A stretch of DNA of 64,000 nt from Malacoraja senta (Eukaryota). Below are positions 1-64,000 of this stretch, piece after piece. Each line of letters opens with the position of its first letter. The stretch's first letter is position 1. The position numbers and the translations under genes were made by a program. The stretch lies in the NCBI GenBank assembly GCA_038087875.1, contig CM075993.1, positions 12,092,001 through 12,156,000 on the forward strand, in the 5' to 3' direction. Under the pieces are notes generated by a model. It saw nothing but the letters and a program-made list of their open reading frames with translations, did not search any database and was not told where the DNA came from.

Positions 1-708
1 ATAATTAGTTAGTTACCTGATTGTAGCTAATTACAAAATTCAATTACTAGATCTAAACATCTATCAATTTCTTAAGAATAGATTAACATTTTTAAATAGC
101 CTAAGTGTCCAAATAACATTCACACAATAATTCACAATATAACATAATTTTTAAATCTCATTTTCATGAATTTACAGGCCAAATGGAAGGAATTGAATGT
201 TTAATACCTGTAAATTAATGGGCATTTAAATCATCTTGCGAGTGAGGATTTCTGGAACGCGATCTTTTGGAACGTTCATTTGTGGTGAATTTAACCCCGT
301 ATTGGCATGAAAAACTCTGCCGTTAGTTCGGGGAATATAATCACCGTTTCGCATGAAAAAATGTGAATTAAAGGCTTCTTAAGAAGCACTTTTATACATT
401 TAAAGAAACCACTTTCGTTTACCTGTCCCGTGTGTGAAATCCGTCCCCGTTATCGGCGTTGACGCTTCAGGAGCTGCTTTTAAAATTACTCCAGCGCTGA
501 CATTGACGATTTAATAAAAATAAAAAATGCACAAAACGCCCCTAGGAACGATTTTTCAGCAAACGCTTGTACTCCAACGAAATATAATTCAGGACAAGGT
601 AGGAGAAACCCGCGTTTTAACCCCCACCCCCCTTAAAGGCGCCAAAATCGCGCGCACGGCCAGTGGCAGAATTACAGCGCGACTGAAGGTAAGTTTTGTA
701 ACATACCT
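1..708. repeat. Non-coding interspersed repeat truncated by the window edge; possibly one end of a DNA transposon
   Basis: No credible ORF; ends abruptly at ...GGTAAGTTTTGTAACATACCT where Gypsy protease-like sequence begins. The partner terminus is not in the window. Confidence 0.3.
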
Positions 709-723
709 ACAGATTGCTCGGTC

Positions 724-3493
724 ATGATCAAAGACCTGTACGAAACAAAGTTCCCACAGATACCATTGTTTGAGAGTAAGGTCAAGCTGAGAACCTACTC
801 GGGCGAAGTTTTGGAGACTTGTGGACAAATGAACTGTAAAGTTCAGCATAATGGTCAGTCAGTAACACTGCCCATCATAGTGGCCAGCTACAGAAATAAA
901 CCAACCCTCCTTGGAAAGGATTGAGTGAGTAGAATAGAATTAGACTGGAAGAACATTTTCAGCGTCAATTTGTCCAAATCACGTCTTGAAAACGTCATAA
1001 GCAAACATGCAAACATTTTTGCTGACAGTTACACGGGAATAACAGGGTACTCTGCACACATTCGACTTAAGCAAGATGTGAAACCTGTGTATTGTCGACC
1101 AAGACCTGTACCATATGCACTAAAGCAACAAGTGAAGGAAGAACTCGACAGGTTAGAGCGTAATGGTGTACTTGTGAAGACAGAACAGAGTAACTGGGCA
1201 ACGGCAATTGTGACTACCCAAGGCTGATAAAACTGTTCGACTATGTGGTGACTACAAAGTCACAATCAACCAAGCCGTTGATGATGAACAATATCCGTTA
1301 CCAACTTCGCAAGATCTGTACGCAGATCTTAGTCTTCACTAGAGTCTTCACTAAACTGGATTTGTCTCACGCTTATGCCCAACTCAATGTCGATAAGGAA
1401 AGTCAACAGTACTTGACTATCAACACACATAAGGTCTTGTATTCATATACAAAGCTGCCGTATGGTGTGAAATCCACCCCGAAAAATATCCAGTCTCTCA
1501 TGGACAAAATGTTACAAGGCATTCCACACTGTGTGCAACCAGGATGACCTACTGATATTCACAGAGGGCGTAGTAGAACATCTGGAAATCCTAAAGCAAG
1601 TTCTCACACGACTGAACTGCCACAATATCAAACTGCGTCAAGGTAAATGTGCATTTGCGCAGTCAGAGGTGGTCTACCTTGGACTCAAAGTAGACGCCAA
1701 CGGACTTCGCCCTGTGAAGGAGAAAGTGGAAGTAATAGTGAATGCTCCAAAACCCAACAATGTGTCAGAGCTACGATCATTCCTTGGGATGGGGCAGTTC
1801 TGTGCACGATTCCTTCCAGATTTAGCAACTGTGCTAAAGCCACTACATCATCTGCTAGAAAAAGATGTGAAATGGACGTGGGGAAAGGAACAGCAATGTG
1901 CATATGACATCTGCAAGGAAAACTTGACAAGTGACAAACTTCTTGTTCACTATGATACGACACGCGAGATGAAACTTGCTTGTGATGCTTCAAGTTATGG
2001 TGTAGGTGCAGTGATCTCCCACGTAATGAATGACGGACAGGAAAAGCCTATTGCTTTTGCATCCCGCACCCTGTCACCGAGTGAACGCAACTATGCACAG
2101 ATAGATAAGGAAGCACTCAGCATCGTGTTCGGAATCAAGAAATTTCATCAGTTTCTTCTCGGCAGACCATTCACCCGAGTGACTGATCACAAGCCACTAC
2201 TAATGATACTTGGTCCCAAGTCAGCTATACCTTCCATGGCGGCATCAAGGATGCAGCGCTGGGCAATTTTGCTGCCCAGTATGACTACAAGGGTATAGAA
2301 GCTCCAAGTGCAACGCAGTTGCAGATGCGTTGTTACAGTTGCCCCATGAAAACTCTGACGTGGGAAGTGAGAACTCAATCTACACACTGCAAGTTGTAGA
2401 TGAAGACTTTCCAGTGACTGCAACAGAAATTGCAGCAGAAACAAAGAAAGACAATGTGCTGAAGTGGGTTTATGAACAGACATTGAATGGTTGGACTGAA
2501 ATCGATAGTGAACTCAGTTCTGAACTCAGAGCTGAAGCCTTTCCATAATCGACGCCATGAATTATCATGTGAGCAGGGATGCATTAAGTGGGGTTACAGT
2601 TGTACCAGAGTCTTTGAGAAACAGAATTATGAACGAACTTCATGCCGAACATCCTGGCATAGTAAACATGCAGTCAATTGTCAGAAGTTTTGTGTATTGG
2701 CCTGGTATTGACAGTGACATTGAGTCACTGGTGAGCAAATGTAGCTTCTGCCAAAATTGCCAGAGTAAACCACCAAAAACACCACTGCAACCCTGGTCAT
2801 GGCTAAGTAGACCTTTTCAGAGAATTCATGTAGATTTTTGTGAAAAGGGTAATGATCACTTTCTGGTGCTAGTAGATACTATTGAGGGCACCATAGATGA
2901 GTTGAGATCCATTTTTGCATGCCATGATTTACCGAAAGAACTTGTTTCTGATTATGGGCCTCAGTTTCGTTCAGAACAGTTCAAAGAGTTTATGCAGCGG
3001 AATGGTGTAAAACACACTTGTTCCCCCATATCATACAGCCTTTAACGGGGCGGCGGAAAGATCTGTTTGAGTGGTCAAAGATGCTCTCAAGAAACTGGTT
3101 TTGCAGGGTAGTTCAAAGCTCAGCATGAAACATCATTTGGCTAGTTTCTTGCTGAAGTACAGAACCACACAACACACAACGGGTTACTCACCTGCAGAAC
3201 TGTTGATGAAGAGAAGGCTAAGAATACAACTAAGTCTAGTTCAACCCAATTTGGCTTTGAGAGTTGAACAAAAACAGTTAAGTCAAAAACGCCAGTTTGA
3301 CTCCCACAAAAAGGAGAGGTACTTCAAGCCAGATGAGCAGGTTCGTGTTCTCAGTCCTCCCAACAAGTCCAGTCGAGACAAATGGGATGTTGGGAAAATA
3401 GTGGAAGTGTGTGGAACAAAAAGATACTTAGTGGAAGTTGGAGATAGGATCAAAAGTGTTCATGTTGATCAAATGATTCTAGCCAAAGACTGA
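724..3493 (+). pseudogene. pol: Gypsy pol pseudogene (PR-RT-RH-IN) with many frameshifts and stops
   Basis: Colinear ORF fragments 724-924, 925-1227, 1245-1547, 1531-2298, 2330-2548, 2557-3045 and 3071-3493, in Gypsy domain order (IN after RH). Confidence 0.9.
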
Positions 3494-3576
3494 GCATGAT
3501 TCCAACCAAAAACTGAGCATGAAGTCCTAATCCCTGAGTCTTTATCTGAAAGTGAGTTGGAAGAGCCAACTGTGAT

Positions 3577-3870
3577 TGACAATAGACAATAGACAATAGG
3601 TGCAGGAGTAGGCCATTCGGCCCTTCGAGCCAGCGCCGCCATTTAATGTGATCATGGCTGATCATCCCCAATCAGTACCCCGTTCCTGCCGTCTCCCCAT
3701 ATTCCCTGACTCCACTATTTTTAAGAGCCCTATCTAGCTCTCTCTTGAAAGCATCCAGAGAACCTGCCTCCACCGCCCTCTGAGGCAGAGAATTCCACAG
3801 ACTCACCACTCTCTGTGAGAAAAAGTGTTTCCTCGTCTCCGTTCCAAATGGCTTAATCCTTATTCTTATT
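3577..3870 (-). mobile_element. CR1-type LINE 3' fragment
   Basis: Encodes HFFSQRVVSLWNSLPQRAVEA; ends in a (TCTATTG)n tail. Confidence 0.85.
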
Positions 3871-3920
3871 GAAACACAAAGTTCAGTCAGTACAGACAAA
3901 GAACGATTGTCTGTACTGAC

Positions 3921-5395
3921 TAAACGATTACCGCCCTGTCGCCCTGACCCCAATAATAATCAAGTGTTTTGAACGCCTGGTGAAACCCCACATTACTGCC
4001 AGCCTCCCCTCATCGTTAGACCCCCTCCAGTTTGCCTATCGCTCCAACCGTTCTACAGAGGACGCCATCTCTACCACGCTGCACACAGTGCTCACGCATC
4101 TGGAAAAAAGTAACACATACGCCAGAATCCTGTACATTGACTTCAGCTCTGCGTTCAACACCATCATCCCACAGAGACTTGTGGAGAAACTAACCCTGCT
4201 GGGCCTCAACACCACCCTGTGTCACTGGATCTTGGACTTTCTGACAGAGAGACCGCAGTCAGTCCGTGTGGGCAAGAACACTTCAGGCTCGATCACGCTG
4301 AGCACCGGCTCACCTCAAGGCTGTGTGCTCAGCCCGCTGTTGTTCACATTGCTCACACATGACTGTGCGGCCAGATTCAGGGACAATATGATCATAACAT
4401 TCGCGGATGACACAACAGTGGTGGGACTCATCAGCGGAGATGATGAATCAATGTACAGGGAGGAAGTAAAACAACTAGTGGACTGGTGCGGCAAAAATAA
4501 TCTAGAACTAAATGTGGAAAAAACAAAGGAGATGGTTGTCGACTTCAGGAGGGCGCAGCCAAAGCATGCACCCCTTAACATCAGTGGCGCCACAGTGGAG
4601 AAAGTGGAGAGCATAAAGTTCCTCGGGGTGCAAATTACGGACAGCCTCACCTGGTCCAGAAACACCACTGGGACCGTCAAAAGGGCCCATCAGCGACTGC
4701 ACTTCCTGAGGAAACTAAAACAGGCCTCACTCCCCACCAACATCCTCAGGACTTTCTACAGGGGTACGGCGTACTGTTTAAATACGTGGTACTCAACCTG
4801 CAACTGCTCGGACAGGAAGGCTCTGCAGAGGGTAGTGAGGGGAGCAGAGAAGATCATTGGCATCTCCCTATCCTCGGTACAAGAACTGTTCATGAGCCGC
4901 TGTCGGAAAAAAGCCCAAAAAATTGCCAAGGACAAAATGGAACCCCTCCACATACACCTGGATCTCCTGCCATCAGGCAAGAGATATCGCAGCATCAAAG
5001 CCCGGACTACAAGACTGCTAAACAGCTTCCTGCCATATGCTGTGAGGCTGCTAAACAGCCACTCTGTACTCACAGTCACCTGATTCTGCGGCTTGGCACG
5101 GACACTATAATAACTGGCACTGGCCACTTCAATAACTGGCACTGGCCACTCAAATCAGCCACCCCGGACATGTTTATGATTGGTCTTACTGTATTTTAAC
5201 GTTGTTTGTATCTATTTTAACTTATACTGTTCCATCAGGGACTGGATTGTTTTAGTGTTGTTATTATTATTATTATGTGTGAAATGTTTTAAACGTCATG
5301 TGCGATGCTCCGGTATTCCCTGGGAAATGTCTTTTCGTTTTGCACTGCACAACTGTTGCTTGCAAGATGACAATAAAGGAATTGAATTGAATTGA
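3921..5395 (+). mobile_element. 5'-truncated Rex1/Babar-like non-LTR retrotransposon
   Basis: RT-coding ORF, then AATAAA and a (GAATT)n tail at 5372-5395; Gypsy sequence resumes afterwards. Confidence 0.85.
3980..5083 (+). CDS. Reverse transcriptase (C-terminal part of a Rex1/Babar-like LINE ORF), open for 367 aa
   Basis: [52 protein letters not shown]. Confidence 0.8.
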
Positions 5396-5719
5396 AACAG
5401 ATTCCTCTGGTCAAAGTCAGGGTACTAAAACAGAGCCAAACAAGCCAACAGTTGAGTCAACACCTAAACCTGTTACATCTGTTATTGTTAGACAGGATCC
5501 GTAAACCAGTAGCCAGGTTACGTTTTTAAGTTAAGTAACTCACTGTCTAGGTAGAATGAAAATGTGTAACTATGTAAAATAAATATATTATGTTATCATT
5601 TAAGATTTCATAAATACTGGTTTAAATCAAGTATCACAACAAGCAAATTATAACTGTGTACTTAGATTTAATACTTAAAAAAAGGAGAGCAGTGTAATGT
5701 ATTCATGCATATTCATGTA

Positions 5720-7336
5720 CAGTGGCTTGCAAAAGTATTCATACCCCTTGAACTTTTCCACATTTTGTCACGTTACAACCACAAACGTAAATGTATTTTA
5801 TTGAGATTTTATGTGATAGACCAACACAAAGTGGTGCATAATTGTGAAGTGGAAGGGAAATGATACATGGTTTTCAAATTTGTTTACAAATAAAAAACTG
5901 AAAAGTGTCGCGTGCAAAAGTATTCAGCCCCCCTGAGTCAATACTTTGTAGAACCACCTTTCGCTGCAATTACAGCTGCAAGTCTTTTGGTGTATGTCTC
6001 TACCAGCTTTGCACATCTAGAGACTGAAATATTTGCCCATTCTTCCTTGCTAAATAGCTCAAACTCAGTCAGATTGGATGGAGAGCGTCTGTGAACAGCA
6101 ATTTTCAAGTCTTGCCAGAGATTCTCAATTGGATTTAGGTCTGGACTTTGACTGGGCCATTCTAACACATGAATATGCTTTGATCTAAACCATTCCATTG
6201 TAGCTCTGGCTGTATGTTTAGGGTCGTTGTCCTGCTGGAAGGTGAACCTCCGCCCCAGTCTCAAGTCTTTTGCAGACTCTAACAGGTTTTCTTCCAAGAT
6301 TGCCCTGTATTTGGCTCCATCCATCTTCCCATCAACTCTGACCAGCTTCCCTGTCCCTGCTGAAGAAAAGCATCCCCACAGCATGATGCTGCCACCACCA
6401 TATTTCACAGTGGTGATGGTGTGTTCAGGGTGATGTGCAGTGTTAGGTTTCCGCCACACATAGCGTTTTGCATTTAGGCCAAAAACTTCAATTTTGGTCT
6501 CATCTGACCAGAGCACCTTCCTCCACATGTTTGCTGTGTCCCCCACATAGCTTGTGGCAAACTGCAAACGGGACTTCTTATGGCTTTTTTTCAACAATGG
6601 CTTTCTTCTTGCCACTCTTCCATAAAGGCCCGATTTGTGGAGTGCACGACTAATAGTTGTCCTGTGGACAGATTCTCCCACCTGAGCTGTGGATCTCTGC
6701 AGCTCCTCCAGAGTTACCATGGGCCTCTTGGCTGCTTCTCTGATCAATGCTCTCCTTGCCCGGCCTGTCAGTTTAGGTGGACGGCCATGTCTTGGTAAGT
6801 TTGCAGTTGTGCCATACTCTTTCCATTTTCGGATGATGGATTGAACAGTGCCCCGTGAGATGTTCAAAGCTTGGGATATTTTTTTATAACCTAACCCTGC
6901 TTTAAACTTCTCCACAACTTCATCCCTGACCTGTCTGGTGTGTTCCTCGGGCTTCATGATGCTGTTTGTTCACTAATGTCCTCTAACAAACCTCTGAGGC
7001 CTTCACAGAACAGCTGTATTTATACTGAGATTAGATTACACACAAGTGGACTCTATTTACTAATTAGGTGACTTCTGAAGGCAATTGGTTGCACTGGATT
7101 TTATTTAGGGGTATCAGAGTAAAGGGGGCTGAATACCTTTGCACGCGACACTTTTCAGTTTTTTATTTGTAAAAAAATTTGAAAACCATGTATCATTTTC
7201 CTTCCACTTCACAATTATGCGCCACTTTGTGTTGGTCTATCACATAAAATCCCAATAAAATACATTTACGTTTGTGGTTGTAACGTGACAAAATGTGGAA
7301 AAATTCAAGGGGTATGAAAACTTTTGCAAGCCACTG
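5720..7336 (-). mobile_element. Full-length Tc1-family IR/DR DNA transposon, Passport-like, 1617 bp
   Basis: TA at 5718-5719 and 7337-7338; termini CAGTGGCTTGCAAAAG / CTTTTGCAAGCCACTG; ~215-bp inverted repeats with an inner direct repeat TGCAAAAGTATTCA near 5913 and its inverted counterpart near 7130. Confidence 0.97.
5938..6957 (-). CDS. Tc1 transposase, DD34E, uninterrupted 339 aa
   Basis: Paired-like HTH N-terminus, GRPPK, WSDETK, QQDNDPKH, SPDLNPIENLW; I counted 34 residues between the second D and E. Confidence 0.95.
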   Translation of the reverse strand: MKPEEHTRQVRDEVVEKFKAGLGYKKISQALNISRGTVQSIIRKWKEYGTTANLPRHGRPPKLTGRARRALIREAAKRPMVTLEELQRSTAQVGESVHRTTISRALHKSGLYGRVARRKPLLKKSHKKSRLQFATSYVGDTANMWRKVLWSDETKIEVFGLNAKRYVWRKPNTAHHPEHTITTVKYGGGSIMLWGCFSSAGTGKLVRVDGKMDGAKYRAILEENLLESAKDLRLGRRFTFQQDNDPKHTARATMEWFRSKHIHVLEWPSQSPDLNPIENLWQDLKIAVHRRSPSNLTEFELFSKEEWANISVSRCAKLVETYTKRLAAVIAAKGGSTKY

Positions 7337-7344
7337 TATGTTCA

Positions 7345-8250
7345 AACACCTCACATGCTCTTCGTCTCCTCCATGACCTCCGTTTTCCAGGCCCCCCCCC
7401 ATTCCCTCATCTTCACCATGGATGTCCAGTCACTCTACATCTCCATCCCCCACCAGGAGGGTCTTAAAGCCCTCAGTTTCTTCCTCAACCGCAGAACCAA
7501 CCAATCCCTGTCTACCGATACATTCCTCTGCCTAATGGAGCTGCTCCTTACCATTAACAACTTTTCCTTTGACTCCTCCCAATTCCTCCATATACAAAGC
7601 GTAGCTATGGGCACACGCATGGGCCCAAGCTACGCCTGCCTTTTGTAGGGTACGTCAAACAATCCTTGTTTGAGGCGTACCGTGGCCCTATCCCCGAACA
7701 TTACATCCGCTACATCGACGACTCCATTGGTGCTAACTCCTGCACCCATACAGAACTCACTGACTTCATCCATTCACCACTAACTTCCATCCGGCACTCA
7801 AATTCACCTGGACCATTTCCGACATCTCCCTACCTTTTCTTGACCTCTTCGCCCAACACCTCCGCACAGTTCGCATTAACCAACCTGATCTCCCGGTGGT
7901 TCAGCACTTCAACTCCCCCTCCCATTCCGTATCCGACCTTTCTGTCCTGGGCCTCCTCCATGGCGAGAGTGAGTTCCACTGCAAATTGGAGGAGCAGCAC
8001 CTCATATTTCGCTTGGGTATGAACATGGACCTCCAATTTCAGGTAGTCCTTGCTTTCTCCCTCCTTCCCCTCCCCTTCCCAGCTCTCCCACAGCCCACTG
8101 TCTCCGCCTCTTCCTTTCTTCTTCCCGCCCACCCACCTCCACATCAGTCTGAAGAAGGGTCTCGACCCGAAACGTCACCTATTCCTTCACTCCATAGATG
8201 CTGCAAACGCTCCAAACCCGCTGAGTTTTTCCAGCGTTTTTGTATACCAA
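7345..8250 (+). mobile_element. Penelope-like element fragment (RT and GIY-YIG C-terminus, internally deleted) with terminal hammerhead motif
   Basis: MDVQSLYISIPH, VAMGTRMGPSYA, RYIDD, VQHFN...LEEQHLIFRLG. Confidence 0.85.
8145..8180 (+). ncRNA. Minimal hammerhead ribozyme motif (Penelope-associated)
   Basis: CTGAAGA-A-GGGT(CTCG)ACCC-GAAAC-GTC at 8149-8176: CUGANGA box, stem II, GAAA, palindromic ACGT stem III, GUC cleavage triplet. Confidence 0.75.
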
Positions 8251-9007
8251 GTGATAGATTAGGGGAGCAGATTAAATGCAGGTGTAACTCCTAATAGCTC
8301 AGGGGAGGAGTGTGGAAAGAGTCTCAAGTGTCCCGCTGTTACTCGAGCTTTTTGTGTTTATTTTTTTCTTTAAACCAACATCTGCAGTTCCTTCATACAC
8401 AGCATTTCCTGTCATCTTTTTCCCCTCTACTACCTTCCCGCATGGCCCTTAAATTCATGTGAACCTGGGTGCTTATCTCTCTCCCTCAATGATCAGACAA
8501 TGGTCACATAATCAATGTCCACACATGGTCTCTCACAAGATCTACTTTGTTTAATTGGTCCAGACTCACTGAAAACCCTACATGTCCCTTGTGCTTGGAG
8601 CCTCAGGTCATGCGCACCACTCCTCTGCCGTCTTCATGCAGATCCCGGACTTTGCCAATACAATAACCATATTGATCTGTCCTGCCTTGCCTTCATCTTT
8701 TTCATGTTCATAAGCTCATAAATAATAGGAGCAGAAGCAGGCATTTGGCCCATCAATTGTACTCTGCTATTCAATCATGGCTGATCTATCTGGACATCCT
8801 AACCCCATTCTGCTCCCTTCTCCCTTCTCCCTATAACCCCCGACTCCCATGCTAATCAAGAATCTCTTAATCTGCCTTAAACATATCCATTGTCGGCCTC
8901 CACAGCTGTCTGTGGCATTAAATTCCACAGATGCACCAGCCTCTGACAAGATAAATTCCTCTGGTCCTAGACTTTCCCACTGGTGGAAACATGCTCACCA
9001 CATTCAC

Positions 9008-9865
9008 AGGTAGACACAAAATGCTGGAGTAACTCAGAGGGAGAGACAGCATCTATGGAGAGAAGGAATGGGTGAAGTTTCGGGTCGAGACCCTTCTTCA
9101 GACTGATGTCAGGGGCGGGACAAAGCAAGAATGTAGGCGGAAACCGTAAGACTGGTGGGAGAACTGGGAAGGGGGAGGGGGTGGAGAGGGAGGAAAAGCA
9201 AATGCTACCTGAAGTTAGAGAAGTCAATATTCATACTGCTGGGGTGTAAACTACCCAAGGGAAATATGAGGTGCTGTTCCTCCAATTTGCGCTGGGCCTC
9301 ACTCTGACAATGGAGGAGGCCCAGGGCAGAAAGGTCGGATTGGGAATGGAAGGGGGAGTTGAAGTGCTGAGCCACCAGGAGATCATGTAGGTTTAGGTGG
9401 ACTGAGCAGAGGTGTTCAGCGAAATGATCACCGAGCCTACGCTTGGTCTCACCGATGTAGAGCAGTTGACACCTGCAACAGCGAATTCAGTAGATGAGGT
9501 TGGAGGAGGTGCAGGTGAACCTCTGCCTCACCTGGAAAGACTGTCCTTGTTACGAATAGAGGGAGGAGGAGTAATGCTGCTGGATGTAGAGGAGACCCAA
9601 GTGAGAGCCTCATCTATAATGGAAGAGGGGAACCCCCGTTCCCTAAAGAATGAGTACATCTCCGATCGGCAGTATGAAACACCTCATCCTGGGTGCAGAT
9701 GCGGCGTAGAAGGTGGAATTGGGAGTAGGGGATAGTCCTTACAGGAAGCAGGGTGGGAAGAAGTGTAGTCATGATAGCTATGGGAGTCAATAGGTTTGTA
9801 GTAGATGTCGGTCAGTATCTACTACAAACTGACCAACATCTACCACAAACCTACTGACTCCCAGA
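9008..9865 (-). mobile_element. Penelope-like element 3' fragment
   Basis: Reverse complement of the GIY-YIG/3'-end sequence seen at 25398-26890; hammerhead-like core at 9074-9101. Confidence 0.8.
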
Positions 9866-10477
9866 AGAGAAGAGGTCTTTCTGCAGTTGTACAGGGCCCT
9901 AGTGAGACCACACCTGGAGTATTGCGTGCAGTTTTGGTCCCCTAATTTGAGGAAGGATCTTATTGCTATTGAGGGAGTGCAGCGTAGGTTCAGGAGGTTA
10001 TTTCCCGGGATGGCGGGACTGTCATATGGTGATAGAATGGAGCGGCTGGCTTGTATACTCTGGAGTTTAGAAGGATGAGAGGGGATCTTATTGAAGCATA
10101 TAAGATTATTAAGGGATTGGACACGCTAGATGCAGGAAACATGTTCCCGATGTTGGGGGAGTCCAGAACCAGGGGCCACAGTTTAAGAATAAAGAGTAAG
10201 CCATTTAGAACGGAGATGAGGAAAAACTTTTTCACACAGAGGGTTGTGAATCTGTGGAATTCTCTGCCTCAGAAGGCAGTGGAGGCCAATTCTCTGGATG
10301 CTTTCAAGAGAGAGTTGGATAGTTAAAGATAGCGGAGTCAGGGGATATGGGGAAAAGGCTGGAACGGGGTACTGAGTGTGGATGATCGGCCATGATCACA
10401 GTGAATGGCGGTGCTGGCACAAAGGGTCGAATGACCTACACCTGCACCTATTATCTATTGTCTATTGTCTATTGTCT
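9866..10477 (+). mobile_element. CR1-type LINE 3' fragment
   Basis: [44 protein letters not shown]; (TCTATTG)n tail. Confidence 0.88.
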
Positions 10478-10935
10478 ACTGCATCCGCTTTTTCAGGTGT
10501 CAACATCTCTACATCGGCGAGACCAAGTGCAGGCTCGGCGATTTTTCGCTGAACACTTCTGCTCAGTCCGTCTTACCTAGCTGATCTCCTGGTGCCCCAA
10601 CACGTCAACTCCCCCTCCCATTCCCAATCCGACATTTCTGTCCTGGGCCTCATATTTCGCTTGGGTAGTTTACACCCCAGCGGTATGAACATTGACTGCT
10701 CTAACTTCAGGTAGCCCATGCTTTCTCTCTCCATCCCCTCCCCCTTCCCAGTTCTCCCACCAGCCTTACAGTCTCCGCCTACATTATTTATTTGTCCCGC
10801 CCCTGACATCAGTCTGAAGAAGGGTCTCGTCCAGAAATGTCACGTATTCCTTCCCTCCATAGATACTGCCTCACCCGCTGAGTTACTCCAGCATTTTGTG
10901 TCTACCTTCGATTTTATCCAGCATCTGCAGTTCTT
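10478..10935 (+). mobile_element. Penelope-like element 3' fragment
   Basis: LYIGETK-coding sequence and a mutated hammerhead core at 10814-10841. Confidence 0.75.
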
Positions 10936-13900
10936 TATCCAGGCCTTTCACTATTTTTTCAAAGTTAGTAAGTTTCAAGGAGGTCCCCCCTCATCACTCT
11001 AAACTCCGGCAACTGGAGGCCCAGTGCCGTCAAACGCTGTTTATATGTTAACACAATCATTCCTGGGATGATTCTTGTGAACCTCCTCATGACCCTTTCC
11101 AGTGGCAGCCAATCCTTCCTCAGATATGGGATGCAAAACTGCTCGCAATACTCCATACGAGGTCTGAGCAGTGCCTTATAAAGCCTTGGTTTAACATCCC
11201 TGTTTTTATATTACAGTCCTCTCGAAAGAAATGTTAGCTTTTTAAATAATGTTTTTTAAATAACAACTGATTGTATCAAACAGAGAATAGGAGGAGGATT
11301 AATAGACAGTTATGTCTGGTTTCTGATCTGATGCAACTTCTTAGGTAATAACAAAACCAAACTCCTTATCGCAGGTAACAGCAACATCAGCATGCCGTCT
11401 GTTTATATGATGTTTGCATAATTCTTTAACCCTCAACTGACTGAGCCAGAAATCCCTTTGTGTTTTTTAGCAGCAAGACGAATAGTATGTAGTTTAAACT
11501 TTCCCAACATAGACTGGGAATGCCACAGTGCCAAAGGATTAGACAGGTTGGAATTTGTCAAATCTGTTCAGGACAGTTTCCTCAGGCAATATGTAGAGAG
11601 CCCTACATGGGAGAGAATAAAACTTAATCTACTCTTACGAAATTGGGAAGGGCAAGTGACTGAAGTGTCCGTGTGTGATCCTTTTGGGATCAGCAACCAC
11701 TGTTTTATTAGTTTTAAAATAGTTATGGATAAAGCAGAGCGGGCCTGGAAGTTAAACGTCTGAATTGGGGCACGGTCAACTTTGATGGTATTAGACAGGT
11801 AACTAGAAAGATTAAACGAGCACTTGCCGTTTGAAGTTTGATCTTTATTTTATGAGAAGTCACGATGAGGGATTACATGAAGAAGCCCGCCAGCCCGCAT
11901 GCGCGTCAATCTTCAAAATAGCTGTATGAACCCTCAGAATAGTTGCTGCCCTAAGCTATAGAAAGATTGAAGGCTAGAACTACCGAATGATCTTTATGCG
12001 AATAGGGTCGGGAGTGGAGGGCACGTAATCCCTCATCGCGACTTCTCATAAAATAAAGATCAAACTTCAAACGGTAAGTTCTCGTTTAATCTTTCTATTT
12101 TATTTCAAAGTCACGTGAGTGACTATGTGAAGATTTCAAAGCTCTGTGGTTTCATACAGTGACATAATCTGTGTGTGAAACACTAAAACAGATAAACCTT
12201 TGATGGTAGGAAAACATGAGCTATTAATATCACGATGCTCACTTGCATACTGTACATGGCCATTGCTCTAAACTGGCCTGTAGTCCCAATAGACTGTTGA
12301 GTTAGACAATCACTTATGCAACAATGTGCATAATTCTATCTGCAAATATCCAGACATATTCCACCAAATTTTATAATTTATTAAGCTGCATTATGTAAAC
12401 CTCATGCTGTATGATGAAAGGGAAACCATTGTATTGGCTGCTAATGAGCCATCTTGAGAGTATTGAAAGAAAAGAACTATCTTCCATTTCATAGGCACTA
12501 GCAACTGAGTACACTTGTATACCTAATGACATCCCTGATCTCTGCTGTGGTGGGTATGCTGTCAACCTCAAATGCACACAATCCTGCTCATTTGCTTATG
12601 AGATTATTTCTATAACAAGCTACCCTAATGTCAGTATGACGTGGAGACTAAGCCAGAGATTGAGTAAGGCTGTGTTCTTTATGCTGAGATCAGCTGCTGA
12701 AAGCATAATCATCTTAAAATACTGGTCCCATTAGGAAAATTTTGAGGAATATTTGCATAACAAATTACTGATATACATCGCACATTACAATGAGTGTAGG
12801 CTATTAGAGTGGTCAAATAAAAGACACCCTGCATAACGTTAGAGAATAGTGGGTGAAGAACTAATCATTTATGTCCCACTTATGGTATTGCAGAAATGAT
12901 AAAGCAGCACAGGAATTGTCATAAAGTTTCTCTAGGCTCAAACTGGAAACCACACAACCTTTGTTACTTCCGTATAGAATTGACTCACATATGTTGTTCA
13001 CAAGCTTCTCATACAATCATGCAGAGCTAGCTGGCCGAGAAGACAGGCTGTCCCAGCCGTCACACGTGAATGAGTAAATAAGTTGCTTCAGCCGCCTACC
13101 ATGGCGTGACTGAATAGGCAAATTGGTACTGTTAAATTCCATGTTGCCTTAAATGTAATATCGTCAAAGATATCTACCGACAACCCATAAGACTTATCAT
13201 TTGCAATTTTGCATAATACCTAAAACACAATGACATAATGCCCTTAATCTGAGAAGGGCAGCATAGGCTTTCGCCACTAGCTTTGTTATTAAACAGCAGA
13301 AACTGTGCCTTATGTGTATAGATATGACAGAGTATGCAACTACAAGATCGATTCTCTGAGTCAGTTAAATTGCAGACACCCAATCATCCATCTTAAACTG
13401 GGTAAGTAAACCCACAATTTGATTAGCCTAATGCTAACCCGATTCGGCCTGCACCATATTTCTGTCATCTTGAGAAATATACCCCTCTAATCCTTGGTCA
13501 GACCACACATCCTCGGATGAGTTGTCACTGATTGCACTTGGAACCGCTGTTCCTCCGTTGATCCTACCGACGGACATTTTTTGGATTTCCTACCCGCGGA
13601 AGATGCGTTATCTAGTTATTCATACATATCGCTGATAATATATAATCAGCAACTAATGACTAGAGCTGAAACCACAGTCTCCCTTAGATATGGGAATACT
13701 AGTTCCCTGTCAACTCTTGACTTAAGAGTCACCATAAATACGTAGCGTTTTCCTTCAGAGTGGAGATTAATATAATGCAAGGCTGAATAAGGAATACCTC
13801 GCAGTCCTTTGACTGAGACCACATGTCTAAGTCTCTAGAGGGCATCTCTTTGACCCACCACTCAATCAGGAATAGTGGTATTGAGAACCTATGGGTTATT

Positions 13901-14682
13901 ATGAATACATTGTTGATTCACAACATGAACCTGCAGGTCAGATAAAGTTATAATATATGCCAGACGAGCTTTTTGTTGGTAACTACCTGTCCCAGAGAGG
14001 TAGTTACCAACGAATGATTCCAATGAACCAGTAACTCTGCTAACTGAAGAGAAATAAACTATATGTTGAGAAAAACTTCAACTACTTCATTCTATTGACC
14101 AGTCTGATAACATCTCATAGATGATGAAGCAGTGCTTCTCTGGTCAATATGACTCTTATGGCCAGCCAGTTGCATGATGGTCTACCCTGATCCAGGATAA
14201 CCAAACTGTTCCTACTTGGAACTTACAGATGTTACTGTGTAAAGCACATTGCCAATGTCTACATCAACCTGATCTTATCCCAGAGAACGTGAAAAACCGA
14301 CTAGACAGCCCATGCTGGCAGTAAACCCAAGCTGGGCCGACAGACTGCTCCATTTCGGAGTTTACGGAGGTTAATAACAAGACCTTACTTACCAGCGTCT
14401 CTAACCCCAGGTCGATTTCCTTTGTTGGAGCTTCAGCGAAGTTCCATTTGCAGACCCTGTCCATCATGCTTGTCATTTCTGTTAGCTCGGTGATGCCGCT
14501 GGTCAACTTCTCTTATGGTGGCTTGCCCACCCCCGAGGGAATAGCAATTTTAGAGGCAAGAGCACACAGCTTTTCCTCATGTGATTGACATACATCACGC
14601 ATTAAAGCATGGGATAGTCATAGTCAAAACATAGTCATGTTCGGGCTCATGTTTGGAGTTAGTCCGTACTGACCTTTGACAC

Positions 14683-15739
14683 TCAAGTCAAGTCAAGTGA
14701 GTTTATTGTCATGTGTCCCTTATAGGACAATGAAATTCTTGCTTTGCTTCAGCACAAAGAACATAGTAGGCATTTACTACAAAACAGATAAGTGTCCATA
14801 TACCATAATATAAATATATACACATATGAATAAATAAAGTGATAAAGTGCAGATAACAGATAATGGGTTATTAATAATCAGAGTTTTGTCCGAGCCAGGT
14901 TTAATAGCCTGATGGCTGTGGGGAAGTAGCTATTCCTGAACCTGGTTGTTGCAGTCTTCAGGCTCCTGTACCTTCTACCTGAAGGTAGCAGGGAGATGAG
15001 TGTGTGGCCAGGATGGTGTGGGTCTTTGATGATACTGCCAGCCTTTTTGAGGCAGCGACTGCGATAAATCCCCTCGATGGAAGAAATGTCAGAGCCGATG
15101 ATGGACTGGGCAGTGTTTACTACTTTTTGTAGTCTTTTCCTCTCCAGGGCGCTCAAGTTGCCGAACCAAGCCACGATGCAACCGGTCAGCATGCTCTCTA
15201 CTGTGCACCTGTAGAAGTTAGAGAGAGTCCTCCTTGACAAACCGTCTCTCCGTAATCTTCTCAGGAAGTAGAGGCGCTGATGAGCTTTCTTGATAATTGC
15301 ATTAGTGTTCTCGGACCAGGAAAGATCTTCAGAGATGTGCACCCCCAGGAATTTGAAGCTCTTGACCCTTTCAACCATCGACCCGTTGATATAAACGGGA
15401 CTGTGGGTCCCCATCCTACTCCTTCCAAAGTCCACAATCAGTTCCTTGGTTTTGCTGGTGTTGAGGGCCAGGTTATTGTGCTGGCACCATATGGACAGTT
15501 GCTCGATCTCTCTTCTATACTCTGACTCATTCCCATCAGTGATACGTCCCACCAGAGTGGTGTCGTCAGCAAACTTGATGATGGAGTTCGCATTGTGACC
15601 GGCTACGCAGTCATGAGTATAGAGTGAGTACAGCAGGGGGCTGAGCATGCAGCCTTGAGGTGCTCCCATGCTGATTGTTATCGAGGCTTACACATTTCCA
15701 CCAATACGAACAGACTGTGGTCTGTGAATGAGGAAGTCG
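14683..15739 (-). mobile_element. 5'-truncated Rex1/Babar-like LINE inserted in the DIRS element (RT ORF 14878-15669)
   Basis: GAPQGCMLSPLLY, KFADD, KFLGV, LLPSGRRYRS; AATAAA and a (TTGAC)n tail. Confidence 0.87.
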
Positions 15740-15744
15740 TTCTT

Positions 15745-16215
15745 AGAGTGGGAGAAAAAATTTCACCCTGAACCAGGTGCTGCCATATCCGTATGCCTCG
15801 AACTGTCTGTGCATGCTTCTATAATACCGAGCATATTTTGTGACACCATCTCCGATAGTCTTTCGGGTGGGAGGAAAATGCGAACTTTGCAACCAGGGCA
15901 GCTACAGGCATATGACTTGAACTGCCTGTGTATGCTTCCGTAATACGGGGCATAATATATATGGCTCCATCTTCATTACTTCATACATCCGAATGGGAGG
16001 ACTTATGCAAACCTGAACCAGGAGCTGCCTCAGGCATGTGTGCATATACTTTGGCACCATCTCCATCACTATGTTCAACCGAGTGGGAGGAAATTGCAAC
16101 CCTGAACCAGGAGCTGCTTCAGGCTTATGTGCATATACTTTGGCACTATCTCCACCACTCCTTTCATTTGAGTGGGAAGAAAATTTGCAACCCTGAACCA
16201 GGAGCTGCTGCCTGA
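15745..16215. repeat. Degenerate tandem repeat, ~90-125 bp unit, about five copies
   Basis: Recurrent GAGTGGGAG...AACCCTGAACCAGGAGCTGC near 15746, 15865, 15991, 16081 and 16170; a further copy near 16453. Confidence 0.65.
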
Positions 16216-18679
16216 CATGCCTTCATAAGACGGAGCATTCCTTGTGTTATAATTTGATTCATCAGATGTTCGTAATTGAGACAAACCCCAATCATATCTG
16301 ACATAGATGTCCCAAGACTTGGCTATGACTTTGCCCCGACTTGGGGTTGTCAGGCTGCACCTGCTAGTGACTCTGAGTCCTTGCTCCCTTCCGGTGCCAA
16401 CGGTGTATTACAGGGAAGGACTGGAGTGCCTCTGGCCCCCATACACCGGACAGAGTGGGAGAAATGCTGCAACCCTGCCAGGTGTTGTCATAGGCAATGA
16501 CGTTTATATGACTAAAAGAACCCTGTCCCTATTAAATCAGAGATTTACTTTATTGATATGCATAAAGTTGCCGTCTTTTGTAAAGGAACCTTCCACAGTC
16601 CCATCTAATGAGCGGAAATTACCATGACGCCACCAGGTGTAGCTCCCACAGGTGACTGATAGGCACAGCTCAAACAAGGCTTCCCAAGCCAGGAGCTCTG
16701 GACTGCAATGGCTGGTCCAATTCCACTACACCTTTTTATTGGTGTAAGTGATAATAAATGTCCATTGTAATTTTCTCTTTTAAGCATAAACAAAATTGGC
16801 ATGATAAGACATATTAGTGATATTGCCAAAGAATTAAACCTGAACTGATAGAATTATAGAGCAAAGGATACCAGCACAATGGTGCGGCTGGTAGAGCTGC
16901 TGCCAGAGACCTGGGTTCACAGCACCAGAGACCTGGCTTCGATCCTGACCACAGATGCCATCTGTGTGGAGTTTGCAGCTTATAGAATGCTATCGGCTAT
17001 GATAGTCACAAACGTGACCCTGTGGCAACTGTTATAAATGCCAACTCTATTATAGCCGTTCAATTGAAAGAATACACTATATGTGGCTGTAGCATAGCTG
17101 TAGCAGTAACTCTGTTAAAATTGTTTGGTGCTACAGCAGGCTGAGCTACCTAATAGCTGTCGGCCGCGGCTATTTTAAAAAACTCACCTGCTGCTGGAAA
17201 TTTCCTGCAGTAACAATAGACCTGGCTGCCGGCAACCGCAATTTATGAATGTAAGCTCCTTACAGAGCCTCACGCTGTCTCTGACTCTGGCTGCCTGCTC
17301 CCGTATGGAGCTCTGATGCCGGCAGCTGCAACAACTTATCCTAGCTGGTGCTCTCTTATTAGGGCCGTCTGCTGCAACAGCCATAAACCCAGCTCCTAAA
17401 GAGCCTATACCGGTCTCTCAACTGGGTCGTCCACTGCCGTGCAGACAAAGGCAACAGCCGCATGGAGCCCTATAACTTCAGCCGCCTGCTCACGTTGGAG
17501 ACTGCGGCAGCTCCAGTCTCCACATTACTTGCGCTAGCCCCAGTGGAGCTTCCAAACTACTTTTTTGGGGCCCGCTATAGAACGGCCTGAAGAAAATTGA
17601 CTTACCTTGCAGAGCAGTGTGGGAACTCCTCCGACTTGCGCCATGCGCTAGAGCGTATTGACGCGCATGCGGTCTGGCGGGCTTCTTCACGTAGTCACTC
17701 ACGTGATTTCGAAATAAAATTGCTAAAGGTTGTTTGCAGACTAAGGATTGTCCTGAAAGCAGGACTTATACAAGTTTGCTGAGGAGGGTTCAGGGCATGC
17801 AGATTCCTGTTTGAGTGAAGGGCAAGGCAGGTGGGAGTAAGGAAGCCTGAAGGACGAGATAAATTGAGGCACTGGTCAGGAAAAAGATGGAGGCATGGGA
17901 CAGAGATAGGCAGGTGAGATCAAGTGTGTATGTAGGAACTTCAGATGTTGGTTTAAACCAAAGATAGACACTAAATACTGGAGTAACTCAGCGGGACAGG
18001 CAGCAACTCTGGTGAGAAGCTTCAGGTCGAGACCCTTCTTCAGACTGATGTCAGAGGGGAGGGAGATAGATAAGGAAGTGTGAAGGTGTGAAAACAGGGC
18101 AAAGGGAATGTAGATCAAGGAAAATGTAGAATAGATTATTGTTAGCTGGGAGAAGGTAACAACAAGGCAGAGATAAAGTGTAGGTGGAGACTCAATCACT
18201 CCCTATAGCTCACACCCTCTAGTCCTGGCAACATCCTCATATATCTTCTCTGAACCCTTTCAAGCTTGACAATATCTTTCCTATAACATGGTGCCCAGAA
18301 CTGAACACAATATTCTAAAAGCGGTTTCACCAATGTCTTATACAACTGCAACATGACCTCCCAACTCCTATACTCAATGCTCTGAGTGATGAAGGCCAAA
18401 GTGCCAAAAGCCTTTTGTATCATCTAACTTTTGTATCATCAGCAAACTTGCTAACCTTGCCCCTGTGTGTTCTCATCCAAATCATTGATGTAGATGACAA
18501 ACAGTAACGGGCCCAGCACCGAACCCTGAGGCACACCACTAGTCACAGGCCTCCAGTCCGAGAAGCCACCTTCCACCATCACCCTCTGCTTCTTTCCATG
18601 GAGCCAATTTGCTATCCATTCAGCTATCTCTCCTTGGATCCCGTGCGATCTAACCTTCCAGAGCAGCCTACTATGCGGA

Positions 18680-18859
18680 ACAACCTACAAACCTGTACGT
18701 CTTCGGAGTGTGGAAGGAAACCGAAGATCTCAGAGAAAACCCACGCGGTCATGGGGAGAACGTGCAAACGCCTTACAGATAGCACCCGTAGTCAGGATCG
18801 AACCTAGGTCTCTAGCACTGTAAAGCAGCAACTCTACGGCTGCGCCACCGTGCCGCCCA
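18680..18859 (-). mobile_element. tRNA-derived V-SINE (HE1-like)
   Basis: GGGCGGCACGGTGGCGCAG head (A box), GGTTCGATCC B box, then TTTGCACGTTCTCCCC..GCGTGGGTTTTCTC..GGTTTCC V-domain-like core. Related fragments at ~16872-16978 (+) and ~60325-60520 (-). Confidence 0.75.
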
Positions 18860-20834
18860 CGTGGGATATTGTGTCTTACGATTCTGATTGAGTTTTTTGA
18901 AAAAGTAACCAAAACCAATGATGAGGGTAAGGCAACCCCTTTGTCAAGGGTTCCGAATGGTAGGCGGCACTGGAAGCTTAGATTGCATGGGATCTAGAGA
19001 GAGCTAGCCGGCTGGATTGAGAAATGGTTTTATGGAAAGAAGCAGAGGGTGATGGTGGAAGGTTGCTATTCAGGCTGGAGGTCTGTGACTAGTGTGCGTA
19101 GAGGTGTGCCTCAGGGATTGGTGCTGGGCCCATTGTTGTTTGTGGCTTATATCAATGATTTGGATGAGAATAGGTTTGCTGGGATATGGGCCAAACGTGG
19201 GCAGGGGGGACTAGTCTAGCTGGGACATGTTGGCTGGTGTGGGCAAGTTGGGGCGAAGGGCATGTTTCAATGCTGTAACACTCTATGAATGTCAAAGGCA
19301 TGAGTAGTAAGTTTGCACATGACACTAAAGTGGGTGATTCAATGGTTCTTTATTCTTTACCCAGGTACAGTGAAATATTGTTGCATACAGTAAATTATTA
19401 CTATACATAAATACAATAAGTGTAAAGTGTATAGAAATAACCCACTGAGACCATATACAAGAGTCGCCAGGTTACGACGCCATTTTGAAAGTCCAAGCTA
19501 CAGCTGACCATAAAAGGCTCATTGCAGTTGTCGCCTCGATCTGGATTGTCCATCTCCTCGCCCAGCCACCTTCAAACGGCGGGTCCTGGGTGTGACTCCT
19601 GCAGCCGAACTTGTGGGCGCAGAAGGTAAGACCCTGGTTCTTCTTACCGGCCCTTTGATCTTGTGTATGTCATTGCCGATTCCCTCCACCTTCCTCCCCG
19701 GTGTTTGGGGATGAGCAGGGGCCGGGATCAGTGGCTTCCCTCTTCTGGCAGGTTTCCTGGTTCAGTGGTAAGAGAGGCAGGCCTGCTGCCACATGGGCCA
19801 ACAGTCCCTTTGGCCAGTATCCTGGAGAGCAAAGATGCTCATCAAAAATTATAGCAGGATCTTGATCAGTTGGGCAAGTGGCTGATGGTTAATGGAGCTT
19901 AATGCAGATAAGTGCAAGGTGCTGCATTTTAGGAAGTCAAAACAGGGCCTTCACGGTGAATGGCAGGGCTCTGGGTAGTATTGTAGAGCAGAGGGATCTA
20001 GGAGTGCAGGTACGTAGTTTCGGTCTGAATCTCTAAACTAAACGAGTCCACACCCGAAACGTCGCTCATCCATTCCCTCCACAGATGCTGCCTGACCCGC
20101 TGAGTTCCTCCAGCACTTTATGTTTGGTTCAGCCACCATTATTATGGTGGCGTCAAGAGCAGGTCAGAGACTGGGTATCCTACAGTGGGCAACAGACATC
20201 CTGGCTTCACTAAATAATCCACAAAGTATAGTCAGGAGTGTAGGTGATGGAGGACTCTCAGCTGGCTGCGATGAGTGATGCTCCAAAAACAGTCAACAAA
20301 CTCAACACCATTTATGCTGAAACTCACGGAGACTCCGTGACTATGGCCGTCAATGACGGAGCAGCCCGTTTCATTAGCACCACCGTCCACCAACGGCTCA
20401 CACCTGCTGCGGTGTGGACCATCTACAAGATATACTGCAGTTACTCACCCAGCTTAGACACAAATAGCTGGAGTAACTCAGCGGGTCATCCAGTGGGATA
20501 TTCACACAAGTTACTGGACTTGGACATGCGTGATGATATCACTAACTACAGATTCTGATTCAAGTCACGCACCATCCTGATCTGCAAACATCTCCTCAGT
20601 CCCTCATCGTCACTGGGCAAGTCCTGACGCTCCTCCCCAGAACCAAATGACATAGACTCAGTGTGAACGGTTCCTCGTGGACTCAGTGAGCCCAAGATCC
20701 AGTTTCCATGCTGCACCTTTCAATCAATCATTCATAAATATAGATTATTTATTTCTCTATAAATAATTAATATTATTATTTATAGATAAATAAATAATTA
20801 TCTATAAATAATAGAGAATATATATTATTTATAA

Positions 20835-21360
20835 ACCTATTCTCACAGCTATCTAGACTATACTTCTTCCCACCCTGCTTCCTGCAAAGACTATCCCCTC
20901 TTCTCAATTCTTCCGCATCTGTGCCTAAGATGAGGTTTTCCATACCAGGACATCCGAGATGTCCTAATTCTTTAGAGGACGGGGGTCCCCCTCTTCCATC
21001 ATAGGAGGCTCTCACCAGGGTCTCCTCGATATCCAACAACTCCGCTCTTGCACCCCCTCCCTCTAGACGCAACAGAGACAAACTCCCCCTAGTCCTCACC
21101 TTTCACCCCATTTGCCATCGCATACAGCACATTATCCTCTAACATTTTCGCTGCCTCCAACGGGATCGCATCACTAGCCACATATTACCATCTCCACCCC
21201 TCCCCACAGAGACCATTCCCTCTGCAACTCCCTGGTTAACTCATCCCTTCCCACCCAAAAAACACTATCCATTCCTTCTACCCATAGATACTGCCTGTCC
21301 CGCTGAGTTACTCCACCATTTTGTGTCTGCCTTCAATGTAAACCAGAATCTGCAGTTCCT
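20835..21360 (+). mobile_element. Decayed Penelope-like fragment
   Basis: Colinear with 25480-26290 (GCTATCTAGACTA.ACTTC..., CCCCTAGTCCTCACCTTTCACCCC). Confidence 0.7.
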
Positions 21361-21744
21361 ATAGACATTATTTATATATATTCTCCCCATACATAAGAGA
21401 ATATATCCTTATTATAACTATAAAACTCTGATCTTGTATGTGGATTTGTGTATTTATTTGTTTGTATGTGATCACATCTTCTCGAAAAAATGACGCGGTA
21501 ACGGTAAAAATTTTACATATTCCAATAGAGATTTATACCGTGAAGTCAAAAATTGCCTTATCTGAAAATTTCATGCATTATTTCTTGAGTTATTAAAAAT
21601 ATTCAAGAATCTGAAATAACTTTGAAATTAAAACCGAGCGGCTTTGCCTGATGACGTCACAATGGCTCTGCGTGCTGCGTCTGCGCTGCGATGACGTCCC
21701 CCAGCGAGCTGCCCGGACTCGAGCTGCCCAGACGTGAGCTGCCC

Positions 21745-22140
21745 GCCCCGCTCCCCCCTCCTCCTCTCCCCCCTCCTCCTCTTCCCTATCCTCCTCCTCT
21801 CCTCCCCCTCCTCCTCTCCCCTCCCCCCTCTCTCACCCCTTCATCTCTACCCCCCTCCTCTCTCAACCCCCCTTCTCTCCCCCTCTCTCTCTCTCCCCCT
21901 CTCTCTCTCCCCCTCTCTCTCTCTCCACCCTCCCTCTCCCCCCTCTCTCTCTCCCCCCCTCCCCCCCTCCTCTGCCTCTCCCCCTCCACCCCTCCCCCCT
22001 CTATCCCTCTCCCTCTCCTCCTCTCCCCTCCTCTCCCCCCTCTCCCCCTCCACCCCTCCCCCCTCTATCCCTCTCCCTCTCCTCCTCTCCCCTCCTCTCC
22101 CCCCTCTCCCCCTCCACCGCCCTCCCCTCCCCATCTCTTC
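21745..22140. repeat. Polypyrimidine/polypurine low-complexity tract
   Basis: About 400 bp almost purely C/T on the + strand. Confidence 0.95.
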
Positions 22141-22938
22141 CAAAGCTCAAAGTGAAATAAGGATGAGCAATAAATGATGGCCTACTCCCCGTTAATACTG
22201 GCTGTGGGAATGTGTTGTGGAAGTGGGCGAGGGGATGTCCATTACTTGGAAGTCTGGGGCCTTGGTCCTCCTGCCAGCCCAGCCCTGGCCCCAGGTCCGC
22301 AGCACTGACCTGCATTGGACCGCCCCCTTGTGGAGGTACCAGTGTGTTGCTAGTGATGCTCAGCCCAGGTGAGCAGCAAGCCACTGTTGACCATGGTGCA
22401 GCTGGCTCCAGTTGGGAACAGCTGGGTTGACTGATCACATTTACTGTGCCCTAGGGGCCAGGCCAGGACAGGTTGCTCCAAAGAGGAGCTCCGAGCCATA
22501 TCCAGAGCACTGGAACATGAGTGATGGAGTCATACAGCACTGACATTGACCTTTGGGCCCATTGTGTCCACCATGTCCAACCCTCAGGAAGCCATCAACA
22601 CAGTCGGAGTCTCAATCTGTAATAAGACTCATGGACCTGAATCATTAAGCATCAGTAGTTGGTTTACTTTACTTGCGCAAGAGGGGATGTGTCTCAGTCA
22701 AAGACACCTCCAACGTTAGTTGCCACAACAGGATATTTATGCACAAAGACGAGTATTGATGATGTTCAGTAGATCAGTGCGTTAATCCTCAGGTCTGCAA
22801 GTAATAAACAAAGAAGATGGCTTTTGATGGTCTTGACGTAAGATGATGACGAGTAGATCAATGTGTTCATCACATTCCTGCGTTTGCATCAATCGCCGAG
22901 GTCCCAAAAATATTGTTTCAAGTATGCAATTACACTAA

Positions 22939-23176
22939 AGGGCCTGTCTCACTTGGCGATTTTTTTTCGGCGACTGCCGGCATCATTGACTGACGTATCA
23001 GGTCACGGAAACATTTGCGGTGTGATGCGGCGTGATGACGTATTGACGCGCGGTATTATTTCAAGTGTCGCAACTTTTTTTTTGTCGCCGCTGGATTTTG
23101 AAATGTTCAAAATCTTTTGGCGACACTCATATAACGCCGGCAGTCGCCGAAAAAATCGCCAAGTGGGACAGGCCCT
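22939..23176. mobile_element. PIF/Harbinger-type MITE, 238 bp
   Basis: TAA at 22936-22938 and 23177-23179; ~43-bp TIR AGGGCCTGTC.CACTTGGCGATTTTTT..CGGCGACTGCCGGC. Confidence 0.9.
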
Positions 23177-24772
23177 TAAAGGTTTTACTTCTACAACCCC
23201 AACCCCATTAACTACACTTGGTCCATAATCTTCATCTCCGGCCAACTCAAGTGCACTTTTGATCACTTGTTAAATATTGTACTAGTCTCCATCACACACT
23301 CAGACAGTGTCTCGCATTCTCTAACCACCCTCCATCCGGGTGGAAAACCATTTTGTCCTATCCTCTCGAAACCTCTTACTCCTTATCGTAAGCCCATGCT
23401 CTCTGGTTACAGACACCTTTGCTGTTGGGGGAAGTCTACTTCTCACCACCTTACATTTGCCTCTCATAATTGTGCCCATTTCTTTCAGTTGCCCCGTCAG
23501 TTTCCTTTGCCCCGAGGAAATTCCAGCCAATCTGGTCTCTCTTCATAGTCGACACACCCTTTCCCACTGGTGAATCTCTGCACCCTCTCCATGGTCACCA
23601 AATTACAGCTGTGGCCTGATTAATGTCTTCTCAACTTGTACCGTAACCCCCCCCTCCCCCCTGCTTTTATAGTATTCGCCCCAGTTAATGAAGGTAGATG
23701 TAGAGAAGAACTGCAGGTGCTGGTTTATGCCGAAGATAGATACAAAATGCTGGGGTAGCTCAGCGGGTCAGGCAGCATCTCTGCAATAAAAGCACGAGCG
23801 ACGTTTCGGGTCAGGACCCTTCTTCAGACTGAAAGTAGAGGAGAGGGAACTGGAGGCAGGAAAAGACCAGTGTTCCATATGCCTTGGTCACCCTCCCTGT
23901 CTAGTGTGCTGCTGCCTTCAAGATGTACTCCAGAAGCACTGTCAAAATGATATGCTGATAAAGGCCTTGACAGGGGTAGGCAGGGAAGAGAATATTGCAG
24001 CTGGTACATTTGGCAGCTGAGGTAGTGCCAATGTCAAACGTGGATTGTTTTCTCTGGATTGTCGGAGGCTGAGGGGAGACCGGGTAGAAGTATATAAAGT
24101 TACAAAAGACAAAGATTCAGATTAAAGGATATGCATGGAACAAGTGTATTTGTAAACAGAGGATGGTGGGTGCCTGGAACGCACTGCCAGCGGTGGTGGT
24201 GGAGGTAGAAATGACAGTAGCATTCAAGAGGGTTTTAGATGGGCAGATGGATATGGATGGATGTGGATCACTTCCAGGCAGAGGAGGAGATTAGTTTGTG
24301 TAGGAAGGAACTGCAGATGCTGGTTTAAACCGAAGATAGACACAATACGCTGGAGTAACTCACCGGACAGGCAGCATCTCTGGAGTGAAGGAATGGGTGA
24401 CGTTTCAGATCGAGACCCTTCTTCAGACTGGATTCGTTTTCTTGGCATCATGTTGATGTGTTGTGCTGTTCCATGGTCTAATGATGGAGTGATTTAAGTA
24501 TCACAACGTTTAGGAAACATTTAGACAGGTACATGGATAGGACAGGTTTAGAGGGATATGGGCCAAACGCAGGCAGGTGGGACTAGTGTAGCTGGGACAT
24601 GTTGGCCGGTGTGGGCAAGTTGGGCTGAAGGGCCTGTTTCCACACTGGATCACTCTATGACATGGGTGAAGCAGGCAGAAGAGATGCGTTTCAGGTGGGT
24701 GGCACAGTTTGGGATGAGCTTGCAGGATTGCGGGAGGACTTGTGTCTCTGACACAGCTGAGTAATGCTGTTA

Positions 24773-25276
24773 AGGGCCTGTCCCACTGTGGGGACCTAAT
24801 TTGCGAGTTTAGGAGAGTTTTAAAAAGTGTCATGGTCGTGTTGTATCGCCGAAGTAGAACACCTCCTACGACTATCTAGAAGACCTCCTTCGATCTCCTT
24901 CGACCTCCTTCGACTATGTTGAAGACCAGCTTCGACTAGCTTCGGGAAAATTGGACACCGAATAGTGGAGAGTGAAGACGACCTCCTTCGACTACCTTCT
25001 ATTACCCTCGATTGCCTTCGATTACCTACGACTAACATGCCGACCTACTACAACCTACTTCGGCTAAACCTATGAGTAAAAAAACATATTGATTTTTTCC
25101 ATGCCGACTTTTTTTACTCGCGGACAATTTTCAGCATGCTAAATAAACGCCTCAACCAAGCATGAAGGAGAGTTACAAAGACCTCCTAGGACCACGTGTC
25201 GACCATGCCGCGAGTATGAGTCGAGGGCAAACTCTTCTAAACTCGCCAATTAGGTCGCCGCAGTGGGACAGCCCCT
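24773..25276. mobile_element. PIF/Harbinger-type MITE, 504 bp
   Basis: TTA at 24770-24772 and 25277-25279; TIR AGGG.CTGTCCCACTG.GG.GACCTAATT.GCGAGTTTAG..GAGTTT; internal CGACCTCCTT-like repeats. Confidence 0.88.
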
Positions 25277-25397
25277 TTACTCCCTGTGTTAAAGCCTGAG
25301 TCCTCTCACCACGCAGCCCAGTTCCCTGCATCACAGCGCCACTGTGTGTCTGTCCATGGGAGAGACAGGCAACTGCACAGGGCTTCCATCCTGCACT

Positions 25398-26890
25398 GGA
25401 CAATCTCTGACACTCCCTACCGTTTCTAGATCTCACCGTCTCCATCATGGAAGACAGACATCTATTACAAACCCACTGACTCCTATGGCTATCTAGACTA
25501 CACTTCTTCCCACCCAGCTTCCTGTAAAGACTCCATCCCCAACTCCCAATTCCTCCGTCTACGCCACATCTGTGCCCCGGATGAGGTGTTCCATACCAGG
25601 GGATCGGAGATGTCCTCATTCTTTAGGAAACGGGGGTTCCCCTCTTCCATTATAAATGAGGCTCTCACTAGGGTCTCCTCGATATCCCGCCGGCCCTGCA
25701 GTCTACGGTGCTTCTGGCTGCGGCAGGGAACCTTAAATCTTGACCGCCGGCCTGCGGCCCATAACAATCTAAAGCCGCGGTCTCCGGTGAGGAAGAGCCG
25801 ATCCTGGACTGACTTGGACTCTGGTCCTGTCCACGGGGGGGAAATGGAGGAGGACTGGCCAAATTTTTGTGCCTTCCACCACAGTGATGAATGCTGTGGT
25901 GGATGTTTGTGTTACCTTTTGTGTGTTCTTTTTTATTGTATCGCTGCTGACAACCCAATCCATTGCCGGGTCGCTGCTCATGCGGTCGACCGGTCGGTGC
26001 AGATTAAATGTATTGTTTGTTTAAATTGCCCCTCGGGGACAAATAAAGTGCTTGGTAATTGGTATCCCGCAGCTCCGCTCTTGCTCCCCCTCCCCCCATT
26101 CGTAACATTGACAGAGCCCCCTTGTCCTCACCTTCCATACAGCATATAATCCTCCAACAATTTCGCCACCTCCAACGAGATCCCGCTACTGGCCACATCT
26201 TCCCATCTCCACCCCTTTCTGCTTTCAGCAGAGACTGTTCCCTCCGCAACTCCATGGTCAACTCTTTCCTTCCCACCCCCTCCCCCAGGTACTTTCCCCT
26301 GCCGCAGGACCTGTCCATTTTCCTCCCCCCTCGACTTCATCCAAGGACCCAAACAGTCTTTCCAGGTGAGGCAGAGGTTCACTTGCACCTCCTCCAACCT
26401 CATCTACTGTATCCGCTGTTCCAGGTGTCAACTCCTGTACATCGGTGAGACCAAGCGCAGGCTCAGCGATCGTTTCGCTGAACATCTCCGCTCAGTCCGC
26501 CTTAACCTATCTGATCTCCCGGTTGCTCAGCACTTCAACTCCCCCTCCCATTCCCACACTGACCTTTCTGTCCTAGGCCTCCTCCAATGTCAGAGTGAGG
26601 CCCAGCACAAATTGGAGGAACAGCACCTCATATTACGCTTGGGCAGCTTACACCCCAGCAGTTTGAATTGACTTCTCTAACTTCAAATAGCCCTTGCCTT
26701 CCCTCTCTCTCCATCCCTCCCCCTTCCCAGTTCTCCCACCAGTCTTACTGTCTCCAACTAGATTCTATCTCTCTTCCACACACTCCCCTGACATCAGTCT
26801 GAAGAAGGGTCTCGACCCAAAACGTCACCCATTCCTTCTCTCCAGAGATACTACCTGTCCCGCTGAGTTACTGCAGCATTTTGTGTCTAC
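25398..26890 (+). mobile_element. Penelope-like (Neptune-type) element 3' portion with GIY-YIG endonuclease, interrupted at 25691-26062
   Basis: ORF 26366-26671 NLIYCIRCSRCQLLYIGETKRRL...VAQHFN...LEEQHLI; hammerhead-like core at 26799-26826 (GAAA mutated to AAAA). Confidence 0.88.
25691..26062 (+). mobile_element. GC-rich non-coding retroposon with 8-bp TSD
   Basis: TATCCCGC at 25683-25690 and 26063-26070; homologous to 63459-63849; AATAAA near the 3' end. Confidence 0.75.
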
Positions 26891-28877
26891 CCCAGATAAT
26901 ACTGTACATGAATACAATTAAGTCAGACTCATTTACAATAGGAAGAGCAAAGGGAAATATACAGAGTGCAGCATATAGTTCTCAGCATTATAATGCAACA
27001 GTTCCATAGACAAAGTCCAATGTCCGCAATGGGGTAGAGGTAATAATAATAATAATAAATGTTATTTATGGGCGCCTTTCAAAAGTCTCAAGGACACCTT
27101 ACAAAGTTTAACAAATAGTGTAGAAACATGTAAGCGGAATGAAATAAATAGCAAAGACATCACCAGTACACAAATTAAAGATAGAATTAAATCCAAAATT
27201 AAATCCGCAGTTCACCCAAAAGTCAGGCCTATTGAGGCCTCCACAGTTGCCTCTATGGAGGCCCGATGTTTCTGGCCGTTTTCACTGGGTGCAGTTGCCC
27301 CGGCGTCGGGAGAGTCCTCACGGCGGCTGGGACGGCTGGAACGGCCAATTCCCTACCGGAGTCCGAGGCACCTGAAGCCGACAAGGCCGCGCCGATTTGG
27401 AGCTCCGAGGCTCCCGATGTTAGGGTCGGCGCCACCGCCCACGGCTGGTCGCTCCGCAGTCCCGCAGCCCGGAGGTGTTGAGCTCGGTGGTCGCAGCTCA
27501 CTGGAGCTCCACCGCGTCGATCCAGCTCGGCGACCCAGGCAAGGTATCGCCCGCTCCGCTCCGCGATGGCGTTCCAGCGCTGTGCCGCCACCGAAGCTGA
27601 AGGTGCTGGGCAGTCCCCGCCAGGAAACGCCGCTCCACGCCTGCTGGTAGGCCGCAAGGACGGGTCAGCCCGGAGAAAAAGCTGCCTCACCGACCAGGTA
27701 GGGTCAGAACTGGACCTAGGGTTGAGATTTTTGATTGGAGAAAGGCTAACTTTGAGGAGATGCGAAAGGATTTAAAAGGAGTAAATTGGGACAGTTTGTT
27801 TTATGGGAAAGATGTGGAAGAGAAATGGAGGACATTTAAAAGTGAAATTTTAAGAGTACAGAATCTTTATGTCCCTGTTTGTTTGAAAGGAATTAGTAAA
27901 AAATGGAAAGAGCCATGGTTTGCATGGGAAATTGGACACTTAGTTCGGAAAAAGAGAGAGATCTACAATAATTATAGGCAGCATGGAGTAAATGAGGTGC
28001 TTGAGGAGTATAAAAAATGTAAAAAGAGTCTTAAGAAAGAAATTAGAAAAGCTAAAAGAAGATATGAGGTTGCTTTGGCAAATAAGGTGAAAGTAAATCC
28101 AAAGGGTTTCTACAGCTATATTAATAGCAAAAGGATAACGAGGGATAAAATTGGTCCATTAGAGAGTCAGAGTGGACAGGTATCTGCAGAGCCAAAAGAG
28201 ATGGGGGAGATATTGAACAATTTCTTTTCTTCGGTATTCACCAAGGAGAAGGATATTGAATTATGTGAGGTAAGGGAAACAAGTAGAGTAGCTATGGAAA
28301 CTATGAGATTCAAAGAAGAGGAAGTACTGACACTTTTGAGAAATATAAAAGTGGATAAGTCTCCAGGTCCGGACAGGATATTCCCTAGGACATTGAGGGA
28401 AGTTAGTGTAGAAATAGCAGGGACTATGAGAGAAATATTTCAAATGTCATTGGAAACGGCAATAGTGCCGGAGGATTGGCGTACTGCGCATGTTGTTCCA
28501 TTGTTTAAAAAGGGTTCTAAGAGTAAACCTAGCAATTATAGACCTGTTAGTTTGACGTCAGTGGTGGGCAAATTAATGGAAAGGATACTTAGAGATAATA
28601 TATATAAGCATCTGGATAAACAGGGGCTGATTAGGAACAGTCAACATGGATTTGTGCCTGGAAGGTCATGTTTGACTAATCTTCTTGAATTTTTTGAAGA
28701 GGTTACTCGGGAAATTGATGAGGGTAAAGCCGTGGATGTTGTATATATGGACTTCAGTAAGGCCTTTGACAAGGTTCCTCACGGAAGGTTGGTTAAGAAG
28801 GTTCAATGGTTGGGTATTAATGGTGGAGTAGCAAGATGGATTCAACAGTGGCTGAATGGGAGATGCCAGAGAGTAAT

Positions 28878-31800
28878 TGTAAAGGATTGATAACGAGGCA
28901 TCGTTACTTTACTATCTTTATTCATACTAGACATTATGCATTGCACTAGCTGTACGTGGTCTGTCACAGGAACTAGAGGGCGATCTGTGGGTGTGGAGGT
29001 TGTAGTTATACTTGTGATATGGGGAGTGGTTAGTGGGTATGAGGTCACTATGTTAAAGGCACATGCATATCTCATCTACATCCTTCCCCTCCGAAACGAC
29101 AGGTAAATACAAAGGTGACATGGAGACCACGGCTCATGCGCTAGGATAGCTAGGCAACATCGCCATAGCGGTCAGGCGGTTTGACAAGACGTCCCGCCCG
29201 GGTTCGCGTCTCGCCATCCACCCTTCCTGCAGGAGGAAGAGGCACCAGCGAGGACAGACGAACCTGAAAGGGAGAAACGGGAGGAAACGGAAGAGACCGC
29301 GGCACCGAAACCGGAGGGGATGCGGGGCCGGGACCGGGAAGAGCGCGTGGGGGCGAGCGAGCACTAAGCGGAGTGTGGCGGAGCGGAGGGGGCGAAGGAG
29401 GAGCAGAGCGAGGCATGTCAGGAATCACGGGCAGGGCAACGGCCGGACGCGAAACAGGCAGCGGGGGAGCAAAGGGATCGGCGGCAGGAGGACGCGGCTC
29501 GTGGACGAGCCGAAGGTGCTGGCGGGACCGTCGGTAAATGGTCCCAGCGTAGTCGACGAAATAGGACCTGGGCGACCCCGCAGAGCCGACGACAGTAGCG
29601 AGCTTGGAGTGACCGGGAGTGGTCTGCATACGGACTACTTGACCGGAGAAGAGGGGCGGCAGCGGGTGGCAGGACCTGTCATGGGACCGCTTTTGGACGT
29701 CTTGCCTGAAGGCAATTCGTTTCTGAACCGCCGCAGGTGGAAGGACCGAGGGTATGAGGGATCGCTGGGCCACCGGGAGTGGGAGCCTGGTAGCGCGAGA
29801 CAGGAGCCGCTGAGCAGGTGAACCCATGGCAGGGTCGCGGGAAATATTTCGAAGGCTGAGGAGGGCCAGGTGGAAGTCGGAGTTAATGCCACCACACTGT
29901 TCCAACAGGTGCTTAGCACTGCGTACCGCGCGCTCGGCCAAACCGTTGCTTTGCGGGTACTCCGGGCTGCTGGTGAAATGGCGAAAGTTCCATCTGGAAG
30001 CGAACGCTTTAAACTCGGAGCTCGTGAACTGGCTGCCATTGTCCGACTGCAAGCTTGCCGGGGGGCCAAAAGTGCTAAAGTGAGGGTCTAACCTGTCGAT
30101 GACGGCCGAAGAGGTCACGGAAGGCAGCCGGTCAACCGCAAACCAGCTGGAGTAGAAGTCAACGAGTACCAGGAAATGTTTGCCCCGCCACTCGAAAATG
30201 TCTGTGGCGAGCGCCATCCAGGGCAGTCCGGGCGCGGGCTGCTGTAGAAGCGGCTGACGCTGCTGATGGGGGGCGCGGCTGTTGCAGGTGGAACACGAAG
30301 AGACCCTCTCCCGGATGTACTTTGCCATATCCGGCCAATAGAACTGTGCCTTGGCGAGAGACAAAGTGGCTTCGGCCCCAGTGTGACCGCGGTGTGCGAC
30401 CTGAAAATAGTGGTCGTGCAGCGCCGCGGACACCAGTCCCATTTCCTGGCATGCCTGGATCCCCAGCAGGGGAACGCAACTTCGATTGAGGAGAAAGAAG
30501 GTGAGGGGCCGAGTGGCCTTCAGTATCTTACAGTGTAGTGTGGCCTTGCCCACAGGAGTAAGGATCTCCCCACCGTAGGCATGCAGGTTTGAGCTCTGAG
30601 AAAATATCTTCTCATTAGTCCTTATCTGGTTGAAAAGAGATGTTGACATAACATTGGTAACCGCCCCAGTGTCGATTTTGGCCGTGAAGGTCGCGTTGTT
30701 CACAGTGACTTGCACAGAAGGATCCGTTATCATAGCAGGTGCGTTCACCACGGTAAACAAGCTGGTTTCCCCCTGAGAGGAGTTAGATGTAGGAACAGAA
30801 TGTTCATCGGAATAGTGCTGGGAGCTGAGATCATTATCCGACTGTAGAAGGTTGTTTAAATTTTGCCTTCGAGCAGCGACAGGCTTCCCACGGGAACGAC
30901 AAGCTGCAGCAAAATGGTTCAACTTATTACAGGAGTTGCAGTTCTTTCCCAGCGCAGGGCAGACATTGAACTGATGAGTTGTGAAGTTGCAATTAGGGCA
31001 CCTTTGCTGGGTGTCTCCCCTTGTTGCACCACCGAACCCCGGGGCGCGTCCCCCTCGAGCAGCGAGCGACACCGGGGGTCGCGACTGGGGTGCGTTCATG
31101 AGATAGCTAGGAGTGTTGGCGAAGTTGATCGCCTGTTCAGCCGGCGGCGCCGCCGCGGAAACAGCGTCGGCTAAGCGAGTAGCGTGCATTGCATCGGCCA
31201 AGGTCAGATCCGGCTTGCGAAGCAGTTCGGACCTGAGCTTCTCATCACGGAGACCGTAAACCAGTAGGTCCCTGATGACATTATCGGGGGTCCACGTCTC
31301 GAGGCGGCAGCGCCTGCCCAGGTCCCGCAGCGCAATGACATAGTTCTCAGCAGATTCCCCCGGGAGCTGACGCCGCGCGAACAGTTTAAAACGTTCTAAA
31401 ATGCAATTAGTAGGAATGTCACAAATAGCGTCAAACTTAGCCAACAGACATGCCGGGTCCCGAGCTGATTCTCCAGGAGCGTAGACGAAGAAGTCCGAGC
31501 GAGTCAAGGCGTTGGGACCAGCCAAGTTGAGAAGCAGTGAGGCTTTGAGAGCGTCGGTGGCGCCAGGATGGGCAATCGTGAAAAAGTGTTTAAAGTCGCG
31601 TTTGAATATGTCCCATCGAAGGGCGATGTCGAAATCGAAAACGAGCGCATCGGGCTTACGGGCAGAAGAGGCCATAACAAAAACAGTTAGGGGGGGAAAC
31701 AAAAAACTGGGTCAAAATTAAATGATAAACCGATAAACGGGAGGCGCAAGGTAAGTTATTTGACACCATGTAAAGGATTGATAACGAGGCATCGTTACTT

Positions 31801-31969
31801 TACTATCTTTTCATACTGGACATTATGCATTGCACTAGCTGTACGTGGTCTGTCACAGGAACTAGAGGGCGATCTGTGGGTGTGGAGGTTGTAGTTATAC
31901 TTGTGATATGGGGAGTGGTTAGTGGGTATGAGGTCACTATGTTAAAGGCACATGCATATCTCATCTACA
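28878..31969 (-). mobile_element. Young non-autonomous Gypsy (Mag-like) LTR retrotransposon lacking RT/RNase H, 3092 bp
   Basis: TG...CA LTRs 28878-29080 and 31769-31969, differing by eye by one substitution and one 2-bp indel; 5-bp TSD GTAAT (28873-28877, 31970-31974); PBS-like TGGTGTCA next to the 5' LTR; PPT GGAGGGGAAGGA (29081-29092). Confidence 0.96.
29150..31702 (-). CDS. Gag-protease-integrase polyprotein, 850 aa, no RT/RNase H
   Basis: Gag (F..R.Q..GES, IRD.LV.GL.D), Cys/His knuckles CPNCNFTTHQFNVC and CNSCNKLNHFAAAC, protease IDTGA...LLG, then directly integrase H-RG-H...CSTC, LATDIF, QSDNG, GLAER (35 residues counted between D and E), Pro-rich tail and TRAGR..KPP.RY. Confidence 0.92.
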   Translation of the reverse strand: MFPPLTVFVMASSARKPDALVFDFDIALRWDIFKRDFKHFFTIAHPGATDALKASLLLNLAGPNALTRSDFFVYAPGESARDPACLLAKFDAICDIPTNCILERFKLFARRQLPGESAENYVIALRDLGRRCRLETWTPDNVIRDLLVYGLRDEKLRSELLRKPDLTLADAMHATRLADAVSAAAPPAEQAINFANTPSYLMNAPQSRPPVSLAARGGRAPGFGGATRGDTQQRCPNCNFTTHQFNVCPALGKNCNSCNKLNHFAAACRSRGKPVAARRQNLNNLLQSDNDLSSQHYSDEHSVPTSNSSQGETSLFTVVNAPAMITDPSVQVTVNNATFTAKIDTGAVTNVMSTSLFNQIRTNEKIFSQSSNLHAYGGEILTPVGKATLHCKILKATRPLTFFLLNRSCVPLLGIQACQEMGLVSAALHDHYFQVAHRGHTGAEATLSLAKAQFYWPDMAKYIRERVSSCSTCNSRAPHQQRQPLLQQPAPGLPWMALATDIFEWRGKHFLVLVDFYSSWFAVDRLPSVTSSAVIDRLDPHFSTFGPPASLQSDNGSQFTSSEFKAFASRWNFRHFTSSPEYPQSNGLAERAVRSAKHLLEQCGGINSDFHLALLSLRNISRDPAMGSPAQRLLSRATRLPLPVAQRSLIPSVLPPAAVQKRIAFRQDVQKRSHDRSCHPLPPLFSGQVVRMQTTPGHSKLATVVGSAGSPRSYFVDYAGTIYRRSRQHLRLVHEPRPPAADPFAPPLPVSRPAVALPVIPDMPRSAPPSPPPLRHTPLSARSPPRALPGPGPASPPVSVPRSLPFPPVSPFQVRLSSLVPLPPAGRVDGETRTRAGRLVKPPDRYGDVA

Positions 31970-34900
31970 GTAATGGTGGATGGTTGTTTGTCAGGTTGGA
32001 GGCCAGTGACTAGTGGGGTGCCACAGGGATCTGTGTTGGGTCCACTGTTGTTTGTCATGTACATCAATGAACTGGATGATGGTGTGGTAAATTGGATTAG
32101 TAAGTATGCAGATGATACTAAGATAGGTGGGGCTGTGGATAATGAAGTAGATTTTCAAAGTCTACAGAGAGATTTATGCCGGTTGGAAGAGTGGGCTGAA
32201 AGATGGCAGATGGAGTTTAATGCTGATAAGTGTGAGGTGCTACATCTTGGCAGGACAAATCAAAATAGGACGTACATGGTAAATGGTGGGGAATTGAAGA
32301 ATGCAGGTGAACAGAGGGATCTTGGAATAACTGTGCACAGTTCCCTGAAAGTGGAATCTCATGTAGATAGGGTGGTAAAGAAAGCTTTTGGTGTGCTGGC
32401 TTTTATAAATCAGAGCATTGAGTATAGAAGTTGGGATGTAATGTTAAAATTGTACAAGGCATTGGTGAGGCCAATTCTGGAGTATGGTGTACAATTTTGG
32501 TCGCCTAATTATAGGAAGGATGTCAACAAAATAGAGAGAGTACAGAGGAGATTTACTAGAATGTTGCCTGGGTTTCAACAACTAAGTTACAGAGAAAGGT
32601 TGAACAAGTTAGGTCTTTATTCTTTGGAGCGCAGAAGGTTAAGGGGGGACTTGATAGAGGTCTTTAAAATGATGAGAAGGATAGACAGAGTTGACGTGGA
32701 TAAGCTTTTCCAATTGAGAGTAGGGAAGATTCAAACAAGGGGACATGACTTGAGAATTAAGGGACAGAAGTTTAGGGGTAACATGAGGGGGAACTTCTTT
32801 ACTTAGAGAGTGGTGGCTGTGTGGAATGAGCTTCCAGTGAAGGTGGTGGAGGCCGGTTCGTTTTTATCATTTAAAAATAAATTGGATAGTTATATGGACG
32901 GGAAAGGAATGGAGGGTTATGGTCTGAGCACAGGTATATGGGACTAGGGGAGAATACGTGTTCGGCACGGACTAGAAGGGTCGAGATGGCCTGTTTCCGT
33001 GCTGTAATTGTGATATGGTTATATGGTTATAGAAGTAGTTTCCCTCTAACCCCCCCACATTAAAAGTCAAAACTCCACCAACAGACAAAGACATAAAAAA
33101 ATTAAAAACTAAGAAAAAAGTGAATTTAACGGACGGCTGCTGGTTAGCAGTCGTTTACAGCTGGTAAGCAGCCGTTCCCCAAGATGGCTCCTCCTCCCAA
33201 GAGGTGAATCTGACAGTGCCCTAGCTTATGGAAGGATCGTTCAGAAACCTGATAACAAAGGGGAAGAGGCTATTCAATTTCACTCTGAGCAAGTCCTGCA
33301 ATGCATTTGTGGCTTTCCTGCTCAGAAGAATGTGTCCTTTGGTGAACATGATGCCTCTCACAGAGGTTGGGAGAAGGAAGGGCAGAGGGATGGTTTGTGA
33401 ACAGACTGAGGAAAGCAGAGATTAATGGAGAAAAAAGTCATTCTCGATAACGAGGGAGTGAGAAGAAGATGGAAGCGTATATCCAATAGGTCCAAGGAGG
33501 ACAGAGTTTATCACTAAGTAAACTCAAGTTCAAGTTCAGATTTATTGTCACATGTACCAATTGTAACATCTAGTGTTAAATTATACTCCCTCTTTAATGA
33601 TTACAAGATATGTTGCTCGGTTTGCAGGGACATGCCTTGAAGCACAGTCCCTGTTGATGGCAAACAGCACCTGCCACGAGCCATAACTATTAAGAGGGAG
33701 TTAGATGTGGCCCTTGTGGCTAAGGGGATCAGGGGGTATGGAGAGAAGGCCGGTACGGGATACTGAGTTGGATGATCAGCCATGATCATATTGAATGGCG
33801 GTGCAGGCTCGAAGGGCCGAATGGCCTACTCCTGCACCTATTTTCTATGTATCTATGTATATCTATAGAACATACAGGAGCTGCTCCCAATCTACTCATC
33901 CAAGCTCCCGCTGAATACCTTTTGTCATTTGCCTTTCTACAATTAAACACATTTCCCCTGAGGTCCACTCGTATCCTTATCCATAACTATCTGAAAACTC
34001 AGGCTGGCACTTATGCAGCTAGTACTCACAGCAGCAGAAACCTGGGTTCCATCCTGATCTCCTGAAAGAAGTGGGGGGGGGGGTGAAATGCTGGAAGCGA
34101 GAAAAGAGCCTGGATGGTACTTTCTCACCTCCCCCCACACACCCCTACTTTCAGTCTGAAGAAGGGTCCTGACCTGAAACGTCACCCATCCTTTTTCTGC
34201 ATAGATGTTCCTGACCCGCTGAGTTACTCCAGCTCTTTGTGTCTATTTCCTGTACTGTTCTATGTTCTATAATAAGAATCTTTACGAGGGAGGTATATCT
34301 AGAACAGGAGGGCGTAAATTTAAGGTGAGCGGGGAGACTTGTTGGGTAAACGTTTCACATGAGTGATGGTTATTTGGATTGAGCTGCCACAGTTCAGTTC
34401 AATTTCACTTTAGTTTATTGTCACGTGTACCGAGGTACAGTGAAAGGCTTTTGTTGCATGCTAACCCGTCGGCAGAAAGACAATACATGGTTTCAATCAA
34501 GCCGTTTACAGTATGTACATACATGATAAGGGAATAACGTTTAGTGCAAGGTAAAGCCAGCAAAGTCCGATCAAAGATAGTCCGAGGGTCACCAAAGAGG
34601 TAGATAGTAGTTCAGCACTGCTCTCTGGTTGTGGTAGGATGGTTCAGTTGCCTGATGACAGTTGGGAAGAAACTGTCCCTGAATCTGGAGGTGTGCGTTT
34701 TCACACTTCTGTATCTTTTCCCCGATGGGAGAGGGGAGAAGAGTGGAAGCGGTGGAGGTAGATGTAGTTAACATGTTTGAATGACATCCTCTGCTTCCTT
34801 CCATCAAGCCAATTCTCTAACCAGTTGGCTATTTCTCCCTGGATCCCATACATCTAACCTTCCAGAGGACCCTACCATGTGGAACCTTATCAAAGGCCTT

Positions 34901-35029
34901 GCTGAAGTCCATAAAAAGACAATGTCTACGGTCTTGCCCTCATCAACCATTTTGATTACTTCTTCAGAATTGAGAGATACAATCCTCCACATATAAAGCG
35001 ATACTCACTGTCCCTAATCAGGCCCTGTC

Positions 35030-35032
<3 letters not shown>

Positions 35033-35098
<66 letters not shown>

Positions 35099-35131
35099 AC
35101 ACACACACACCCACACACACACACACATCCA

Positions 35132-35170
<39 letters not shown>

Positions 35171-35195
35171 ACGCACGCACACACACACACACACA

Positions 35196-35250
<55 letters not shown>
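35033..35250. repeat. (CA)n microsatellite
   Basis: About 220 bp of near-perfect CA. Confidence 0.98.
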
Positions 35251-35252
<2 letters not shown>

Positions 35253-35849
35253 GTATCTTGCCTACCACAGACATATGGTTATGTAAATATGCTCCTAAAG
35301 CTTACCCCCCTTAGTCTAGTTCAGTAAAAACACTGAGTCAAGCACTGGACCAACTAATCTTTATTTTAGAACGAACAACAAATTCCCCTATATAATACCT
35401 AACCACCTAGTCTCTGCCTGGCCAAGCCCTTCAGCCTTGTGCAAGCAGACATGATCCAAAAGGTCATGCAGTCCCAAGACCCCTTCCAGAATATCGACAC
35501 CGATCTAAATGGGGGCTACCTTTTATAGGTCAACGGACCTTGAGGGGCCAAACTGCATGGGGTGGTTCCCCTTACAAACCAATCATACATATCAATTACA
35601 TCAAAGTATTATTGACAGTTCCCCAACCCAATTACAAAGAGTCTCAAACATTGTTTCTACAGAAGCTTCTGGAAGGAAGTCAGCTTAACTGAATAATGCA
35701 ACATTTACCCTGGAATACAAAACAATTCTGCAAGGGCCTCACACTCTGGCCAATCAACAAACAACAGGGTAACTGTCTTGCAACATTATTTACATTGTTT
35801 ACAATTCCTTTGCAGTAATCCAATCAAAGCAATGCATTTAAGTTCATTT

Positions 35850-38800
35850 AACCATATAATAACCATATAGCAATTACAGCACAGAAACAGGCCATCTCGA
35901 CCCTTCTAGTCCATGCCGAACACGTATTCTCCCCTAGTCCCATATACCTGCGCTCAGACCATAACCCTCCATTCCTTTCCCGTCCATATAACTATCCAAT
36001 TTATTTTTAAATGATAAAAACGAACCTGCCTCCACCACCTTCACTGGAAGCTCATTCCACACAGCCACCACTCTCTGAGTAAAGAAGTTCCCCCTCATGT
36101 TACCCCTAAACTTCTGTCCCTTAATTCTCAAGTCATGTCCCCTTGTTTGAATCTTCCCTACTCTCAGTGGGAAAAGCTTATCCACGTCAACTCTGTCTAT
36201 CCCTCTCATCATTTTAAAGACCTCTATCAAGTCCCCCCTTACCCTTCTGCGCTCCAAAGAATAAAGCCCTAACTTGTTCAACCTTTCTCTGTCACTTAGT
36301 TGTTGAAACCCAGGCAACATTCTAGTAAATCTCTGTACTCTCTCTATTTTGTTGACATCCTTCCTATAATTAGGCGACCAAAATTGTACACCATACTCCA
36401 GAATTGGCCTCACCAATGCCTTGTACAATTTTAACATTACATCCCAACTTCTATACTCAATGCTCTGATTTATAAAAGCCAGCACACCAAAAGCTTTCTT
36501 TACCACCCTATCTACATGAGATTCCACTTTCAGGGAACTGTGCACAGTTATTCAAAGATCCCTCTGTTCACCTGCATTCTTCAATTCCCTACCATTTACC
36601 ATGTACGTCCTATTTTGATTTGTCCTGCCAAGATGTAGCACCTCACACTTATCAGCATTAAACTCCATCTGCCATCTTTCAGCCCACACTTCCAACCGGC
36701 ATAAATCTCTCTGTAGACTTTGAAAATCTACTTCATTATCCACAGCCCCACCTATCTTAGTATCATCTGCATACTTACTAATCCAATTTACCACACCATC
36801 ATCCAGATCATTGATGTACATGACAAACAACAGTGGACCCAACACAGATCCCTGTGGCACCCCACTAGTCACTGGCCTGCAACCTGACAAACAACCATCC
36901 ACCATTACTATCTGGCAACTCCCATTCAGCCACTGTTGAATCCATCTTGCTACTCCACCATTAATACCCAACCATTGAACCTTCTTAACCAACCTTCCGT
37001 GAGGAACCTTGTCAAAGGCCTTACTGAACATCCACGGCTTTACCCTCATCAATTTCCCGAGTAACCTCTTCAAAAAATTCAAGAAGATTAGTCAAACATG
37101 ACCTTCCAGGCACAAATCCATGTTGACTGTTCCTAATCAGCCCCTGTTTATCCAGATGCTTATATATATTATCTCTAAGTATCCTTTCCATTAATTTGCC
37201 CACCACTGACTTCAAACTAACAGGTCTATAATTGCTAGGTTTACTCTTAGACCCCTTTTTAAACAATGGAACAACATGCGCAGTACGCCAATCCTCCGGC
37301 ACTATTGCCGTTTCCAATGACATTTGAAATATTTCTGTCATAGCCCCTGCTATTTCTACACTAACTTCCCTCAATGTCCTAGGGAATATCCTATCCGGAC
37401 CTGGAGACTTATCCACTTTTATATTTCTCAAAAGTGTCAGTACTTCCTCTTCTTTGAATCTCATAGTTTCCATAGCTACTCTACTTGTTTCCCTTACCTC
37501 ACATAATTCAATATCCTTCTCCTTGGTGAATACCGAACAAAAGAAATTGTTCAATATCTCCCCCATCTCTTTTGGCTCTGCAGATACCTGTCCACTCTGA
37601 CTCTCTAATGGATCAATTTTATCCCTCGTTATCCTTTTGCTATTAATATAGCTGTAGAAACCCTTTGGATTTACTTTCACCTTACTTGCCAAAGCAACCT
37701 CATATCTTCTTTTAGCTTTTCTAATTTCTTTCTTAAGACTCTTTTTACATTTTTTATACTCCTCAAGCACCTCATTTACTCCATGCTGCCTATAATTATT
37801 GTAGATCTCTCTCTTTTTCCGAACTAAGTGTCCAATTTCCCTTGAAAACCATGGCTCTTTCCAATTTTTACTATTTCCTTTCAACCGAACAGGGACATAA
37901 AGATTCTGTACTCTTAAAATTTCACCTTTAAATGTCCTCCATTTCTCTTCCACATCTTTCCCATAAAACAAACTGTCCCAATTTACTCCTTTTAAATCCT
38001 TTCGCATCTCCTCAAAGTTAGCCTTTCTCCAATCAAAAATCTCAACGCTAGGTCCAGTTCTGACCCTCTCCATAATTATATTGAAACTAATGGTATTGTG
38101 ATCACTGGTCCCGAACTGTTCCCCAACGCATACCTCTGCCACCTGACCCGTCTCATTTCCTAACAGGAGGTCCAGCAGGTAGGTACTTCTCTAGTAGGTA
38201 CTTCTATGTATTGCTGCAAAAAACTATCCTGCACACATTTTACAAACTCCAACCCATCCAGCCCATTTACAGAATGTGTTTCCCAGTCTATGTGTGGAAA
38301 ATTGAAATCTCCCACAATCACTACCTTGTGCTTACTACTAATATCTGCAATCTCCTTACATATTTGCTCTTCCAATTCTCGCTCCCCATTTGGCGGTCTA
38401 TAATACACCCCTATGAGTGTTGCTACCCCTTTCCCATTTCTCAGTTCCACCCAAATAGCCTCCCTAGAAGAGCCCTCTAATCTATCCTGCCAAAGCACTG
38501 CTGTAATATCTTCCCTGATAAGCAATGCAACACCTCCACCTCTTGCCCCTCCAATTCTATCACACCTGAAGCAACGAAATCCTGGATTATTTAGTTTCCA
38601 ATGACAGCCCTCCTGCAACCATGTTTCACTGATCGCCACAACATCATACTTCCAGGTGTCAATCCAGGCTTTAAGTTCATCCACCTTTCTTACAATGCTC
38701 CTAGCATTAAAATATACAAATTTAAGAAACCCACCCTCTCTTATTCTCCGTTTATTGTCTTTTTCTTCTCTCTCCCCTACATTTTGGGTCAGAGTGCTTC

Positions 38801-38987
38801 CATTCTCTGCCTCCTGCCTCACACACTGACTGCTAGCTTTCACAATTTGAGTCCCTCCCCCCAACCATACTAGTTTAAAGTCTCCCCAGTAGCCTTTGCA
38901 AATCTACCCGCCAGGATATTGGTCCCCCTCGAGTTCAAGTGCAACCCATCCTTTCTGTACAGGTCGCACCTTCCCCAAAAGAGGTCC
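35850..38987 (-). mobile_element. CR1 LINE (end of ORF1 esterase and near-complete frameshifted ORF2 APE-RT) inserted in the ERV 3' LTR
   Basis: ORF1 tail RKDGLHLNSRGTNIL (SGNH block V-like); APE motifs YFNARSI, ISETWL, GGGVAL, YYRPP, VGDFN, SDH; RT YADD; (ATATGGTT)n tail; possible TSD CATTT. Confidence 0.95.
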
Positions 38988-39312
38988 CATTTGCAGAGTT
39001 TTCATACATATTATCAATTAGGAGGAAATTAGGAGGACACCTGGATCTTTCACCATCCTGCATATCAATCTAGGTCTCAGACTGGCCGGCGCCATTCACA
39101 GCCTGTACTTTTCCCTGACAAATGTTAAGCAAATCTTACAAATGCATGGATCTTCCATTTTATAGTGTCTTTAATTTGGTCAATATTAACAATTCCTCCA
39201 TTTTATCATTTATGATAACCCATCATTAATGATAACCAAAATACAATAATGACCGCTTCACTCTAACAAATAACCTAACAAAAAGATGCTGATGTATTTT
39301 TCCAGAATTTTA

Positions 39313-41153
39313 TCAAGCTTCCCGAGTTTTCATGGGTGTAGCTTCATGATTTCCGTCTGATGAGTCTTCATCTCCCGAGTTTTCGTGGGCGCGAATCCCA
39401 TCCATCAATCTTGATAGTTCATCTGTGCTTGATTCAGAATAGAGTATGAAGTTCCTAAGAGAACCTGGGATAAAGTAAGTTAGCAGTCCCCATTTCCACT
39501 GATATGTACCCATATGTACGGTGCTGGAGATGTACCCATGCATACCTTCCATCCACTTTCACTGCTGTTGGAGTCGTTAGGAGAACCTGGTAAGGTCCCT
39601 CCCGTGAACCTCCAATCCTTTCCTCACCCAATTCTTTATAAGGACATAGTCTCCAGGTTTCACTTTAATGGGAGTTGCTAACAAAGGCATCTTGCTATAG
39701 GCTGCTCTTACTCTACAATGTGAGTCCCTTAAGGCTCTGGTCAAAGCTAGAATGTATAATGGGAAGATGGTTTAGTAGTTGTGCAGTATCTTTCCGATTA
39801 CTGGCCACTAATAAATCATCGACATACTGCACTAATGTTGAATTAATTTCAAATTTTAAAGTACTCAATTGGTCTTGTAGGCACCTGGAAAATAAAGTAG
39901 GCGAATTGATGAACCCTTGAGGCATTCTGGTCCAGGTGTATTGTTGGCCCCTATATGTGAAAGCAAACAAATATTGGCTGTCTTTGTGAAGAGGCAGAGA
40001 AAAGAATGCATGTTGCTTCAGCCGGTATTTGGGCTAGGATATGGGCAGGGTTTGGCACTAAAGCATGGAGCGGTTCCACAACAGAATTGATTTCTCTCAG
40101 ATCTTGCACAAGTCTATATTGGCCCTCCTTTCCCGGCTTTGGAATGGCAAGAATAAGGGTGTTACAAATCGATTGGCACTTCCCCAGTATTCCTTGTTCC
40201 AGCAATCCCCGAATCAATTTGTCAATGCTGTTGACGGCCTGTAATTTTAATGGATATTGTTGTATTGAAGGAAGTGTTACCCCTTTCTGGAGAGCTACTT
40301 GGATGGGATTGATGTTCACGCATCCTACCTGAGCTGTGTCCTTTGCCCACACTTGAGGGTCCACATACTCGCATATCTCACTCCCCAGATGATGACGTAA
40401 GCGGGTAACAACTGTCCTTGGGCCTGATAAAATTCAACAAATTAGACAAATTTTGCTTTTGGTAATTGTTCGGGTCCGCTATGGTGATTGCCTTTCTTAC
40501 CATTGTTCCTAGGTCTTTGGCACTCGCCGGGTAGTTTGCCTTTCGGGTAATGTGAGGAGCAACCCCTGCAGTTCTCTTCCATAGTTGTACTGGTATTTTG
40601 GTGTACTCGGCAGCTCCCACTTTTCCCTCAACTAGTGCCAACACTTCTACCTCCCAATGGTGTCCTGCGTGTGGTTTAAAGAAAGCTTCCAGCTCTTTAT
40701 TCTTCCCACTCCTGTCGTAAGCCAGTGTATTGTGAAGTGGAGGTTCTTCGTCCAGATCTAGGGGTTTAGGGGTCACTATGAGTAACACTGTCGTACGGGA
40801 GCCCAGGGGGTCACTACTGTGCCTCTGTCGCCACATTCTATTTTTAATTGGAAAGCACAGAGCAAATCTCTAGCCATCAAATTGCAATCTAATCTGGTTA
40901 TTATCACAAATCTGTGTCTGATTGCCTTTCCTTCATATACTACAACTGGCTCAGAGATGGGATACTGGCAGACTTGTGCTTGAAACCCGGACAGGTTCTG
41001 AACTTCTTTTGATTCCGGGTGATTATAAATTGATTGAAGGGATGACATGGATGCGCATGTGTCTACCAAGAAGGTGCAGATTTTTCCTTCTACCTGTAGA
41101 GACAATATAGGTGCTTCATCAGACTTGTATCCAGTCACTATTAGGTTTACTAA
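39313..41153 (-). pseudogene. pol: ERV pro-pol remnant: protease, putative 2H phosphodiesterase, N-terminal RT, large deletion, integrase C-terminus
   Basis: FLVDTCAS...NLMARDLL; QQYPL, CNTLILAIPKP, YRLVQDLREIN, FAFTY, WTRMPQGFINSP, QYVDDLL; then KPGDYVLIK...[15 protein letters not shown] (39500-39660). Confidence 0.9.
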
Positions 41154-43156
41154 TCATAGGCGTGTAATTGGGTTATTCTGGGAAAAGAGATTTTCCCCCT
41201 TGATTCTTGATTCTCCTGCCAGTTCCCTCTGTGCTCTCTATGAACCCATTGATCTCTGGGATCTCTCCATTCTCTCTGGTCTTGAACATTTCTTCTGTGA
41301 CCCCCCTCTTTCGTTCCTTTCTCTGTTTGGGCACTCCCTACTCCAGTGACCTATCCCTCCGCAAGTATAACACTCCTGATTTCCTCAAACTTGGTCTCTG
41401 GGACACTGGCTCTAGGGCAGGTATTTCTCTGTGATATCGGTCTAAATATTCCGGGACTCTAATTCTCCCAATCCGTAATTTGCTGATACTCTGGGGATCC
41501 ATGGTTCACGATCAGATTTTGGCACTTCATTTTTGATTACATATTCGGTCTTTTGTTTTACTGCAGGCGGGCTCTCCTGTTTCTTTATGTCCCTCCAGTG
41601 ATATATTACTGCCCGAGCCATTTGGCTGGCACTATTTTCTGTCCAGTCCATGATATTAGTTTTAATGGATTCTGCTACATTAGTGGGAAGGCAAGTTAAT
41701 AAGATGGTACAGTATTGTGGGGAATTTACTCCATTTCGATAATTTAAGTCTCCCGATTGATCCATATATAATTTGGAGAATCGTTCTAAAAATTCTTCTG
41801 CTCACTCTCCCTTTTTTAGTCTTCTATCTAGGATTCTGGCTAAGTCAATCGGCTTTTGAAGGGTATTTGCAAGGGCTGTTAAAACAGCCTCTTCTCTTGC
41901 ACTATTGTCTGCTATTATATTTGCCAGAGCTTCATGCGTCAGATGTCCTAGAATTGTAAGGAACCTGGTGTGTTCACGGGGTAATTATTTGCTGGATCAC
42001 TGCCCATAAATCACGGGAGTCTGCTTGATACACGCGCATTGTAGTTCTTCAGTGATCCACAAAGGAAGCAGGTGATTTTCTACGATCGGGTATTTGACTT
42101 AAAATGGCCATCATTTCGTTGGGTTTCCATGGGGTATAGACTTTTATTGTACGGGAATTATTTGCACTCACTGCGTTGGTCGGATCAAAGGAAGGAATTG
42201 GCATTTCCCTGACAGGGAACTGTCTACGGGTTGTTTGTTTAGTTTTTGTACTTTCTGCCATATCAAGATCTATCTCGGTTTCTTCTATTGTTGTCTCATC
42301 CCCAGATGTATCTTCCTCCTCACTAGGGGGTTCACGGTACCTTCTAAATGACTCCCTTTACTCTCTCTCTACTCGTCCAACTCGTCTAGGGTTAAAGCTC
42401 ACAAGAATACTCTGGTTTCTGTACCCTTCTTCTACCTTCTTTGTCCTTAACTATTTGAGTTTTATTTTTCGTTTGGCTTCTGGTACCGTGAACTCTCGGA
42501 CTATCTATTATTAATGGAGCGATCGGGTTCTGTGCCACAGAATCTGATTGTCTATTGCGTTCACAAGCTACACAATGTGTATCTGAAGCGCGGGGAATGC
42601 AAAAGGAATAAGGTGGTGGCCGTGGATTTCCAACTTTAACACTTTCCCAATCCTCTAAATACTCATCGTCGTCCCCCTCAAAACTAACGCCAACCATCGG
42701 GTCCTCAAGCTCGAGACCTACTGGTGCCAGTTTCCCTTCGGAAGATTTCCTTCTCTCCTGCTCTCTAATACATCCATGCTCCTCTTTCAGGAAGCCTGGA
42801 GGTCAGTACGCTTCAGTATCTTCTAATTCTATCCCCCGCATCAGAGTTGCTTCCTTCCAACTTGCCATTCTCACAGCCTCTCTACTCGCCTTCCGTTTCT
42901 CATAATAATTTCTCCACAATCCAATTAATTCCCTTGCCTCCTCACTATCGCTGCATTGCCAGATAATTTGCCCAATGTACTTTACTCCTTTCAATGTCCC
43001 AACGCCACCCTCAGGCCATAATTCGCTCCCTAATTCTTTATTTAATACCACGGAAAGGTTTCTCAATCATTCAGCTCTCTGTGGAAATTCGTTGCATATT
43101 CATTGTAATGGACTTTCAGAATCGGCAATCATATCTGTTTCCGCGTGATTCCCCAT
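41154..43156 (-). pseudogene. gag: ERV gag remnant
   Basis: Met-Gly start at 43156, LWPEGG in the matrix region, PPPY late domain (~42607-42618), QFPVRE...YTPW capsid start, one CCHC knuckle CYTCGGIGHWSREC (~41331-41372); several stops and frameshifts. Confidence 0.85.
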
Positions 43157-43304
43157 GCTTTTGGATTATGGAACCAACTCCTAAGCCACGCACACCTTCT
43201 TAACAACTCACACCTCCCTCTCAATCTCCCGAACAATGGCCAAAGGCTCCGAAGCGCCCTCGCAGTCTCGCGCCTCTTTCACTCTTTCAACACAATCGAT
43301 CTTT

Positions 43305-44910
43305 CATAGAAACATAGAAACATAGAAAATAGGTGCAGGAGAAGGCCATTCGGCCCTTCGAGCCTGCACCGCCATTCAATATGATCATGGCTGATCATCC
43401 AACTCAGTATCCTGTACCTGTCTTCTCTCCATACCCCCTGATCCCTTTAGCCACAAGGGCCACATCTAACTCCCTCTTAAATATAGCCAATGAACTGGCC
43501 TCAACTACATTCTGTGGCAGAGAATTCCACAGATTCACCACTCTCTGTGTGAAAAATGATTTTCTCATCTCGGTCCTAAAAGACTTCCCCCTTATCCTTA
43601 AACTGTGACCCCTTGTTCTGGACTTCCCCAACATCGGGAACAATCTTCCTGTCCAACCCCTTAAGAATCTTGTAAGTTTCTATAAGATCCCCCCTCAATC
43701 TTCTAAATTCTAACGACAAGCCGAGTCTATCCAGTCTTTCTTCATATGAAAGTCCTGCCATCCCAGGAATCAGTCTGGTGAACCTTCTCTGTACTCCCTC
43801 TATGGCAAGAATGTCTTTCCTCAGGTTTGGTGACCAAAACTGTACGCAATACTCCAGGTGTGGCCTCACCAAGACCCTGTACAACTGCAGTAGAACCTCC
43901 CTGCTCTTATACTCAAATCCTTTTGCTATGAATTCTAACATACCATTCGCTTTCTTCACTGCCTGCTGCACCTGCATGCCTACTTTCAATGACTGGTGTA
44001 CCATGACACCCAGATCTCGTTGCATCTCCCCTTTTCCTAATCGGCCACCATTCAGATAATAGTCTACTTTCCTGTTTTTACCACCAAAGTGGATAACCTC
44101 ACATTTATCCACATTATACTGCATCTGCCATGCATTTGCCCACTCACCCAACCTATCCAAGTCACCTTGCAGCCTCCTAGCATCCTCCTCACAGCTAACA
44201 CTGCCCCCCAGCTTCGTGTCATCTGCAAACTTGGAGATGTTGCATTCAATTCCCTCATCCAGATCATTAATATATATTGTAAATAGCTGGGGTCCCAGCA
44301 CTGAGCCTTGCGGTACCCCACTAGTCACTGCCTGCCATTCTGAAAAGGACCCGTTTACTCCTACTCTTTGCTTCCTGTCTGCCAGCCAGTTCTCTATCCA
44401 CATCAATACTGAACCCCCAATACCGTGTGCTTTAAGTTTGCATACTAATCTCTTATGTGGGACCTTGTCGAAAGCCTTCTGAAAGTCCAGATATAACACA
44501 TCCACTGGTTCTCCCTTATCCACTCTACTAGTTACATCCTCGAAAAATTCTATAAGATTCCTCAGACATGATTTACCTTTCATAAATCCATGCTGACTTT
44601 GTCCAATGATTTCACCACTTTCCAAATGTGCTGCTATCCCATCTTTAATAACTGACTCTAGCATTTTCCCCACTACCGATGTTAGACTAACTGGTCTGTA
44701 ATTCCCCGTTTTCTCTCTCCCTCACTTTTTAAAAAGTGGGGTTACATTAGCTACTCTCCAATCCTCAGGAACTACTCCAGAATCTAAAGAGTTCTGATAA
44801 ATTATCACAAATGCATCCACTATTTCCGAGGCTATTTCCTTAAGTACTCTGGGATGCAGCCTGTCTGGCCCTGGGGATTTATCGGCCTTTAATCCATTCA
44901 ATTTACATAA
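43305..44910 (-). mobile_element. 5'-truncated CR1 LINE in the ERV leader (RT ORF 43576-44673)
   Basis: [35 protein letters not shown]; (TTTCTATG)n tail. Confidence 0.93.
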
Positions 44911-46359
44911 CATTTCCAATTCACTATCCAAATTCTTCTACTCTCCCACAAATCCACACAATTTCAACATTTACAATTTTAACAATCCTCAATCATCCAA
45001 AGATTAATGTGCTCCAGGGAACAATCAAACACAATCAAACACTTTCCCGCAGCCCGTTTCCTAATTGCGCAACCTCAATCCAAACACATGCAAATGAGCT
45101 CCAAACATGCAAGCAAAACCGTACACAGACGAGAAATTATACCACTTATTATTTTCATACAAACCACACTCCTATATAAACCACAAGCATTTGTCTAATA
45201 TCGCATTCGTTAACTGTACAGTTCCAAAAGCAAATCACAATATATTTTAATTCCTCCTCGTGGTGTGCTCGGTCAATGGAACAATCCCTTCCCCGACACA
45301 GCGATCGGAAGGATACAAACCCTGGACGAACAATCACGAGTCGGGCTCCAATTATAACAACAGTCCCAATCAAACTATATTCTTATAGCCGATTTAAACT
45401 ATTATTACAACAGTGTATCTAGCATTCAAAATTCAAATCAAAGGCAATGCACAATAAATACAATGCAACGATCCAGTCTTAAACACACTTTTAAAATGTA
45501 GCCTTACAAATCTTAACTATTAACAAATCTCACAAAGTATTTATACACAAGTTAACTTGGAAAAAGAGATATGTACACTGTGAATTAACCAGCACCTCAA
45601 TATGAGGGTCTAAATATTAGTAAATTTGAATCAAAGAATTTTCACTTTATTATTTTTATCCAATTAACTTATTGGTACGCAAACTTGAATTCAAAATTTG
45701 TACGGAAACGTCTTTAGGGATATGAAATTCTCAGATTGATTAAAGTATTTTCGGCCAATTTATACAAATCAGTGAGTGCCCGGTACCTTTCGAGACTCCT
45801 TCCTCCATTTTACAGGGATCCAGATAATCTCACACAGGCAGGGACTTGAAACTGCCTCGGTTCACCCTTGCAAGGGGCTCCCCTTCCTACGTGCTGGGTA
45901 CCGGGTGTCAGCGCGTAATCTCTTCACGCTGGCAGTCGATGCAAATTTTTAGAGCGCCTTTCCAATCTGCGCCCCCAGCAATGACGCAGTACTTTGCCTC
46001 TAAGTACTGTTTAAACCCAGTTTTGTTTTCCAATATCCAGCCAATCGGATATCGAATTCTGGGCAGGGCCTCTAACCACTGGAGTTTTACGGGCCTTTAA
46101 CCCAACGGAGAGGGCCTTTAACACAACCCTAAGAAGGGGCCTCTAACCCCAAAGGCCCGAATGCCCCCAGTGCTTGCTAGACTCCTGTTCTACGATTTCT
46201 TTGGGACCCTTTCCCAAGTTCGCGAATGATCGATCTGCTCCGACTAGCGAAGAGGGGAAAACCGATGCGAAAACCGCACCGTGGCGCCGATTTCTCCCCT
46301 CGCGATCTGGAACAGCTCAACACCCTTGACCGCAAACCTGTGTTTGGGGGTCCGTTGAG

Positions 46360-46377
46360 ATCCCGGACGAGCCCCCA
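46360..46377 (-). promoter_or_regulatory. Primer-binding site complementary to tRNA-Pro
   Basis: TGGGGGCTCGTCCGGGAT, 1 nt after the 5' LTR terminal CA; matches the canonical 18-nt PBS-Pro. Confidence 0.95.
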
Positions 46378-47984
46378 ATGTAAATATTCTCCTAAAGATT
46401 AACCCCCCTTAGTCTAGTTCAGTAAAAACACTGAGTCAAGCACTGGACCAACTCATCTTTATTTTAGAATGATAGACAAATTCCCCTATACGATACCTAA
46501 CCATCGCACGTTCGATCCTTGTTTTGCCTGGCCAAGCCCTTCAGCCTCATGCAAGCAGACATGATCCAAAAGCTCACGCCGTCCCAACCGCCCTTCCAGA
46601 AGATCGACACCGATCTAAATGGGGGCAACTTTTTATAGGTTAACGAACCTTGAGGGGCTGAACTAAATAGGGTGGTTCCCCTTACAAACCAATAATACAT
46701 ATCAATTACATCAAAGTATTATTGACAGTTCCCCAACCCAATTACAAAGAGTCTCAAACAATGTTTCTACAGAAGCTTCTGGATAGTGAATAGTGCAACA
46801 TTTACCCTGGAATACAAAACAATTCTGCCAGGGCTTCATACTCTGGTCAATCAACAAACAGCAGGGTAACTGTCTTGCAACATTATTTATAATCCCTTTG
46901 CAGTAATCCAATCAAAGCAATGCATTTAAGTTTCTTTGCAGAGTTTTCATACCTATTATCAATTAGGAGGACACATGGATCTTTTACCATCCTGCATATC
47001 AATCTAGGGCTCAGACTGGCCGGCGCCATTCACAGCCTGTACTTTTCCACTGACAAAGGTTACGCAAATCTTACAAATTCAGGGATCCTCCATTTTATAG
47101 TGTTTTTAATTTGGTCAATATTAACAGTTAGACTCACTCACTTCCCAGCCATTCTACACCTTTCTGAGCTTTTTAAAAATAGAGGCACAACATTAGCTAC
47201 ACTCCAATCTTCCGGCACCTCACTCATATCCAATGATGATTCATATATCGCAGGTAGGACCCGCGATTTCCTCTCACAGTGTCGTCACATACATCTGATC
47301 GGGCCCAGGATATTCGCCACCTTCCTACGCCTTCGAATGTTCAACACGTCAACCATAAAACAGACTGTCCTCAAGATCTCCATTAACTGTACCACGAGCC
47401 TCCATGCCCTGCTCAGTAAAAACAGAGAAGAAATAAGTTCATGTCATAGGGGCATAATTACGCCATTTGGCCCAACGAGTCTACTCTGTCATTCGATCTT
47501 GGCTGATCTATCTTCCCCTCTCATCTTCACATTCTCCTGCCTTCTCCATGGAGTAGACTTGATGGGCTGAGTAGCCGAATTTATGAACGTGTAGCGGCTC
47601 CTGCTGGCGCACGCAGGTATCGAACCCGGCGTTCGGAAGCCGCGGTTACGTGACTCGGGAGGGGCTGCTATTTTCAGGCAGTTTTGCTTTCGCGCCTCAG
47701 TTGTGTTGCTGACCACCGTTGTGGTCAGACGTGTTTGCGGAGACCTGTATGCCAAGGAGCTATTGTGTTAATAAATCAGTTCGGAAAGCTTGGTTGTCGT
47801 CTTTGCATCCGCCAAAAATGTATGATGACCCCAGGATATTTTCCTTATTCCTGCATTAATCAAAAGGTTCAGATTTCATTGCATGGAGTCGGGGCTCGGC
47901 CAACATAGTCAACGCCTGGCCTTTTGTGATGAGTTAAATCATCAGAGCTCAGCCCTGTGATCGGACCCACTCCCGGCTGCAGAG

Positions 47985-48120
47985 GGCGAGGCAGCATTCA
48001 GTGCAGCAGCAGCGCAGCAACAGTGCAGCAGCAGCGCAGCATTCAGCGCAGCAACAGTGCAGCAGCAGCAGCGCAGTAACGGTGCAACATTCCGTGCAGC
48101 AGCAGTGCAGTGCAACATCT
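47985..48120. repeat. GCA/CAG-rich low-complexity repeat
   Basis: Repeated GCAGCAGCAGCGCAGCAACAGT units. Confidence 0.8.
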
Positions 48121-48267
48121 GCTGGGGAGGAGGGAGGGAGGGTATTGTCACATCCTGGCTGCAGATGTGAAGTAATAATGATATCGACACATTATCAAGA
48201 GGTTACATTCATTGTTCTCCATGTTTATTACCTCACACAGTCACAGCTTCCATCTTGGCTTACACAG

Positions 48268-50313
48268 TGTAGGGTTTTGGTTCCCTTTACTCCACTTCGG
48301 GCCCAACTGCCCGAAAAAGGGGTTCCCCTAGGTTCTAGACCTCGGAATTATGGTGGGATATGATAAAAGGTTGACTTGACCAGAGCGTGCTGATGAGAGA
48401 AAACAGAAACCAAGACGGACTCAAAGCAAGTCTAAAATTTACAGGAGGTACACAAAAATGCTGGAGAAACTCAGCGGGTGCAGCAGCATCTATGGAGCGA
48501 AGGAAATAGGTAACGTTTCGGGCCGAAAACCCTTCTTCAGACTGATAGGGGGTGGGGAGAAGAAAGGAAAAAGGAAAAGGAGGAGGAGGAGCCCGAGGGC
48601 TGGGGGAGGGGCGGAGACAACCAGATGGCTGATGAAGGGGAGGGGACAGCCCGGGCTAGCAGAATTGGGAGAATTCAACGTTCAGGCCACCAGGATGTAG
48701 ACTGCCCAAGCGGAATATGAGGTGCATTTCCTCCAATTTACGGTGTTGCTCGCTGTGGCCATGGAGGAGACCCAGGACAGAGAGGTCAGATACGGAATGG
48801 GAGGGGGAGTTGAAGTGCTGAGCCACCGGGAGTTCAGGTTGGTTATTGCGGACCGACCGGAGGTGTTCGGCGAAACGATCGCCAAGCCTCCGCTTGGTCT
48901 CACCGATGTAGATCAGCTGGCATCTAGAGCAGCGAATGCAATAGATGAGGTTGGAGGAGATGCAGGTGAACCTCTGTCGCACCTGGAACGACTGCTTGGG
49001 TCCTGGAATGGAGTGGAGGGGGAAGTGAAGGGACAAGTGTTGCATCTCTTGCGGTTGCAAGGGAAAGTACCAGGGGAGGGGGTGGTATGGGAGGGAAGGG
49101 AAGAATTGACAAGGGAGTTACGGAGGGAGCGGTCTTTGCAGAAGGCAGACATAGGGGGAGATGGGAAGATGTGGCGAGTGGTGGGGTCACGTTGGAGGTG
49201 GCGGAACTGACGGAGGATCACTTGTTGTATGTGACGGCTGGTGGGGTGAAAGGTGAGGACTAGGGGGACTCTGCCTTTGTTGTGAGTGGGGGGATGGGGA
49301 GAGAGAGCAGTGTTGCGGGGTATGGCAGAGACCCTGGTGCGAGCCTCATCTATGGTGGAGGAGGGGAACCCCCGTTCCCTGAAGAATGAGGACATTTCAG
49401 ATGCCCTGGTGTGGAACGCCTCATCCTGGGAACAGATGCGGCGTAGACGGAGGAATTGGGAGTGGGGGAGTGGAGTCCTTACAGGAAGCAGGGTGGGAAG
49501 AAGTGTAGTCCAGATAGCCATGGGAGTCGGTAGGTTTGTAGTGGATGTCGGTAAGGAGTCTATCACCTGCGATGGAGATAGTGAGGTCAAGGAATGGTCT
49601 AAACGTATGCTTTAAACTAAGACTATGGAAGGAAAACTATCGGGCACGTCGTAAAACTTACTTTACACAATTTTACAAATACACCCCTTTCCCTTTCTTC
49701 TCTCAACCTCTATCCTATTTTCGGGAATTTCACCAGGTCGTCTGGGGTACTTACAGCTAGATCGATGCAGGGTCAGGAGTCGTCCAACAGAGCAGAAAAG
49801 AGAGCGAGTTCTGGCTTGACTCCTGCTTTTTTATACCTGAGTTTCTCCCTTGAAACCCTCCAGGTGGTCCTCTGGACAAAAGGGTCTTTTGATGATTCCC
49901 AGTTTCGATCTGGCATGAACAATAGGCTTCCGATGATAAGGGGTTTGCTGATGTCACGATGCCTCAGCCTGATCGTTATCCCATCGCCTAGATGGGCTCC
50001 CATTGTCCCGATGGATAGGTCATCCACGATGGTGATTGTGCTTGCTGCTGGCCTGTTGACCACCGTCTGCTGAGGCTCGGTACCTTCCTTTGTGTTTCCA
50101 AGATAATCTCGTTATCTCCTTCTCAGCCTTTCCTGCTCACACCATTCGCATAGTGGTGTAATGCCCAGGCCCACCGACAGGTTCGAAACTGGTTCTTCCT
50201 TTGTGGATTGGGGGGTTTTCCGTTGCAGCCAGCACGTCTTTTTAAAATGTCCAGGTCCTCATCCCCAAGTTTCTTCCATAATCTTGGGGAGGATTTGCCC
50301 CCAATAACTTACA
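48268..50313 (-). mobile_element. Solo LTR (~0.9 kb, class I ERV-like) inserted in the Gypsy 3' LTR and itself split by a Penelope element
   Basis: TG...CA ends; 4-bp TSD ACAG (48264-48267, 50314-50317); TATAAAAAA on the minus strand near 49827-49835; no coding remnant. Confidence 0.78.
48437..49596 (-). mobile_element. Penelope-like (Neptune-type) element 3' portion with GIY-YIG endonuclease
   Basis: Flanking repeat GTCTAAA (48430-48436, 49597-49603); SQFLRLRRICS, FPCNRKRCNTC, NLIYCIRCSRCQLIYIGETKRRL; hammerhead-like core 48513-48540. Confidence 0.9.
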
Positions 50314-50757
50314 ACAGCCCCACCCGATCTGATCTCCAGGTCATCTGATACAGAGGTCGTCTTATTTACATATCGTCATCATGACTCATCGTCATGACAT
50401 TCCTCCTTTACCACTTAAACTTTAAATTAACATGTATTCTTTGTAATATACTTCCCAATTAAATTCTTACAAGACATATTTGTGTTTTCATTTGTGTTCC
50501 AAAAACTTACAAACCGGATGTATTACAACTACAAAACAAATGCGACTTTTTACACTCTCGTACCCTTAATAACCTCCTTGCTCATAATAAAAATATTATA
50601 ATAAACAGCATCATAATAACAGAATCATACTCTTATACACAAAATCAACGTATCGTTTGGGAATTCTCCTTTCACGTTTTGGTCTACCAGTTGGCACAGA
50701 AGCATCAGAGCCTGTTGAATCTGTCAAGGTGTTGTCACCCACACACCTTCTCTGCTC

Positions 50758-51645
50758 AAAGGACAAAGGACAAAGGACAAAGGACAAAGGACATTTATTG
50801 TCACATACACCAATTGGTGTAGTGAAATTCGACTTGCCAATGCAGCACATGAATAAAGATAATACACAACATTAAAGAATTTAACAGAATTTAACAATAA
50901 ACATAAAAACACCCCCCCACAATGGTTCCCACTGTGGGGGAAGGCAGCAAAGTCCAGTCCCCATCCCCAGTTCACCCATAGTCGGGGCCTATTGAGGCCT
51001 CTGCAGTCGCCGCTACGGCAGCCCGATGTTTCAGGCCCTCTCGCCGGATGATGGAGCTCTGGCGTCGGGTGAACACTCTCAGCGGCCCGGAGTGTCTGGA
51101 GCGGCCGCCTCCTCCCAGTAGACCACGGCTCCCGAAGTCCACGAGCCGCGCTGGTCGATGCTCCGACTTTGGCGACCTCGTCGTCAGATCCCAGGCTCCG
51201 CGGTGTTTAAAGTTCAGCGCCGCCCGCGGCTGGAAGCTCCGCAGACCGCAGCTCCGCGATGTTGGTGCCGGCGGTCACAGCACTCCGGAGCTTCCTGCAC
51301 GGCGACCCGGGTTAGGCATCACCCGCTCCACGATGGTGCTTCAGCGCTGTACCGCCGCCGAAGCTGAAGTCCTGGCCGGTCCCGGCAGGAAAACGCCGCT
51401 CCAGTCTGCCCGTAGGCCGCGAGGAAGGGGCGAAGATACGGCTCGGAGAAAAGCCGCATCTCCGACCAGGTAGGGACTGAGAAGAATAGTTTCCCCCTTT
51501 CCCCCCCCCCCCCACCCCCCACATAAAAAGAATAAAAGATCTCCAAACAAAACACTTTCAACTAACTAAAAATAAAAAAAAGGGTGAAAAGACTAACAGC
51601 TGCTGGCAGGGCAGCCATACTCGACGGCGCCCCAGGTGGTGCCGT
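50758..51645 (-). mobile_element. GC-rich non-coding retroposon with (TGTCCTT)n tail
   Basis: AATAAA plus heptamer tail at 50758-50798; body homologous to 27220-27702, 33031-33199 and 52058-52372. Confidence 0.7.
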
Positions 51646-51898
51646 CGAGTAGAGTGCTGCCTCTGGAACTCTGGTCACCACCTCATAAATGTCGTCTTGC
51701 CCCTCTGGATCTGTAACTCTTGGTGAATTTTGTGCTACCTCATATTGAGAGTCCCTGGACACGTACTTTTTGACGCTCGATACATTCCTCTTGTAAATAA
51801 CACCTTCTGGAGACTTGGCTGTCACCATGCTCCACTCCTCGATACAACATTGTATGGCTGGCAATGGTAAGGAGTGTCTATCTTACCACCATCATCTC

Positions 51899-54800
51899 GC
51901 CTCACAAACACAACATCCCCAGGCATTATTCCAGAGTGCCTGGTTCCTCGTTTCAAGTATTTTACAAGTTTACTGTCCCCCTAACTATGCAAGGTTTTAA
52001 AGAAGCCTTTTTAATGAATATATTACCACAATCCGTTTATGAAGCATCTATTTCTTTAGGGGGTGCTGTCCTGTACGGCTGCCAGTCCTGCAGCTGTCCG
52101 TTTTTTTTCACCATCACCCGGCGAGAGGGCTGAAACATCAGGCCTCCGTAGCGGCGACTGTGGAGGCCTCAATAGGCCCGGTCATGGGTGGACAAGAGGA
52201 TGGGGACTGGACTTTGTGCCTTTCCCCACAATGGGAACCATTGGTGGGGGGATGTTTTATGTTTTAATGTTAAACTTCTTCTTTAATGCTATGTTGTATT
52301 TTTATGAGTGTGCTGCAAGGACATCTGAATTTCCCCTGAGTAAGGGGATTAATAAAGTATTTATTATTAATTCTTAAAAAAGATAAAGACCCTACTGAAG
52401 TGACATCATATAGACCTATATCACTGTTAAATGTAGACTCCAAAATTCTTTCAAAAATATTACCTATGAGATTGGAAAATATTTTACCACAAATTATTTC
52501 TGAAGATCAGACAGGTTTTTATTAAAAATCCTTACTCATACTTTAATGTTCGGAGACTAATGAATATTGTATATACAGCGTCAAATAAAATTCCAGAATG
52601 TGTCATTTCACTTGATGCTGAGAAGGTATTTGATAGCGTAGAATGGAAATACTTATTCAATACACTTGAAAAATTTAAGATGGTCCAAAATTTATCTCTT
52701 GGATCAAGCTGATATATCATATACCTCAAGCTTCTGTAAGTACCAATAATCAGAGATCCCCTTTTTTCAGGCTCTTCGAGGTACCAGGCAGGGCTGTCCT
52801 TCAAGTCCTTTATTGTTCGATATCGCTTTGGAACCTCTGGCCACCGCTATTAGGGAATCCCCTAATATTTTTGGTATTGTCCGTTGAGAATAAGACACAT
52901 AAGCTATCACTTTATGCAGATGATCTGTTATTATTTATCTCTAATCCGGAAAAATCTATTCCTGCAATAGTAGCACTACTTAATCAATTTAGTCGTTTTT
53001 CTGGTTATAAACTAAATCTTAGTAAGAGTGAGCTTTTTCCATTAAACAATCAAATCTCGAATTATGGACAGTTTCCATTTAGATTGACTACTGACTGTTT
53101 TACTTATTTAGGCATTAAGATTACCAAGAAACACAAGGATCTATTTTAAGCCAATTTTATGCCCCTAATTGACCACATCAGACAACAGTTTACTAAATGG
53201 TCACCAATGTCCTTATCTCTAATTGGCCGAATCAATGCTATTAAAAAGTTTATCTTACCTAAATTTTTGTATTTATTTCAGACGATACCAATTTTTATTG
53301 CTAAATCTTTCTTTGATATTATTGACTCAAAAATTTCTTCATGTTTATGGCAGAATAAAAATACCAGACTAAGTAAAAAAATACTTAGAGAAATCAAAAA
53401 AAAGATGGTGGTTTGGCACTGCCGAACCTTAGATTTTACTGTTGGGCAGTTAATGCTCGCTATTTATCGTTTTGGACAAAAGATTTAGAAGATACCCAAT
53501 GCCCAGTATAGATAAATCTTGAACGTGATTCTATGCAAGGGCTATCATTGGCTTCTATTCTAGGGGCCTCGTTACCCTTTACAATTACGAGATTGAATAA
53601 ATATATGATTAACCCAATAATAAGACACACATTCCGAATATGGTTTCAATTTCGTACGTTTTTTGGATTGAATGATTTTATCTTATCGCGTCCTATCATA
53701 TCTAATTTTTTCTTCCAACCATCTAGTATAGATCAAGCCTTTCTGTTATGGAAGAGGAAGGGATTAGCAGTTTTTCATGACTTGTTTTTGGACGGTTGTT
53801 TTATGTCTTTTGAACAACTCTCCAATAAATATAATCTACCTAACTCACATTTCTTTAGATATATACAAATTAGACATTTTTAAGGCTACTCTACTGTCTT
53901 TCCGTTACCACATCAAACCGAAATCTTGGAATTTTTAAACATTTGAACCCTTATCAGAAAGTTTTAATAACGACTATTTATGAGCTGATTTTGAAATTAC
54001 AAATAGATACATTGGATAAAATTAAGAATGACTGGGAAAGAGAACTTCAAATTTCTCTACCTATAGAGAAATGGGAGAGGATTCTTCAATTAGTTAATAC
54101 TTCCTCAATGTGTGCAACACACGCTCTGATACAATTCAAGGTGGTTCACAGAGCTCATATGTCAAAAGATAAGTTAGCTCGTTTTTATGGTCATATAAAT
54201 CCTACCTGTGACAGATGTAACTCTGAAGTGGCCTCACTGACTCACATGTTTTGGTCTTGCCCAAATTTGGAAAAGTATTGGAAAGACATTTGTGACACTA
54301 TTTCTGTAGTCTTAGGTATTGATTTACAACCTCATCCTATTACTGCAATTTTTGGGCTACCAATGTTAGATTCTACTTATCTGTCCCGTTCTGCCCATCG
54401 GCTGATTGCTTTTACTATATTAATTGCCAGAAGATCTATTTATTTAAATGGAAAGACTCTAATCCTACTACCACACTTCATTGGTACTTTGAAACAATAT
54501 CATTTTTAAATTTAGAAAAAATTAGGAGTGACTTTGTCGAACCCTTGGTTAAATTTGATAGGACTTGGGGAACATTTTCACACGATATAAATTGTTCCCT
54601 CCCCAACCGTTATAATAATTCTTTTACCTTTATATGGTGGAACGGACTTGACAACAAACAAGGACTTAAATTGTTGAAATTCTTTGTAGGCCAGATTTTG
54701 TTTTTGATTTTTTTAGTTATGGGGATTTTGTTTTTCTCTTTTTTTTCTCTTTAAAAAAAAAAATTAAAATCTTTTTGTTTTTATATATATACAAGTTCTC

Positions 54801-55089
54801 TTTTAAGCACTTAACTATATTTACATAGAGTGTATATTTACATAGAGTGTAATTTACATAAATATATTTACATAGAGTGTAAAAAAAAGATTACATTTAC
54901 ATGGAGGCCTATACCCAATGTGTATTTTGACACTGGTCTCATTGTTAGGTTAATCTTGTTATTAATGTAATCCTGATCCCTATGTATCAATATCACTGAT
55001 ATGTTAATAATTATTGGGGGTTTTTTTGTGTTGTTTTGTTTTTGTTTTTGAAAAAAATTAATAAAAAGATTTTAAAAGAAAAAAAAGAA
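51899..55089 (+). mobile_element. 5'-truncated, decayed L1-clade LINE (ORF2 RT and Cys-rich C-terminus)
   Basis: YRPISLLNVDSKILSK, SLDAEK.FD, LYADDLLLF, YLGI, SLIGRINAIK, CDRC..HMFWSC; AATAAA plus A-rich tail; TSD ATCATCTC (51891-51898, 55090-55097). A short retroposon is inserted at ~52058-52372. Confidence 0.9.
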
Positions 55090-55170
55090 ATCATCTCCAG
55101 TGACCGCCATTTTAAAAGAAAAATATGTTACCAGCTCGAAGCCACGGATTCAGAATCCAAAATATCCAAA

Positions 55171-55908
55171 ATAGACAATAGACAATAGGTGCAGGAGTAG
55201 GCTATTCGGCCCTTCGAGCCAGCACCGCCATTCAATGTGATCATGGCTGATCATCCCCAATCAGTACCCCGTTCCTGCCTTCTCCCCATATCACCTGACT
55301 CCGCTATTTTTAAGAGCCCTATCTAGCTCTCTCTTAAAAGCATCCAGAGAACCTGCCTCCACCACCCTCTGAGGCAGAGAATTCCACAGACTCACCACTC
55401 TCTGTGAGAAAAAGTGTTTCCTCGTCTCCGTTCTAAATGGCTTACTCCTTATTCTTAAACTGTGGCCCCTGGTTCTGGACTCCCCAACATCGGGAACATG
55501 TTTCCTGTGTCTAGCGTGTCCAAACCCTTAACAATTTTTATGTTTCAATGAGATATCCTCTCATCCTTCTAAACTCCAGAGTGTACAAGCCCAGCTGCTC
55601 CATTCTCTCAGCATATGACAGTCCCGCCATCCTGGGAATTAACCTTGTAAACCTACGCTGCACTCCCTCAATAGCAAGAATGTCTTCCTCAAATTAGGGG
55701 ACCAAAACTGCACACAATACTCCAGGTGTGGTCTCACTAGGGCTCTGTACAACTGCAGAATGATCTCTTTGCTCCTATATTCGATTCCTCTTGTTATAAA
55801 GGCCAACATGCCATCATTCGCTTTCTTCACTGCCTGCTGTACCTGCATGCTTACTTTCATAGACTGATGTACAAGGAACCCCCAGATCCCGTTGTACTTC
55901 CCCTTTTC
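55171..55908 (-). mobile_element. CR1 LINE 3' fragment with 14-bp TSD
   Basis: CCAAAATATCCAAA at 55157-55170 and 55909-55922; [15 protein letters not shown]; (TCTATTG)n tail. Confidence 0.9.
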
Positions 55909-56169
55909 CCAAAATATCCAAATATCCGAATTATCCGAAATATCCTCGTCGCCAATGCCACATCCTGGCCACAGATGTGAAGTAATAATGATATCGACAC
56001 ATTATTAAGAGGTTACATTCATTGTTCTCCATGTTTATTAACTCATACAGTCACAGCTTCCATCTTGGCTTACACAGCCCCACCCGATCTGATCTCCAGC
56101 TCATCTGATACAGAGGTCGTCTTATTTACATATCATCATCATGACTCATCATCATGACATGGATTTGAT

Positions 56170-56560
56170 GGAAGGAGTTTGTGATGGAGAGTGGTTTGAT
56201 GCTGGGGGTGTGGGGAGGGGGAGGGAGCGGCGGTGGGAGGGGTGAGGGAGGGTGGTTTGATGCTGGGGGGGTGTGGGGAGGGGGAGGGAGCGGCGGGGGG
56301 AGTGGTGAGGGAGGGTGGTTTGATGCTGGGGGTGTGTGGGGAGGGGGATGGAGGGGGAGGGAGCGGCGGGGGGAGGGGTGAGGGAGGGTGGTTTGATGCT
56401 GGGGGGGTGTGGGGAGGGGTGAGGGAGGGTGGTTTGATGCTGGGGGGTGTGGGGAGGGGGAGGGGAGGGGGAGGGAGCGGCGGGGGGAGGGGTGAGGGAG
56501 GGTGGTTTGATGCTGGGGGGGTGTGGGGAGGGGTGAGGGAGGGTAGTATGATGCTTGGGG
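56170..56560. repeat. G-rich minisatellite
   Basis: About seven copies of a GGGTGAGGGAGGGTGGTTTGATGCTGGGGG..TGTGGGGAG unit of variable length. Confidence 0.9.
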
Positions 56561-57256
56561 GAGGCTGTGAGAGCAGACAGTGAGAGAGAGGTCTGTCCTC
56601 GTGTCCCCCTGTCGAGGTCAGCCTCTCTTTGCCAGAGCAGCCTCCATCACCCCTTCCTGACCGACGGGTCCCATCCATCTCACCCTCTCTTCAATCTATT
56701 GGTTCTGCTCCCCTGAGCACAAGGAGGTGAGCTTCATCGCAACCTTGCACTCTGCCCCACTTCGGGTGTGCTCCCTTTCACCCACTGTATATTCCCTCGT
56801 TCCTGCCCCTCCCTCACCAGTTGCCTCTGCTCCTCTCTATTAATACGATACCATACGATAGAACTTTATTCATCGCCGGAGGGAAGTTTGTCTGCCAACA
56901 GACACAACACACAAGGTTGTGTCGGGCCGAGCCACCTTGGTCTCAAACCATCGTTCATCGAGCTCGAGCATGCGTGGACCTGGCGTGATCTGGGCCGACT
57001 AATCAACGCCGACTGGGTGGTCAGCTGGCGGGTACAATGGACGACGGAGCTCGTCTTCACTTCGCAGTTAACACCAAAGATTCTATAGCGGAGCAAGATT
57101 AGTCCACTCGACGAAAAAGACGTAGTACGGTCATGGGCAGATTCATGGGTAATTTAAGGCCCCATTTCCGTAACCGGCTTCCGTCTCCACACCAAAGATC
57201 CCATAGGATAATAGTGCGGAGACGGAAGCCGGTTACAGAAACATCCTCGTAAAATA

Positions 57257-57456
57257 NNNNNNNNNNNNNNNNNNNNNNNNNNNNNNNNNNNNNNNNNNNN
57301 NNNNNNNNNNNNNNNNNNNNNNNNNNNNNNNNNNNNNNNNNNNNNNNNNNNNNNNNNNNNNNNNNNNNNNNNNNNNNNNNNNNNNNNNNNNNNNNNNNNN
57401 NNNNNNNNNNNNNNNNNNNNNNNNNNNNNNNNNNNNNNNNNNNNNNNNNNNNNNNN
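57257..57456. other. Assembly gap (200 N)
   Basis: Run of exactly 200 N; contiguity across it is unverified. Confidence 0.99.
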
Positions 57457-58030
57457 GGAAACAAAATTGGTTTGAAGATAGAAGACAGAGAATGGCGGTG
57501 GAGGGTTTCCTTTTAAACTGGAGGCCTGTAGTAATTGATAGTAAGTGACCAGATTGATCCCTGGGATGGCGGGACTGTCATATGAGGAAAGATTGAAAAG
57601 ACTAGGCTTGTATTCACTGGAGTTTAGAAGGATGAGGGGGGATCTTATAGAAACATATAAAATTATAAAAGGACTGGACAAGCTAGATGCAGGAAAAATG
57701 TTCCCAATGTTGGGCGAGTCCAGAACCAGGGGTCACAGTCTTAGAATAAAGGGGAGGCCATTTAAGACTGAGGTGAGAAAAAACTTTTTCACCCAGAGAG
57801 TTGTGAATTTGTGGAATTCCCTGCCACAGAGGGCAGTGGAGGCCAAGTCACTGGATGGATTTAAGAGAGAGTTAGATAGAGCTCGAGGGGCTAGTGGAGT
57901 CAAGAGATATGGGGAGAAGGCAGGCACGGGTTATTGATTGGGGACGATCAGCCATGATCACAATGAATGGCGGTGCTGTCTCGAAGGGCCGAATGGCCTC
58001 CTCCTGCACCTATGTTTCTATGTTTCTATG
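57457..58030 (+). mobile_element. CR1 LINE 3' fragment
   Basis: LSYEERLKRLGLYSLE, NFFTQRVVNLWNSLP; (TTTCTATG)n tail. Confidence 0.88.
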
Positions 58031-58277
58031 TGCTGGGTGTTATTAGAACCAGCACATATTAGAACCAGCACATCTCTCCTCAAATTGTGTTTCTTATTTT
58101 CTTTTGGTGCTCTTGAAATTGAATTCTGTCTTTGATTTGTGTACTGTGGTGTTTTTATATTGAATTTATTCCGATTATGTGTTTTGTATTTTTTTTTGTG
58201 ATTCTATGCATTGTAAGGTGTCCTTGGGTTTTAGAAAGGCGCCAGTAAATAAAATGATTATTATTATTATTATTATA

Positions 58278-60165
58278 TAGAACATAGAACAGTACAGCAC
58301 AAGAACATCCCACTGTCGAACATGATGCCAAGACCATCACTGATCTACCTGTCTCCATTCCCTGCATATCCATGTGCCTATTCAAAGGTCTCTCAAATGC
58401 CACTAACGTATGTGCCTCCACCACCAACTCCAGCAGCACATTCCAGACACTAACAACTCTGCATTAAAAAAAAGTTGCTGCGCACATCTCCTTTAAACTT
58501 TGCTCCTCCCACCTTTGCAACTCCCGGCAAAAAGAAAAAGCTGTTTAACTTTTCCATCCTGGGTAAAAGGTTCTGCCTGCCTACCCTGTCTATGCCTCTA
58601 TTTAATCCTTTGTAATACTTCTATCAGGTCTCCTCTCAACCTTCAGCGTTCCAGAGAAAACAATTCAAGTCTGTCTAACCTCTCCCTGTAGCTAATATTC
58701 ACTAATCCAAGCATCATTCTGGTGAGCAGAACTGCATACTACACTCCAAATGTGGCCTCACCAACATCTTATAAAGCTGCATCATGACTTCCTGAACGTT
58801 ATACTCACTGCCCCGACCTATGAAAGCAAGCATACCATATCCTTCTTTACCACCCTATCTCCTTGTGTTGCCACTTTCAGGGAGTTATGGACTTGGACCC
58901 CATGAACCCTCCATACATCAATGCTGTTAAAGGCCATGCCATTAATTGTATATTTCCCCCTTACATTTGGCCTCTCAAACTGCAGCCCCTCACACTTGCT
59001 CGGATTAAACTCCATCTGCCATATCTCCGCCCATTTCTGTAGCTGATCTATATCCCGCTGTATACTTTGTCAGCATTCTCACAGCCTGCGATGGTGTCAT
59101 CTGCAAACTTATTAAGCAAACCAGCTACGTTTATGTCCAAGTCTTATATGCTGTATATATCACAGACAGCTGCGGTCCCAGCATAGATCCCTGAGGAACT
59201 CCACTGCTCACAGTCCTCCGACGTGACTATTGTCCTTCCACCACAACCCACTGTCTTAAATCTGTAAGCCATTCTGAATCCATACCACCAAGTCACTGTT
59301 AATCCCATGCATCTTAATCTTCTGGATCTGCCGACCATGGAGTACTTTATCAAATGCCTAACTAAAATCCATGTATAGATCCATGTCTCTGTGACACAGT
59401 CTCCAACACTCCAGTGAGGATAAACCAATGTCTCCTTGTAAATACAGCATTCCTTGCCACACAACATCCCGGTGAATCTCTGCTACTCTCCCTCTGTTGT
59501 TGTCACATCCTTCCCAATGTTCTCTACAAGTCCCATCATGTTGCACGTGTACAAGACATTGGATAGACAATAGACAATAGACAATAGGTGCAGGAGTAGG
59601 CCAATCAAGCCAGCCATTCAATGTGATCATGGCTGATCATCCCCAATCAGTACCCCGTCCCTGCCTTCTCCCCATATCCCCAACTATCCTGAAGAGCCCT
59701 ATCTAGCTCCCTCTTGAAAGTATCCCGAGAACCGGCCTCTCGGGCAGAGAATTCCACAGACTCACCACTCTCTGTAAGAAAAAGTGTTTCCCCATCCCCG
59801 TTCTAAATGGCTTACCCCTTCTTCTTAACTGTGGCCCCTGGTTCTGGACTCCCCCAACATCGGGAACATGTTTCCTGCCTCTAGCATCTCCAAACCCTTA
59901 ATAATCTTATATGTTTCAATAAGATACCCTCTCATCATTCTAAATTCCAGACTATACAAGCCCAGCCGCTCCATTATCTCAGCATTATCTATGACAGTCC
60001 CGCCATCCCGGGAATTAACCTTGTAAACCTACTCTGCACTCCCTCAATAGCAAGAATGTCCTTCCTCAAATTTGGAGACCAAAACTGCACACAATACTCC
60101 AGGTGTGGTCTCACTAGGGCCCTGTACAACTGCAGAAAACCTCATTGCTCCTATACTCAACTCCT
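58278..60165 (-). mobile_element. Cluster of decayed CR1 fragments (58278-59375 old; 59562-60165 younger)
   Basis: MEFNPSKCE, SLKVATQ.DRVVKK; (TTCTATG)n and (TCTATTG)n tails. Confidence 0.75.
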
Positions 60166-61532
60166 CGTGTTATGAGTCTGAGGGTATAGTCCATGTGAGG
60201 CTGCATGGATGGAACTATAAAATAAGAAGGGTGATCTCTTTGATGGGATTGTACTATAGGCCACACCAACCATCACCTATTCATTGACAGTTGTATGTTA
60301 TCCTACTTTCTGATCCACTCCCTACACACTAGGGGGAATTTACAGAGGCCAATTAACCTATAGACCCCCACGTCTTTGGGATGTGGGAGGAAACCAGAGC
60401 ACCCGGAGGAAACCCACGCTGTCCCAGGGGTGAACACGCAAACTCCACACTGAGGGCACCTGAGGTCAGGATCAAATTCAGGTCTTGAAGCAGCAGCTTT
60501 GAGACAGCAGCTCTTCCAGCTGCGACACAGGATCTTAGACAGAAACTTGCAGAGGTTATGGAGGAAGGAACTGTAGATGCTGGTTTACACCGAAGATAGA
60601 CCAAAAATCCAAAGTAACTTGGTCAGGCAGCATCTCTGGGGGAGAGGAATAGGTGATGTTTTGCGTCTCCGGTTTTCTGCATTTTACAGGTAAAGAAATA
60701 CTTATCAAGTCGGAGGCTTTTAAGAGTGGGATAGGGAGAGTTCAGGGTCAGCATATCCCTGTTCGAGTGAAGGTATCATCGCTAGAAATGGTGCATAAAA
60801 GATTCACGAGGATGTTACAGGGACGGGAGGGTTTAAGTTATGAGGAGGGACTGGATAGGCTGAAGCCTTTTTCCCTGGAGTGCAGGAGGCTGAGGACATG
60901 TATAAACTCATGAGGGGCAGAGATAAGATGGATGGTCAACACTGATCCTTTCCCAGTGTCAGCCACTTTAAAACTCGAGGGCATAGATTTAAGTTGGGAG
61001 GGGAAAGATTTGAAAGTGATATGAAGTATAACTGGGATGGTGGGTGCATGGAACGAACTGCCAGAGGAAGCTGGTGCAAATGTGAAGTTTAAAAGACATT
61101 TAGCCAAAAACATGGATGAGAAATTGTTAGACGGATATGGGGCAAATGTATGGGACCATCTTGGTCAGCATGAACGAGTCGGGCCGAATGACCTGTTTCT
61201 GTGTTTCTATGACTCACTAACCCTTGACCTACGAAGACAAGCACACCAAATGGCAACTTCCTGTGTCACCAGTTTCAGGGAGCCATGGACTTGCATGTCC
61301 ATCAACTCTCATACCCTCCCTAATATTAACTCCATATTTACAACTGCAATTTGACCACGGAAAGTACAACATCGTACATCTGTCTGGATTCAATTTCATC
61401 TGACCAACTTTCCCACTGCATCTTTAGACAACGTTTCTTCATCTACAATCACATATTTTGGTGGTTTAGGGTCATAGAGTATACAGCAAGGTAACAGGCC
61501 CTTTAGCCCAAAATCCATGTCATAGAATGATA

Positions 61533-63159
61533 CAGTGCCCTCCATAATGTTTGGGACAAAGACCCATCATTTATTTATTTGCCTCTGTGCTCCACAATTT
61601 GAGATTTGTAATAGAAAAAATCACGTGTGGTTAAAGTGCACATTGGTCAGATTTTAATAAAGGCCATTTTTATACATTTTGGTTTCACCATGTAGAAATT
61701 ACAGCTGTGTTTATACATTGTCCCCCCCATTTCAGGGCACCATAATGTTTGGGACACAGCAGTATCATGTAAATGAAAGTAGTCTTGTTTTGTATTTTGT
61801 TGCATGTCCTTGAAGTCTGCAATTCATGGACATCACCAGTTGCTGGGTGTCTTCTCTGGTGATGATCTGCCAGGCCTGTATTGCAGCCATCTTTAGCTTA
61901 TGCTTGTTTTGGGGGCTAGTCCCCTTCAGTTTTCTCTTCAGCATATAAAAGGCATGCTCAATTGGGTTCAGATCGAGTGATTGACTTGGCCACTAAAGAA
62001 TTGACTATTTTTTAGCTTTGAAAAACCCCTTTGTTGCTTTAGCAGTATGTTTGGGATAATTGTCTTGCTGTAGAATGAACCGTCGGCCAATGAGTTTTGA
62101 GGCATTTGTTTGAACTTGAGCAGATAGGAGGTGTCTATACACTTCAGAATTCATTATGCTACTACCATCAGCAGTTGTATCATCAATGAAGATAAGTGAG
62201 CCAGTACCTTCAGCAGCCATACATGCCCAGGCCATAACACCTCCACCACCGTGTTTCACAGATGAGGTGGTATGCTTTGGATCTTGGGCAGTTCCTTCTC
62301 TCCTCCATATTTTGCTCTTGCCATCACTCTGATATAAGTTAATCTTCGTCTCATCTGTCCACAAGACCTTTTTCCAGAACTGTGGTTGCTCTTTTAAGTA
62401 CTTCTTGGCAAACTGTAACCTGGCCATCCTATTTTTGCAGCTAACCAGTGGTTTGCATCTTGCAGTGTATCCTCTGTATTTCTGTTCATGAAGTCTTCTG
62501 CAGACAATGGTCATTGACAAATCCACTCTTGACTCCTGAAGAATGTTTCTGATCTGTCGGACAGGTGTTTGGGGATTTTTCTTTATTATAGAGAGAATTC
62601 TTCTGTCATCAGCTGTGGAGGTCTTCCTTGGCCTGCCAGTCCCTTTGTGATTAGTAAGCTCACCAGTGCTCTCTTTCTTCTTAATGATGTTCCAAAGTTG
62701 ATTTTGGTAAACCTAAAGTTTGGTTGATGTCTCCAACAGTTGTATTCTTGTTTCTCAGTCTCATAATGGCTTTTTTGACTTTCATTGGCACAACTTTGGT
62801 CCTCATGTTGATAAACAGCAATAAAAGTTTCCAAAGGTGATGGAAAGACTGGAAGAAAGACTAGGTGCTGAGAGCTCCCTTATATCTGTATTAAGGAGGC
62901 AATTAAACACACCTGAGCAATTACAAACACCTGTGAAGCATTTGTGTCCCAAACATTATGGTGCCCTGAAATGGGGGGGGACTATGTATAAACACAGCTG
63001 TAATTTCTACATGGTGAAACCAAAATATATAAAAATGGCCTTTAATAAAATCTGACAATGTGCACTTTAACCACATATGATTTTTTCTATTACAAATCTC
63101 AAATTGTGGAGTACAGAGGCAAATAAATAAATGAGGGTCTTTGTCCCAAACATTATGGA
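61533..63159 (-). mobile_element. Decayed Tc1-family IR/DR transposon (different family from 5720-7336)
   Basis: TA plus CAGTGCCCTCCATAATGTTTGGGACAAAGACC left terminus; ~225-bp TIRs; right TIR lacks its last 8 bp; frameshifted transposase with WTDETK, VKHGGG, QQDN, DLNPIE. Confidence 0.92.
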
Positions 63160-63458
63160 AACAGGCCCTTCGGCCCAACTCGCCCACACTGACCAACATG
63201 CCCCAGCTACACTAGTCCCACCTGCATTTGGTCCACATCCCTCCAAACTTGTCCTATCCATGTACCTGTCTAACTGTTCCTTAAACGTTGGAATAGTCCC
63301 AGCCTCAACTACCTCCTCTGGCAGCTTGTTCCATACACCCACCACCCTTTGTGTGAAAAAGTTACCCCTTAGGTTCGTATTAAATCTTTTCCCCTTCACT
63401 TTGAACCTATGTCCCCTGGTCCTTGATTCCCCTACTCTGGGCAAGAGAATAAGCTCTG

Positions 63459-63849
63459 ACCGCCGGCCCTGCAGCCCGGTGCTTCTTGCTGCGGCTCGGC
63501 GGGGACTTTAGGTCTTCGACCACCGGCCTGCGGCCTACACCAACTTGAAGCCGTGGTCTCCGGTGGGGAGGCACCGATTCAGGACTTACTTGGGACTTAC
63601 CTTGTCTGAACATCTGGACGCCCGCAGTGATGACTGCGGAGGGTTGAGGTCCCGACCACGGGGGGAAATGGAGGAGGACTGGCCAAATTGTGTGCCTTCC
63701 ACCACAGTGATGAATGCTGTGGTGGATGTTTGTGTTAAATTTTTATTGTGTATTGTGTGTTCTTTTTTTTATTGTACCGCTGCTGGCAAATTCAGTTCAC
63801 TTGCACTTTATGTGCAAGTGAGGAATAAAACTTGACGACTTGACTTGAG
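63459..63849 (+). mobile_element. GC-rich non-coding retroposon with (TTGAC)n tail
   Basis: Homologous to 25691-25950; AATAAA then TTGACGACTTGACTTGA. Confidence 0.7.
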
Positions 63850-64000
63850 ATTCTGTGCTACCCGATCTATTCCTTTCATGATTTTATACACCTCTATAAG
63901 ATCAATATACTTCACCAATATACTTTATCTAAACTTTTCTCATTTGCCTTCCTTTGGCCCATATCCCTCTAAACCTTTCATATCCATATACTTGTCCAAG

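What the first reader, a model, noticed from the sequence alone, without database searches (positions are those of the whole stretch)
28878..31969. Young LTR retroelement encoding an intact Gag-protease-integrase polyprotein with RT/RNase H cleanly removed in frame
Seen: one 850-aa ORF in which the protease end (LLGIQACQEMGLVS) runs directly into the integrase zinc-finger lead-in (AALHDHYFQVAHRGH) at ~30430. Protease DTG, integrase HHCC and DD35E, PBS, PPT, 5-bp TSD and near-identical ~200-bp LTRs are all retained; the interior is CpG-rich with little decay. Known: Gypsy order is PR-RT-RH-IN, and non-autonomous LTR elements usually lose all coding capacity or keep only gag. Inference: a semi-autonomous family that supplies its own capsid, protease and integrase and borrows only RT, or one half of a complementing pair. 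A deletion landing on both domain boundaries and in frame is suggestive, but one copy cannot exclude chance.
Basis: partly seen in the sequence, partly recalled or inferred. Interest (0 to 1): 0.75.

Follow-up and report, generated by a model that had tools for sequence, protein, structure and literature searches.

The report
Internally deleted Gypsy retrotransposon copy
This jumping-gene copy, probably from a skate, has lost its copying enzyme in one deletion that kept the reading frame but also clipped the protease end and a whole integrase domain, so it is most likely an ordinary defective member of an abundant family.

Summary
The anatomy is real: 201/203-bp LTRs, GTAAT target duplication, PBS, PPT and one 841-aa Gag-protease-integrase frame without RT/RNase H. 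Against a full-length skate relative 550 residues are missing. The cut is not an RT/RH-only excision. It falls 5 residues before the putative protease/RT cleavage motif and 89 residues after the RNase H end. [quoted passage not shown] The break does land on the NED/zinc-finger boundary, where HIV integrase begins. Public contigs show an abundant family whose listed contigs continue into the missing parts at both break points, with a 6-nt in-frame overlap, i.e. microhomology. No listed contig bridges the junction, but the listing is heavily truncated. Open frames are cheap here: the host LINE is also open. Verdict: a defective, internally deleted Gypsy copy (about 0.75). A mobilised IAP-1Δ1-like deletion subfamily is not excluded (about 0.15). 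No genome was held, so copy number is untested. The scan reported similar deleted LTR copies in fungal genomes before.

The parts
31970..31974 (.). target-site duplication GTAAT (5' side of element)
31769..31969 (-). 5' LTR, 201 bp, TG..CA
31761..31768 (-). primer-binding site beginning TGG directly after the 5' LTR; tRNA not identified by a call (tRNA-Leu type is recalled)
29150..31675 (-). single ORF, 841 aa: Gag - protease - (deletion) - integrase zinc finger, core, C-terminal domain, Pro-rich tail
30899..31000 (-). two Cys/His clusters at the end of Gag (residues 226-259)
30428..30724 (-). aspartic protease, DTG at residue 335; ends 5 residues before the putative PR/RT cleavage motif of relatives
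30428..30433 (-). deletion junction; 6-nt stretch covered both by contigs that run on into the PR-RT linker and by a contig that runs on into the integrase N-terminal extension (microhomology, same frame); about 1650 nt absent
30269..30427 (-). integrase HHCC zinc-binding domain, starting at the NED/NTD boundary; Pfam model positions 4-58 of 59 (1-55 and 1-58 in undeleted relatives)
29933..30202 (-). integrase catalytic core D492, D545, E581
29081..29092 (-). polypurine tract
28878..29080 (-). 3' LTR, 203 bp
28873..28877 (.). target-site duplication GTAAT (3' side of element)
27601..28877 (+). host LINE RT frame, part upstream of the insertion (CR1/L2-type assignment is from recall)
31975..32806 (+). 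host LINE RT frame, part downstream of the insertion; the two parts give 703 codons without an internal stop

Best explanation
A defective copy of an abundant single-ORF Ty3/Gypsy retrotransposon family of skates or rays. One internal deletion of about 1650 nt joined two short similar sequences that lie in the same codon frame, at the end of the protease and at the start of the integrase zinc finger. It arose by a template jump during reverse transcription or by microhomology-mediated repair after insertion (inferred; the two cannot be separated). The copy was integrated by the family's normal machinery (TSD and LTR ends shown). The frame is still open because few mutations have accumulated, not because of selection. 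If translated, it would give Gag plus a protease tied to a NED-less integrase without the usual cleavage sites (inferred). Any further movement would need RT, and probably integrase, from full-length copies.
For: 550 residues are missing against the full-length 1387-aa little-skate protein P0293. 165 of 196 relatives with both protease-side and integrase-side matches have 500-599 residues between them, and none of 269 shows this junction; loose ends at 30428 in run X2 (3 contigs) and X3 (1 contig, 255 letters) and at 30433 in X3 (1 contig, 183 letters). Read by eye they continue as the skate proteins P0034 and P0020 do, so undeleted copies exist and the two sides overlap by 6 nt. In X3 both contigs at the junction are the undeleted form. 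The left break is 5 residues before the putative cleavage motif and the right break 89 after the RH end. The lost stretch holds a confidently folded domain (pLDDT 94-98 over residues 231-290 of relative P0003) that aligns to the N-terminus of Ty3 integrase (Z 25.4, rmsd 4.8, 360 aligned, model 222-597 to chain 17-436) and PFV integrase (Z 24.7, rmsd 3.1, 336 aligned), with residues at least 90% conserved among 116 relatives. In-frame is not rare: 39-46% of 5-8-nt repeats between the Gag-PR and IN parts are in frame. The chance of staying open after the roughly 6 substitutions expected from LTR divergence is 0.85, and the host LINE is open over 703 codons. Listed differences from the family majority in Gag-PR are 3 silent and 9 replacement, as neutral. 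Six other internal skips appear in X1 contigs (weak rows).
Against: The copy number of the junction was not measured: one search lists only 28 piece rows (12775 not shown) and 18 of 402 loose ends, and no junction loose end is listed for X1. The right break coincides exactly with the NED/NTD boundary (HIV-1 IN residue 1 aligns to model residue 287, the first retained position), and a review says the PFV NED has no role in in-vitro activity though essential for complexing viral DNA (PMC3738965, passage). All catalytic and zinc residues are kept. Listed differences in the integrase part are 11 silent to 9 replacement (omega about 0.3, p 0.009), though these may predate the deletion. Four LTR letters shared by both LTRs differ from the majority in X1/X2, so the copy comes from a distinct sub-lineage.
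Confidence: 0.75

Rival explanations
1. A trans-mobilised deletion subfamily like mouse IAP 1Δ1: the deleted RNA is repeatedly packaged and copied by full-length partners, and translating the in-frame fusion (mainly its Gag) helps in cis, whether or not the protease and integrase parts work.
For: All cis signals are kept; the frame is open; partners with matching LTR and interior are abundant; both LTRs share letters that differ from the family majority. Precedent: the IAP 1Δ1 in-frame gag-pol fusion acts in cis (PMC6466679 and PMC7411935, passages).
Against: No second copy seen in 28 listed pieces, in 269 proteins or in the Gag-PR search (4 hits, best 63%); X3 shows only the undeleted form; Gag-PR differences look neutral, 3 silent to 9 replacement.
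Confidence: 0.15
2. One reading: a selected semi-autonomous family whose own protease and NED-less, HIV-like three-domain integrase are functional and which borrows only RT.
For: The break is exactly at the NED/NTD boundary; DTG, HHCC and D,D35E are intact; silent excess in the integrase part; NED and NTD of the outer PFV subunits can be deleted with little effect in vitro (PMC6333793, passages).
Against: The putative PR/RT and RH/IN cleavage regions are both lost, so integrase would stay fused to protease; extra N-terminal residues lower HIV IN activity (PMC7457537, abstract passage); the Ty3 NED stabilises LTR binding (10.1101/2021.07.27.453949, section 5); microhomology accounts for the break point.
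Confidence: 0.06
3. Assembly error: the RT-RH segment was dropped.
For: No listed contig bridges the junction; the family is highly repeated.
Against: The two LTRs are resolved with distinct letters; the overlap is only 6 nt, too short for a repeat collapse (inference); no N lies near it, the only gap being 57257-57456; the missing part is not elsewhere in the window.
Confidence: 0.04

Closest known systems
Skate and fish single-ORF Ty3/Gypsy polyproteins annotated 'K02A2.6-like' (Leucoraja erinacea XP_055487754.1 = P0293; XP_055491307.1, XP_055506313.1, XP_055487307.1)
   Same: Gag, protease and integrase 45-77% identical; the window integrase groups with the skate-type proteins at support 1.0
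   Different: 550 residues (linker, RT, RNase H, NED) are absent here
Mag-lineage Gypsy elements (PMC3286476, Table 1 and passages)
   Same: LTRs of about 200 bp, mostly 5-bp TSD, often one ORF, 4.5-5 kb when whole (this one would be about 4.7 kb)
   Different: clade membership was not tested against named references; this copy lacks RT, the usual marker
Mouse IAP 1Δ1 (PMC6466679, PMC7411935, passages)
   Same: internal deletion giving an in-frame fusion ORF between intact LTRs; needs proteins in trans
   Different: 1Δ1 is a proven multi-copy mobile subfamily of an ERV and its deletion removes part of gag and pol; here one copy is known, Gag is whole and RT/RH/NED are lost
Plant semi-autonomous LTR families RLG_Sabrina_SA, RLG_Quinta, pol-less Athila (PMC9744471, PMC11302176, PMC2410132, passages)
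   Same: keep Gag (and protease in Sabrina_SA), lack RT
   Different: they lack integrase, number hundreds to thousands of copies, and Athila ORFs show purifying selection; none of that is shown here
Ty3 and prototype foamy virus integrases (PDB 7q5b, 3oyi)
   Same: the undeleted relative has the same four-domain NED-NTD-CCD-CTD layout
   Different: the window protein starts at the NTD, as HIV, RSV and MMTV integrases do, and is fused to protease

Membership tests
Ty3/Gypsy LTR retrotransposon | TG..CA LTRs, TSD, PBS, PPT | tested here: met
Ty3/Gypsy LTR retrotransposon | Gypsy-type protease and integrase, integrase last; closest relatives have the order PR-RT-RH-IN | tested here: met
Autonomous Gypsy element | encodes RT and RNase H | tested here: not met
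   550 residues absent
Mag lineage | RT/RH/IN phylogeny with named Mag references | not testable with these tools
   no named references held; the tree has only database proteins
Mag lineage | short LTRs, 5-bp TSD, single ORF, PBS for tRNA-Leu or -Ser | tested here: inconclusive
   LTR, TSD and ORF fit PMC3286476 Table 1; the PBS tRNA was not identified by a call
Semi-/non-autonomous deletion family (IAP 1Δ1, Sabrina_SA type) | same deletion at several loci with different TSDs | tested here: inconclusive
   no genome held; no bridging piece among 28 listed, 12775 not shown; 0 exact matches in collections unlikely to hold the host
Semi-/non-autonomous deletion family (IAP 1Δ1, Sabrina_SA type) | autonomous partner sharing LTR and PBS region | tested here: met
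   contigs at least 85% alike over LTR, PBS join and interior, with undeleted continuations at both break points
Semi-/non-autonomous deletion family (IAP 1Δ1, Sabrina_SA type) | purifying selection on the retained ORF after the deletion | tested here: inconclusive
   32 ORF rows among 40 shown of 164; Gag-PR 3 silent/9 replacement, IN 11/9; cannot be dated relative to the deletion
   NED and both linker regions lost (cleavage sites are inferred from motifs and a disordered linker)
   no RNA holder listed

The most novel reading that the evidence does not exclude
The junction marks a mobile deletion subfamily in which a Ty3-type four-domain integrase was trimmed to an HIV-like three-domain enzyme fused to protease, kept under selection and complemented only for RT by full-length partners: a natural division of labour in Pol, and a natural test of whether the NED is needed.
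Probability: 0.07. Interest if true: 0.7.

Novelty: new member of a known kind. Interest (0 to 1): 0.22.

Why it matters
As a one-off defective copy it matters little: internal deletion is a common fate of LTR elements. It does point to an abundant skate or ray Gypsy family (sequence-identical stretches at roughly a hundred times background contig depth) that I did not find described in the searches run. If the junction proved multi-copy and selected, it would be an RT-only-dependent retrotransposon with a naturally NED-less, protease-fused integrase. My three searches of the open-access library (listings only) turned up no such family. It would make the role of the NED and of integrase release from the polyprotein testable in a natural system.

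Tried and rejected
No own genome was held, so the copy count, LTR census and dN/dS among copies were not run. The junction 27-mer had 0 matches in JGI metagenomes and IMG/VR. Protein-guided scans found no relative: 9 stretches in viral contigs and 68 in metagenome contigs, none confirmed. These collections are unlikely to hold the host, so this is uninformative. The short-protein search across the junction gave 0 of 45 candidates. The exact ORF is not in the protein collection. No RNA holder was listed: no evidence on expression either way. Single-sequence folding of the fusion failed (pLDDT 33.9) and was not used. Bin depths around the junction (table 2) vary twofold between neighbours and say nothing on bridging. 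Splicing was rejected as the origin: read by eye from the loose ends, the removed part does not end in AG at any cut within the overlap. Ginger-type DNA transposon was rejected: LTRs, Gag, protease, PBS and PPT are present. Of 27 of 269 relatives without an RT hit, 7 have both Gag/PR-side and IN-side matches. The ones mapped (P0153/P0286, P0163, P0215, P0232 cluster, P0240/P0284, plus P0084) break elsewhere, and several are spliced gene models. Four other zero-gap rows (P0111, P0125, P0130, P0167) have RT hits and were taken as over-extended alignments; P0139 and P0168 were not examined further. Earlier-findings look-ups by sequence and place were empty. Supplementary files of papers were not read.

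Full report
1. Observation. The element occupies 28878-31969 on the minus strand. Its LTRs (201 and 203 bp, TG..CA) differ by one substitution and one 2-nt indel; GTAAT is duplicated on both sides; a TGG-type PBS and a 12-nt PPT abut the LTRs; interior CpG o/e is 0.96 against 0.50 for the window. It sits inside a LINE RT frame that reads open over 703 codons once the insertion is discounted. One ORF of 841 aa (ATG 31675, stop 29150) carries Gag Cys/His clusters, DTG at 335, HHCC and D492/D545/E581. Pfam finds integrase and weak protease matches but no RT or RNase H, and the missing part is not elsewhere in the window.

2. Relatives. The nearest named proteins are Leucoraja erinacea gene models (61-75% identity) and an Amblyraja radiata model, then teleost Gypsy polyproteins at about 50%. 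The host is therefore inferred to be a skate or ray; no genome was held. Against the full-length 1387-aa skate protein P0293 exactly 550 residues are missing (the same figure from P0290). Of 269 relatives, 196 match on both sides of the junction and 165 of these have 500-599 residues in between; none shows this junction.

3. Where the cut falls. On the left, close relatives continue with a hydrophobic residue and, 5 residues on, a V/I-H-x-V/L-type motif like the one at the Gag/protease border. I infer this is the PR/RT cleavage site; it is lost here. The motif was found within 12 residues in 63 of 142 relatives aligned to the protease end, and in most of the closest. On the right, the break is 89 residues after the RNase H end. 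An AlphaFold model of the undeleted close relative P0003 (68-sequence alignment, mean pLDDT 85.5) shows a disordered linker at 209-218 and then a confidently folded helix and beta-hairpin domain before the zinc finger. Structure alignment maps model residues 222-597 to Ty3 integrase 17-436 (Z 25.4, rmsd 4.8, 360 aligned) and 234-597 to PFV integrase 8-375 (Z 24.7, rmsd 3.1, 336 aligned), whereas HIV-1 integrase residue 1 aligns to model residue 287, the equivalent of the first residue kept after the junction. So the lost part is the N-terminal extension domain. For Ty3 the NED is described as stabilising LTR binding (10.1101/2021.07.27.453949, section 5 read). For PFV a review calls it without role in vitro but essential for complexing viral DNA (PMC3738965, passage), and it is dispensable in the outer subunits (PMC6333793, passages). 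The result cuts both ways: the integrase is not intact for its family, yet the break is clean at the NED/NTD boundary.

4. Public contigs (stretch 28720-31768, 85% likeness, 4 of the 8 runs listed). X1 and X2 lay 7021 and 5734 contigs, X3 11 and X5 4. One Gag stretch identical to the window has depth 11500 in X1 (the other seven listed X1 pieces 34-96) and 737 in X2 (five listed pieces 5-9, two 62 and 179). This suggests, roughly, a family of order a hundred copies; the tool warns that depth is no copy number. Three of 18 listed loose-end rows (384 not shown) lie at the junction: X2 and X3 at 30428 and X3 at 30433. Read by eye they continue as the skate proteins P0034 (into the PR-RT linker) and P0020 (into the NED) do. 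Undeleted copies thus exist, and the two sides share positions 30428-30433 in the same codon frame, a microhomology of 6 nt (5 or 6 letters identical; the contig letters inside the overlap are not printed). None of 28 listed piece rows bridges the junction, but 12775 are not shown and no junction loose end is listed for X1, so further deleted copies are not excluded. Whether any run is the window's species is unknown.

5. Chance and selection. 39-46% of 5-8-nt repeats between the Gag-PR and IN parts of this ORF are in frame. LTR divergence predicts about 6 substitutions in the ORF since insertion (0.2-35), leaving it open with probability 0.85 (0.38 at 35). At 7e-10 per generation (PMC10587355, passages; a shark rate, borrowed) one LTR substitution is about 3.6 million generations (0.09-20 million), so 'young' is loose. 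Among 32 ORF rows of the 40 shown of 164 differences, Gag-PR has 3 silent and 9 replacement (neutral), IN 11 and 9 (omega about 0.3, p 0.009). The IN excess may be old sub-lineage divergence or a sign of a chimeric template jump; it cannot be dated against the deletion. Four LTR letters shared by both LTRs differ from the X1/X2 majority, so the parent belonged to a distinct sub-lineage, deleted or not. A break this tidy is individually improbable, but it was picked out of very many windows for being tidy (inference), and the scan noted three comparable deleted copies in fungal genomes (unchecked AI notes).

6. Mechanism. Shown: integration with TSD, loss of 550 residues, overlap at the break, existence of undeleted relatives. 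Inferred: a microhomology-guided jump during reverse transcription or repair; a product of Gag plus an uncleavable protease-integrase fusion; dependence on full-length copies for any further movement. Odds: one-off or passive defective copy 0.75; IAP-1Δ1-like mobile subfamily 0.15; selected family with working PR and IN 0.06; assembly error 0.04.

7. Comparison with the known. In-frame internal deletions in mobile non-autonomous elements are known (IAP 1Δ1; PMC6466679 and PMC7411935, passages), as are Gag or Gag-protease semi-autonomous families (PMC9744471, PMC11302176, PMC2410132, passages). I found no described RT-less Gag-PR-IN family in three searches of the open-access library (listings only; subscription papers and Repbase are not covered). 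Structural features fit the Mag lineage (PMC3286476, Table 1; PMC3601003, passages), but membership was not tested. PMC7457537 was seen as passages; PMC3407527 as abstract only and not relied on.

8. Verdict. This is a new member of a known kind, an internally deleted Gypsy copy; interest 0.22. The bold reading (a selected, mobile, NED-less protease-integrase fusion family) has probability about 0.07 and would deserve 0.7. One BLAST of the junction against the source assembly would largely decide it.

Noticed in passing
window 757-3036 (+): A second, decayed Gypsy element of a distant lineage with PR, RT, RH and IN remnants, stops and frameshifts; 27-42% identical to the relatives used, so not the partner of the deleted copy.
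   Followed up: partly
window 5938-6969 (-) and 62005-62712 (-): Tc1/Sleeping-Beauty-type transposase frames; the first is open over 343 codons with HTH and DDE matches.
   Followed up: no
window 3920-5083 (+), 14878-15687 (-), 37021-38903 (-), 43576-44721 (-), 53874-54509 (+): Several LINE RT or endonuclease frames; the window is mostly transposon DNA and no host gene was recognised among the 14 other window frames scanned.
   Followed up: no
proteins P0232, P0287-P0289 (Logan) and P0286 (ENA; cluster with a Corticium candelabrum gene model): Other RT-less Gag-PR-IN frames with different break points that keep the protease linker and the integrase N-terminal region. They are better candidates for a semi-autonomous design than this copy, but copy numbers are unknown and the four Logan proteins are 99.8-100% identical, possibly one locus.
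   Followed up: partly
window 28878-29080, rows: Run X1 holds contigs joining the PBS/LTR start of related LTR families to this family's interior (table 5c) and six further internal skips (table 5); single contigs with short sides, weak.
   Followed up: no
window 57257-57456: A 200-N scaffold gap, the only one in the window.
   Followed up: no
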